Source of the DNA: Chiloscyllium plagiosum | Lineage: Eukaryota | Direction of reading: 5' to 3' | Length of the DNA: 64,000 nt | NCBI RefSeq assembly: GCF_004010195.1 | Contig: NC_057746.1 | Location: 11,930,236-11,994,235 of the forward strand | In this document: positions 1 to 64,000 of the stretch, piece by piece | How the letters are laid out: the number at the start of each line of letters is the position of its first letter | How positions within the stretch are numbered: the first letter of the stretch is position 1 | Program-made: the position numbers and the translations under genes | Notes under the pieces: generated by a model | Seen by the model: only the letters and a program-made list of their open reading frames with translations | Told to the model about the DNA's origin: nothing | Databases searched by the model: none

Positions 1-1830
1 TGTCGACTCCTTATATATCAAAAGAGTGGTGATTGGTTTGAGGGGAACACAGTTTGAGAATAAGGGCATTCCCATTTGTACCTGAGACAGGGATATTCGT
101 TTCTCTTTGGAACTGTATGATCTGTGGTGTTCCCATACCGAAGTAGCAGTGAAGGCTGGGTTACTGAAAGCACTCAAGGTACAGTTCCATAGATCTTTTA
201 TGAACAATAGAATCCATGTTTATTGGGAACAGACAGGAAAGGGATGTTTATTTGGAATCGCATCAACAATACACACTCTGAATGGTGCAGCAGACGCGAG
301 GGGCTGAATGGCCAGCTGTTGCTCCTAACCCATGTGTTGTTCACTCAAGCACTGAGTAATGTTACAGAGATAAAGGAAGATCCCATTAACCCGTCAACAT
401 CATTATAATGAGACAGGAGGAGACCATTCTGCCATCTAAGGATTCGCAGGAATAGATTGAAGTCATTCAATCGCTAAGTACATTACACAGTTTAGGATGA
501 GGCCAAGCAACCTTTCTAGCCTGCTGCCCAGCAACTGGGGAAATCCGGTTAACTATCAGGGAATAAACATTTGGGATACATGTTTATTTTCAGGTTGTAA
601 CGTTGTAACTTGGAGGAGTGCCTCAAGGATCAGTGTGAGATTATCAACTACTTACAATCTATACCAATGATTTGGATAAGGGGTCGATTGGAGTGGAGAT
701 CAATTAGCTCATTTACCAAGATGGGCATTTAACTCTGCAATGGAGACTCTGCAATGGGATACAGGCAGGGTAAGTTAGTGAAAAAAACTTTGGTAGAAAA
801 CAGTATAATGTGAGATTAGGAATGTCAGTGTTGTGTTGAACAGATAAAATATCAGTTACCTACTTAAATGAAGAAACATTGTTGAACGCATTGGTACAGA
901 GAGATTTGTGTGTCCCAGTACATGAGCCACATAAATCTAGTCAGCAGATTCAGCAAGTGATTGGGAAAGTGTATCGAATAATGCTGTTTCATGCAAAGGC
1001 TATCGGGTAAAATCATCGGGATGTTTTACTTCATCTGTACATGACAATGCTGAGACTACATCGGGTGTATCGTGTGTAGTAATGAACCCCTAAATAACCT
1101 TGGCTTTTTGGGCGGCACGGTGGCACAGTGGTTAGCACTGCTGCCTCACAGCGCCAGAGACCCGGGTTCAATTCCCGCCTCAGGCGACTGACTGTGTGGA
1201 GTTTGCATGTTCTCCCCGTGTCTGCGTGGGTTTCCTCCGGGTGCTCCGGTTTCCTCCCACCATCCAAAGATGTGCAGGGTAGGTGAATTGGCCATGCTAA
1301 ATTGCCCGTAGTGTTAGGTAAGGGGTAAATGTAGGGGTATGGGTGGGTTTCGCTTCGGCGGGTCGGTGTGGACTTGTTGGGCCGAAGGGCCTGTTTCCAC
1401 ACTGTAATCTAATCTAATCTAATCTAAACTGAAAGAAAAACATGCAAATGTTTTCGAAGCTTTCACAGATGTTTAACTTTACTATTTGTTATAATGAAGG
1501 CCAGAAACAGACCCTTCAGTCCAGCTTATCTGCACCGAACAGATATTCCAAAATGATGTAGTACCATTTGGCAACATTAGACCCATAACCATCTAAACCC
1601 TTCTTATTCATAGACCCTCCATTGTCTCTTAAATGCTGTAATTGTACCAGCCTCCACCACTTTCACTGCCATCTCGATCCATACACGCACTACCTTTTGA
1701 GTAAAAAAGTTACCCTTCAGGTATCTTTTTAATCTGTCCCCTCTCACCTTAAATCACTACCCTCTGGTTTGGACTCCTCTAGCCTTGGAAAATAACCTTG
1801 GCTTTTCCTCGCATCCATGCCCCTCATGGC
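1..1830. mobile_element. Old fragmented CR1 LINE pieces (plus strand about 1-1480, minus-strand 3' end about 1500-1830)
   Basis: Degenerate GVPQGSV and CR1 3'-end sequence similar to the younger copies in the window. Confidence 0.6.
1110..1426 (+). mobile_element. HE1-like tRNA-derived SINE
   Basis: Pol III A box TGGCACAGTGG, B box GGTTCAATTCC, conserved core, CR1-derived 3' end, (AATCT)n tail. Inserted in an old CR1 fragment. Confidence 0.9.
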
Positions 1831-4800
1831 CTCGACAAGGTCAGAACAATTCAAGCCTGAGAATGAGAGATGTTCATATTGAACCATACAAGCCGATGAG
1901 GAGAGTTTTTTTTTGGGGGGGGCGTAGCTAATGGATGAGAGAATAAAACTAAGCATTCGTTTTTAGAAGACAATATATTCGTTTTATATTATTACTACGA
2001 CGACATGAATTTATTGTACAAATATTATGCAGACACATATAAACATACCTTCAAATTATAAATTACTTCCAAAATGGAGCAGATAACAGGGATGGAGTCA
2101 TGCAATCAGGGGAATGTTCAACCAGACCTGACATAGTCCAGGTTGGTGTTTGGGTCACATTATTGCATGTTTCCGATCAGAGAAGGAGAAAATGTAACCT
2201 GTCGTAGAAGCAAATGACCATTGCTCCATCTCTACTTGTACTTCTCTGCAGCAAAATATGCGAGCTGAAAACCAATCAGCCATGTTCAGCACTCTTTGAG
2301 GGTTCGTGTTGAGGATTCATTGGAATCTCTTCACTGCCTTCTGCAAAGGGATTTCAACCAAATCTAACTGTTCCAGGAAGAAACCTCAGTGCTAGCAGCT
2401 TCTGTCAGGCAGAATAACTTCAGAGGCAGAATAAAAATGGAACATTTTCAATTTTGCTTTTGTCATGAAATCAACGGTTATTTGGACAACGCTATTCCGA
2501 ACTAATATTCTGCAGAGTTTCATTATTTTTCTGTTTGCCGTCAGACATGTGTGTGCGTGGGTGTGCACGCATGCGCGTCTGCATCTTTGCGTGCATGTTT
2601 CTGTGCCTCAGATTAATAGAAAAATAAATGTTGATGTATATATTGTTAATGTCCAAACTGTATATCGTTTATATATCCATCGTAATTCGCGTAACTCTGC
2701 TTTGGTTTTAGATTAGTTATTTTTACAAATTTAAGAAACCTGTCGGACTTGTTCCTAACACTGAACCTGACCCAGTCTGAGACGGATATCATTTACCATA
2801 TCATTGATAATTTGTCGTGACGTCTGGAGGGGAGGGACTAGAAAAAGAAGCAATGACTCTCTAACCTCTATAGGAACAGGATAAGGAGAAATTCACAAAC
2901 GGCCATTTGAGTGGCAATTTCTCCTACCCACAGGTTTGTGGAACCTGTGTGTTTGCATTTATTCAAAGGTGTGTGAGTTTACTATTTGATGGGAAAGTGA
3001 CTCAAGCATAATGAACTGCAGATAAGAACGTGGGGCTGAGATCACAATCTGATCAACCACAATTTTAGTGCCTGGTGGGGCAGGGACCCACTCCTGTTCC
3101 TCAGTCCTACTTTACCCCATTCCATTCAGCCCCTCAATCTGCTAATCAGGAGCAATTGAAGACCACTTACTCCTAATACTTGGTGCACAGAAACCGAGGT
3201 GACCATTCAGCCCCTCTATACAGTCAAACATGTTTTGGCGTTGATTGGAACACGTTCTTAGGAAAATGAGTTGGTGTTACTGTAAATCAGTCCCATCCTG
3301 TCTCTTTACAGAAGTTCCCCTGTCTCCATTTATTAGTCATGTTGTTGACCCAGATTCATAGTGAATATGACCACATACTGTACCCAGAAATTGCTCACAA
3401 TATCCTCTGGTCTCTTTGACTACAACATTCCTTCACAGGACATCCAGGAAAATAATAACGATGAATCTTCCAATAACAGGATGCAAGAATAGGTCATTCA
3501 GCTCCCACTGTCTGCCTTTCCCTTCAATAGGATCATGGCTGATCTGCTCTAAGCCCCAACTCCTGGAGTGGCTGCCGTGTCAAACATCCATCCATCCCTT
3601 CTTCCAACTACCTCAATGATCTATCTCCCCTTCCTCTGTGGAATAGTGACGTTACTCCCTCTGTGAGAAGGAAACGCACCACACACATACACCGTGACCT
3701 ATTGACATCAACAAATTATATTAAAAAACCAGGTAATAGTGAATGGCCCTGACAATAAGGCAGTGTTTAACTGAGGATGGCATCAAGTAATCTGAAGAAA
3801 ATTGAACATAATGGAAATGAAGGGTAACCTCCCCACAGGTTGGAGTGATTCAGCACTTAGAAGATGTTTGTAATTCTTTGACATGTACCAACTCAGTCTC
3901 GGGACATCTCTGCGGGAGATGCGCAGCACAAGCATCCTCATTTGCGCCTTGGTGTCTTTCCCCCCATCAGAATCTAGAAGTGGAGATGGTGACTGAAAAC
4001 CATGTAATGTTTAGAACAATGTGTCCCCCTCCACTCCTGAAGCAGTCTGTGTCCATGTGCAGGAAGACCCGGACAGCATTCAGGCTTGTGCTGTTGAATT
4101 GTCGGTAACATTCATGTAACAGTCCTGCTGGACACTGTGCTTTACCAGAGAAAAGAGAGTTGCTCATTCAGCACCTCACGCTCACTTCACAGGAATGTGA
4201 GGAGGTCATTCCGCCCATCAATGCTATCGGATAAGAATAGGGATAGCCCATTCATTCTCTCCTGACTATTACACAGGAGCCCAGTCAAACACATGAGTTG
4301 TTAAACACGAAACACGGTTGGCCCAGTCAGGTACTTGAGCGTCTCCCATGACATCAGGAGGTGGCCATTCAGCCGCTCAAGCCCATTGTACAGAAATAGG
4401 ACGATATTATCAATGACCAAACAAGACAAACCAATGAAACAGAGACTGCACGGAAAGACTGTTCTATGTCGTTCCTCTTGGCTCCATTGCTAATAGTACA
4501 CAATGGATACATTAATATGGTTCGTTGACGGTGAGGAGGGTGGACATCTCCGATAAGGCAGACCGGTATTCCCAATGGAGGTCAGAAGCTGCTGGGAACA
4601 GCTAACATTTTAGGCATTGCAGCTGCTGACAGATTTGTGAACAATGTGACTTTCAGTGCAGGGTCACACACCAACTGCACATTGAGGCAATGAGAGTTCA
4701 TTCAGATCCTGAAGCTCTCTCCCAACCAACATAGGAGCTTCACAGAGGTACATAAACTAAAAAGAAGCATGCATCATGGGCAAAATGTAATTTCTCATGC

Positions 4801-5229
4801 CGTCAATGTCTTTCTCTGGACGTAATGTGTGTTCGTCCATAATCTTCAAGTTTCAATGCAGTCAACTCTTATTCTCTCACGGTGCTTCAAATTAAACATC
4901 AATTTCCTTCACACTCTGTTCATGTTACCATTATCCCAGTGATTATTCTGATACAACAGCTTTGCACTGCCTCTTTGACAAGGAGATCACAGATTTATAA
5001 AGGTCAGAAAGTCAGTCCACCATAGCCTAAATACTGCCTCAACAACACTCCACAACTCCTACATATGATTTATTGTGTAATAAAGGCTGACATTTCATTT
5101 CCTGTCCTGATTAATGGATGCCCGGCATGAATTCTGTTTGTGACGTGTGACCAAGGACACTCCGGTCCTTTTTGCCAAAAGCACTTCCCAACTTCTAATA
5201 AATACAACATGAAAATGAAAGTATATGTT

Positions 5230-8200
5230 AACAAAAACAACAAAGAAAATTTACAGCCCAGGAACAGACACTTCGGCCCTCCAAGCGTGTGCCGATCCAA
5301 ATGTACTGTCTAAACCTGTCAGTCAATTCCTAATCATTTGTAAACCTCTGTTCACCACCTACACATGCATCTGTCCAGACGCATCTTAAATGAATCTACC
5401 GTGCCTGTCTTTACCACCTCTGCTGGCAACGCATTCCAAACGCTCACCACCCTCTGTGTGAAGTCCTTACCGCGTGTATCCCCCTTAAATTTCCTCCTCT
5501 GACTTTGAAAGCGTGAACTCTCGTTATTGAATCCTTCACCCTGGGAAAAAGCTTGTCTCTATCCACCCTGTCTAAACCCTTCATGATTTTGTAAACCTCA
5601 ATCAGGTCCCCCCTCAATCTCCTTTTTTCAGGTGAAAATAAACCTAACCTACTCAACCTCTTTTCATAGATAGCACCTTCCATACTAGGCAACATCTTCG
5701 TAAACCTTCTCTGCACCCTCTAAAAAGCGTCCATGTCCTTTTGGTAATTTGGCGACTAGAACTGTACACAGTATTCTAAATGTGGCTGAATCAATGTCTT
5801 GTACAACGTTAATATGACTTGCCAGCTCTTATACTCAATAACCCGTCCAATGAGGGCAAGCAAACCATATGTCTTCTTGACTACTCTACCCGCCTGTGCA
5901 GCGACCTTCAGGGTACAATGTACCTGCACTCCCAGATCTCTCTGTCCAACAATTTTACCAAGGCTCTTCCGTTTATTGTATAATTCGCACTAGAATTAGT
6001 CTTGCCTACATGCATCACCTCACATTTGTCTGGATTGCAAACCAGCTGCCACTTTTCCGCCCAAATCCCCAGTCTATCTCTCTCCTCCTATATTTTCTGA
6101 CAGTCCCTTATGCTTTCTGCTCCTCCACCAGTCTTCGTGTCATCTGCAAACTTGCTGATCATACCAACAATGCCCTCTTCCAGATCATATATTACAAAGA
6201 ACAGTGGCCCCAACACTGACCCCTGTGGATCACCACTGGTCACCTTTCTCCATTTCAAGAAACTCCCTTCAACTACTATTCTCTGTCTCCTGTTTCTCAA
6301 CCAGATCTTTATCCACCGAGCTAGAACACACTGCACACCATATGACTTCAATTTCTCCATTAGTCTACCATGGGGAACCTTATCAAACGCCTTACTAAAG
6401 TCCATGTATATGACATCAACAGCCCTTCCTTCATCTATCAACTTGCTCACTTCCTCGAAGAACTCAATTAAGTTGGTAAGGCACAGTCTCCCCTGCTCAA
6501 AGCCGTTTTGCCTATCACTGATAAACCCATTCTTTTCTAAATATAAGTAGATCCTATCACTCAGTACCTTCTCCAGCAACTTTCCCAGTGACATCGGACT
6601 CACTAGTCTTTGGTTAGACAGAATAAGTCTACAACCCTTCTTGTACAGGGGGACAACATGAGCTACCCTCCAGTCCTCTGGCACCTCACCTGTATTTAAG
6701 GATTCCACAAAGATATCTATCAGGTACCCAGCTACTTCCTCTCTCACCTCCCTCAGCAACCTGGGATAAATCCCATCTGGTCCCTGGATTTGTCCACCTT
6801 AATAACCTCTAACCTACCAAACACATCTTCACTACTTACGTCAATGTGATCCAGACTAAACAAACTTCTATCTCTAATGTCAACATTCATCCTGCGCCAC
6901 TCCTCAGTGAACACTGTTGTAAAGTAATCATTCAGAATCTCACCTATTCGCTCAAGTTCGACACACAGCCTTCCTTCATTATCCTTTAGTGGACCAATCC
7001 TTTCTCTAGTTACCCTCTTGCTTCTTATCTCAGAATAAAATGCTGGATGCTCCTTAATTCTGCTCACTAAAGCTATTTCATAACTCGTGTAAGCCCATTA
7101 ATTCCTTGTTTAAGACTTGTCCTACTCTTCTGATATTCTTCCAGGGCACGTTCTGTTCTTACCTGCCTATGTCTTATGTATGCTTCCCTTTTCCTCTTAG
7201 CTAGTCGTACAAATTCTCCTAACATCCACTGTTCATGAATGTTGCACTTCCTATCCTTTGCCTTCAACGGGACATGCCTATCCTTCACTGTCTTTAAACT
7301 ATCTTTAAAAGCCTCCCACATCTCAAATGTTGACTTTCCTTCAAATACCTGTGTCCATTCCACATTTCTGAGCTCATGCCTAATTTTGATATACTTGTTC
7401 TTGGCCCAGTTTAGTACTCTTCCTTTATCTACTTTATCCACGAGTATTCTAAAACTTACAGAATTGTGGTCACTGTTCCCAAAGAAAACCCCCACCACAA
7501 CCTTTACCACCTGTCCTGGCTTGTTCCCCAGTACCAGGTCCAATATGGCCCTTTCTCTCGTCGGACTATTGACATACTGCAGTAAAAAAAACTCTACTGG
7601 ACACTTCTTACAAATTCTACCCCATCCAGAGCTCTGACGCTAAGTATATCCCAGTCAATGTTGGGATCACCACTAACCTATTGCCTCTACATCTTTCCAT
7701 AATCTGTTTACCTATTTTTCTTCTACCACATGTTCACTGTTGGGAGGCCTGTAATACAGCCCCAACAGTGTAACTGCACCCTTCTTATTTCTCAGCTCCC
7801 CCATAATGCCTCACTACCCACGACCACAATAGTGTGCTCCTTTAGCAAAGCCGTAATATCGTCTTGACCAACAATTCAACTCCACTCACCCCCCTTTTAC
7901 TTCCCTCCCTGTCCTGTCTGAAGCGTCTATATCCTGGACTGTTTAATTGACAATCATCAAGCACTTCCTTCAACCAAGTCTCTGTGATAACAATAATGTC
8001 ATACTCTCAGGCAGCAATCCAAGCCCTAAGTTCATCTGCCTTACACACTATACTCCTTGCATTAAAGTAGATGCATTTCAGGCTACCAGTTTTTTTTTTT
8101 TTCCTTTTTGGGCTCATCTACTCACTGCCTACTCTTCCCTTTATGAATGCTATCTTCATATTACACACTATACTCCTTGCATTAAAGTAGATGCATTTCA

Positions 8201-9290
8201 GGCTACCAGTTTTTTTTTTTTCCTTTTTGGGCTCATCTACTCACTGCCTACTCTTCCCTTTATGAATGCTATCTTCATAATTCTTACAGTCTCCAGTCTC
8301 CACCTCACTGCCAACTTGTTTTTTCTTCTGGTTCCCAGTCTCCTGCCACATTAGTTTAAATCCTCCCAACAGTAGTAGCAAAAACTCCTCCAAGGACTTT
8401 GGTTACAGTCTGGTTCAGATGTAGACCATCCATTTTGTAATAGTCTCACCTGCCCCAGAACCGGTCCCAATGTCCAACATATTGAGCCTCTCCCTCCTTC
8501 ACCATCCCCCAAACCACGTGTTCATCCTATTTTTTTTTAATTTATACGCTGGCTAGCACGTGGCACTGTTAGTAATCCCGAGATCACTACCTTTGAGGTC
8601 CTCCTCTTTAACTTCTCTCCTAGCTTCCTGAATTCTTCTTTGAGGACATCATCTCGCTTTCTGCTTATATCGTTCCTGCCCATATGCGCCAAGACAACTG
8701 ACTGTTCACCCTCCCCTTTTAGAATGCTATGCAGCCGATCGGTGACATCCCTGACCTGAGCACCTGGGAGGCAACATACCATCCAGGAGTCCCGTTTTCG
8801 GCCACAGAATCGCCTATCTACTCCCCTCACAACAGAATCCCCATTGGCAATGGTCCTACGAGTCGCTTTCCCGCCCTTCTGAACAGCAGTGCGCGCCACG
8901 ATTCCATGATCCTGGCAAATGCTGCCCTCTCCTGGTGAGCCATCTCCTCCAACAGTATCCAAAACGGTATACTTGTTTTGGAGGGAGATGACTGCAGGGG
9001 ACACCTGCACTGCCTTCTTACTCTTTTTCTGTCTTTTGATCACCCATTCACTGTCTCCCTCAGCAATTCTAAGCTGTGTTGTGACCAGCTCACGAAACGT
9101 GCTATCCAGGGCATCCTCAGCATCGCGGATACTCCGCAGTGAGTCCATCCGCAGCTCCAGAGTCGTCATGTGGTCAAACAAGAGCTGCAGCTGGACAAAC
9201 TTCTTGCAAGTGTAAGAGTCAGTCACGTCAGACACGTTCCTAAGCTCACACATCAAGCAAGAGCAACAGGTCACTGGTCTGAGTCAACCA
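5230..9290 (-). mobile_element. Near full-length CR1 LINE, frameshifted
   Basis: ORF1 8537-9274 with CxxC finger and SGNH esterase (GDSVVR..HMGRND). ORF2 pieces with APE endonuclease (SDHN) and RT ([26 protein letters not shown]). Confidence 0.93.
8041..8279 (+). repeat. 120-bp near-exact tandem duplication inside CR1
   Basis: 8041-8160 is repeated at 8161-8279, differing only in poly-T length. Confidence 0.95.
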
Positions 9291-9390
9291 TTGTAATTTG
9301 GACAAAAGTTTGGCATAGTACAGTGGAAGTTTATAGTATCCATTTGCCTTACAGACATCTGAAATTTCAAGATTTTCCCTTATCCATGGC

Positions 9391-9493
9391 CTGTGGGTAT
9401 GGGTGGGTATGTGGGTGTGTGTGTGGATGTGTGTGTGGGTGTGTGTGTGTGGGTGTGTGTGTGTGAGAGAGAGAGAGCGAGAGAGAGAGAGAG
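9391..9493 (+). repeat. Compound (GT)n(GA)n microsatellite
   Basis: Read directly from the sequence. Confidence 0.95.
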
Positions 9494-12400
9494 AAGCAGC
9501 TGATGAGAATGTTATTGTTATTTTGGTATTCTCTAATTAGATTCAGGGGTTCAGCCTTTTTTAAAATGAATATTCGCGTTTGCTTCAGTGGTTTTTTTTT
9601 TAATCGAGAATTAACCGGAGTTCAGTCTGGTTAGTATCATATAACTTGACAGCCTTTTAAAACAAATCTGCATCTGCTCAAATTTTCCAATTGTTGACTC
9701 ACAGTCCATGACTTACGAAAGAATGAATATCAAGCTGACATGACAAAGAAAGATTAAAAAAATAACCTTAGAGGACATTGGGATGCTATAGATAAACATA
9801 GGTTAAGTGAATAGTCAAAGACCTGTCAAATAGAGTCTTACGTGGATAAATGAGAAGTTGTCCATTTTGACTGGAAGAAAAGCAATTTTTTTAAATACAG
9901 GGCGATTCCATACCTCTGAGATGCAGTGGGATCATAGTGTAACATTACCTGAATCTCAAAATTCTAGCATACAGATACAGCACTTAATTAGGAAAGCGAA
10001 TAAATGTTTTATTTTTATCATGGGGGAATTTAAACACAAAAGTAGAGAGCACTGCTGAGCTTGTATCTTGAATGTTCTAATTCTTATTGGTCACCCTGTT
10101 TGTGGAAGGAAATAAATACATTGGAAGCAGTTCGGAGAAAGCTTACCAGAATAAAACTTACTGAATGACTTGTCATACAAAGGGAATTCGGGTAGTCTAG
10201 GCTTTTGTCAGTTTGTGTTCAGGAGAGGAAGAGGCAAATTCATTGAAACAAGATGTTTCCTCTTACAGAAAAGACGAGAATGAAGGATTACTGTCTAAAC
10301 GTCAGCAGTTGTCCATTTAAAACAAATCGAGATGATTTGTTTTCTCTCAAAATGTGGAAACTCTGGCACGTTATTAAAGCAGAGCTATGGAACATTTTAA
10401 AGGCAAAGATAAACATTTTATTGTTGAGAGAGGGGTGGTGAAAGGTTTTCAGTGTAGGCAGGAATGTGGATTTAAAGTTACAATTAATGAGACATACTTA
10501 TGTTGAATATCGAACATATCCCTGTTTGTATGGGATGTGGCAGGTTGATTATACTGCCAAATTGGAGTGTCAATGTAAAGATCCAACAAACAAGTTTATA
10601 ATGCTGCAATCCTCCATCTTCAGAGCTTTTTCAATGGTTGAATCTTTCAAGTGTTTGTTTAAAATCACTTAAATTGTGTTGTATCACCAATTGCAGATAT
10701 GGAAACTGTGACACTTCCAAGACAGAAGAGATCCCAGTAATGAATGCAGTGATCACAAAGGAAGTTTTAATCCAACGTGTGACTTAAGTAAGTTTCATCC
10801 AGAACACAACAATGTTAAAGAAATTTGGTGCCACTTCCTGTAAGTTACATGGAGTGGCTTCTGTATGAGTACATGCAAGAGCAATGCGACAAACACCAAC
10901 CTACAGCAGTCACATTAACAAAATTGCTTTAATATGTCTATAATTTTTGCATTTTTCTGAGAGATTGGAGATTTTGTTTGCTTAAAAAATAGTTGCATCC
11001 GTGCAAAATATTCAAAAGTGTTCAGTGGAAAATTGCTTGTCCATTCAATATTCAGATCTCAATTTGTAGTCGACCATTTAGATAGCTGAACTCTGAAACA
11101 AGGATAAATATATTGAACAGTTTGGGTTCCGACCTCCTCCGCTCCCCTCATTCTCGCTGCGGTGTCTTTCAAATTCCCTGTGAAAGTTTTAAAGAAAAAA
11201 GTAGTTTTCCATTGTCCCACTACTTCTAGAAGTTGATCTATTTCATAAAAACAGTTGATCAAAGAATGTGATACTGAATTCCTGAGTATCCAGCATTTTC
11301 ATACCAGCAGTCAGCCAATTGTAGATACAAGAGTTAGGATAAAATATCTTTTTTCATGACTAATTTCAGCTACGGACGCTGAAGAACATGGAAATCAAAT
11401 TTCTCCAGGGAATGTTGTTGTGTTCAGAAAATAAGTTTGCTCCAGTATGTGTATTAATGATCCTTGATTCAGAATTCAAAGCCATGAAAGGAAATTGCTG
11501 GAGAGCTGTTGTTTCCATTGTTCAGGGGCTCCCTCTCGAAAGCATGTGACAGCAGTGCAACAAACAAGATCTGACTATGGCAATCGCATTAAATTTGCCT
11601 CTCTAATGCTTGCTTTGTTCCTATAGACAGAAGCTCTTATTTAGCTAGAACAACAGAAAGCATCCAAATAAAACACGAAAGAACTGTGAATGCTGTAAAT
11701 CAGAAAGAAAAACAGAGTTACTGGAAAGTATCCAAATCTCTTCAATGAAATGTTTCTCTTTCATCAGCTCGGTCCTGAACTGTTTGCCTCCCAATGACCT
11801 CTCTGGTCTAAAAGGTAAGGAAAAATCCTTTTCTCTCCGACATTCTCTGCCTCTCCCCCAACCTGTGCTCTGCTTTCTTGCAAACCAATTATGTAAGTTT
11901 GACAAAAGATATCGCCAACTCATGCAGTCATCCTTTTGCAGTGTGAGCAGTTTAACGAAAGCAGCTGAATAAGAGCTGCAATACTGAATCCAGAGCTTTC
12001 AGCCATTCCAGCAGCTGGCACACACTTGTAGATGGAGGCGAATGCTGATTTCAGTGACTAAACCTTTTCTTGTCTGATCAATTGCAGACCTGGTAAATTT
12101 GACAACCTAAACTGTGATCGAGATGGAAAACCGTGCCCTTCCAAATCTAAGGCGGTCACGAAAAGTATGTTTGATATAATATGCGACAATGACTTTGCTT
12201 TATTCAGAGTACAAGAAAGTGAAAGCAAATTGTTCGTGGTCTGGCAGTTACGATCAGATACCAAGGGACTCCTCATGAAAACATCACACAGTAGTGCAGA
12301 GAATACCATTCCTGACCATAGCAGTCACATACAACCTTTCTATTATCTAGATTATTCTTCGGGGCGGAGAGTTTTTTTTTTCAAAACAGGCAGTTCTAGG

Positions 12401-13153
12401 AGAGGACATCAAGGAAGCTTGAATTCAAAATTGCTTGCAAATTTGGGTTACTTATCCCTGATCATTTTAGTCACTTAAAATGAATATATTCAAGAAATAT
12501 GTATTCCATCACTCATTCACCCTTATCACCAACTACAATGTTCATCAAACCTATGAAAGGGGTTGAAGAATAAAATCAGTATTGATTGCAGTAACCGTCT
12601 GGATTGTAAGACGTTTAACAAAAGCAGCTGAACCCAACCAGCACAACTGAATCCAGAGTCTTCAGCCATTCAAGCAACTGGCACTTAGTAGTAGCTGGAG
12701 GCAAATGCTAACTTAAAGACTTACTTTTTCTTATCTGACCAGTTACAGGCATGGCCAGGTTGACAATCCAAACCGCAAGGGATATGAAAAATATAGTTCT
12801 CCAGGATTGTTTGCAATAACTAGAAAATATGTTTGATCTTTTGTGTAATTCGTACGTCATTTGATATTATATTCTCCAAGGCACTTACTAGAGAACAAGC
12901 ATTTCCTGTGAAGTTATGTAGATATTTCCTTCTGCATCCAGGAACCATGTAGCAGGCCATAGTTACCACAGTAAGCTTAACCCACAAAATATGTATCACA
13001 TCCAGAAGTTGGAAGATGGTGTTCTTTCTTACACAAGACTTTTGCAGTGATAATGTTATGACTTCTGGTGAAGCCCTGCTGGTTGAACTGAGAGCTGGAG
13101 TAAAACGTGATGATTGGCAGTGCCGAGGGTGGGCATGGTACTGACAGTAGTTT

Positions 13154-15473
13154 GAACATAGAACATAGAACATTACAGCGCAGTACAGGCCCTTCGGCCC
13201 TCGACGTTGAGCCGAATAGTCATACTAATCGGAAGCCCATCTAACCTATACTATTCCATCTACGTCCATATGCTTGTCCAATGACGACTTAAACGTACTT
13301 AAAGTTGGCGAATCTACTACCTTTGAAGGCAAAGCATTCCATACCCTAGCTACAATCTGAGTAAAGAAACTACCTCTGACATCTGTCCTATATCTATCAC
13401 CCCTCAATTTAAAGCTACGCCCCGTCGTGTTTGCCGTCCCCATACTTGGAAAAATGCTCTCCCTGTACACCCTATCTAACCCTCTGATTATCTTATATGT
13501 CTCTATGAAGTCACCTCTCAACCTTCTTCTATCCAACGAGAACAGCCTCAGGTCCCTCAGCGTTTCCTCATAAGACCTTCCCTCCATACCTGGTAATATC
13601 CTGGTAAATCTCCTCTGCACCCTTTCCAAAGCTTCCACATCCTTCTTATAATGCGGTGACCAGAACTGTACACAATACTCCAAGTGCGGCCACACCAGAG
13701 TTTTGTACAGCTGTAGCATAACCTCATGGTTCCGGAACTCAATCCCTCTTGTCATAAAAGCTAAAAACTGTATGCCTTCTAAACAACCCTGTCAACCTGA
13801 GTGGCAACATTCAAGGATCTATGTACCTGGACACCGAGATCACTCTGCTCATCTACACTGCTAAGAATCTAACCATTCGCCCAGTACTTTGCATTCTGGT
13901 TACACCGACCAAAGTGAATCACCTCACACTTGTCCGCATTAAACTCCAAATGCCACCTCTCAGCCCAGCTCTGCAGCTGATCTATGTCTCTGTAAACTAC
14001 AACATCCTTTGTCACTATCCACAGTTCCACCGACCTTAGTGTTATCTGCAAATTTACTAACCCACCCTTCAACGCCCTCATCCAGGTCGTTTATAAAAAT
14101 GACGAACAGCAGTGGACCCAACACCCGACCCTTGTGGTACACCACTGGTAACTGGACTCCAGGATGAACTTTTCGCAACAACAACCACCCTCTGTCTTCT
14201 TTCAGCAAGCCAATTACTGATCCAAGCTGCTATATCTCCCAAAAATCCCATTACTCCGCATTTTGTACAATAGTCTACTGTAGGGAACCTTATCGAACGC
14301 ATTGCTGAAATCCATATACACCACATCAACCAGTTTACTAAAATCTGCCTGTTTGGTTACCTTCTCAAAGAACTCTATAAAGTTTGCGAGGCACGACCTG
14401 CCCTTCACAAAACCGTGCTGACTATCCCTGATCAAATTATTCTTTTTTAAATGATTATAAATCCTATCTCTTATAACATTTTCCAAATCTTTGCCAACAA
14501 CTGAAGTAAGGCTCACTGGTCTATAATTACCAGGGTTGTCTCTACTCCCCTTCTTGAAGAGGGGAACCACATTTGCTATCCTCCAGTCTTCGGGCATTAT
14601 TCCTGTAGACAATGAGGATTAAAAGATCAATGCCAAAGGCTCGGCAATCTCCTCCATGGCTTCCCAGAGGATCCTACAATAAATCCCATCCGGCGCAGGG
14701 GACTTATCTAATTTCACACTCTGCAAGATTTCTAATACCTCTATATTGTGAACCTCAATTACACCTAGTCTAGTAGCCTATATCTCAGTATTCTCCTCGA
14801 CAACATTGTCGTTTTCTAGAGTGAATACTGTCAAAAAATATTCATTAAGTGCTTCCCCTATCTCCTCTGACTCCACACATAGCTTCCCACTGCTATCCTT
14901 GATTGGCCCTAATCTTACTCTCATCATTCTTTTATTCCTTAAATACCTATAGAAAGTCTTCGGGTTTACCCTGATACTATCCTCCAACAACCTTTCATGT
15001 CTGCTCCTGGCTCTTCTGAGCTCTCGCTTTAGGTCTTTCCTGGCTACCTTGTAATCCTCAAGCGCCCGAACTGAGCCTTCACATCTCAACCTAACATAAG
15101 CATTCTTCTTCCTCTTGACCAGAGATTCCACTTCCTGCATAAACCTCGGCTCCCGCACTCTACAGCATCCTCCCTGCCTGACAGGTACATACTTATCTAG
15201 GACACACAGGAGCTGTTCCTTGTATAACCTCCACATTTCTAATGTGCCTATCCTCTGCAGTTTCCTTCCCCATCCTATGCGTCCTAAATCTTGCCTAATC
15301 GCATTGTAATTGTCTTCATCCAGCTGTAACACTTGCCCAGTGGTATACACATTTCCCTTTCTGTCACTAAAGTAAACATAACAGAATTGTGATCGCTATC
15401 ACCATACTTCTTACCGACTTCCAAGACAGACACCTGGCCAGGCTCATTACCCAGAACCAAATCTAATGTGGCT
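13154..15473 (-). mobile_element. 5'-truncated CR1 LINE (ORF2 endonuclease end plus RT)
   Basis: ORFs 13246-15350 with NYRPVSLTS, YMDFS, KFAD and HLEYCVQFWSP; (TTCTATG)n tail. Confidence 0.93.
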
Positions 15474-18400
15474 AATACAAAAGTTGCTGTCTGGTCACAA
15501 ACCATTATTGAATTGGCATGATCACGAGAGCTGACAGCAACAACAGAGTGAAGGCAGAACAGAGACATTTCTTTTGCTGCCATTAGTGATGAGTATTGCT
15601 GAGCCTGTACTAAAGAGATTTGCAGGCCACGGCCCACTGTGGGAGTTGAGGAGCTGTACTATTCACTACAAGGACAGACAAGAGTGGCTCTCAATTGGTG
15701 ACTTCATTTGCGCATCACTGACAAGATAACATAATGGAGCAGAAGGGAGTTGGGCTTTGCTCCTGAAGACCCCTCCACTTGGCCTGATTCATGAGAATCT
15801 TGTCAAGAGCCAGTTAACTTGGAAAATTCTGCCCTGTATGTCGTGACAGTACCAAAGGACTTCATTGGAGATATTGGAAAATTGGTTGCCTATTTTGGGC
15901 CTGGAGCTCTTTAGTTGAGATATTTTGAGATGATGCGACAAGTATAAAGTATTGAAGAAATGAATTTGTTGTATCGTATCTCCCTTTCTTTGCTACCACA
16001 CTCCAGCCTCATATTTTGTCTTGCAAACAGCCAATGAGGGTTTTGGGGTAATTAATAATGATCTACTGTAATTGTGTCTTGAATTAGTTTTACAAAACTA
16101 GCTGCCCATGGCTTGAAATGTTCACTCATTTTTTTCAGGTTTATAATGGTGATTTTATTGTGAATGTAGATGTACGCTTAAAATGCCTCAATAGCACTTT
16201 TCTGACTATTTGCAGATCACCTGACAGTCCAAAGTACAAGGTCGATGGAAAACTGTACACTCCAAATCTATCATGAAAAAAGTAAGTTTGAAAACAATAT
16301 GTGGTTCAAGTTTTACTTCATTCAAAGTACACAAAATAGAAAGGAAATTACTTTCTAGGGACTTTTCAGGAAATATCACACAGCAGCACAGTGAACAATT
16401 CAGGCAAGAGCATTTGTATTACTGTCTCTCTGTTATCTGCATTAGAATTAGGGCTTCAGACTTTTGGTTCAAAAATATTGTATTCGGAGAGGACATCAAA
16501 GACACTTCATTGTAAGTTTGCTTGCATTTTGTTACTGAAGTTTCTAAACTCTGAATATGAATACATTCAAGAACTTGATATCCCATTTCTGTCTCTAATC
16601 GTTATCACCAGCAACAAAGGTTTTGAAGAACAAATTCACCATCTATTGCAGTCACCCATCTGGAGTGTGGTCTGTTTCACTCAAACGGCTGAATGCAGGC
16701 TGCAGTCCTGAATCCCGAATCTTCAGTCTTTCAAATAGCTAGCACACAATTGTGGGATGGAGGCAAATGCTCATTTAAATAACTTCATTTATCTTTTATG
16801 ATCAATTGCAGGCATGGTAAGTGCGACAATCCAAAGTGCGATGGAAATGAAACTTATAGTCCGTCCTGATCAACTGATGAGATTAAAGTGTCAGTTTAAT
16901 CCAAAGTGCAATTTAATTCCTGATTAATATTGTATTAGGAATAAAGGTTGTTGCTGGAGAACCAGCAATTCCTATGAAGTTATGTAGGTATTTCTTCCTG
17001 CATACATGCGAGAACAATGTCAAAACAAGGTCATAGTTAGCACATGACGGAAACTGCTGGGCTCTGCCTCCCAAGTGTGTATTTTTCCTCGAAGTTAGAT
17101 TTTGGTGGTTTTTTTTAACATGACATTTGCAGTAATAATGTTGTGAATTGTGGTGGAGCCCTGCTGCTTGGACACAGCGTTGCTGTGAATGATGGCACCA
17201 CTAATGTTTGCATGCTGCTGATGTGGACTGATCAAGAAGCTGTTGCTGGGTCACTATCCCAAGCATGAAATGGCCCAATCTAAAGAGCTGATAGTTTAAT
17301 TGGAGCAATAGCAGAGTGGCAAATATTTCTGTGCCACTATTAATATTTGCAATTGTTGAGCCAATACCCATTGATGAGGAAAAGTCAATCCTGTATGTAG
17401 ATCCAGTATCCAAAGCTCTTCAATTGAGACATTGGACAGTTAGTTGCCCTTCTATAATTGCCATATGCTCTTTATTTGAGACTTTTCTAGACTATGCATC
17501 ACGCGTAAATGATTGAAAAAATGGGTTTGTCACATTCTTCATTTCCATGTTCTAGCCTGACTGTCAGTGGCTTGAAATCCTGACACTCCTATTCAAGTTT
17601 CTAAAAATGCTTTTATTCTGAACGTAAATGTTTGCATAAATTGACTTAATAGCACTTGATAACCATTTTCATTTTTGAAAACATCAACTGCTGAAAATGC
17701 AAGGGAGCTGGTGATTCTGGTTCTCCAGAAACTAAGAAGGTCATTGAAAAGTAAGCTGAATACAACGTGTGACTGTCTACTAACAGTTAGCAGATCTGGC
17801 TGCATTTGTGGAGTGAAAGGAGAGTTAATGTTTTTAGTTGAACGACTCATGTTCAGAACTTCAGATCTCTCTGAAGAAGGGTCACTTGACTCAACGTGAA
17901 CTCTGCTTTCTCACCAAAGATGCTGCAAAATATGTTGAGTTTCTCCAGAAACTTCTGTATTTCTTTCAGATTGTCAACTTCCACAGTTTTTTCTTTTACA
18001 TTAAGGAAATTATTGACTGGCATATAATCTTTGATCTATCGTTAGTCTTGTAAAAAGACATTTTAGGTGGAAGCTTGCAGTTAATGCTGCAGACCTGATG
18101 CTGGGAGTGAAATATGAAGGCTTTGGCGTATGCTCGGGATGGTATGTTGCCAGCAGTGACCAATGAAGAGAGCCTTCATTGATGAAGGGCTTTTGCCCGA
18201 CAGGGTGATTTTCCTGATACTCACATACTGCCTGACCTGCTGTACTTTTCCAGCACCATTCTAATCTAAAATGAAGAGATTCTTGCCAGGGTTACTCATC
18301 AGTTGACTGTGCAGTTTAGTTTCAAGAGCTGCTACTCCAGTAAGAGGGAGGACAGATCAACACATTTCTTAGCTCTACTATTCATACTGATCATTGCTGA

Positions 18401-19017
18401 GGCTGCAAAGTTGGACACAATCAGAGAAATGAGGGAGGCAGGCCTGAGACATCATGGAGAGTCAAGATGTCAAAGATAACTGTTTATGTCAGCATGGCCT
18501 AGCAATGAGAAGGTGCCAGACTCCCTCCCTGCCATTTTCCGAATCCTACCACCTCCCAATTAAAAGCCAATGAATAATTGAGTATGCATTAACACAAAGT
18601 CTTTCAATAATCATTTCTAGGCCTTCAATGTTCAGTCCTTCAGTTGTTCACTTCCAAGCACTGGACTGTGGAATGAGGCTGAACATATTCAAAAAAAAAT
18701 AACTACCTAGCTCTCTTCTTCCCAATACTATTACATCGGCCATCTCCCCTCACCCCCATCTCTTCAAAAAAACAGGCCATGGTGTCCTGCAAACCTCTGT
18801 GAATTTTGAAAAAAAGGCAACATATATTGCAGTCGTAGCTTTTGAAAGTGGCCTTTTTTGACAGAATGTAATGTGAAAAGGAATTTCTATAGAGTAGGAG
18901 TTTCTGTAAGATTTCTGGAGAAACTTTCTCTTGACAACGTCTCCCAGTGCTATAGCAAGCACTACCATTCCAGGCCACAGCCCCTCCCAATATTTGCATT
19001 ATTCCTGGTGATTACAT

Positions 19018-19342
19018 GGGCGGCACGGTAGCACAGTGGTTAGCACTGCTGCTTCACAGCGCCAGAGACCCGGGTTCAATTCCCGCCTCAGGCGACTCTC
19101 TGTGTGGAGTTTGCACATTCTCCCCGTGTCTGCGTGGGTTTCCTCCGGGTGCTCCGGTTTCCTCCCACAATCCAAAAATGTGCAGGGGTTAGATGAATTG
19201 GCCATACTAAATTGCCCGTAGTGTTAGATGAAGGGGTAAATGTAGGAGAATGGGTCTGGGTGGGTTACGCTTCGGCGGGTCGGTGTGGACTTGTTGGGCC
19301 GAAGGGCCTGTTTCCACACTGTAAGTAATCTAATCTAATCTA
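19018..19342 (+). mobile_element. HE1-like SINE
   Basis: Near-identical to 1110-1426, with (AATCT)n tail. Confidence 0.9.
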
Positions 19343-20484
19343 CAGTGATTCCTCTTTTTTTAAAAAAAATGCTGTATCAGCTCAATAGAGCATTTCGATA
19401 TTCAGGGTTTATTTTCAAATGTTTGCAAGTCATTTATAGGTGTAAGTCCTTTGTTTAATTTGTGCTTCATGATGACTTGTGGCTGGCGACATTTTGACAG
19501 ACCAGATTGTCAGGAGGATGGGAATCAAATTTTGCCAGGCGTGAGGGCAAACATGAAGAAGCAACTTTGATTTGATCTGATTTTGATGTGGTTTAATTAT
19601 GCTTCATTTGGAATACAACAATGTGAAAAGGGAATGTTGGAGAACCATTGATTCCTTTAAAATGTTTTGTGCAATGCGGCAAATGTCAGTCCAGACAATA
19701 GCAGCTAAATTAATGAGGCTGCTGGACTGCCTCCCGAGGAATTTAATATTTGAGAGAGAGTTTTCTTAAACAGTAGTACTACCATCCTAAACGCTGAGAT
19801 GGGAAATTGCTTGCTGATCAATATTGTGGTTCTATTTCTTGACAATGGAATCTTAGAGAAAATACTGAAGATTTTACCCCCTGACAAGCCCACTTTGTTC
19901 ATGCAGATCCTCTTTGAATATTGTATCAGTCTGGCTGTTGAAAGACAGCTTTGGAAAGTTGTTTATTTCTGTCAACTTCTATTTAATGAATTGCTGAAAT
20001 GTTGGAAAATGCATTTACAAAACTAAGGTATCTTGTAAAATCAGGAGATGTGCACAGTGCAAATAAAAATCCCATTTAATGTTGGCCTGGGCAAGCCTGG
20101 TAAACTTAAACTTGCGCTTATAGAGAAAGGACTGAGATCTTAACTGTCTCATTATCTAATGTATTGAATTTGAACTTATGTCTGTCTGTAAATTCTTGAT
20201 CCATACTGTCTCCAGTACCCCTTGTATACACACTCTGTTCTTTGGTTCTCTGATTGCTTTATATCTTTTTGTCCATGAGTATGGTCAAGCCCACTTAAGT
20301 AGCTGTACTTTACTGATAAACTTCCTTAGATGCCCTCTGGTACTCATCCTCTCTTTGAAAGCTTGCTTAAAAGGCGGTTTCATGTTTCTGGTCAGTGGTC
20401 CTAATTCTTCTGATACATGCAAACAACCTTCTCCAGTTTGGCATTCGGTGCATCCTTTCCTAGTTTGGAAGGTCGAATTCGAAT

Positions 20485-21420
20485 GCTGAATATATGGTTA
20501 AAGACAGGATTCTTGGCAGTGTGAAGGAACAGAGGGATCTGGGTCTGCAAGTACATAGATCCCTCAAAATTGCCACCCAAGTGGATAGGGTCGTTAAGAA
20601 AGTATATGGTGTTTAGGCTTTCATTTACAGGGGAATCGAGTTTGAGAGCAGCGAGGTTTTGCTACAGCTCTCCAAGTCCATGGTGAGACCACACCTGGAA
20701 TATTAAGTCCAGTTCTGATCGCCCTGCTATTAGAAAGATAAAGAATCTTTGGAGTGGGTGCAAAGAAGGTTTACCAGGATGCTGCCTGGACTGGAGGGCT
20801 TCATCAACCTTCCTAATGAAGGAAGGTTGATGAAGCTCAGACTTTTCTCTCTGGAGAGAAGGAGGAAGAGAGGAGACTTGTTCGAGGTATACAAAATAAT
20901 GAGAGGAATAAATTAGATTAGATTAGATTACTTTACAGTGTGGAAACAGGCCCTTCGGCCCAACAAGTCCACACCGACCCACGGAAGCGGCAGCGCAAAC
21001 CACCCAAACCCCTACATGTACCCTTTACCTAACACTACGGACAATTTAGCATGGCCAATTCACCCGACCTGCACATTTTTGGACTGTGGGAGGAAACCGG
21101 AGCACCCAGAGGAAACCCACGCAGACACGGGGAGAATGTGCAAACTCCACACAGTCAGTTGCCTGAGGCGGGAATTGAACCCAGGTCTCTGGCGCTGTGA
21201 GGCAGCAGTGCTAACCACTGTGCCACCGTGCCGCCCACAAGTCAATAGCCAGAGACTTTTCCCCAGGGCTGGATTGACTGGTACGAGGGGGTCATAGTTT
21301 TAAGATATTAGGAGAAAGGTATAGAGGAGACGTTAGAGGTAGTTTCTTTGTGCAGAGAGTTGTGAATGCATTGCCAGAGGTGGTGGTGGAAGTAGAGTCA
21401 TTAGGTACATTTAACTGACT
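20485..21420 (+). mobile_element. CR1 3' fragment split by a SINE
   Basis: RPHLEY..RFTRMLPG-type coding remnants on both sides of 20913-21236. Confidence 0.8.
20913..21236 (-). mobile_element. HE1-like SINE
   Basis: Reverse complement of the 1110-1426 family. Confidence 0.9.
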
Positions 21421-22430
21421 ACTGGTGTAATTGTCTGAAATCCCTTTGTTTGTCTCCCTCTATTAGACGTGCATCTTTGAATAAATGACCTGCACTTTAA
21501 TCCTACCAAGATGTAACACCTTACATTTATCTGTGTGGATCTTCATTTGCTAATTATTCGAACATTAATGGTCTCTTGCAACTTCTTGTAGTCCTCAGAA
21601 TTGGTTACATTTCAACACTCCTTTCCAATTTGGTGTCATTAAATTGCTAATTTTTTGTCGTAATTTGATACAATATTTAATTTGCAGTTTTACTTTATTT
21701 AAATTTGAATTTTTAGAGAGGTGCAGTAATCCACACGGTAGAATGACAGATAGATGAAAATTATTACGAACACAGGACTAATTACTAGGCTCTATTACCT
21801 GCAAGGTTCAAAACAGGGAATTATTTTTTTACACGAATGATATGGTGAGATTATCCGTAGTGCAATAAGATTTTGTCCATTTTTTTTGTTGCAGTTTATT
21901 TCCGCAGGTCTTTCTGTGCGACTGGCATGAAATTGGAAAGGCACCCATCCTCCATTATAAACTAAATGATATTATTTTTTAAAAACTGCATTTATATAAA
22001 ATGCAACATGAATTATGAAGCCATTCCGCTAGGTGTATAAATATTCATAGCCATGTAGAGTTATACAGGGAGAGGCTAAATAGGCTGGGGCTGACTTCTC
22101 TGGAGCGTTGGAGGCTGAGGGGTGATTTTATAAAGGCTTATAAAATCATCAGAGGCATGGATACGGTGAATAGACAAAGTCTTTTCCCTGGGGTGGGTGG
22201 AGTCTCATCTAAACGTATACTCGTGAGTATAGGTTTAGCGTGAGAGGGGAACAAGTTGAAAGAACGTAAGGAGTAAGTTTTGCATGCAGAGGATGGTGTG
22301 TGTATGGAATGAACTGCCAGAGGAAGTGGTAGAGGCTGGTGCAATTTCAATATTTAAAAGATATCTGAATGTGTATATGAATAGGAAGGGTTGAGAGGGA
22401 TATGGGCCAAGTACTGGCCAATGTGACTAG

Positions 22431-25400
22431 CTCTCTGCTCCTTCTCACAGTAGAGAGCGGCGCGAGCTGGGCAGAAGTGAGGTTGGAGCGCAGAGCTGGT
22501 CGGGAAGGTAAGTGATTGATATTTGAGTGGGTGTGTTCTGGACCCCAGGCCCGACATAGTAGGGCCTCCCTCCCATCCTTCTCCTCTAACCTAATTTTAA
22601 AGTCCACAGGTAAGCTACTCAGTGTTCTTGATTTCAGAGACGAGGTGTAGAGTAATGGCAGCGCAGGCAGTGGAATGTTCCTCCTGCAGGATGTTCGAGG
22701 TAGGGGTGACCACCGATACTCCTGCCGACTTCATCTGCTGGAAATGCAGTGAGATCCTGCTCCTCACAGAACGAGTTAGGGAACTGGAACTGGAGTTGGA
22801 TGAATTGAGGATTATTCGACAGGCTGAGAGGGTGATAGATAGAAGCTACAGGGACATAGCTACGCCAGAGAACAGAGGTAGCTGGGTAACAGTTAGAGCT
22901 GGGAAGGGGAGGAAGCAGGCAGTGCAGGGACCCCCTGTGGTAGTTCCCCTAACCAATAAGAAAACCGCTTTGGATACAGTTGGGGTAGCAGGGGTAAGCT
23001 GCAGTGACCGGGTCTGTGGCGCGAAGTCTGGCTCTGAGACTCAGAAGGGAAAGGGGGAGAGGAGGAGAGCGCTAGTTATAGGAGACTCTCTAGTTAGAGG
23101 GACGGACAGGCGGTTCTGTGGACATAGGCGAGACTCTCGGATGGTTTGTTGCCTCCCGGGTGCCAGGGTCCGAGACGTATCGGACCGTGTCTTCAGAATC
23201 CTTAAGGGGGAGGGTGTGCACGTTGGCACCAACGACATAGGTAGGAAGAGGGGTGGGGAGGTCATTCAAGAGCTCAAGAAGTTAGGCTGGAAGCTAAAAG
23301 CTAGGACAGACAGAGTCGTCATCTCTGGGTTGTTGCCGGTGCCACGTGACAGTGAGGCAAAGAATAGGGAGACAGTGCAGTTGAACACGTGGCTGCAAGG
23401 ATGGTGTAGGAGGGAGGGATTCAGGTATTTGGACAATTGGACTGCATTCTGGGCAGACAGGGAATACTTGCGGACACAGAGATGCGTTCAAGTGCGTATA
23501 CTTCAGCACAAGGAGTATCAGAAATAAGGTGGGTGAACTTAAGGCGTGGATCGGTACCTGGGACTACGATGTTGTGGCCATCACGGAAACGTGGATAGAA
23601 GAGGGACAGGAATGGTTGTTGGAGGTTCCTGGTTACAGATGTTTCAGTAGGATTAGGGAGGGTGGTAAAAAAGAGGGGCGGTGGCGTTGCTAATTAGAAA
23701 TGGTATAACGGCTGCAGAAAGGCAGTCAGGGGGGATCTGCCTTTGGAGGTAGTATGGGCTGAAGTCAGAAGTAGGAAAGTTGCGGTCACCTTGTTGGGTG
23801 TTTACTATAGGCCCCCCAATAGCAGCAGAGATGTGGAGAAACAGATTGGGAAGCAAATTTTGGAAAGGTGCAGAAGCCACAGGGTAGTCGTCATGGGCGA
23901 TTTCAACTTCCCAAATATTGATTAGAAGCTCTTTAGATCAAGTAGATTGAATGGGGCGGTGTTTGCGCAGTGTGTCCAGGAAGCTTTTCTAACTCAGTAT
24001 GTAGATTGTCCGACCAGAGGGGAGGCCGTATTGGATTTGGTACTCGGTAATGAACCGGGACAAGTGATGGTCTTGTTACTGGGTGAACATTTTGGTGGTA
24101 GTGACCACAATTCTGTGACTTTCACCTTGGTTATGGAGAGAGATAGGTGCGTGCAACAGGGTAGGTTTTACAATTGGGGGAAGGGTAATTACGATGCTGT
24201 AAGACAGGATCTGAGGAGCATAAGTTGGGAGCATAGGCTGTCAGGGAAGGATGTCGTGGAAATGTGGAACTTTTTCAAGGAACAGATACGACGTGTCCTT
24301 GATATGTATGTACCTGTAAGGCAGGAAAGAAATGGTCGTGTGAGGGAACCTTGGTTGACGAGGGAGGTTGAATGTCTTGTAAAGAGGAAGAAGAGGGCTT
24401 ACATAAGGTTGAGGAAACAAAGTTCAGACAGAGCAGTGGAGGGATACAGGATAGCCAGAAGGGACCTGAAGAAAGGGATGAGGANNNNNNNNNNNNNNNN
24501 NNNNNNNNNNNNNNNNNNNNNNNNNNNNNNNNNNNNNNNNNNNNNNNNNNNNNNNNNNNNNNNNNNNNNNNNNNNNNNNNNNNNNNNNNNNNNNNNNNNN
24601 NNNNNNNNNNNNNNNNNNNNNNNNNNNNNNNNNNNNNNNNNNNNNNNNNNNNNNNNNNNNNNNNNNNNNNNNNNNNNNNNNNNNNNNNNNNNNNNNNNNN
24701 NNNNNNNNNNNNNNNNNNNNNNNNNNNNNNNNNNNNNNNNNNNNNNNNNNNNNNNNNNNNNNNNNNNNNNNNNNNNNNNNNNNNNNNNNNNNNNNNNNNN
24801 NNNNNNNNNNNNNNNNNNNNNNNNNNNNNNNNNNNNNNNNNNNNNNNNNNNNNNNNNNNNNNNNNNNNNNNNNNNNNNNNNNNNNNNNNNNNNNNNNNNN
24901 NNNNNNNNNNNNNNNNNNNNNNNNNNNNNNNNNNNNNNNNNNNNNNNNNNNNNNNNNNNNNNNNNNNNNNNNNNNNNNNNNNNNNNNNNNNNNNNNNNNN
25001 NNNNNNNNNNNNNNNNNNNNNNNNNNNNNNNNNNNNNNNNNNNNNNNNNNNNNNNNNNNNNNNNNNNNNNNNNNNNNNNNNNNNNNNNNNNNNNNNNNNN
25101 NNNNNNNNNNNNNNNNNNNNNNNNNNNNNNNNNNNNNNNNNNNNNNNNNNNNNNNNNNNNNNNNNNNNNNNNNNNNNNNNNNNNNNNNNNNNNNNNNNNN
25201 NNNNNNNNNNNNNNNNNNNNNNNNNNNNNNNNNNNNNNNNNNNNNNNNNNNNNNNNNNNNNNNNNNNNNNGGTGGTACTAGGGGACTGGAGAGTGGCGAA
25301 TGTTGTGCCCCTGTTCAAAAAAGGGAATGGGGATAACCCTGGGAATTACAGGCCAGTTAGTCTTACTTCGGTGGTAGGCAAAGTAATGGAAATGGTACTG

Positions 25401-26687
25401 AGGGATAGGATTTATGAGTATCTGGAAAGCCACTGCTTGATTAGGGACAGCCTGCACGGATTTGTGAAGGGTAGGTCTTGCCTTACAAGTCTTATTGCAT
25501 TCTTTGAGGAGGTGACCAAGCATGTGGATGAGGGTAGAGCAGTGGATGTAGTGTACATGGATTTTAGTAAGGCATTTGATAAGGTTCCCCATGGTAGGCT
25601 TGTGCGGAAAGTCAGGAGGCATGGGATAGAGGGAAATTTGGCCAAGTGGATACAAAACTGGCTAACCGGTCAAAGTCAGAGTGGTGGTATATGTCAAATA
25701 TTCAGCCTGGAACCCAGTTACAAGTGGAGTTCCGCAGGGATCAGTTCTGGGTCCTCTGCTCTTTGTAATTTTTATTAATGACTTGGATGAGGGAGTCGAA
25801 GGGTGGGTCAGTCAATTTGCAGATGATACGAAGATTGGTGGAGTTGTGGATAGTGAGGAGGGCTGTTGTCGACTGCAAATAGACTTAGATATGATGCATA
25901 GCTGGGCTGAGGAGTGATAGATGGAGTTCAACCCTGCCAAGTGTGAGGTTGTCCATTTTGGAAAGGCAAATAAGAATGCGGAATACAGGGTTAACGGTAG
26001 GGTTCTTAGTGAGGTGGAGGAACAGAGGGATCTTGGGGTCTATGTTCATAGATCTTTGAAAGTTGCCACTCAGGTGGATAGAGCTTATAAGAAGGCCTAT
26101 GGTGTATTTGCGTTCATTAGCAGAGGGATTGAATTCAAGAGTCGTGAAGTGATGTTGCAACTGTACAGGAGTTTTGTTAGGCCACATTTGGAGTACTGTG
26201 TGCAGTTCTGGTCGCCTCACTTTAGGAAAGATGTGGAAGCTTTGGAGAGGGTGCAGAGAAGATTTACCAGGATGTTGCCTGGAATGGAGAATAGGTCGTA
26301 CGAGGATCGGTTGAGAGTGCTAGGCCTTTTCTCTTTGGAACGGCGAAGGATGAGGGGTGACTTGATAGAGGTTTTTAAGATGATCAGAGGAATAGATAGA
26401 GTAGACAGTCAGACACTTTTTCTCCGGGTGCAACAGAGTTTGCATAAATTTAAGGTGAAGGGTGGAAGGTATAGGGGAGATGTCAGGGGTGGGTTCTTTA
26501 CCCAGAGAGTGGTGGGGGCATGGAATGCGCTGCCTGTGGGAGTGGTAGAGTCAGAATCTTTGGTGACCTTTAAGCGGCAATTGGATAGGTACATGGATGG
26601 GTGCTTAAGCTAGGACAAATGTTCGGCACAACATCGTGGGCCGAAGGGCCTGTTCTGTGCTGTATTGTTCTATGTTCTATGTTCTAT
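22431..26687 (+). mobile_element. Near full-length young CR1 LINE nested in an older CR1 3' end (22030-22430 and 26688-26765)
   Basis: ORF1 22622-23527 (CSSC/CWKC, coiled coil, GDSLVR esterase); endonuclease (GDFN, SDHN); RT (QFADD); (TTCTATG)n tail. Contains the gap 24485-25270. Confidence 0.93.
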
Positions 26688-26779
26688 TAGTTCACGGTAT
26701 GTGCTCAGCATGGGCGAGTGAGACCGAAATGTGTTTCCATGTTGTACATCTCCATGACTCTACTCTTTTGCTCTTAATG

Positions 26780-27680
26780 TACGATTAGATTCTCTTTGAT
26801 TATCTTTAACATTACCTCCCAAGGCTATCTCATTTTTTTCTTGCCCTCCTCATTTCCCTCTTCAGAATGTCCCTGCACATATTATACTCTTTGAGATTCA
26901 CTTGATCTCATTTATCTATGTCTAATACATGATTTGTTCTTATTCTTAACCAGAGCCTCAATATCTTTGCTTTCCAGTGTTCCCTCCTCTTACCAGCCTT
27001 ACCTACACTCTAACAGGAACATCACGCCTCTGAACTCTTATAATCTCACTTCTGAAAGCCTCGCTTTTGAGGGGCCTCCCTTTAGCTGCAAACAGTCTAC
27101 TCTAATCAACCCTTGAAAGTTTTTGTCTCATACTATCAAAATTTGCCCGAGTTCAATTAAGAACATTAACTTATATATATAATGCCAATCATTTCCATAG
27201 ATATTTTACAACTAATCGAATTATGACTCCTGACCCCAAACTGCTCCCCTACTAACCATTCAGTCACTTACTTTGCCTTATTTTAAAAGAGTAGGTCAGG
27301 TTTGCTCTATCTGTGGTAGTTACATCTGGATATTAATGAAGGTAGTTTTCTTAAACACTTAACAAATTCCTCACCATCCAAGCTCTTAAGACCATGGCTG
27401 CCCCACTTTATGTTTGGAAGGTTAACTTTTGCTATTCTTGCAATCCTATTATTCTTATGCATATATGAGATCTCTCAACTTATTTGTTACTCAACTTCAC
27501 TCTGACTACAGGGGGGACTATTACAATCGCATCAAAGTAATCATGCTCTTCTTATTTCTGAGTTCTATCCACATAGCTTCATTGGACAATCCCTCAGAAG
27601 TACCTTTTGTTAGAACAGCAGTGATATTTCACCACAAGAAAAATTGACTCCAATCTCCTTCTAGCTCTTCCTACTTCTGC
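26780..27680 (-). mobile_element. Old CR1 ORF2 endonuclease-region fragment
   Basis: Degenerate similarity to the endonuclease region of the younger CR1 copies. Confidence 0.55.
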
Positions 27681-29419
27681 CATGCCTTTGATAGTGTGAG
27701 TTGTTCTTGAGGGGCTTTGAACATAAATTATTCAATTTACCGGTGATGGTTAGGAGCTGAAAATAAAGATACTATGGGGGACTTGGCGATGGGAAATAAA
27801 AAGGTACATTGCGTGGAAAGAAAATTCTGGATATAAACAATAATTTAAAATAACGAACTCCATTCTGTCTGCTCAGGTCTTGCCTACACCGCTGTACCTT
27901 CAGAGTATTTTCCTTTTATTTTGATTAGTTCAATTTTATCTCACCCGCTGTATTGTACTTGTCAACCATTTGTTAACGGGTGTTTGCCGTTTCAGAATGT
28001 AGATTGCCTTATCGTATACATTGACAGAGTTCAGTGTTTGGAGTCCTTGTTGGTTCAACGTGTGCTTTGGTCTATAATGCAAAATTACTGAAAAATATTA
28101 ATCGCAATTTAAGGTAAAATGTTAGTACAGTTTCAGAACAGCTAAGAGGATCAGTTTTGTCAAAGGAGTTGTGGGAAAGGACATTGAAATCAGCAGGGGT
28201 TCCAGAACTTCTGATCTCTGCCTTCTCTCATGGAAATCAACTTGTGATTTATAATTTTTGAGGATTGTTTTTCATTAATATCGGTGTGTCAGATAGATCT
28301 CAGACTCAGGGAGGTGTGACGTGCTTCTTTGTTTTGTGATGAACTCAGAGGAACATACAATAGTAAGGGTGTAAACCCAAAGGGGTGAAGGAGCAGAGGA
28401 TCCTCCGTGTACATGTGCACAAATCAGGGAATGTACCATGACACGTGTACAGAAGAGCAAATAAACCCTACTTCAAATACGCTGTAGAGAACAAATGCAA
28501 AGCACTGATTTATAATAAAACAGTCGCTTGTCTCACCTGGAATATGGCATCCAGTTTCAGGTGCCACATTTTTGCAAAAGTGCAGTTATGAGATTGGGTA
28601 TGTGACTGATTCACAACACTATTCCCGGGATGATATACCTCATCATCTCTGAGAAATTGGGACTGTTCTCCTCTGCTGATAGTTTCCAGACTCTGTTAAC
28701 AGTTGCTATGATTGGTTCTCAATTCCATCTTGCGTCATATAGATCCCAATGGCTGAATATTTACTTATGAGCTCTGCCTTGCCTGATCAACATCGACCTC
28801 TGATTTGTTATTTTTGAGGGTTGCTGTTCATTAATATCCCTGTATCAGATATATCTCAGTCTCATTTCCTGGGATTTGACAGGTGTGGCGTTTCAAATAG
28901 ATCCCAGGAATTGTGCTCCCTGAGATTTATGTGTGAGAAAACCTCCAGTTCTGAGAATCCGCCTTTGGATTGTACATGTGTTGTGTCTGAATACCTGACT
29001 GAACGTTAACAGTTTTGGCTGATGTATGTTTCGTTGGGCGCTTTAGGTGGTGATTTCTGCATTACTAACCCAGGCTATCCCGACATTGGGAGTACTTTTA
29101 GTTTAGACTTTCCAACTCCGCTGCCTGCTTTTTATAGGCTTCTGGTGGAGCCTATAAAATTATCATTACGTGACCCGAGGCCGTGACACTTTGTGCAAAA
29201 GAGGAAATGTTCTCCAATCATTCTGCCTCTAGCGTGTTCCATCAGGCATATGATGTGAAAGATGCATTTACATTAGTGGGCTGCATGGTAGCGCAGCATT
29301 AAACTGAATGTCTGGATAAAATACAACCAAACAGAACAAGTGAAAGCATTTGGTTGGGAAAGGAGATGGATGAGGAAACTGTATTATTACTGACTGGGCT
29401 TGAAGAAAGAATTAAGCAT

Positions 29420-29876
29420 ACTCAAGGTTAGTGCATATTTATTCGAGATTAATTAACCATTTCAGAAAGCAGTTTTATCCAAAAGGTTGATGTAAAAGTG
29501 AACAGAAGTGAATATAATGGCTGAATGCTACATTGAGACGAGAACACATGCGCTGTGAGCGGGGAATTTTCGTCACAAGAAAGGAATACAAAGGCTCATC
29601 ATAAAGGTTACGCAACTGTTCTGAATAAGGAACAAATAAAAACAAAACAAATAGGCTTCAAACAGCTGGGAAGCTACAAATTCTTCCAACCACAACCATC
29701 TCAACGATATCAAAGTAAAAAGGAAAATCCATCAATAATTGTCTCAGTTACACGCTGATAAACGGAAGTGATATCACTGTTAGAGTCAGTAACAGGACAG
29801 ATTGTCGATTGGGAGTTCAGAGACCTTGATAAGCAGAGCAGGGAAATCAAAGGGGTCCACAATTCGTTAACTTAAC
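29420..29876 (-). pseudogene. IGHM: IgM TM2 exon (VK..) plus 3' UTR
   Basis: Strong acceptor TCTCTCTTTTCCAG|GTT AAG after a 137-nt intron. AATAAA on the minus strand at 29438-29443. Confidence 0.75.
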
Positions 29877-30013
29877 CTGGAAAAGAGAGATAAAGCAATG
29901 AAGAATTTGTTTATAATCAGGGACTTTCAGATTTTTTTTATTCAATAGCACACTTAAGGATTTCACAAAACATATTGGGCTGTTTGACATGTGAAAGATG
30001 TGATCATTCTCAC

Positions 30014-30084
30014 CTTCACCAGACTAACGGCTATAGAAAATACTCAGGAAGAACAAGGTGATGCACGTGGAAGCAGTTGTCCAG
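30014..30084 (-). pseudogene. IGHM: IgM TM1 exon, 3' part (WTTASTCITLFFLSIFYS^AVSLVK)
   Basis: CART-type transmembrane motif; donor AAG|GTGAGA. An apparent 5-nt deletion after FYS shifts the frame. The 5' part is in the gap. Confidence 0.85.
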
Positions 30085-30584
30085 NNNNNNNNNNNNNNNN
30101 NNNNNNNNNNNNNNNNNNNNNNNNNNNNNNNNNNNNNNNNNNNNNNNNNNNNNNNNNNNNNNNNNNNNNNNNNNNNNNNNNNNNNNNNNNNNNNNNNNNN
30201 NNNNNNNNNNNNNNNNNNNNNNNNNNNNNNNNNNNNNNNNNNNNNNNNNNNNNNNNNNNNNNNNNNNNNNNNNNNNNNNNNNNNNNNNNNNNNNNNNNNN
30301 NNNNNNNNNNNNNNNNNNNNNNNNNNNNNNNNNNNNNNNNNNNNNNNNNNNNNNNNNNNNNNNNNNNNNNNNNNNNNNNNNNNNNNNNNNNNNNNNNNNN
30401 NNNNNNNNNNNNNNNNNNNNNNNNNNNNNNNNNNNNNNNNNNNNNNNNNNNNNNNNNNNNNNNNNNNNNNNNNNNNNNNNNNNNNNNNNNNNNNNNNNNN
30501 NNNNNNNNNNNNNNNNNNNNNNNNNNNNNNNNNNNNNNNNNNNNNNNNNNNNNNNNNNNNNNNNNNNNNNNNNNNNNNNNNNNN
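30085..30584. other. Assembly gap (exactly 500 N)
   Basis: N run. The other gaps are 24485-25270 and 58397-58805. Confidence 0.99.
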
Positions 30585-30702
30585 TCGGATGCATCATTAA
30601 TGCACCCAACGATGTTTGTTCATTACCAATCAAAGCCTACAATTGATGTAACTGGATCTGGATTACACATGGGATCCTTTGTGCTTTAATCTCACCGCTC
30701 AC

Positions 30703-31011
30703 CTTTCTCCTTGTGGATGGAGTCTCTCAGCGGAGTCGGTAGATTCTGATGGTACACCACACATTCAAAAGTAACGCCACTCAGCCAGGCTTCAGTAGAA
30801 ATGTCTAATTTGCTGATCACGCTGCCGGGATTCTGTCCAGGTTGGTCAGCAATCTCTGATTTCAAAGGCTTCTTTTCTTGTGTCCAGGTTACGTTGATGC
30901 CAGAATGAAGATTAGACACAACGCAGGTTAACATCACCGTCGCCTCCAGTAAGACTTGTTCTACTGGCGGTGGGAGGATTTTAACAGTGTTCGCGTGGCA
31001 CTCGGTATCTT
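30703..31011 (-). CDS. IGHM: IgM CH3 exon, intact ([60 protein letters not shown])
   Basis: 309-nt open exon, both Cys and the Trp present, canonical AG/GT, phase 1-1. Part of the pseudogene. Confidence 0.93.
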
Positions 31012-32960
31012 CTATGAAACAAAAATCAAAGACAATTAAAAATATCTCTTTATGATTAAAGCACCTAATCTTCAGATTACTTCTTCACAGGGTGAAGACA
31101 CCACCTTCAAAATGGCAACTCCAACCATTGCTGAAACGATGCTTATTATTGTTGATTTGTTTTGATTTGTGAAATCATTTGTGATTACCTCTGACATAGC
31201 CGGTGTAAATATTCCATAAGAACACTGACTTTGTAACAAGTGAAACCTGTGAAAAAAGTAAAATCATCATGTAACCCATGGAGTTACCTTTCTTTCAGAG
31301 TTTGTCTCTCACTTAACACGATCTATTGATGCTTGTGACAAGAGTAATCTAAATATAATGAGTTCATTTCCATGTTCGTAATCCTTACGTGCAAATGCTG
31401 CTGGTCACGCTGACTGCAAAATCACATCACAAATTTTGGACAAATTATAATAAATAATAATTATTCTCTTTGTAGAGTTCTAAAGAGTTACAGGAGTGGT
31501 GAACAACCATGGAAATTATGTTCATTATGTTTAAAGTAACTGAAAATGCTTTGCGTTATTGGTCATTCCCTAATTTATGTCATTGTACCTCGTGGACTGA
31601 GTTTGGAATAGATTGAAAACAAGACACTGAGTACAGAATTGGATATCGAGAAGGACACCCATCTCCTTAAGTCTTTCCCTCCAATCAGTTAGGTCATAAC
31701 TGCTCTGTACTTTCACTTTATTTACCAAGCTGCATTTTTAAATTTCTTCATAGAACAGGGGAGAAAGAAAACAAGCAAAAGTGTCTTAAATTAATCTACA
31801 AATGCGATGGAAACGTGCACTAATCTTATATACATCCACTACTCACTGTGTAAACATCGCCACCCCACACCAGGCTAACTCAGCCTGCCTCGAGTTCCTA
31901 GCCCATTCATCCCTGTTGTAGCATTCTTACCAGAATGTATTCTCCTGCCTCAGCCACGAATTACAGAAAGCATCTTAAAGAAGCTCAGTGAGATCATGTT
32001 TATCCCTGTTAATCAAATGTGATACCCACTTGGTCTGTGGTCTAATTCAATAAATGAAGTTAAAGAACTCAGTACCAGATAAAAAAATCGATGTCGTACA
32101 ATGTCCAAGCCCGACAGGTCATTCCTGAGCAGGGAATGAAGCATTGAACGCATTTTGATTTATTTTCAAGTAAAGGTCACAGCATATTTTAATCACGTCA
32201 TTTTGAGACCACAATATCATAAGGTAGAGTATCAGAATAAGGCTCTTCGGCCAATCCAGAGTTTAGATCAGAAAGATGCTGGAAAGGCACAGCAGGTCAG
32301 GCAGCATCCAAGGAGCAGGAAAATCGACATTTCGGCCAAAGCCATTCTACTGTCTTCTCCCCATACTAAACAAGAGTTGATCTCTCTCTGGCTTCAATAC
32401 ACACAATGGCGCGGCCTCCACAGCCCTCTGCAGCAACAAGTTCCACAGATTCAACACCGTCTGGCTGAAGAAATTCCTCCCCATCTCAGTTCGAAACGGT
32501 GCCCCTTTGACGCTAAGACTGTGCCCTTGGGTCCTAGTCTCACCTACCAGTCAAAACATCTATTCCACGTTCACTCGACCTCAGTCTCTCAGTATTTTCT
32601 ATGTTTCAATCAGATATCTCTCCAATATCCCCCTCCACCCAAAACTTATCCTTGCCGCGGCTACCAGCCAAGGATTCAGCACTCTGAATGCCTCTCCCAG
32701 CATGGTCAGGCAACAAACGATTTAACAAAGCTCACTGTCTATATATCTATCTTCAACAGAGGGGAAACCTGCTTTTCTGACGTGCCAAAAGGTTGAATTA
32801 TGAGCAATGCTAATGTAACACTCAAACTGAAATGAGATAGGTGGCAAGATTGGGAAATGAGAAGCTGTACTGTGCTGTTTACTACGCCTGATAAATTAGT
32901 GTGTTTGATTCACATCAGAGTTCAGAATGATTTGTAGCTCTCTCAGTGTGTGTCTCTTAC

Positions 32961-33251
32961 CCTGGAGTGTGGTGATGTTTTTACTTTGAATGTTCCCTCC
33001 ATGAGTGGCCTGGCAGGTATAGACTGCGCTGTTGAACCATTCACCATAAGGGACCATCAGCCGACTCGTCACCGAGTCGTTCCCGTTTGCCTCACACACG
33101 GGAGACGTGAAGAAGCCAGAATCCAAGCGTCGGCCAATTTTCAACCAAATCACGGAGATTGACTTCGGATGGAAATCGATGGTTGCAAACTTGCTGCTTG
33201 CGATTTCTTCACTGGAGCTCACAGTAAGGAAAAGAGTTGGTTGGAGAATGT
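32961..33251 (-). pseudogene. IGHM: IgM CH2 exon ([21 protein letters not shown]^[26 protein letters not shown])
   Basis: 291 nt, phase 1-1 using acceptor TCCAG and donor GTAAGA. An in-frame loss of about 5 codons removes the first canonical Cys (expected ..IVCSIxDF..). Confidence 0.9.
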
Positions 33252-33369
33252 CTGGACCCTTAGGAACCACATTGCATAAATTATCTGACGAATTTCATAA
33301 CAAATACAATCAGTTCTCATATATCAAGGGTTCTTGTGGTTAATGGATACAAGAATCATAATTGTACAG

Positions 33370-36300
33370 AGTGCTGGAGAAGCTGGGATCCACACAGATA
33401 GATCAGCAGGACAATATGAAAGGCTAAAATTATAGGACAGAGCAAGGGAGTCAAGGAAGCATAGAAACTATAGGCCGGTTAAATCAAAAGGGAGATAGCA
33501 ATGTTGGATGGTATACGTTTTAATGACAGAGTCTGATGAACAAGCAGATGAATTATCGTCATAAATGAGGAAATTATACGGTTGCTATCACGGAGACATA
33601 TTGAGAGCGGGGCAGGAATGGCTATTCAATATTCCTGGATTTAGTCATGTCAGGCGAGACAGGGAAAGATGGAAGAGAATGGGGGCGGAGGTGTGCTGTA
33701 CAGAATGTTTCTTCTGTCGCAATTCTGACAAGAGTATTTTAGGCTGTAAAGAAAAATGAAATCATGGATACCTCCTCGAACGACGGCAAATGGAGAGTAC
33801 TTCAAAACAAAAATACAACAAGCATAATTACTGGGAGATGGAAATGTGTTGCTGGAAAAGCGCAGCAGGTCAGGCAGCATCTAGGGAACAGGAGAATCGA
33901 CGTTTCGGGCATTAGCCCTTCTTCAGGAATTACTGGGAGAGCACGATAGACCTTACTATAGGTCCAAAAGACCAAGTGCAGATACATGGGCAAATTTCAG
34001 AGAAACGTAAATTAAATAGGGGAATGAGAAAAGAGGTTTTTAACTTCCTCAGCAAATGCTTGGATATTCATTTTTGACAAAAGTTTAGAGGGAGCAGAAT
34101 TCTGAAAATGCCCCCAGGAGAATATTTTTACAAACTATGTGTTTAATACAGAGAATCTTAATCCAGACCATGCAAGAGAGGGGCGAACCCTAGACTTTAC
34201 TTTAGGGAATGAAGTCAATGAAAACATCAATGGAAAGTGCAGACAGTGATCATAAATCGGTTGGATTCCAGATTGTTCTGGAAAGGGATAAAAATTGGCC
34301 CAAAGTTCTGAAGGGGGAAGGACAATGTTAATAAGATCAGGTAATGATTTGACCAGAGTGAACTGGAAGCTGGCACTTACTGGCAAATCTAAATCAGAGC
34401 AGTGTAACACATTGAAGAAAGAAATAAGAAAGAAATAAAAACAGAGAGGTCATTTCCCAGGAAGCCACTGCGTGGGACCAAGAATGTAGCGGGCTCTGGA
34501 AACCAAAGGGCATGGAGGGTGAGATAAAGAGCAACAAGGGAGACGTCCGGTCTATCCTGAAATCTCAAAACAATAGAAACTATTATGGAGTACAGAACGT
34601 GCAAGGGGGAGTTTGAAAGAAAGTGGTATTAGGAGAGCAAAAGGGACCATGAGAAAATAATAGCAGTCAAAATGCAGGAAAATACTTCAAAAAGTTACAG
34701 GCTCATTCATAATAAAAGAATAATTCGGGAAACAGTAATGCCCATTAAATGTTATTACTGGAGTCGAGCCGACGGATTAGGTTGTGGTCGAAACAAACAC
34801 CTGGAATATTGTATGCAGTTCTGATCTCCAAATTTGAGGAAAGAAATTCTGAATATTGAGGGAGTGCAGCGTAGGTTCACGACGTCAATTCCTGGAATGG
34901 CGGGACTATCTTATGTTGAAAGATTGGAGTGACTGGGCTTGTATACCCTTGAGTTTAGAATGCTGAGAGGGGATCTGATTGAGACGTATAAGATTATTAA
35001 AGGATCAGACACTCTGGAGGCAGGAAACCGATGGGTGTTTCCGCTGATGGGTGAATTCCGAACCAGAGGACACAGCTTAAAACTAAGGGGTAGGCCATAT
35101 AGGACAGAGATGAGGAGAAACGTCTTCACCCAGAGAGTGGTGGGTGTGTGCAATGCTCTGCCCCAGAAGGCAGTGGAGGCCCAGTCTCTGGATTCGTTTA
35201 AGAACGAGTTGGATAGAGCTCTCAAGGATAATAGAATAAAGTGTTATGCGGATAAGACAGGAACAGGATACTGATTGAGGATCGTCAGCCAAGATCATAA
35301 TGAATGGTGGTGCAGGCTCGAAGGGCAGAATGGCCTACTCCTGCATCTATTAAATATTGTGTTGTTTCAATGTTCACTAGTAAGAGGGACAATGTGGGGG
35401 CAGAAATCATGGAGGAGTGGTGTGATGTACGTTTGGAAATTAGGACACATGATGTGATGTTCTGTGTTATCTTGCTGGATGAAAAGCGGTTATATTTCCA
35501 GGGCAGATTAAATGTATACCAAACTGTTGAGTGATGCAAAGGATGAAATAGTTGAGTCGCTGACAATAATTTAGAATTGCTGTCTGGCCACAGCAGTTGC
35601 GCTGAGTGTAGATCAGCCAATGTTGCACTGTTATGCAGGACGAAGGAAGGGACAAACAATGAAAACACAGATCTGTCAAGCTACTCTAAGTGGTAGGGAA
35701 ACTATTGGAACTATTGAGAAGCGGAATTAGTCTTGATTTGGAAGATCAATCAACAATTTGCAGCACGGTTTTATTGAGAGGAAGTCATGTGTAACAATTT
35801 GATGGTAGTTTTCAGAGAGATAACTCGATGTCCAGATGATAGCAATAATTAGAGCCAATGGGATCCGAGTTAATTTGACAGATTGGATCTAGAACTGGCT
35901 GAGTGGTGGGAGCAGGGGATAATGGTAATAGGGCGTCTGCGTGACTGGAAATCTATGTCTCGTGGTGTTCTGCAGGGATTGGTGTTGATTTCCTTGCTGT
36001 TTTTCTTATATACCAATGATTGAGACTCGAATGTAGGAGGGTTAACCAGTAAATTCACAGATGAAAGGAAACTTGTCACGTTGGTAAGTCGTGAGCATAA
36101 TAGCTTTAGCTTGCAGGAGGATATACAAAGGTTGGTTATATATGAAGAGAATTTGCAAATGAAAATCATTCTGGATAAATGCAAAGTGGTGTAATTCGGC
36201 AGAATAAAATGTGAGGTATTACGTTTTGAATGGTGGAACTCTGGAAAGGACTGAGGATCTTTGGTGTACGTAACCACCAATCCCCTATAGTACTGTGTCG

Positions 36301-37960
36301 TCTGGATAAAGAGGCTAAGAAGGTGGAGAAGTTATTTTCTTTTATTAGCCGAGACATTGCCAATGCAGAGTAGGGAGATGATACTGGAACTTAATCAAAC
36401 ACAGGTTAGGCCATACTGAAGTGTTGTGTGCATGTTCTTTAAGGACCTACAGTGTTATACATTGGGTGCAGTTTGCTGTCCTGGTGATTTGTGCTGTTTC
36501 AGTGACAATGTTTACAAGAAAATCTAAGGTAGGAATCATGTACAGTGCTGAGTCCTCTACTTTTTGTCATTTACATAAATGATTTGAATGCGAGCGAAGA
36601 GGGTTACCTCAGATTGCAACAGGATCTTGACCAGATGGGCTAATGGGCTTAGAAATGAGAGATGGAGTTGAATTCAGACAAATGCGAGGTGCTGCATTTT
36701 GGGAAAGCAAATCTTAGCAGGACTTATACACTTAATGGTAAGGCCCTAGGGAGTGTTGCTGAACAAAGAGGACTTGGAGTGCAGGCTCATAGCTCCTTGA
36801 AAGTGGAGTTGCAGAGAGATAGGTTAGTGAAGAAGGCGTTTGGCATGCTTTCCTTTTTTTGAGTACAGGAATTGGGAGGTCATGTTGTGGCTGTACAGGA
36901 CATTAGTTAGGCCATTGTTGGAATATTGAAAGCAATTCTGGTCTCCTTCCTATCGGAAAGTTGTTGTGAAACTTGAAAGGGCTCAGAAAAGATTTACAAG
37001 GTGTGGCCAGGGTTGGAGGATTTGAGCTATAGGGAGAGGCTGAACAGGGTGGTGTTGTTTTCCCTGGCGCATCAGAGGCTGAGGGGTAACCTTATAGAGG
37101 TTTACAAAATTATGACGGATATGGATAGGGTAAATAGGTAAAGTCTTTTCCCTGGGGTCGGGGAGTTCAGAACTAGTGGGCATAGGGATATGGTGAGAGG
37201 GGAAAGATATAAAAGAAACCTAAGGGGCAACGTTTTCGCACAGAGAATGTTACATGTATGGATTGACCTGCCAGTGGAAGTGGTGGAGGCTGGCACAATT
37301 GCAACGTTTCAGAGGCATTTGGATGCGTATATAAATAGGAACAGTTTGGAACGATATGTGCCGGGTGCTTGCAGGTGGGAATGGATTGGGTTGGGATAAC
37401 TGGTCGGAATAGACGGGTAGGACCGAAGGGTTTATTTCCATGCTGTACATCTCTATGACTCTATGAATGTGTTTACATGAAGGTAGCATTGATGAGATTT
37501 GCAAAGATTTTGCCTGAGTTGGAGGATTTTAATTATGAAACTAGATTAGATAGACGTGGGTTTTCCTTTGATCAGAGGAGAAACAGGGAGAAGATTATCA
37601 TGATGTCTGTAATTATTTTAGGCATAGATAGGGTAAACTGGACGAAACCTTTCCCCTTGATGGAGAGATCAATGACTCAGGCGCACAGGGTGAATATCAG
37701 GCCAGGAGGTTTAGAGTGGGATCTTGTGGTTAACAAAATCAAACAGAAGGTGGTGTGAGTCTGGAGCTCAGTGCCTATAAGTCATGTAGAGACTGAGCCC
37801 CTCATAATAAGCATGAAGTAATTAGAGGCATACTTGCAAAGGCAAGTCATTCACAGCAATGGATCAAGTGCTGGACCATGAGATTGGAATAGTTAGGTGG
37901 CTGTTATTGATAGGCGTGTACTGGATCGACCAAAGGGCCTTTCTCTTGTGCTGTATAAGG
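33370..37960 (+). mobile_element. Nested pile of CR1 LINE fragments in the CH1-CH2 intron (younger 3' ends at about 34790-35370 and 36520-37465)
   Basis: RGDLIETYKI and FTQRVV C-terminal ORF2 motifs; degenerate endonuclease and RT sequence. Confidence 0.8.
33899..33926 (-). ncRNA. Minimal hammerhead ribozyme motif in a Penelope-derived short repeat (33835-33930)
   Basis: Minus strand CTGAAGA-A-GGGC-TAAT-GCCC-GAAAC-GTC. Confidence 0.75.
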
Positions 37961-38044
37961 TGATTCAGTGAAAACTGTTACAAATAATGCCTTATTCATA
38001 TTAATCCCAGATGCTCTGCTTATCTCAGTTTCCACAACACTCAT

Positions 38045-38350
38045 CTGGACATGGCATTTCTTTGCTCTTGTGTGACCCGCTGTGTTGGACGTCACAGTTG
38101 ATTTTGCTGGGGCAACTTACCGCTGACTCGGGCAGGGTTAACTGGCCGCTCAGTATGTAGGTTCCCTTCTGGTTTTTCGCTGATGGGTAAGTCTTCAATC
38201 CAGTCGTGATTAGCTCCCCACCTTTCTTCCAGGTTACCTTGGTGACGTCAGTGGAATAGTACATCGCCAAACAACCAAAGATCACAGAACCGGTGATGTG
38301 CTCCTGACAGGGGGAGACCAGACCATAAAGCGTGGGGGTAAACGGTGTCT
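38045..38350 (-). pseudogene. IGHM: IgM CH1 exon (ETPFTPTLYGLVSPCQ..IFGCLAM..VTWKK..YPS..INCDVQH..MPCP)
   Basis: Open 306-nt phase 1-1 exon with C1-set Cys/Trp/Cys. Acceptor TTGTAG is intact; donor is mutated (CCAG|ATGAGT). Confidence 0.93.
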
Positions 38351-38689
38351 CTACAATAGAATGACCAATTGAGCATGTTAGTTTCTGTTAATTTGACCTT
38401 ATCAGTTACTCAATTGTATCATCAGCTGTAAACGTTTGCCAGTATGTTCCCGCTGAAGTCTACAGCATAAATGGTTTTGTTTTTGTTTCCTACCAGTTGC
38501 TGATGATGATCATTGGTTCCCTCTTTATAAACATGCCCTCGACCTTGACCATTGCCATATAATTTTGGAAGAAGAACATCCTGATCCCACCCCAGTAACT
38601 GTTTGAAGATTACACTTTCTCTGGATTGCAAGTGATGAGCGGAGTGGTTTCACAAAATACCAACGAAGGAAATGCAGATTCATCGAAAT

Positions 38690-38985
38690 TTAATAGTGTT
38701 TGCAAACAGGCTATTTTACCCAACGAGTCCACACCCACCCTCTGAAAAGTAACGCATCCAGACCGATTCGCCAACCCTATTACTCTACATTTAACCCTGA
38801 CTAATGCACCTAACCTCTCAATCCCTGAGCACAACATTTGCAATTCCTACATCTTTGGACTGTGGGAGGAAATGCACACAGACATCGGGCGAAAGTGCCA
38901 ACTCCACAGAGAGGCTGGAATCGAACCGAAGTCCCTAGCACGATGAGGCAACAACGCTAACCACGGAACCAGCGTGCTGCCCCAC
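38690..38985 (-). mobile_element. Diverged HE1-like SINE
   Basis: tRNA head, core and tail recognisable. Confidence 0.75.
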
Positions 38986-39049
38986 TAGGTACCGTGCTGC
39001 TGGAGATACCAAACAGCTGGCAGTACCCCCAGAGAGAAATCAGAGTGAA

Positions 39050-41660
39050 TCATAGAACATAGAAAATTACAGCGTAGGATAGGCCCTTCGGCCCTCGATG
39101 TTGCGCTGCCGTGTCATACTAATCTGAAGACCACCCCACCTACACTATTCCATGTACATCCACATGCCTGTCCAATGACGACTTAAATGCACTTAAGCTT
39201 GGCGAATCTACTACCGTTGCAGGCAAAGCATTCCATACCCTTACTACTCAACGAGTAAACAACCTCTGACATCTGTCTTATACCTATCTTCCCTCACTTA
39301 AACGTTGTGTCCCCTCGTGTGTGCCGTTCCCATACTTGGAAATCAGGTTCAGTGAGCTTTCCTCACTTATCAATGCCAGGCAGAATGTTCTCTCTGGGAG
39401 GAATGTCACTGCAGCAGCAGCACAGGCAGGAGCTGAGCACTGGGACGGGGAGGATGGCTGTCACAGCTGAACTCATGCCAATTGTCTGGAAGTTGAAACT
39501 TCTAATTTACAATTATCTGAATTCTGGATGCCTCTGAAAAATGGAGAACCATTAAGGTTCAGAGACTTTGGAGTGTTACAGTTGAGTATTTACGTTAATA
39601 TGATTTGAGAAATTAACAAGTACGCTTTAACTTTAATAGCTATCAAAATGATACGCAGTTCACCACCAAACCTCATCTCTCAGACTAACCACTGCACTTA
39701 CTCTGTCTAGACCAAAATTTCCACTCACATTGACAAACCCTACCCTGTTATACACCCATTCATGCCCGGACCACGCAACCCCTATCACAAGAAACACATC
39801 CAAGGCAATCCATATTGGTAGTGTAGCTGAGCAGCGAGATCTCTGGGTTCATGTACATAGATCCCTAAAAGTTGCCAGCCAGGTTGATAGGGTTGTTAAG
39901 AAGGCATATTTTGTGTTTACATTCATCGATAGAGGGACGGAGTTTCAGAACCACGAGGTTAGGCTGCAGCTGTACTCTGGTGTGGCCGCACTTGGAGTAT
40001 TGTGTATTGTTCTGGTCACCACATTATAGGGAGAGTGTGGAAGCTTTGGAAGAGTTCAGAGGAGGTTTACTAGGATGTTGCTTGGTATGGCGGGAAGGTT
40101 TTATGAGGAAAGAATGAGGGTCTTAAGGCTGTTTTTGTTTGAGAGAAGAAGGTTGAGAGGTTAATTGAGACATAAAAGATAAACAGAGGGTGGACAGTGA
40201 GTCTTTTTCCTTGGATAGTGATGGCTAGGAGGAGGGGACATAGCTTTAATTTGAGGGCTGATAGATAGAGGACATATGTCAGAGGTTGTTTCTTTACTCA
40301 GAGCGTCGTAAGGGCATGGAATGCACTGCCTGCAACAATAGTACACTCGCCAACTTTAAGGGCATTTAAAAGGTCATTGTATAAACATATGGGTGAAAAT
40401 GGAATAGTGTAGGATAGATAGGCTTCAGATTGGTTCCACAGGTCAGTGCAACATCAAGGGCTGAAGGGCCTGTACTGCACTGCAATGTTTTATCTTCTAT
40501 ATTCCAGATGGACATATGAACTTAATTCATTTCACTAATTTCCATTCCTGCCACCCTGCACCTGGCCCATGGTGAATCTAGCCCTGACCATACCTGGCAC
40601 CGTAATTTTCACAACCTCTAACAGAAGCCCACTACCCGAGGCATTACCTCAGCCCTTGGTCACTGACCTCTCATCATACCCAAGTCAACCTGTGCACTTT
40701 GCATCCTAGCTCCTTTCGCATCTGTGCTTTACCACCTACCATTTTTTCAGACTCCGAGCTTTGCCTTTTGACATCATGTCCACCTGCCACTGCATTACTG
40801 TGACCTTCCACCCCCGAAACATCCTGGCACTCTGCCCACCTCTCCACAAACCAGCCTGGCACCCTTCTGATCTCTACACAAACCAGCCTGGCAAAGAAAG
40901 ACCTCCTGCATTTCAGCTCAAACTACCCCTCACCTACCAAGCACAATTCGACCAAATTATCCTGTGGCCATTACGATTTACCTTGATGCCACCTTGCCAG
41001 ATAGGGTGCATGCAAGCTTACCCTGCAGCCACCCAACATCTCACAGCCTACCAGCCCAAAATCTCCCACATGCCCAATCTAGCCCCTCACTTGCTCACCA
41101 ACTTCCAACTTCGAGCCTACTCCACCATAAAATCAGTGGGTCATAAAGTCACATAGCACAGAAACAGTTTCTTTGGTACAGCTCATCCATGCTGACCAGA
41201 GTTCCCAAATTAAGCTAATTCCACTAGCCTGCCTTTGGCCCATATCCATCCAGACCGATCCAATTCCTGTAGCTGTTCAAATGTCTACTGTTCGACCTAT
41301 CTCTGCATTTACCACTTCGTCTGGCAGTTCATTCCAACTCCTGCACTCAGTGCTCTGACCAATGAAGTTGGTGCCAAACACCTGCAACACACTAGCTACT
41401 TGAGACAACACTTTTCAAGACTCTATGAGTCTGAACCCTCAGGGCCCTGTGTTTAACATCACTACCCAGTGCCTACCATTAACTCTGTAATTTGTGACCC
41501 AATTTGTCTTCTCAAAAAGCAACACATCGGATTCATTTAACTTAAACTCCATTTGCCACTCCTCAGCCCATTGGCCCAGCTGATCAAGATCTCATTGTAC
41601 GTTTAGATAACTTTCACTGCCAATTATACCACCAATTTTGGCGTTACGTGCAAACTTACA
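39050..41660. mobile_element. CR1 3' fragments (39050-39340 minus, 39815-40505 plus, 41150-41660 minus)
   Basis: Homologous to the CR1 3' ends elsewhere in the window. Confidence 0.75.
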
Positions 41661-44600
41661 AACCAGGCCGCATTCAATGTTTTCATGGCTTTCAACCAAT
41701 ATTGTAGCCTGTTTGCCTTTCTCCCACATATTCGTAGCATTTTTTTTAAGAATTGAAGGAATCTATCTCCTTATTGAAATCATTTAATGTTTTGACCTCA
41801 ATCAATTCCTGCGGCGGAAAATTCCAAAGGTTCACCATTCTTTTGTTGAAGAGTAAACAATCAGGTTCAATGCTATCGGTGTGTTGGGAAGACTGGTGAG
41901 CAGCAAGATTTCTGATGATCCCATGAATGGAATAGCATTCCAGAGGGGCCGAGGTGCCTTCTTCAGCTTCCAAATTGCATGCTGACATGTCCCTTCGGCA
42001 ACATGTTCCAAAACTGTGATCCTTGAGGAGAAAGGCGCACATGCATGTAAATGTTTCTCCTGAAAACTTTCCTCCAAATCAGACTTCAACTTGACTCTCA
42101 ACTATTTCTCTGCCCGTTTCCTCTTCCTCAATCACAGCCATGGGACTCACTGTGCTGTGAATGTGCTAATACCACACAAACTTCAGCAATTCAAATAGAC
42201 TGATGACAACTGGTTTCTTAAGGCAAGATAAAAAGTCTGACACTTCCACGCCTGCCTAGAGATTCAAAAAACCACTGGAAGATTTGAAAATTATTTGAGT
42301 CACTTGTGTGTCTACACAAGATGACATGGTTTCCTTTTGTGTGATTTGACTGTGTGTTCACTGAATGAACAGAGCTATTTCTTAATCATATAATAGGAAT
42401 GATGCTTCCCTCATTTTTAGCAAGGCAATCACACATTATATTTCTTTATTCCAGGGAAGTATAGTGTTAAATTAATGGAATATGATGATTGGTATGCTTC
42501 AATTGGAAATTGTCAGAGATTTAAAACTTACTTTCATGAGCAATTAGTTCCAGCCTCATTGTGTCACTTTAAATATTCAGAGAAATGTCTTTCAGAAATG
42601 GTGTCTCCCCTTGTTATGAGCAGTCGAATCAGTAAATCTGGGATAGTTTTTGCTTGTTAATCAAAAGTATTAAAGAGCTTTAGCCAAAGCTAGGCCTGTG
42701 GATTTAACTCGCAGATGCACCATGATCTAAGTAAGTGGTGGAACAGCTCGAGGGACTGAGTGCCCTCCTCTTGCTCCTACCTTCCTATCATTGTGTGATT
42801 CATTAAGCTAGCACTGGTGGTGAACACTTTTTATTAAAATATTTCAACAAATTAATTGTTTCACACATGCGTTTAAAAAAAAACTTTAGTTCATTATTTG
42901 GAACGGGATTATTGACATTCTCTACTTGAGTAATCAAAATAACTTCCACCCAATTATAGCAGCTACTGCACTCTGGAGTGTGTTGTTACTTCATGATAGT
43001 TTCTTGTGAAACTGCAGCTCGAGATCAATGCGCTCAAAATCAATGATTGTCTGATATTTAATATCTCTGAACATTCCCAATTTGTCCAAATGCATCTTTT
43101 CTCTGAAGAATGTGTTTCATCGAACAGAACATTTTTTAATGAAAAAACAAAATTTAATGCTGGAAAACCAAAATAAAGACGGACATTTCTGAAGAAACTC
43201 AGCAGGTCTAGCAGCTCCTGTGAAGATAAAGCAATGTTAGCCTTTCGCATCCAGAGACCCCCTTTGCAGCAAATTGTTTTCATGTTTTTTGGCACAAGAG
43301 CTCACACCTGTTGATAACGTTTGCTTGACTCCTGTTGGAAAAAGGATTCTTAGCAGAGGTCCTGGATGGTCTGAGAAAGCAATTGAAGACCAATCGAAAA
43401 ACTATCACCATCTGCTGCAAGTGTCGGATTCAGCGGAACCCCCACCGTACTGAACAAACAAATTCTGCAAATCACTGGTTTAATATAAAATAAACAGCCT
43501 AAGCATAATCTAACAAATATGCTTCGAAAATGATTCATTCTGGATTAGTTGTAATGATATTGTTAGAACAGCAAGTCAAAAGCTGGGATTTCTTTGAGCA
43601 CTTACTCCATTAACCCCATCTAGCGATGCCCAAAAGCTTGTGAACAAATATTGATCTGGAAAAAGCTGCTAACCACCAAAATTCTGTTTAATATCTAAGA
43701 GACACAAATCGGGACAGCGATTGAATAGATCTCACTGGCCTCTGTGACTGGAATTCCAACAAACACCCAAACATCTCAATCAGCTTTCTTGCATTGAAGT
43801 AACCTGATAAGTTATGGTGTTACATACTTCTCTAACAGGTTGTAAGCGAGCACAGTCCACCTGGCACAGAATCAGGGACCCTACTACAACATCACAACAG
43901 ACATGAACACAATGAGCTCGACACTATCACTTTGACAGTACATAAACTATGTTAGTTATTAACACCTTCCAACAACCAGGGATTGTTCCAGAATGTTTGA
44001 CAATGAAAGTAACTTTTCAACATTTATCCAAGAATACTTTGACAGCAGCTCCGAATTGTTCAAACTCTATGGGAACTACAGAGGAGTAAAACCAGGAATT
44101 TCATTGCCATCAATTCACTGTCAATGGATATTACGCTAGTACTCTCTTCCTCTTTCCCCTGTGAATGTTGCTGCACCAGATGGTTTTGAAGTGTAATGTG
44201 ACTGTTGCCAGTGACATTAAAGGCTGATGATAGGTTTTCAAATAATAAGGTGCATAAAACTTCTGATTCTACTTTGTGACACTAAATATGTCCTGCAGAA
44301 CTGAGGCACAAAGAAAATCTGCCTCGCTCAATCAATAATCTCTTGTTGCCAACAACCAATTTCAAAACTCTTGCTATCTACCTTTTGTTCCTGAAATGTT
44401 CGTTCTGAATGGAACAACTTAGTCAGGGCTCTCAATTCTGAGGCGCCTAATCGAATATTGCATTTCTGGCAGATAGATGTGGTTTTGAAGCACGAGATGA
44501 AATTAAACTATCTGAGATTCAGGTATCCGAACTGGACAATTTACAAATGGTCAGGACTGTTAACAAGTTAGTTGGAGATAACACTGAAACAAACTGCACA

Positions 44601-45054
44601 ACAGACTTAATCCTAGCAGATACATTGCTCAATTCCTCACGTCAAATATATTCACTGTAATTAAACATTCATCAGAGGAACTAACCAGAGGATTAATGTG
44701 GACAAGAATGTGTTCACCGTGAACATAAATAACCACTGAGTTAATATACTTAATATAAGTCATTGTATTTAACAAAATTATTGAGGTGGGAAATATCACC
44801 AATTAAAGCACAGATCCAGAGGAAATGGATTACTCTCTAAATTAATTTTACATATTCTGAAAACATTTCTTGAACTGTGGAGATTTTGCATGCACTGCAT
44901 AAAGTCAATACGGCATTCCAGTGTGAAAAGCATTTCTGTTGAAGAAACTAGGGCAAGTTTTTTTTTGTTAACTGGTTTTAATATACAAAAATGTTTAAAA
45001 AGGTATGAATTGAAAACATGCTTCTGTCTGGAGTTGCCCGCTTTAACGGATGTC

Positions 45055-45355
45055 TAAGTAAATGCGGGCAATGCTGCCTCACAGATCCAGGTACCCAGGC
45101 TCGGTTCCACCCTCGGGTGACTGTCTGTGCGGAGTTCACACATCCTCCCCTGTGTCTATTTGGGTTTCCTCCCTCAATCCAAAGATCTGCACATCAGGTG
45201 AACTGGTCATGCTATATTGTCCATAGTGTTAGGTGCATTAGTCAGGGGTAAATATAGGGTAGGGCAATGGGTCTGGGTGGGTTACTCTTCAGAAGGTCGG
45301 TGTGGACTTGTTGGGCCGAATGACCCGATACATACTCAAGGAAATCTAATCTAAA
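45055..45355 (+). mobile_element. HE1-like SINE (diverged)
   Basis: Core, tail and AATCT repeat. Confidence 0.8.
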
Positions 45356-45574
45356 TGATTGTCACACTTAGCTAATGTGAGCAGATTCTTTCCGATCGCT
45401 ACATTGCAATAAATCGCTCAAGTATATGAATTAAAATAACTAATGCTCTATTTTCAGTGTTTGAATAAACAATGTGCTCTGTTATTGTCTAGTTCATATC
45501 TTCTGAAAATTTGTGAACTCTGCAGCCGTCTATACATTCATGTAAAATGAATTCTCTACTCCCATGGTTTTAAG

Positions 45575-45922
45575 AGTAGAGTTCCTACAGTATGGAAACA
45601 GGCCATTTGGCCCAAAAATTCCACACTGACCTTCTGAACAGTAAGTAGCCCGCCCAGACCAATTCCCCCTAACTTATATTTTCCCCTGACTAATGCACCC
45701 TAACCTAGACATCCCTGAACAATATGGCTGTGCTGAATTGCAAAATCACCTGCCCTGCACATCTTTGGACTGTGGGATGAAATCGGAGCACCCGGAGGAA
45801 ACCCACGCAGACACAAGGAGAATGTGCAAACTCCACGCAGACAGTCACCCGAGGGTGGAATCGAACCTCGGATCCTGGCCCTGTGAGGCAGCAGTGCCGA
45901 ACACTGAGCCACCACGATGCCC
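45575..45922 (-). mobile_element. HE1-like SINE
   Basis: A and B boxes plus core on the minus strand. Confidence 0.85.
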
Positions 45923-46799
45923 TGTGAGTTCCTGAGTGGATTATTTTAATTAATTCGAAGTTTGGCCTTGGTCGCATAATTCACTATTGCAGTTGTTTCC
46001 GAAAGAATGACTCTTCAGTTGATATTTTGTTATAAAATGTAACTATTCATTTAAAACGGACAGATTGGGAACACCTAAAGCAGTGTGCAGATTAACTAAT
46101 TCAGTTAATGTTTTATTTTTATCCTGCAAATCCAGTTTAATCAGGAACATAACAATTAATTAACTCAAGATACTTGTGAAAACAATCAAAGCAGTGAACC
46201 TGGTCTGTTCTTCATCAAATCGAGCAAAATTTCCAAATGGTCTTTGCCAATGATCTTTTCCAGCCAGAAAAATTATGTGTAGTGTACAGTGGAATTGAAA
46301 GGTGTTTCTTGATCAATTATAATACGGTCATGGCATTTTTGCTCAAGAGCAAGAACTTTTAAAACATTATATTTTTGAAATTCTATTTATATTTCTCTAT
46401 GACTTGTAAACTGTTTAAAGACAGATCTTGTGAATGAACTAGATAGTTGAGTTCTGAATGTGGATTGTAAAACATGGATTAGATTAATCCTTAATTATTA
46501 CTTCTTAGTAAAGATTACACCCGAAGGTATCTGTTTTCCCTTCATTTCCAAAATCTTTGCGATTTGCCTTTCACTTAATATTAGGCTTTATGAAATTTCT
46601 ACTCGCATGCTGATTGCATTGAATGAGGAACCTGCAGCGGTTCACTATACAATGTTAACAGTGCAAAAACAATGTCGAAACCAGAAACTGTATCCCAAAT
46701 ATAACAAATTTAATGTTACCCAAGCACATATAAGTTTAACAAATGCAGAAGTGATTCATGAAAAACAAAGAACTTCACAATTATTGGTAATGAAAAGTA

Positions 46800-47175
46800 A
46801 TCCAGAGAGACATTCTCCTCACCAGAAAGAAAACACCGATTACAGAAAGCATGAAAACGCAGATCAATTCTACAAACTGAATAAGAATCTAATCGACTCA
46901 ATTCAACAGAATCAAGAAAAATAAAATCAGATTCCAATCAACTCAAAACAACAGATTTAAATGAAATATAATCAGAATCCAACCAATTCAATTCAACAGA
47001 ATCAAATAAAACAATTTCAACAGGCAATCAACGCAATTCAATAAAACCAAGTAAATACAAAGTCATAACCCAAACAATTCAGTTCAGACCGAATCAGCTA
47101 AAACAAAGCCAAGATCCAATCAACTCAATTCAACAGAATCAAGTAAAACAAACTCAGAATCTCATCAACAGAATG
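46800..47175 (+). repeat. Degenerate ~45-bp tandem repeat in the J-CH1 intron
   Basis: Unit approximately AATCAACTCAATTCAACAGAATCAAGTAAAACAAACTCAGAATCC, about 6-8 copies. Confidence 0.8.
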
Positions 47176-47691
47176 AAATATAGCACCGCAAGAAAATTTT
47201 ATGACAGTTTCTAACCTGCTTGTCATCAACAAAATTAACAAAATAAATGAGAAAATATAATCATGGTAAGAACATTATGTATACGGCGAATATATTCAAG
47301 AAATGAATAATATTATTTTAGCATATTTTAATCATGTTTGGTAATATTTCGAACATCTTTAAAGTCTTAGCATTTGTTGTTGATAATAAAACTCACAGTC
47401 AGGGTGTCACTGGCATTAAACATTATTTATACCTGGCTGATTAAGAGACATTAGGTGTTTCAAGTAGCCCAGCCACACAGAATGCCCCAAAAAAATACAC
47501 CAAGCAACTGACTCCATCATCACCGTTTTAACTATTTGCTGAGCCTAAACTGAAGTCTATAATCAGTCTGAACAAAAATCAATCCGAACCAAACCAAACT
47601 TACCAAAGAATGTGAGTTTCATTTAATTCAGAAATTAGTCACATTAATAGAAAGTTTTTAAAAAGTCACAAAGCAAGTTCAAGGGTTTTTC

Positions 47692-47767
47692 CTGAAGTCA
47701 CAGTCACCATGCTCCCTTGGCCCCAGTAGCCAAGAATATCACTGTGAGACACACTGTGTCAAATACT
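47692..47767 (-). other. IGHJ: Joined DH2-JH segment (47692-47739; ILGYWGQGSMVTVTS) preceded by a D-type 12-RSS (47740-47767)
   Basis: AGTATTTGA-12-CACAGTG, then ATAT running straight into TCTTGGCTACTGGGGCCAAGGG (WGQG motif). No D2 3' RSS, D2-J spacer or J 22/23-RSS. The J donor reads GAAAAA instead of GT. Confidence 0.88.
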
Positions 47768-48069
47768 ATGACAGACTGTAAACTGTAAAATGCAGATAAT
47801 TTCATCACTTCCTGGAAAGCAGTGATTCAGACTCCTCTAAAAATGATTCAGTGCATTATTTCAGCTTTTACTATTCATTGTATTTTGAAAGCTTGGAATA
47901 ATTTTACAGGTTTTGTCTGCATTTAACTTGACAATCAACACGAAGAAGGTAGAAAAAAATATACATTTGTACAAACTAGCACTACTGGATTGCATTTAAA
48001 TTGCATCTCACATTATCTCTCGCTCCTGACACGGTAGAAATCACCAACTTGAGATAAATCCTTGTCAGT

Positions 48070-48149
48070 GTTTTTTGTATGAGGATGTCGCTGTGCACAA
48101 CACTGTGACCCACTGTAGTATCACAATGATATAAACCAGTACACTTATT
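48070..48149 (-). other. DH1 segment (core 48108-48121 ATACTACAGTGGGT) with 12-RSS and 22-RSS
   Basis: AATAAGTGT-12-CATTGTG / D / CACAGTG-22-ACAAAAAAC. The 12/22 arrangement and TACTACAGTGGGT core are characteristic of shark D1. Confidence 0.92.
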
Positions 48150-48503
48150 ATCTGTTCTTTACTCCAGGTCTCAGTTTTCATTTGAAAGAGCCATTTAGTA
48201 CTGATCATGTTTAGAATTAATGCCATAGTTGACATAATAATTAGCAGTGATTTCCTGAGTTGTCAGATATATTAAAACTAACATTTTGTCCAAGCATTTA
48301 ATTGATGGAAGTGTTAGCAGTGCATATAACATGCCCAAAACATTGTCCCATTGTATTACCAGTTTGACAGTTTAAATGGTACATTTCCTATTTGATAGTT
48401 TTGTACGAGGCAGCCTGAGGTCTGCTTCAGATCGCAGTTGGCATAATTGCATTTAAAACGCGTACTGACCGTCAGTTTATGATGGAATTGACAAAATGTT
48501 CCC

Positions 48504-48542
48504 TATTTTTGAATGGTCCAGACCTGGGTTCCTCTCGCTGTG
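48504..48542 (-). other. VH 3' RSS (23-bp spacer)
   Basis: CACAGCG + AGAGGAACCCAGGTCTGGACCAT (23 nt) + TCAAAAATA. Confidence 0.88.
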
Positions 48543-48846
48543 GTCTTCGATCTTCAGGCTCTTGTGGTCTTCGATCTTCAGGCTCCCCATGTCCAACGCG
48601 AAAATGTATTTTAATGTGTCTTTGGACGCCGCAGTAAATCGACCCTTAATCGCTGGTGCATAGTTATTGCTGGATGAACTACAGTAGCTAACCAGCACTC
48701 CAGACCCTGTCCCGGAACCTGTCGGACCCAGTCCATGTAGGTGCTGCCAAGATTGAACCCGCTGGTTTTACAGGTCAGTTTCAAGCTGCCTGCGGGACGG
48801 CCAGTCTTTGCCTCTGGCTGAGTCAAAACAACCTCCGACTGGACAC
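48543..48846 (-). pseudogene. IGHV: VH segment ([92 protein letters not shown])
   Basis: Ig V motifs LTC, WVRQ, GLE and RFT. A 1-nt deletion in the FR2 Trp codon splits it into ORFs 48611-48826 and 48477-48698. TAIYYCAR is missing and replaced by a duplicated SLKIEDH. Confidence 0.95.
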
Positions 48847-48974
48847 CTTTAAAAAGAAAACAAATAAACCATGAGCATTAATGCTGATGAAATGATGGCT
48901 GAGTCTTTTATATTCCCGTGGTAGACTAACATTGAGACAGTAACAAAGAGAGATTTAAACAAAGAAATATTCAC

Positions 48975-49025
48975 ATGACAAAAAAAAGTCAGTAGCAAAC
49001 TGAGAAAAAGTGTCGACACAATCAT
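48975..49025 (-). pseudogene. IGHV: VH leader exon (MIVSTLFLSLLLTF..), out of phase
   Basis: Hydrophobic signal peptide typical of shark VH leaders; donor GTGAAT at 48974. The exon is 51 nt (phase 0), while the V exon begins in phase 1 (AG|GT GTC CAG TCG). The slip lies in an 8-T run. Confidence 0.85.
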
Positions 49026-49112
49026 TCTGATAACTTGTGGGAAACGGTTCTGTCAAGATCTTCCTAAACAAAACCGACCCAGGAGTGTTGAATTACGGTC
49101 CAGTGCCCAGGA

Positions 49113-49118
49113 TTTATA
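49113..49118 (-). promoter_or_regulatory. TATA box of VH promoter
   Basis: CATATAAATC on the minus strand about 88 nt upstream of the leader ATG at 49025. Confidence 0.65.
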
Positions 49119-49401
49119 TGGCCATCGGAAGGGGCAGGCTGACAGTTTTCGGCCTGTTGGTTTCCTGCTGAAGGCTGAGACTGGTTCCAGGTATCAGCTT
49201 GCACAGCCCGAACACATGGGATAATGTCTTTACATGAGGTTATGTTTAAACATGGACATATACACATCTTGGAATATTTGTTTTGCTGAATAGCTTCTTT
49301 GGAAGTGCTTTTTTTGTAAATGGTGGAAGTAAAATTGAGTAGCTTCAGGTCTGTTTCACATGATAGTTGCAAGTATTTTGTTTAAAAAAATAATTCAATT
49401 G

Positions 49402-49850
49402 GAAGTTAGCTCCCTTTATTTCTACATTCAACCACGAGCAGATAAAACTAAAATCAAAGTTCAAGCATATTACTGGCTAGTAAAACAATTGAGCTTTTTT
49501 TCCCCTGGATACTGCAAGTCTCTGTCCCACTACAAAATAACCTGTAATTCATACTAAACATTTTAAAATTCAATTTAGGCAACTGAATACACAGCGTATC
49601 CAAAGTAGTTATATTTAGAATATTCAAGTAGAAGTTAACTCCCTTTAATTCTACATTCAACCACAAGCAGATAAAGCTAAAAAGAACTTCAATAATATTA
49701 TTAGCCAACAAAATTAGTGACTTTATTTGTGCTGTCACTCAAAGTCTCTCTCTCTCATTACAAAATAACATACCATTTCTAATCTGCGTTTCTCAATTCA
49801 GTTTAGGCAACCTAATATGGAGCATGACTAAAGTGATTATGTTCAGAATG
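49402..49850 (+). repeat. Diverged ~230-bp tandem duplication upstream of the VH promoter
   Basis: GAAGTTA-CTCCCTTTA-TTCTACATTCAACCAC-AGCAGATAAA..TTTAGGCAAC occurs at 49402 and again at 49631. Confidence 0.85.
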
Positions 49851-51302
49851 TGAGTGTGAGTCACTAAACAGTTTGGACCCGGAGATTAGAAACACCTCCT
49901 TACATTGCAGAATGCACCTTTTTTTTTTCAAATTGCTCCGACACTAAAATGCATAGTGAAGGAAAGCTGTGTGCCTGAGAAACAAAAAAGTGAGTTGGCA
50001 GTGATACATAATACCTAGGTAAACTTTTGAAAGAGCATTTAATGAACTAGAATAGGACAATCTATACGTTTTTTATTTAAAAATCCTCAACATCTAAACC
50101 ATTGCAGATAACTGTCTGGGTACATCAAGAGTGTTTGGTTAAATTACAATAATCATTACCACGAATGTAGGTTATAAACAGTACATTTTTCTGCTCACGG
50201 ATAGCTCTGACATGGGTAATTAACTCATAAGAATCAGAAATAATTCGCTGTTACACTACACCAGTGTTAACCATGTATAAAGGGTCCACTCAGTTTTAAT
50301 GAGATGCATGAATCAGAGAATGGTGCAACAAGTGATGTGAGTTTGAACCAATTCAAGCTTATTAATTTACTTTGTGATGATAACAAATGTTACTGCAATG
50401 TGGGATTTTGGATCCATTAACTTCATATTCAAGAGCTTTAAAGATACTCAATAAACAGACTGAACTAACCAGAACATCATTGCATGCAATGTCCTGTTTT
50501 CTGATAGTCATACAGTGAATGCTGTATTCAGTGACTTTCCTTTTAAAGGGAGAAATGCCAAGTGAAATGCACCCATTGTGAGTAAATGGGAAAATATAGT
50601 TTGTTTGGTAGGATTTTACTTTAATTGATTCATTTTCCCTTAAAATCGGCCAGATACGATAGTTGACAGCAATTAAGCCGACTGCAGAAAAGGTCCTTGA
50701 GTTCCCAGTTTCATTTACTAGAAGCTGGTGGAGTTTCTGCAGTGGATCAAAGATATTTTGTCTCACTGTTGACTAGTTGGTGGAAAGCCAACTGCAAACC
50801 ATAACCACTGCCTCTGCAGAAACAAATCTACTCAGCAAAGTTTATTTTTCAGTTGTGTAACCTGGAGAACTGGTCCCTCCTCTCATTGAAGGAAATATTC
50901 GCTGAGTCTCAGACACAACCTAAACATCAACAATTCATTCGAGGATCACTGCAGCACTGTTTAATATTGAGAAAAATTAATAAATAGTCAGAGAGTCATG
51001 GAGTGATACAGCATGGTTACAGACACTTCGGTCCAACCAGTCCATGCCAGTCATTATCCCAAACGAAACTAATCCCACCTGTGTGTACTTGGCCCATATC
51101 CTTCCAAACATTTGATATTCATTTACTTATCCAAATGTCTTCTAAATGTTGTAAGTTTCCACCACCAAATCATCCCATACACAAACCATTCTCTGTGTAA
51201 AACGTTGTCTCTGATAGCTTCTTTAAATTTTTTCTCCTCTCATCGTAAAAACATGAGAAATCCCTCATCCTATTGTTGAAATCCCTCACCATAGAGAAAA
51301 TA

Positions 51303-53392
51303 TGCCAAAAATTGAAAACAATCCCAGCTCCAAACATTTACAAAATATCACTATGGATCTTCCTTGAGTCCAAAACAGATTGTCCCCTTTGATAAATGGT
51401 TTGTAAAATTTACTCACGTATCTACTGCGATGGACGTTTTCAAATAACTTCTGAAATGCAAATGGTTCACATCAATAGGATTAAATTAACATTTCGTGCG
51501 CTACCCCACACGCAAAAAAATCAAGTTTGTTGACATGAGTTGCTCTGAGGAAGTCTACGATGAATTCTTTTATCAAACAAAATCATTTCCAATGTTGTGA
51601 GGGCTCGTCTATCTTATGTGCAATGGTCTGAATTTTAAGTTGTGTCTTACTGAAGATGAAACTGGCTGATCTGGGTAAAAAGTACAGTTTGTGCCTTTCA
51701 CATTGTTAATGTAGTTTAGTTGCTAAAGTGATGTTGTCCCAGGCATCATCTAGCACCATTAACGAGACCATTAATTTCCACATCACGAGCCGGAGGGTCA
51801 GGTGGAGTTTATTGATATGTGATATTTTTGAAACGAAAGCTTCGTACATTTCCAATCTGAATCATGTCAATTAGAGCCATCCACGTTTCCACCCGTGGCT
51901 TTATAAAATTATATGAGGTCAACCACCGAACTCTCACCCTCCAGTGAAAATAGTTCCACTATATCTGGATTTCCAACGGTGACTCTGTTCCGTCACATTC
52001 TGCTGTTAAAGAGCTTCCTGCCACCCCAGGTCCACAGAGAACGTCCCTTGATACTATTTCAAGGAAATGAAAGCAACTTGTCTCACCACATTGTTCAATT
52101 GTATTTGGTTTCAAACACCATAAAAAATAAATGTTCATGTCATTGCTGATTTATGGGAGAATTTCGTTTACAGAGTATCTGCTGACATACCTGCAGTACC
52201 AATCTGGATCTGGTTCGCAGGTTCACCTGTTGCTCACAAATGCAACCAGACATCTGGGAACAGTGAACATCGCCCACACCCACCCCTACACCCTTCCCCT
52301 TTGTACTTTGTACTTTGTGAAATCCGTTTAGTCAATAGTCAGTTAAAAGAAAGTGTTTTTAAAAACTTTCTTAATTCATGTTGCTAATCTTGTCTGAATA
52401 AAGGTATGTTGCTGTCAGCATTTCTGGGGAACATGTCTGCATTTTTTTCATGTCAGTTTACAATGATATTAAGTCAAGAATAGTCAAAATATCCTGAGAA
52501 ACAACATTTACAAATGGGCCGATTAGCTCCTCAGGGCTGCACCAACTGTTTGAATATTGATACAGTTCTGCCCCTGCTTTTTCCCCATAAGCCAGGATTT
52601 ACAGCATTGTAGATCATGTCTATGTTGATAATAGATTAGAAATTACACAATGTTCCCGAATGTTTACTTCAAGTGCTATCATCAGCAGTCTTACGGACAA
52701 CATGCTATAAAGTGTGTATTGGCTGGAACGCTCTATTTTCACGTGACACAGGTGCAATGGGCGAAGTGATCTCTCTCTGTCGTGAAAACTTTCTACTACT
52801 CGAAATTAATCTTTCCTACTTTGTCTCGTTCAGAGGCTCTAATTCACATGATTCATACCGGAAATATTCCAAGCCTTCGTTTCAATGATATCAATAAACT
52901 CCACCTGACTCTCCGGTTAGTGATGTGGAAATTAATGGTCTAATTAATGGTGCCACACGATGCCTGGGACAACATCACTTTATTCAACTAAAGTCAGCAA
53001 TATACATTAACAATGTGAAAGGCACAACTTATACTTTTACCCAGAGCAGCCAGTTACATCTGCATTCAGACACAAAATTCAGACCGTTGCACAGAAGATA
53101 GACGAGCCCTCACAACATTGGAAATGATTTTGTTTGATAAAAGAATCCATCGTAGACTTGCTCAGAGCAACTCGTGACAACAAAATTGCTTGATTTTTTT
53201 TGTGTGGGGTAACACATGAAATGCTACTTTCATCCGATTAATGTGAACCATTTGCACTTCAAGTTATTTGAAAACGTCCTTCACAATAGATATGTGAGCA
53301 AATTTGAGAAATCATTTTTTTTTGGACTCAAGGAAGATTCATAGTGATATTTTGTAAATGTTTGCAGCGGTGATTGCTTTGCATTTTTGACA
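51303..53392. repeat. Long inverted repeat (arms 51303-51878 and 52835-53392; ~950-bp spacer)
   Basis: Arms are reverse complements over about 570 bp, e.g. TCAGGTGGAGTTTATTGATAT vs ATATCAATAAACTCCACCTGA and TCTTCCTTGAGTCCAAAA vs TTTTGGACTCAAGGAAGA. Confidence 0.9.
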
Positions 53393-53934
53393 AAGACATT
53401 GGCGTACAGTACACAACTTCACAATTTGCTGTACCATGAGACTAACAACCACTGTGAACAAGGAAGGCCATGGTTCAGAATTTAACAAGGACCCAGCAAG
53501 ATTCGTGGAATGGACCGACGAGTGATAAATGAAATTTAACAAAGGCATTTCTGAAATGATTAATTTAGCTGGGAAGAATGTAGAGACACAAATTCACATC
53601 TCTGTTTGATTTTCAATGTACTATAAATTACTTTTCGATTATATCCTAAAATACTTGCGTTTTTGTTCATATTTAATACACTCTATCTTGTTTTGGGGCT
53701 AAGATAGTTTCTTTATTAATTTCACTCAAGACTGTATGCTGTATTTTTGCCTCAGTATTGACCAAACTCGGTTTGATGCCAGCTTAGATCGCTCGAGCTG
53801 CTTTTTCAGGAAGTGAATCTCTCCACCTGTTATGTCAAAATAATCTGTTCACGCTTAGATCGAGATAAATCGTGTTAACATCATCCCAAATTCAGGCTCG
53901 GTTATTTTGTATTTATTCATTGGAATTGAACAGG

Positions 53935-55110
53935 AATATGACCAGCCGGTCTTTGGTGGAGTGGGAGAGGGAGTTAAAGTGTTCAGCCACGGGGTCGTGG
54001 GGTTGTTTGGCGCAGGCGTCCCAGAGATGTTCTCTGAAATGATCCGCAAGTTAGTGCCCGGTCTCCCTGATGTAAAGGAGACCACATCAGGTGGAACAGA
54101 CACAATTGGTAACATTTGTGGAAGTATAGGTAAATTTCTCTGGGATGTAGAATGATCATTTGGGGCCTTGTCGGCGGTGAGTGGGCGCAGGTTTTGCAAT
54201 TCCTGTGGTAGCAGGGGAAGGTGACGGGGTTGGAAGTGGGCTGGTCGGGGTGGGGGTGGACGTGGACCTGAAGAGGGAGTCTCGGAGGGAATGGTGTCTC
54301 CAGAACGCAGATGGGATAGGGAGGGAAATATACCCCGAGTCATGGGGTCTGTTTGCAGCTGGTGGAAGCAGTGGAGGATGATATGATGTATGCGAGGTTG
54401 GTGTGGTGGAAGGTGAGGAACAGGAGGGCTCCCTGTTGCGATTGTAGGGGTGGGGTTCAATTGCATCATCAACCACGTGGGAGGGGAAATTGCTGTCTTT
54501 GAAAAAGGAGGTTATCTGAGATGCTTTATGGTGGAACTGGTCCTCCTGTGAGCAGAGGAATTGAGAATAACGGATGGCATTTTTACAGGAGGTCGGGTGG
54601 GTGGAGGTGTAGTCCAGGTAGCTGAGGGAGTCAGTGGGATTGCAGTAAATGTTTAGTTGGTCACTGCAGATAGAGGTGGCGAGGTCTAGGGAAGGGACGG
54701 AGGTGTCCGAGATGGACCTAATGAAGTTTAGATCAGGGTGGAAGGTTTTTAGTGAAGTTGATGAACTGTTCAACCTGCTAGTGGTGGCATGAGGTGGCGT
54801 TGATGCAGTCATCCATGTAGCAGAGGTAAAGATGGGCAATGATACCGGTGTAGCTGTGGAGGATTGACTGTTCCACGTATCTGACGAAGAGGCAGGCATA
54901 GCTGGGGTCCATACAGCTACCCATGGCTACCCCTTTGGTTTGTAGGAAGTGGGAGGATTGAAAGGAAATGTAGTTGAGGGTTGAGCAGTTCAGCCAAGCA
55001 AATGAGAGTGTGAGTGGAAGGGTAATGCTTGGGTTGGCATGACAGGAAGAAACGGAGAGTTTCGAGGCCTACATCATGGCGTTTGAATGTGTACAGGACC
55101 TGGACATTCT
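53935..55110 (-). mobile_element. Penelope-like retroelement fragment (RT C-terminus plus GIY-YIG endonuclease)
   Basis: GVAMG..PSYACLF, YLDYTSTHPTSCKNAIRYSQFL and degenerate C..CGLLYI.ET GIY-YIG remnants. Confidence 0.85.
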
Positions 55111-57288
55111 GTTAATTCTGGGGTTTGCCAACAGCTTGTAGTTATTATGGAACTGCAAGGGCAATGGCGGGAACTCGGAGAAACCAATGCTAAAGTCTTC
55201 TTTTTGACCAGAACATTTAAACACCACAAAGCTCACTGTAGGAAATGCCAGTGCTGCAACTTTTAATAATATTTGAGACTTTGTTAAAAATAGGGATTTT
55301 TAGTCATAGTTTCTGAAATAATCAAGAAAATAATTATCCGTTAGAAGAAGCTCTTTCAAAGAGAGAGGACTTGCAAAGTTTGAAACCATACAGTGCTGTG
55401 CTTTATTTGAACTCAATGTCGGTCAGAGTTAGATACAGACAAGGTAATCTCTCCATATATTGATTCTGTTAATCTGACACACTGACATACTTTCTGTACA
55501 AAACTGTATTATTTGTTTAAGTTGATCAAAATCTAGGAAATAGATCAAACAGAATGTATTCAGCTGGGGAAGCGATGGATACAGAAGACAGAATCTAAAA
55601 CTGGGAACATTAAATCTGAAGAAAGAGTAACAAGAAGTACAAGATCAAAGACATGAAAAGGTGCAGTTGATATGTTCCAGACTTCAGTGAATCGAATGAG
55701 CTTGTTAGATGGTCGAGAGACTCGTCCAATGGTATCCTGGAATCAGACCGTGAAACAGAGATCGAAAGGTCGATTTGCAAATGTCACTTCAATGCGATCG
55801 CTTCACACTCTGTGTCCTGATATAGGCCACATCAGCAGATGTTTCAGCCAGATTGCATCCCCTGGGTTGATTTTCTGATCAGAAGTAAGATGTGTGACTT
55901 GCTGCTGGCACATAGAAACAGGAAGTTGTGCGTCTGCTGAGAATGATACACCAGACGCTACTTTCCATATTATCAGCACAAAGTCTTCCTGCCTCTGAGG
56001 GTGAACACACACTGACAGTGTCAAGAACAAACGGACAGATTGCTGTTGGTCTCAACGTTGCACTCAATTCCATTCCCATTTTCCGGAATGAAACAGAAGT
56101 GACACAAGATTATTTCAGCGATAGTAAGTTATCTGTCAGAGAGATGAGAAAAGTTATCACCGGGCGAAAGGAGCTAAATGACAAAACATAGTTTCGCTCA
56201 TAAACCTATGTTTAACAGTAGAAAGCTTGAGGGAAGTTAATAAATAAATCTAAAGAACAGCATTGATTAAAAGTTGGAATTGTAAGGTTTCAGCAATAAA
56301 ATTCAGCATGGCTTTGGTGGCAGTGATATCATATCGGACATGGCTGATACTGTTTTCCGAAGAGGCATTGAGATGTGTCATCGAGTGTAAAAATGGATGT
56401 AATGCTTATTGACTTAAATCAGGTTTTTGCTAAGATTGTTTATCTTCAATAAGGTAAGGGTTCATGGGATCTGCTCCAGATGGTTTATTTGGTGCAGAAG
56501 GTAATGGTCGAAGATAGTCTTGTGTCCAGTGGTTTACTATAAGACTTGGTGCTGGATCCTTTGCTGTTTGCAGCGTACATGAATGATCTCGTGAAGAATG
56601 TAGCAATTTTGATCAGTAAGTTCAAAGATGAGGTGAAAAACGTTTGGTTTTGCAATTAATGAGGAGGAAAGCCAGTGTGACACCAATGACTTTGCCTGTC
56701 GGAGAGAAGAATTGAAAACAGAACATTGCATCCTGAAGTCTGTGAAGTAAAGCATTTTCGAGACTTACATTTTAAGCGAATATACAATGCACCATAGGAA
56801 TCTACAAAATACAAAGGATAAGCGATCTCCTGTTGTGCTTATCCACATCATAGAGTGGGGGTTGGGGCTTTCGTCTGGAGATATTGTGGCTAGACCATTA
56901 ATTCAGGAAACTGGGGTCTGAGCCCTCAGTGCTGCTGCATCAAGTCATGAATTATGGTTGATAATTAAACAACTCATTGGAGGAATAAGCTCCACAGATA
57001 TTCCCTTGTTCTGCTTTGGAGAGCACAACACATCAGCGCAAAAATTAAGGCTGAAGCATTCAAAGCAATCTTCAGCCAGAAGTGCCAATTGTATGATCCA
57101 TCTCAGCATCTTCCAGTGATCACCTGTATCACAGATACCTGTCTTCAGGGAATTCGCTTCTCTCCATGTGATATCAAGACACTGTTGGGCAGGGGGCACT
57201 GGTTACTGCAAATGCTATGGAGCCTGACAAAATTCTGGCAATAATACTGATGACATGTGCACTCCCAGGACAGCTACAACACTGGCAT

Positions 57289-59052
57289 GGCCCGCACGGA
57301 CTCGGGACTCGCTACCACAGCCACATCTTCTTCCTCAGCACCTGCCTACGGAACCGACTGATCCCGCACGGACTCCGGATAACGTTCAGACCAACACAAT
57401 TTGGACCCAACCAGGACAACCAGTACCTACAACAAATCCGAAGCCTCCAACAAAAGACCTCCCTCCGGATCCTTCGCTCCACGCTTGCAGCCATGCGCCG
57501 CTACCTACATTCCCTGCAATTAGACCTACTCCAGCTCAGGACAACACTCTCACAGATCTGTAAAGGACCTTTACTGTTCTTCATCCACAGAAGAATCCAA
57601 ACAGTAAATAAACAGTTCTTCCTAGTCATATCGGAAATTAAAGACAGTAAGTCCATGATTTTCGCCTTTCTGGTCCCCAACGCCTTATCTTCACCATGGA
57701 CATCCAGTCCCTGTACACCTCCATCCCCCATCACGAAGGACTTAAAGCCCTCCGCTTCTTCCTTTCCCGCCGTACCAACCAGTACCCTTCTAGTGACACA
57801 CTCTTTCGACTGACTGAACTGGTCCTCACCCTGAACAACTTCTCTTTCCAATCCTCCCACTTCCTCCAAACCAAAGGAGTAGCCATGGGCACCCGCATGG
57901 GCCCCAGCTATGCCTGCCTCTTCGTAGGATATGTGGAACAGTCCATCTTCCGCAGCTACACTGGCACCCCCCTCCCCACCTTTCCCTCCGCTACATCGAT
58001 GACTTTATCAGCGCTGCCTCGTGCTCCCACGAGGAGGTTGAACAGTTCATCCACTTTACCAGCACCTTCCACCCCGAACTCAAATTCACCTGGACCGTCT
58101 CAGACTCCTCCCTCCCCTTCCTAGACCTTTCCATTTCTATCTCGGGTGACCGAATCGACACGGACATTTACTTTAAACCGACCCACTCCCACAGCTAACT
58201 AGACTACACCTCCTCCCACCCTGCCCCCTGTAAAAACACCATCCCATATTCCCAATTCCCTCGTCTCCGCCGCATCTGCTCCCAGGAGGACCAGTTACAA
58301 ACCGTACAACCCAGATGGCCTCCTTCTTCAAGGACCGCAATTTCCCGCCAGACGTAGTCGACGATGCCCTCCACCGCATCTCTTCCACTTCCCGCTNNNN
58401 NNNNNNNNNNNNNNNNNNNNNNNNNNNNNNNNNNNNNNNNNNNNNNNNNNNNNNNNNNNNNNNNNNNNNNNNNNNNNNNNNNNNNNNNNNNNNNNNNNNN
58501 NNNNNNNNNNNNNNNNNNNNNNNNNNNNNNNNNNNNNNNNNNNNNNNNNNNNNNNNNNNNNNNNNNNNNNNNNNNNNNNNNNNNNNNNNNNNNNNNNNNN
58601 NNNNNNNNNNNNNNNNNNNNNNNNNNNNNNNNNNNNNNNNNNNNNNNNNNNNNNNNNNNNNNNNNNNNNNNNNNNNNNNNNNNNNNNNNNNNNNNNNNNN
58701 NNNNNNNNNNNNNNNNNNNNNNNNNNNNNNNNNNNNNNNNNNNNNNNNNNNNNNNNNNNNNNNNNNNNNNNNNNNNNNNNNNNNNNNNNNNNNNNNNNNN
58801 NNNNNCCACTCCGGCCTATCACCCTCACCTTGACCTCCCTCCACCTCTCGCATTTCCAAAGCCCCTCCCCCAAGTCCCTCCTCCCTACCTTTTATCTTAA
58901 CCTGCTGGACACACTTTCATCATTCCTGAAGAAGGGCTTATGCCCGAAACGTCGATTCTCCTGTTCCTTTGATGCTGCCTGACCTGCTGCGCTTTTCCAG
59001 CAACACATTTTCAGCTCTGATCTCCAGAATCTGCAGCCCTCACTTTCTCCCC
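57289..59052 (+). mobile_element. Penelope-like retroelement with internal deletion, nested in an L2/CR1-like LINE
   Basis: MDIQSLYTSIPH..LTLNNFSF..QTKGVAMGTRMGPSYACLFVG RT motifs; terminal repeat with hammerhead. Contains the gap 58397-58805. Confidence 0.9.
58926..58953 (+). ncRNA. Minimal hammerhead ribozyme motif in the Penelope terminal repeat
   Basis: CTGAAGA-A-GGGC-TTAT-GCCC-GAAAC-GTC; predicted cleavage after 58953. Confidence 0.8.
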
Positions 59053-60714
59053 AATGTGGAAAATAGGCCAGGCATGTCCTGTGCACAGAAAATTGGTAAA
59101 ACTACACTGGCGAATTACTGCCCCATCAGTCCATGCTCAATCATGTGTTAGGTGTAGGAAGGTGCTATCAAGCAGCACGAGCTCAGCAATAACCTACTCG
59201 GTGACATAAAATGTGGGTTGCGCAAGGCCTACTCAGCTCATGACTGAATTACAGGCTTGATTTAAACATGGACAAAGAACTGAATTCCAGAATTGAGGGA
59301 AGAATGACAGCCCTTCACATTAAGGTCACATTCAAAGAGTGTGATATTATGGAGTCCCAGCAAATCTGGATTCAATGGGTATTAGGCGACAAACTCCCTG
59401 CTGCCTGCAGTCATACCTCACACATTGGAAGATGGCTCTGCTAGTTAGAGGGCAGTCGTCTCAGCCAAAGCAAATCTCTGTTGGAGTTCCTAAAGAAAGT
59501 GTCCTCGGCCCAATCATGTTCAGCTGCTTCAGCAATGACCTTCCCTCCATCAGAAGGTCAGGAGTGAAATCTGCATTAATCTAGCACTTTTATGTGCCTG
59601 CTCAGTCCACGTTCAAACGCAACAAAATCTGGACAATATCCAGACTTGAGCTGACAAGTGGCAAATAGCTTTCACACCACACAACTGTGAGACAATGACC
59701 ATTGACAATAAGAGACAATCTAACCAAAACCCCTTGACATTCAATAGTGTTATCATCACTGAATCCCTCACCATCGATATCTTGGGTCTTATTGTTCATT
59801 AACAATTGAGCTGGGCACTCCATATATATACAATTGTTGTAAGAGCAGGCCAGAGGCTAGGAATGCTGCAGCGAGTAACTCACCCTCCTGACTTGCAAAG
59901 CCAATTGACTGTCTAAGAGACAGAAGTCAGGAGGGTAATAGCACTGCTCGCCCCTTGACTGGATAGGAGCAGCTTCAACTGGACTCAAGAAGCTTGGCAT
60001 TGTCCAGGACAAAGCATCCCACTTGATCAGCAGCACATCCACAAGCGTCCATTGCCTCCAAATCTGATGCTTAGTACCTGCACTATCTAAAAAAATTACA
60101 CTGCAGTAACTTAGCCACTTCCTTAGACAGTACCTTCCCACTACCACTTGCATATCGATGTACAGGAGCAGCAGATACATGGAAACAGTACCACTGTAAG
60201 CTGCTCTCTTAACCACTCGGCATCCTGAGATGGAAATATATCATAGGTCCTTTACTGTAACTGGGTCTAAATCTGGAATTCCCTTCCTTAGGGCATTTTG
60301 GAACATGTTATTTCAGAAAAACAGCTTTCTTCCAACTTCTGAAGGACACCTACAGACAATTAAACACAACCACCTTATTCCATGAGTCAATAAAATAAAT
60401 CATTCAGGCTAACATGACAGTTTGATAAAGTGGTTGAGAAGGCATTATGAGTATGTAATAGGCAATCGAAAGGTTTGGTGTAAAGTTTCAGAATCAATCT
60501 CTACCATGGTAGCTTCAAATAATGAAAGAGTATGAAATGAAAATGCTGGAGCAATGAACGATGATGACAGACCTACCAAAGTTTTGAACCATGTTACATG
60601 GTTTAGTATTGTCCTTCAGAGGAGGACGTCTGACCTTCCTACCTGGCCTGCCCGACCCGTTCAACAATAAGGTGAGGGTTCCTTTCCTGTGCCGAACCTG
60701 ACTAAGAAACCAAT

Positions 60715-60936
60715 CAGGATAAAGTGAGGACTGCAGATGCTGGAGATCAAAGTTGAGAGTGTAGTGCTGGAAAAGCACAGCAGGTCAGGCAGCATCCGAG
60801 GAGCAGGACAATCAACAGTCCAGGCATAACAACCTCATCAGATATCCAAATGATGGCCTTATGCCCAAAACGTCGATTCACCTGCTCCTCAGATGCTGCG
60901 TGACCTGCTGTACTTTTCCAGCACTACAGTCTCGAC
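60715..60936. mobile_element. Palindromic non-autonomous Penelope terminal-repeat derivative
   Basis: GTAGTGCTGGAAAAGCACAGCAGGTCAGGCAGCATC and its reverse complement flank two decayed hammerhead cores. Confidence 0.75.
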
Positions 60937-61294
60937 TGAGAAACCAATTAGTTGTAATAAAGCTTCTCAAGAAGGATCAACCAAAATTAGCCGAGCAAGA
61001 TGGCAGGCCTTCAAAAAGGTAGTTGATGACCACCTTCTTGGGATATGTCACTAACTTCTTCATAATCCAAAATTCATAATTTTGAAGAAGTCAAAAAATG
61101 CAAATTAAGGTGAGTCAGGCTCTTCAGACTGAGTCTGATACAGACTTTAGATTCACGATTGGATGCAAAGTCTCCTGTGATGTTGTTGTGAACAGCAAGA
61201 GAGTTCTTGGCAGTATTGCACTCCAATATTCATGATGTAAAGTGTCAGATTTATTATAGTTCTGTTTGTGACCGCTTTCTGTGCATTCCCAACA

Positions 61295-61620
61295 TTAGGA
61301 TCGCAGTGGTGATATCACGAGACCAGTGTTCCCAAACTCCAGTTTGATGCTGATTGGAAGGGGTTTGGAAATTCATCGTTTGCCCAGGGTGAAATTTGAA
61401 TTTAAAGAAATCCTGGAATCGGAAAGAAAGCCAAATGCTGACCATGTAACCCGAGTCAATGGAAGAATACAAAAACAGCTGGTTCACGAATGACAAGGCA
61501 TGGTCTGGCCGACATGAGATTCCAGACCCACTGGGAAGTAATTGATTGTGTTCTGAAGTGGCTTTAGCAAGCTATTCAATGGGCAATTGCGGGTACGGAC
61601 TCATTGCTGACTCTTACCAG
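61295..61620 (+). mobile_element. Old diverged SINE
   Basis: Degenerate tRNA-like head and TGGTCTGGCC..CCAGACCCAC core, recognised from memory only. Confidence 0.45.
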
Positions 61621-62679
61621 AAAGTAATACGCATAACGAAACCTCGCAACATCTATACCAATTAAATGTAATTGTTGCGGCAGTTCCTGATGTATTTCAA
61701 GTATTTCACGTGAATATTCTAAAACGCACTTTGAGAAATGTTGCACCGTCTAAACGGACTACAATATAAATCAATGGGACATTCAGCGTAGATCCAGTTC
61801 AACAATGAAGTTTAATTGCAGAATTTTCAGAACTGAATTTTTAACTGAAATAAAAGTTTTAAATTGTGTTTATCTTTCAGCAATAAATAAAGTCTGTTGC
61901 AATTCGACTTCATAAAATTGTATTCATTTCTGCAAACGGTCAACATTCTTAAAATAAACTTGTTTCGATTTGAAACTTACCAATAAATAACCTCGTTCAT
62001 CTGTCTTTGCTGAGATCATCACTTCCAAGAAACCAATTAAGCACTTACGTAAATAAACACAGAAATAGAATTCTCAGAATAGATTACAGAATAACAAAAC
62101 CCCACTTTATATATCCCCACAAGCACAGCACACAAATTGTGGAAAAAAACGCAAATAACTCAGTGGATTCCAATACTAATTGATATTAGGATTTTTTAAT
62201 ACATGATTTGTAAGATTGTTGAAAGACAGAGATACCAATTGTCATGTTTAGTCAAAAAAACTATAATGAAGAGATACATTGGCACAGCTAATATTTCTGT
62301 CTCTCTTTTTCTCTCTTCCCCTGCTGCTTTTCCCCCTTTTTTCTTTATATCTGATGCCTTGTTTTGCCTCTCCACAATCGGAGAATGTTTTCCTTAATAA
62401 CATGAAGCCAACACCTCACCAACATATCTTCTCAGCCAAATTCATCCATTTCTTTAGAGAGATTTGAGTCAGTACAGCAAGATTTTCTCAAAAGTCTGTC
62501 TGAGTATTGAGTGATCTGGAAATGCTTGATAGGAAAGACACTGCAAGACTTTACTGTGTTAGTGTTTTCATTGTAACTCAGCAGTATTATTCTTGTCTGA
62601 GGAATGTTTAATGGTTCAGTGCAATGCATATTTAGTCTATAATTAAACTTTACTGCACATCTCATGGAATGTTTAATAT

Positions 62680-62930
62680 TGTAGAGGGTGATTTATTCTG
62701 TATCGACTCTGTTGTACATACCCTGGGAGCGATTTTTTAGGGAATCCTGGATGCAGCTCTACTCTGTGTCTAAACCAAAATGTATTTGACATGTTTGCGT
62801 TGGACAGCGCAATATAGAGGGAGATTTACCCAGTTCATTACATGAGCTGTACAATCACGAAAAATATTTGATGTAATCGTGTAAGGGACTTGAACTCCTA
62901 CCCACTGTCTTCCTGATTTTGAAGCGCTTG
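62680..62930 (+). repeat. Degenerate ~60-70 bp minisatellite (GTAGAGGGAGCTTTACTCTGTATCTAA-type)
   Basis: TAGAGGG..TTTA and ACTCTGTGTCTAA units recur with a period of about 65 bp. Confidence 0.45.
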
Positions 62931-64000
62931 ATACCAGAATAAAAAGGGAACAACACTATGCATCGAAACTTTGTTATACAAGTAGATTATCATCTACAGG
63001 CACAGGCATACACACACATATGCAAATCATCTACGAGCAACCCTTGCAGAGCTTAATGGATGAGTGCTGAGAGAGCTTTAATATGCAATATGTGTGCATT
63101 CCATGCAATACATGCCGACAGTGAGTTTGATATTGTAGTTTAAATGAAGTTTTGATCTTTCTTTAACCTTTTTCTGTGACAGCCATAGTTGTGTTTGACA
63201 AATATTCAACAGAACTGGAGGACTCTATGACTATAAATGTAGTCACTGCATTAGAGGCAGAATGCAATGCCATCAAACAGGGAGAAAGATGATCCCTGTC
63301 TTTTTATCATTATGAGGAGGGATTGAAGCTGCTGGGCTTCAAACATGAAATGGAGGTTAATTTAAATGAGCCCTATATAATTTTAAAAAGACTAACTTAG
63401 AACAAATGTCAATGATAGGAAACCAGAAGCAGTCTGTTCAGCCAATGGAGTTTGGTCTTCCAAACAATGTCATCATAGCTGAACGGATAATCCTCACCTC
63501 CACTTTCCAGCGTTTTAACAGTAAGCATTGATTCAATTACCAAATCAAAATCTGCCCATTTCAGCCTTCAAAATACTGAATGGCCCAAGCTCGACAGTTC
63601 TTCTCTGGAAACGAATTCCACAGATTCTCTACATTCTGGGAGACAACATTCTGTTTTGCCTGAAATTTGTGACCTCAAATTCAAAGATTCTACTCCCTGG
63701 ACCGAAACCTTCCCACAAGGGAAACCAACATTTCTGCATTTACTCCATCAAGTTTCCTGAAAATAATAGATGCTTCAGAATGTCAGCACTGAAGCGTCTA
63801 TGTTCCAATGAGTATAGGCCCAAACTGCTCAATCTCTACTCTCAAGACAGTCCGTCCATCCTCAGGATCAGTCGACGAAACCTCGTGTGGATTGTCTCAC
63901 ATTCCAGTGTACCTTTTCTTTCAGATAAGTCCCAAGTACAATCCAGTATTCTAGCTGTGGTAAGAATAGAGCTTTTTTCAGTTTAAACAAACATTATAGT

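What the first reader, a model, noticed from the sequence alone, without database searches (positions are those of the whole stretch)
10540..20050. Fossil of a large intronless repeated-domain gene of unidentified family beside the IgM cluster
Seen: a minus-strand motif recurs every ~600-740 nt. Copies: 10685-10720 LEVSQFPYLQLV; ~11390 LEKI*FPCSS; 11925-12150 FPSRSQFRLSNLPGLQLIRQEKV*SLKSAFASIYKCVPAAGMAESSGFSIAALIQLL; 12570-12800; 16200-16270; 16620-16860 FPSHFGLSHLPCLQLII..EDSGFRTAACIQ; probably ~17550-17690; 19450-19540 FPSS*QSGLSK. Linkers also align (QQGFTRSHNIITAKV vs QQGSTTIHNIITANV; CRRKYLHNF vs CRKKYLHNF). Many differences between copies are synonymous (TCA/TCG, AAG/AAA, TTC/TTT, GAC/GAT, CAT/CAC, TAT/TAC, AGA/AGG). 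Inference: the copies diverged under protein-level selection as domains of one multi-kb ORF, later destroyed by stops, frameshifts and LINE/SINE insertions. I recognise no transposon or Ig-family motif. It could be a lineage-specific gene co-duplicated with Ig clusters, or an endogenous viral or mobile relic.
Basis: partly seen in the sequence, partly recalled or inferred. Interest (0 to 1): 0.72.

Follow-up and report, generated by a model that had tools for sequence, protein, structure and literature searches.

The report
Dead RGL1 exon array beside IgM
The repeat is a row of broken, roughly 78-base exons from a shark copy of the signalling gene RGL1, read on the strand opposite to the one first proposed, which likely landed behind an antibody (IgM) gene long ago and has been copied along with it as a passenger.

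Summary
The repeat is real (8 units here, 11 in the fullest paralogue), but it is not an intronless minus-strand ORF. On the plus strand each unit is an acceptor (mostly TTGCAG), a 61-78 nt phase-2 exon and a GTAAGT-type donor. A profile of the exon peptides hits catshark RGL1 (E 2.6e-50) and zebra-shark RGL1-like proteins. The unit is a 26-residue loop segment of the REM domain. It is single in human, bird, coelacanth, chimaera, sawfish and two squalomorph sharks, and present 6-16 times in galeomorph sharks. The window's block keeps introns, is 72-80% colinear with dispersed RGL1-like pseudogenes, and lacks the catalytic exons. All 17 tabulated copies are broken, often by shared defects. It lies 7-20 kb behind, and head-on to, IgM membrane exons at 7 of 11 such loci examined. 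No intact RGL1 was found in this assembly. Verdict: a duplicated pseudogene fragment of a known gene. The exon expansion, the apparent RGL1 loss and the IgM hitch-hiking were not found in 7 literature searches.

The parts
9489..10696 (+). Intron-derived DNA upstream of the first repeat exon; start of detectable homology to a dispersed RGL1-like pseudogene (G000 C8:56.68 Mb, 68%)
10697..10759 (+). Pseudo-exon U11, 63 nt, AG acceptor, donor mutated (GG); matches the first, 21-residue repeat of zebra-shark RGL1-like proteins
11370..11430 (+). Pseudo-exon U10, 61 nt, frameshifted, donor AT
12088..12164 (+). Pseudo-exon U9, 77 nt (frameshift), AG and GT kept
12749..12826 (+). Pseudo-exon U8, 78 nt, open frame, donor AT in 12 of 12 copies
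13150..15470 (-). CR1-type LINE inserted in an intron; absent from most paralogues, shared with the C11 copy
16216..16281 (+). Pseudo-exon U7, 66 nt, stop codon
16812..16889 (+). Pseudo-exon U6, 78 nt, AG and GT kept, one stop in this copy
17673..17750 (+). Pseudo-exon U5, 78 nt, acceptor mutated (AT), stop shared by 9 of 10 copies
19017..19340 (.). SINE insertion absent from the paralogues compared
19483..19560 (+). Pseudo-exon U4, 78 nt, acceptor mutated (GG), GC donor
19865..19880 (.). Deletion junction: about 7.5-10 kb holding units U3, U2, U1 and the 3' end of the RGL1 fragment is missing here and present in paralogues
29870..38387 (-). Neighbouring IgM-type constant region: CH1 38025-38387, CH2 32896-33294, CH3 30692-31084, TM1 about 30024-30080, TM2 about 29870; CH4 would fall in the N gap

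Best explanation
The array is a broken, intron-containing fragment of an RGL1-like gene, made of its tandemly multiplied REM-loop exons, which likely was inserted behind a founder IgM cluster and has since been copied with the cluster as an inert passenger. Steps. (1) Shown: RGL1 has one 26-residue segment in the REM domain in most vertebrates and 6-16 in galeomorph sharks. Inferred: this arose by tandem duplication of a symmetric phase-2 exon with its flanking intron, probably by unequal crossing-over. (2) Shown: zebra shark has many fast-diverged RGL1-like proteins and this genome has dispersed RGL1-like pseudogenes. Inferred: the gene was released from constraint and amplified in the carpet-shark line. 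(3) Shown: the IgM-linked block is colinear with those pseudogenes, introns included, and stops about 350 nt after the last repeat exon. Inferred: a DNA-level segmental duplication, not retroposition, placed a truncated piece head-on to an IgM 3' end. (4) Shown: splice-site losses and frameshifts are shared across copies. Inferred: it was dead before the cluster copies radiated and makes no protein.
For: Splice anatomy: majority AG in 8 of 11 units, GT/GC in 7 of 11, AAG at +3..+5 in 8 of 11; between-unit identity is 0.6-0.9 at most splice-site columns against about 0.25 further out. Modal length is 78 nt in U2, U5, U6 and U8. Fixed stops in the phase-2 frame: 1, against a shuffle mean of 8.7, 0 of 1000 shuffles as low. 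The profile search of 1.84 billion proteins has RGL1 of Scyliorhinus torazame on top (E 2.6e-50, 12 stretches) and two Stegostoma proteins among 9 hits. Seven of the 8 window exons match a shark RGL1 repeat at shuffle p<=0.005. Stegostoma isoforms P0004 and P0017 differ by exactly the 21-residue first repeat, the size and phase of U11. Repeat counts by species. Colinearity with G000 C10:89.0 Mb (15 units) and C16:70.4 Mb (11 units), both followed by broken CDC25 exons. All 17 tabulated loci are broken. IgM linkage.
Against: pN/pS between units is not below the shuffle null even in the true frame (0.91 against 0.86, p 0.67), so coding origin rests on splice signals, stop depletion and homology, not on dN/dS. 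Three other frames also have few fixed stops (4, 3 and 2). Six of the 9 profile hits are unrelated repeat proteins. U10 and U1 gave no significant peptide match in the copies tested. Exon boundaries were not checked against the genomic DNA of an intact RGL1. Only 4 of 18 array loci could be followed into IgM membrane exons; 11 end at or next to an assembly gap or contig end and 3 end in other sequence. The CDC25 tree has no RALGDS/RGL2/RGL3 outgroup and does not place the long Stegostoma branch.
Confidence: 0.88

Rival explanations
1. Same RGL1 origin, but the fragment has been co-opted as a 3' cis-regulatory element (enhancer, insulator or antisense terminator) of the IgM cluster and is kept for that reason.
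For: It sits 7-20 kb 3' of the membrane exons at 7 of 11 IgM loci examined. IgH 3' enhancers occupy such a position in mammals and catfish (recalled, not tested).
Against: Copies lose large parts freely: the window lacks U1-U3, C4 lacks U1-U4, C100293 shows one unit. Paralogue divergence in exons (0.08-0.11) is like that of the surrounding block (JC mean 0.086). No chromatin or reporter data were available.
Confidence: 0.07
2. The exons belong to a still-working RGL1-like gene whose other exons are hidden in assembly gaps or lie in an unsampled copy.
For: The assembly is gapped, genome searches score only the best candidates (40 of 150), and zebra shark has full-length RGL1-like gene models.
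Against: Shared broken donors (U8 12 of 12, U11 11 of 11) and frameshifts (U9 13 of 15, U10 14 of 15). No REM or CDC25 exon was found in the window plus 60 kb upstream or in 16 other regions. Homology to the fuller pseudogenes stops after the last repeat exon.
Confidence: 0.03
3. One reading: one multi-kb intronless minus-strand ORF of an unknown, viral or mobile family.
For: The minus-strand peptides align, and that frame scores high on BLOSUM within the exon span (p 0.004).
Against: No period-3 signal where the control has power; indels are not in threes (24 of 94); no Pfam family at E<0.1 for the 9 open frames tested in 11.6-20.5 kb; no long ORF in 16 paralogous regions beyond one 163-codon stretch; the frame is the wobble-sharing antisense of real exons.
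Confidence: 0.02

Closest known systems
RGL1 (RalGDS-like 1) of galeomorph sharks, e.g. Scyliorhinus torazame XP_072367689.1
   Same: 26-residue repeats inside the RasGEF_N/REM domain; the window's exons translate to these repeats.
   Different: Those proteins are intact, with REM, CDC25 and RA domains, and are 90-94% identical to each other in a CDC25 exon. The window holds only the repeat exons, broken.
Stegostoma tigrinum RGL1-like multigene family (e.g. XP_059505548.1, XP_059505550.1)
   Same: Closest units: U11 and U2 score higher against these than against other sharks (56 vs 42; 85 vs 65 and 46), including the short first repeat.
   Different: Annotated as open gene models (21 clusters at 90% identity). 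Linkage of these to IgM could not be tested.
Vertebrate RGL1 (human, bird, coelacanth, chimaera, sawfish, squalomorph sharks)
   Same: Same segment at the same place in the REM domain; it aligns to a gapped, divergent stretch of the RGL2 chain in PDB 4JGW.
   Different: One copy only (24-26 residues).
Tandem exon duplication arrays and unprocessed (duplicated) pseudogenes in general
   Same: Symmetric-phase exon copied with its splice sites; introns kept; disabling mutations.
   Different: Here a dead fragment rides in an antigen-receptor cluster. The general classes are recalled; PMC8373072 on tandem exon duplication was seen only as a search listing.

Membership tests
RGL1 / RalGDS family gene (functional) | REM (RasGEF_N) domain sequence | tested here: inconclusive
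   Only the internal repeat segment of the REM domain is present; flanking REM exons not found.
RGL1 / RalGDS family gene (functional) | CDC25 (RasGEF) catalytic exons downstream | tested here: not met
   None in the IgM-linked blocks; the same searches find them at C10, C16 and C8:56.7 Mb.
RGL1 / RalGDS family gene (functional) | C-terminal RA domain | tested here: not met
   No hit in any region tested.
RGL1 / RalGDS family gene (functional) | Intact splice sites and frame | tested here: not met
   0 of 8 window exons have AG, GT/GC, a length divisible by 3 and no stop all at once; 17 of 17 loci broken.
RGL1-derived rather than RALGDS/RGL2/RGL3-derived | Repeat shared with RGL1 orthologues; best hits RGL1 | tested here: met
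   the named top hits are RGL1.
RGL1-derived rather than RALGDS/RGL2/RGL3-derived | Phylogenetic placement against the other three paralogues | tested here: inconclusive
   The tree has no paralogue outgroup and leaves the long Stegostoma branch unplaced.
Unprocessed (duplicated) pseudogene fragment | Introns retained and colinear with fuller copies | tested here: met
   72-80% colinear intron DNA with C10 and C16 loci.
Unprocessed (duplicated) pseudogene fragment | Disabling mutations | tested here: met
Unprocessed (duplicated) pseudogene fragment | No functional transcript | tested here: inconclusive
   One lay on a paralogue gave no spliced joints, without a positive control.
Tandem exon duplication array | Symmetric-phase exon repeated with acceptor and donor | tested here: met
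   isoform difference of one unit in Stegostoma.
Endogenous viral or transposable element | RT, integrase, transposase or viral protein homology, or a long ORF | tested here: not met
   No such Pfam hit at E<0.1 in the array's open frames; protein homology is to a host gene.
IgH 3' enhancer | B-cell enhancer activity or open chromatin | not testable with these tools
   Position only.

The most novel reading that the evidence does not exclude
Galeomorph sharks turned one REM-loop exon of RGL1 into an alternatively spliced array of up to 16 copies; in carpet sharks the gene then escaped constraint, amplified, and in this species was lost altogether; and a relic of it marks a single founder from which most present IgM clusters descend, perhaps now serving as their 3' regulatory element.
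Probability: 0.3. Interest if true: 0.62.

Novelty: new variant of a known kind. Interest (0 to 1): 0.4.

Why it matters
The feature itself is a dead passenger. It matters in three modest ways. First, it is a non-Ig marker built into the IgM cluster unit. The block copies form a tight group (JC mean 0.086 among 9) set apart from dispersed RGL1-like relics (0.21-0.26), so many IgM clusters in this lineage likely descend from one founder younger than the capture. That makes birth-and-death turnover of shark IgH clusters testable across species. Second, it exposes a clean lineage-specific exon expansion in a conserved Ras effector (1 copy against 6-16). Third, it points to acceleration, amplification and possible loss of RGL1 in carpet sharks.

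Tried and rejected
Long minus-strand ORF: six-frame block tests, period-3 and indel tests and an ORF scan of 16 paralogous regions were negative. dN/dS on the true exons gave no signal either. Pfam on 9 open frames in the array region found nothing at E<0.1. RNA: no RNA holder listed. One lay of 4 runs on a paralogous array showed reads piling on SINE-like stretches and no spliced joint between exons; it had no positive control and read only 2-6% of two single-cell runs, so it is no evidence. A controlled expression test remains open. Search for an intact RGL1 in G000 with two whole proteins and four protein parts found only paralogues at 45-74% and broken relics; these searches are floors, two of them ran with a stricter first look, and the assembly is gapped. 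Absolute dating with the epaulette-shark pedigree rate (7e-10 per base per generation, abstract of PMC10587355) was not used: it gives tens of millions of generations, which seems too old by recalled shark divergence times. Literature: 7 full-text searches (listings and abstract starts only) found nothing on shark RGL1 repeats, loss or IgM linkage. PMC10751288 (passages) mentions rgl-like genes only in the MHC class III region. PMC12227049 (term search of the main text and 2 supplements) has no RGL mention. Subscription papers on nurse-shark IgM clusters are mostly outside the library and may describe this flank. Earlier scan findings: none. No structure prediction or complex job was run; they would not change the verdict.
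Full report
Observation. The region holds a real, old repeat. A self-comparison aligns 12069-13104 with 16197-17189 at 63% over 1070 nt and shows several shorter pairs at 59-72%. An iterated nucleotide profile finds 8 units in the window, all in one orientation, and 11 in the fullest paralogue. A CR1 LINE (about 13150-15470) and a SINE (19017-19340) interrupt it. A 7.5-10 kb piece with three more units is deleted from the window at about 19871. The block is multi-copy: 55 matches at 66-94% besides and including itself, with only 40 of 150 candidates scored.

The long-ORF reading fails. Between units there is no period-3 pattern of mismatches (p 0.14-0.85 in 5 comparisons using 8-15 copies a side; p 0.41-0.88 in 4 window pairs). 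The same test on dead CR1 reading frames at 65-73% identity gives p<0.0005 in both controls. Indels fixed between units are multiples of three in 24 of 94 cases. No frame stood out in four conserved blocks.

What the units are. Read on the plus strand, each core is an acceptor, a short exon and a donor. A majority of copies keep AG in 8 of 11 units, GT or GC in 7 of 11, and AAG at +3 to +5 in 8 of 11. Identity between units is 0.6-0.9 at most splice-site columns and about 0.25 further into the intron (the intron side was compared without gaps, which lowers the far columns). The modal length is 78 nt, with one 63-nt unit. The phase-2 frame has 1 fixed stop in five 78-nt units against 8.7 expected (0 of 1000 shuffles), though three other frames are also low (4, 3, 2), and pN/pS in the true frame is not below the null (0.91 against 0.86).

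Identity. A profile of 32 exon peptides searched against 1.84 billion proteins returned 9 hits. The best is Scyliorhinus torazame RGL1 isoform X14 (E 2.6e-50, 12 stretches); two more are Stegostoma tigrinum proteins; six are unrelated repeat proteins. Seven of the 8 window exons match a shark RGL1 repeat at shuffle p<=0.005; U10 does not. The segment lies inside the RasGEF_N (REM) domain and aligns to a gapped stretch of the RGL2 chain of PDB 4JGW, so it is probably a surface loop (inference). Its length is 24-26 residues in human, a bird, Latimeria, Callorhinchus, Pristis, Heptranchias and Pristiophorus, and 5.6, 8.0, 12.0 and 15.6-16.6 units in Heterodontus, Cetorhinus, Mustelus and Scyliorhinus, with 7-9 in Stegostoma; Rhinoraja could not be parsed. 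The expansion therefore follows the galeomorph sharks (grouping recalled; the four species form one clade at 99/97). Two Stegostoma isoforms differ by exactly the 21-residue first repeat, matching the 63-nt unit and its phase. These are database gene models, not checked against genomic DNA here.

Family history. Stegostoma has 21 RGL1-like protein clusters at 90% identity. They sit on a branch of about 0.96 changes per site, against end branches of 0.01-0.09 for other cartilaginous-fish RGL1, and are 70% identical to basking-shark RGL1 in an exon where other sharks, sawfish and chimaera are 90-94%. In this genome there are dispersed relics with 15 units (C10:89.0 Mb), 11 units (C16:70.4 Mb) and 6 units (C8:56.7 Mb), each followed by broken CDC25 exons. 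A fourth at C26:52.1 Mb has an RGL1-type first exon, a broken REM exon and 4 units, and is likely the native locus; no CDC25 exon was seen in the 47 kb below it, which has gaps. Six searches found no intact RGL1. The intact genes at C30 and C37:18.3 Mb are 45-79% identical by exon and are likely RALGDS and RGL2 (labels recalled). Loss is likely but not shown.

The IgM-linked piece. It is colinear with the C10 and C16 relics at 72-80%, introns included, and homology ends about 350 nt after the last repeat exon. No REM, CDC25 or RA exon was found in the window plus 60 kb upstream or in the other fetched blocks. All 17 tabulated loci are broken, and several defects are shared: U8 donor AT in 12 of 12, U11 donor lost in 11 of 11, U9 77 nt in 13 of 15, U10 out of frame in 14 of 15. 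So the piece was likely dead before it multiplied. Of 18 array loci, 4 run on into IgM membrane exons, 11 stop at or beside a gap or contig end, and 3 stop in other sequence. In the reverse test I took 7 of the 41 membrane-exon matches, chosen for long contigs: 3 carry units, 3 break at a gap first, and the most divergent one (76%) shows none in 30 gapped kb. Together 7 of 11 IgM loci examined carry it, always head-on. Nine block copies differ by JC 0.086 on average and by 0.21-0.26 from C10 and C16, which group apart from them.

Mechanism. Shown: repeat exons, RGL1 homology, truncation, shared decay, IgM linkage. Inferred: tandem exon duplication by unequal crossing-over in a galeomorph ancestor; release and amplification of RGL1 in the carpet-shark line; one DNA-level insertion of a truncated piece behind an IgM cluster; passive co-duplication since. 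A regulatory role is not excluded but has only position in its favour. Expression is untested: the one lay had no positive control.

Novelty. The kind is ordinary: a duplicated pseudogene fragment with tandem exons. The particulars were not found in 7 full-text searches or in passages of PMC10751288 and PMC12227049. The repeat-bearing proteins are already in NCBI annotation. The library lacks most subscription papers, so earlier mention in shark IgM cluster studies cannot be ruled out. Interest 0.40.

Noticed in passing
window 29870-38387: The window's own IgM constant region looks damaged: TM1 ends in an early stop and CH2 aligns to a paralogue in three separate pieces. No V, D or J segment was recognised by a crude motif scan of 38-64 kb.
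   Followed up: partly
G000 C26:52117000-52181700 (L155, L156, L159): Likely native RGL1 locus, decayed: RGL1-type first exon, broken REM exon, 4 repeat units.
   Followed up: partly
G000 C37:18.26-18.31 Mb (L170): An intact RalGDS-family gene, likely RGL2, lies 6.3 Mb from the window on the same contig. PMC10751288 places rgl-like genes in the shark MHC class III region, so this IgM cluster may be on the MHC chromosome.
   Followed up: no
P0004, P0021-P0040: Stegostoma has at least 21 RGL1-like protein clusters, many on one 90.6-Mb contig, most lacking the RA domain.
   Followed up: partly
window 51514-58259: Nested inverted repeats (arms of 95-137 nt at 74-92%) around retroelement-like ORF fragments.
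   Followed up: no
window 46861-47180: Degenerate 45-nt tandem repeat, A-rich.
   Followed up: no
window 28207-28308 and 28763-28864: A separate 102-nt direct repeat (79%) just 3' of the IgM membrane exons.
   Followed up: no
L042:9044-9587: 181-codon open frame made of 14-residue tandem repeats in the C8:26.35 Mb region.
   Followed up: no
L029 about 6300-7230: 308-codon ORF that looks like a G-protein-coupled receptor, beyond a gap next to the C37:11.55 Mb array copy (label recalled).
   Followed up: no

Follow-up and report, generated by a model that had tools for sequence, protein, structure and literature searches.

The window, by which we mean the whole 64,000-nucleotide stretch of DNA analysed here, carries an immunoglobulin heavy-chain cluster on its minus strand. 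A leader exon (48975..49025) and a VH exon (48543..48846) are followed by an unjoined V RSS with a 23-nt spacer (48504..48542). The D1 coding segment (48108..48121), 14 nt long and identical to the commonest D1 among the paralogues (25/31), lies between a 5' RSS with a 12-nt spacer (48122..48149) and a 3' RSS with a 22-nt spacer (48070..48107). The V-D1 and D1-D2 distances are 421 and 368 nt, in agreement with the normal spacing of about 420 and 370 nt and the accompanying RSSs noted in the preliminary description. The order V(23)-(12)D1(22)-(12)D2(12)-(23)J, with a spacing of about 400 nt, is matched, the D2-J portion being taken from paralogues. The nonamer of the D1 5' RSS (48141-48149) is far from consensus in the window and in the paralogues, with about 4/9 consensus matches in all copies, and it might slow V-D1 joining relative to D2-J joining.

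The constant side of the window comprises three C1-set exons and a transmembrane exon. Cmu1 (38040..38351) and Cmu3 (30700..31010) are C1-set exons on the minus strand with open frames and approximate ends, and the top PDB matches of Cmu3 are mostly IgM constant regions (mu chains); Cmu2 lies at 32961..33260, and the 3' part of the transmembrane exon at 30010..30084, both also on the minus strand. A fourth constant exon and the secretory tail, which are present in paralogue L069, coincide in position with an assembly gap of Ns (30085..30584). We call the cluster putative shark IgM from its layout and from the layout in the literature. The duplicated unit to which it belongs (about 29400-64000) extends at least 15 kb upstream of V; its flanks are 84-89% and its V-J core 92-94% identical to paralogues, a difference suggesting that the core may be under constraint or subject to conversion.

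The feature of interest lies at 47692..47767. As previously described, and confirmed here on the minus strand, a D2 5' RSS (47767-47740) is followed by ATAT (47739-47736) and then by J coding sequence (47735-47692). The RSS is intact, with a nonamer at 47767-47759, a 12-nt spacer and a heptamer at 47746-47740. Comparison with paralogues identifies ATAT as the first 4 of the 15 nt of D2 and the sequence after it as JH without its first 4 nt, joined directly to the D2 remnant with zero inserted bases. The D2 heptamer and the J Trp codon are separated by 14 nt in the window vs 423 nt in all six unjoined paralogues measured. Global alignment with the unjoined paralogue L010 shows a single deletion of 409 nt, which begins 11 nt before the end of D2, takes in the D2 3' RSS, the intervening spacer and the RSS of J, and extends 4 nt into J, and a contig from a run of another organism (X18) has exactly 409 extra letters at the window's junction point.

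The preliminary description had read the site as a coding joint trimmed at both ends, free of obvious N nucleotides and lacking the D2 3' RSS, the D2-J spacer and the J RSS. All of this stands, and the alignment to unjoined clusters of the same genome that it proposed now sets the exact ends of D2 and J: 11 nt are missing from D2 and 4 nt from J, with no added base, no overlap and an end homology of 0, so microhomology was not needed. P nucleotides are absent from the window junction, and none would be expected since both ends are trimmed. As in a RAG coding joint, both RSSs and the intervening DNA are gone and the ends lie a few nucleotides inside the coding segments; moreover, the corresponding spacers in paralogues are 12 nt (D2 3') and 23 nt (J), in keeping with 12/23 pairing. 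The D2-J join in the window is a real coding joint, trimmed on both sides.

The join sits in a cluster that has lost its function, with lesions in leader, V, J donor, Cmu2 and transmembrane exon that the preliminary description does not mention. When aligned to L002 and L010, the leader has 2 extra nt in a run of Ts near 48987, which shift its frame. The VH exon has a 1-nt deletion near 48696, and its 3' end, including the YYC motif, is missing, the ~24 nt before it being repeated in tandem in its place; a Pfam search of the truncated V frame gave no match. The J splice donor (47690..47691) is GA, whereas 46 of 49 J segments have GT. Cmu2 has lost 15 nt in frame near 33180, and with them its first Cys, and the transmembrane exon has a 5-nt deletion near 30030. 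Because of these lesions the cluster, judged from its sequence, is a pseudogene from which no protein would be possible. The frameshifts, the loss of YYC and the GA donor also set it apart from a functional germline-joined gene of the IgM1gj kind. The earlier suggestion that V could still join the DJ unit is therefore sound only in part: the V RSS is present and RAG might still cut there, but no useful chain would result.

To place the junction in context, we sorted 68 fetched loci by hand, the window being L001; the family numbers about 50 paralogues, as judged from 47 J and 53 V pattern matches in the genome. In unjoined copies D2 is 14-15 nt long and the J spacer is 23 nt in 17/17 parsed. 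An exact genome-wide pattern search found a D2 5' RSS with a D2-J join in at least seven places, every junction being different, and an intact D2 3' heptamer in at least 26, while control patterns, including reversed ones, had 0 matches genome-wide. J is joined in 15 of the 49 J segments examined by hand-sorting (L046 was counted as unjoined since its J RSS remains).

All seven joined states occur in the genome according to the hand-sorting. The V-D-DJ configuration of the window is shared by L002, L028 and L003 (the last rearranged around it), and L031, which has a D2-J join, may belong here too. VD-DJ is found in L004 and L005, VD-D-J in L027 and possibly in L083 (cut short), and V-DD-J in L046. 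V-DDJ is represented by L032, L034, L036, L037 and L043; VDD-J by L038, L042, L077, L080, L081, L082 and L093; and VDDJ by L033, L040 and L045, all three out of frame. A DJ-only join had been regarded as a less common form, and a genome-wide count of V-D-DJ clusters had been proposed; that count (four clusters plus one possible) makes D2-J the commonest single-join state here, vs one or two for VD-D-J and one for V-DD-J, in small, hand-sorted numbers. The window join is an ordinary case of a known shark oddity that recurs repeatedly in this genome.

Several other arrangements were seen. On chromosome-scale contigs (C4, C8, C11, C16, C18, C26, C27, C33 and C37), 10/14 isolated copies were joined vs 3/14 in tandem arrays (Fisher p 0.02, post hoc and hand-sorted), an excess for which age may account. 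L002 (G000:C91689:8400-9580) is V-D-DJ; its V frame is open, its RSSs are intact and its donor is GT, and on these features it is the strongest candidate for a cluster with pre-joined DJ in which rearrangement still takes place. At L003/L053/L054 (G000:C8:41677408-41678500), a segment that runs from within the spacer of the V RSS to ~130 nt beyond J has the opposite orientation to V and the C-side intron, and J-intron sequence adjoins the coding end of V; aberrant RAG action, inversion or an error of assembly could each account for this. In L022 (G000:C70258), ~20 nt of V 3' sequence is copied into the D2 5' RSS spacer and a second piece of D1-D2 spacer is fused to the J RSS spacer. Non-coding deletions are present in L024, L025, L037 and L080, with loss of D1 in L024, most of V in L037 and the J heptamer in L080; the L024 deletion stops at the D1 3' heptamer, where a short repeat is present.

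In 7/7 D2-J joins the breakpoints are confined to the 15 nt of D2 and the 14 nt with which J begins; other deletions at these loci (L008, L024, L025 and L037) are scattered in position. Six of the seven D2-J joins lack untemplated bases when one substitution per piece is allowed, the exception being L028. By eye, L082 and L043 contain dinucleotides compatible with P nucleotides; in L038 a D2 allele explains the bases, and P nucleotides were rejected there. In the nurse shark, germline-joined NS4 light chains bear little evidence of TdT activity (PMC2193156), while somatic IgM joins carry N/P additions (PMC2435157). The scarcity of untemplated bases resembles the former and differs from the latter.

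A single origin of the D2-J joins was rejected for five clusters, which do not form one clade (p-AU 1e-5) in a tree of the D1-D2 spacer and J intron with 23 rows, from which L003 and L031 were omitted for too little sequence. A sister relation of L001 and L004 is not rejected by the same tree (p-AU 0.185), and taking 3 nt from the D2 side of the L004 junction gives that of the window, with differing J alleles and V-D1 states in the two clusters. The trimming figures (11 and 4 nt) could therefore include a later deletion from an L004-like junction. Gene conversion among paralogues can distort such a tree.

With regard to inheritance, no unjoined near-twin of the window was found among the best 40 of the 47-72 candidates scored per DNA search, although a fragmented assembly such as this one could lack an unjoined allele. 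The best identities to scored unjoined copies were 94.3% for the V-D1 spacer, 94.3% for the D1-D2 spacer, 92.3% for the J intron and 94% for Cmu3; the searches scored the best 40 of 58, 47 and 72 candidates, and copy numbers from them are lower bounds. Junctions are shared by diverged copies elsewhere in the family, namely by L032, L034 and L036 (96-97% alike) and by L042 and L077 (96%), so these joins have been duplicated within the genome. L004 and L027 (~85% alike) have an apparently common V-D1 joint, and one of the pair later gained D2-J. A duplicate of the window's own junction was not found in the genome. No same-species reads were found among public runs, in which the best share of the window's words was 0.15 and none reached half; in the four runs compared, every contig had paralogue-type letters with many differences from the window, and no listed piece spans the junction. 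A contig of X1 (depth 5.6) has a J-D1 distance short enough for a joined copy and was not counted. Since no unjoined copy exceeds ~94%, junctions are common to diverged copies and N bases are scarce, the join is likely inherited through the germline.

An assembly could instead have captured a somatic D2-J join from a lymphocyte. Nurse-shark thymocytes and spleen do contain V-D-DJ as a somatic intermediate, and all seven joined states of this genome match the somatic list in the same paper (PMC2435157). However, most reads decide what an assembly shows, and each clone has a somatic junction of its own. The missing unjoined twin among the best-scored candidates, the absence of N bases, the pseudogene status of the cluster and the duplication with divergence of other joins in the genome argue in the same direction, and somatic rearrangement of nurse-shark pseudogene clusters was not seen on Southern blots (PMC2435157). 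We regard somatic capture as very unlikely.

An ordinary germline deletion, independent of RAG, might also have fused D2 to J by chance. Many deletions unrelated to RSSs exist in these clusters, some with short end repeats, including the one at the window's V 3' end, and the window junction has no P bases. Yet the D2 and J heptamers are 11 and 4 nt away from its breakpoints, the ends share no homology, and all seven such joins terminate in the same two short segments, which makes a chance deletion highly improbable. Misassembly, either by joining two paralogues or by collapse of the D2-J spacer, has equally little to recommend it. The family comprises ~50 copies at 90-97% identity in a fragmented assembly, and odd hybrids occur in L022, but the deletion is not flanked by repeats, the assembly is free of N runs between 30585 and 58396, the junction mimics trimming, and both flanks are equally diverged from all paralogues (5 and 13 private changes). 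Finally, the alternative named in the preliminary description, a one-D cluster in which a 12-spacer RSS is native to J, agrees with the local appearance of the sequence but is refuted by paralogue alignment and has next to no probability, as the 12-RSS and the preceding 290 nt correspond to the D2 5' RSS and the D1-D2 spacer (93% to L010) and unjoined J spacers are 23 nt in 17/17.

We therefore regard as very probable a reading in which D2 and J of a dead shark IgM cluster were fused, likely through RAG cutting in a germ cell, and in which the fusion has likely been inherited since then. RAG would have paired the 12-spacer D2 3' signal with the 23-spacer J signal; 11 nt of D2 and 4 nt of J would then have been trimmed and the ends ligated without TdT. 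The event would have occurred in the germline, independently of the other D2-J joins, and the fused D2-J was likely passed on as a neutral scar. The germ-cell RAG origin proposed earlier is thus likely on indirect sequence features, RAG itself being inferred.

Partly germline-joined IgM clusters have long been known from the horned shark and skate, described as 'V DD-J, VDJ, V D1-D2J' (PMC2193153), and germline IgM forms have been listed as VD-J, VD-DJ and VDJ (PMC5192425). Like the clusters of horned shark and of little skate, the window has a V-D1-D2-J-C minicluster from which RSS-bounded DNA has been removed, with unjoined clusters in the same genome; unlike them, it joins only D2 and J and leaves V and D1 free, a state that neither paper clearly gives as a germline form, although 'V D1-D2J' is ambiguous and may mean VD-DJ (PMC2193153). 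The nurse shark NS4 light chains likewise show independent joins among close copies, trimming and little sign of TdT, but they are single V-J joins, 4/6 in frame and some expressed in pups (PMC2193156), whereas the window has a partial heavy-chain join in a dead gene and 3/3 VDDJ copies here are out of frame. In nurse shark IgM of Groups 2 and 4, the V-D-DJ intermediate found somatically has the same configuration and no fixed joining order; it carries N/P bases, is unique per cell and is rarer than V-D1 joins in Group 2 (PMC2435157), whereas the window join lacks N bases and sits in an assembled genome. IgNAR clusters have pre-joined D segments, and the available portions of PMC8692893 give no IgM join states; those of PMC12227049 and PMC2192082 contain nothing further on germline IgM joins. 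We found no explicit description of a germline V-D-DJ or of a genome-wide census in the literature covered (outside subscription journals), and this negative is weak evidence of absence.

A single locus of this kind, a dead gene with a scar of known type, carries little weight; the value lies in the genome-wide set of readable junctions. Heavy-chain germline joins have been described as hard to dissect since the copies are too different, and germline joining as infrequent (PMC2193156). Here, close paralogues allow junctions to be read base by base, so that one could test directly how often and in what order RAG joins segments in germ cells and how far this depends on TdT, and L002 could reveal whether a pre-joined DJ cluster completes rearrangement in B cells. 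Taken together, the data raise the possibility, to which we give slightly less than an even chance, that in one IgM family this genome preserves a recent and almost complete fossil record of RAG activity in the germline: all seven joined states, about 13 different D2-J and about 12 V-D junctions and copies mostly 90-97% alike. Joining would follow no fixed order, add few N bases and proceed in steps from one duplication to the next (VD-D-J to VD-DJ), with D2-J as the commonest single join. If so, RAG cutting in germ cells would be frequent, probably ongoing and a main route of IgM cluster death, and it would be measurable as joined/unjoined polymorphism between animals.
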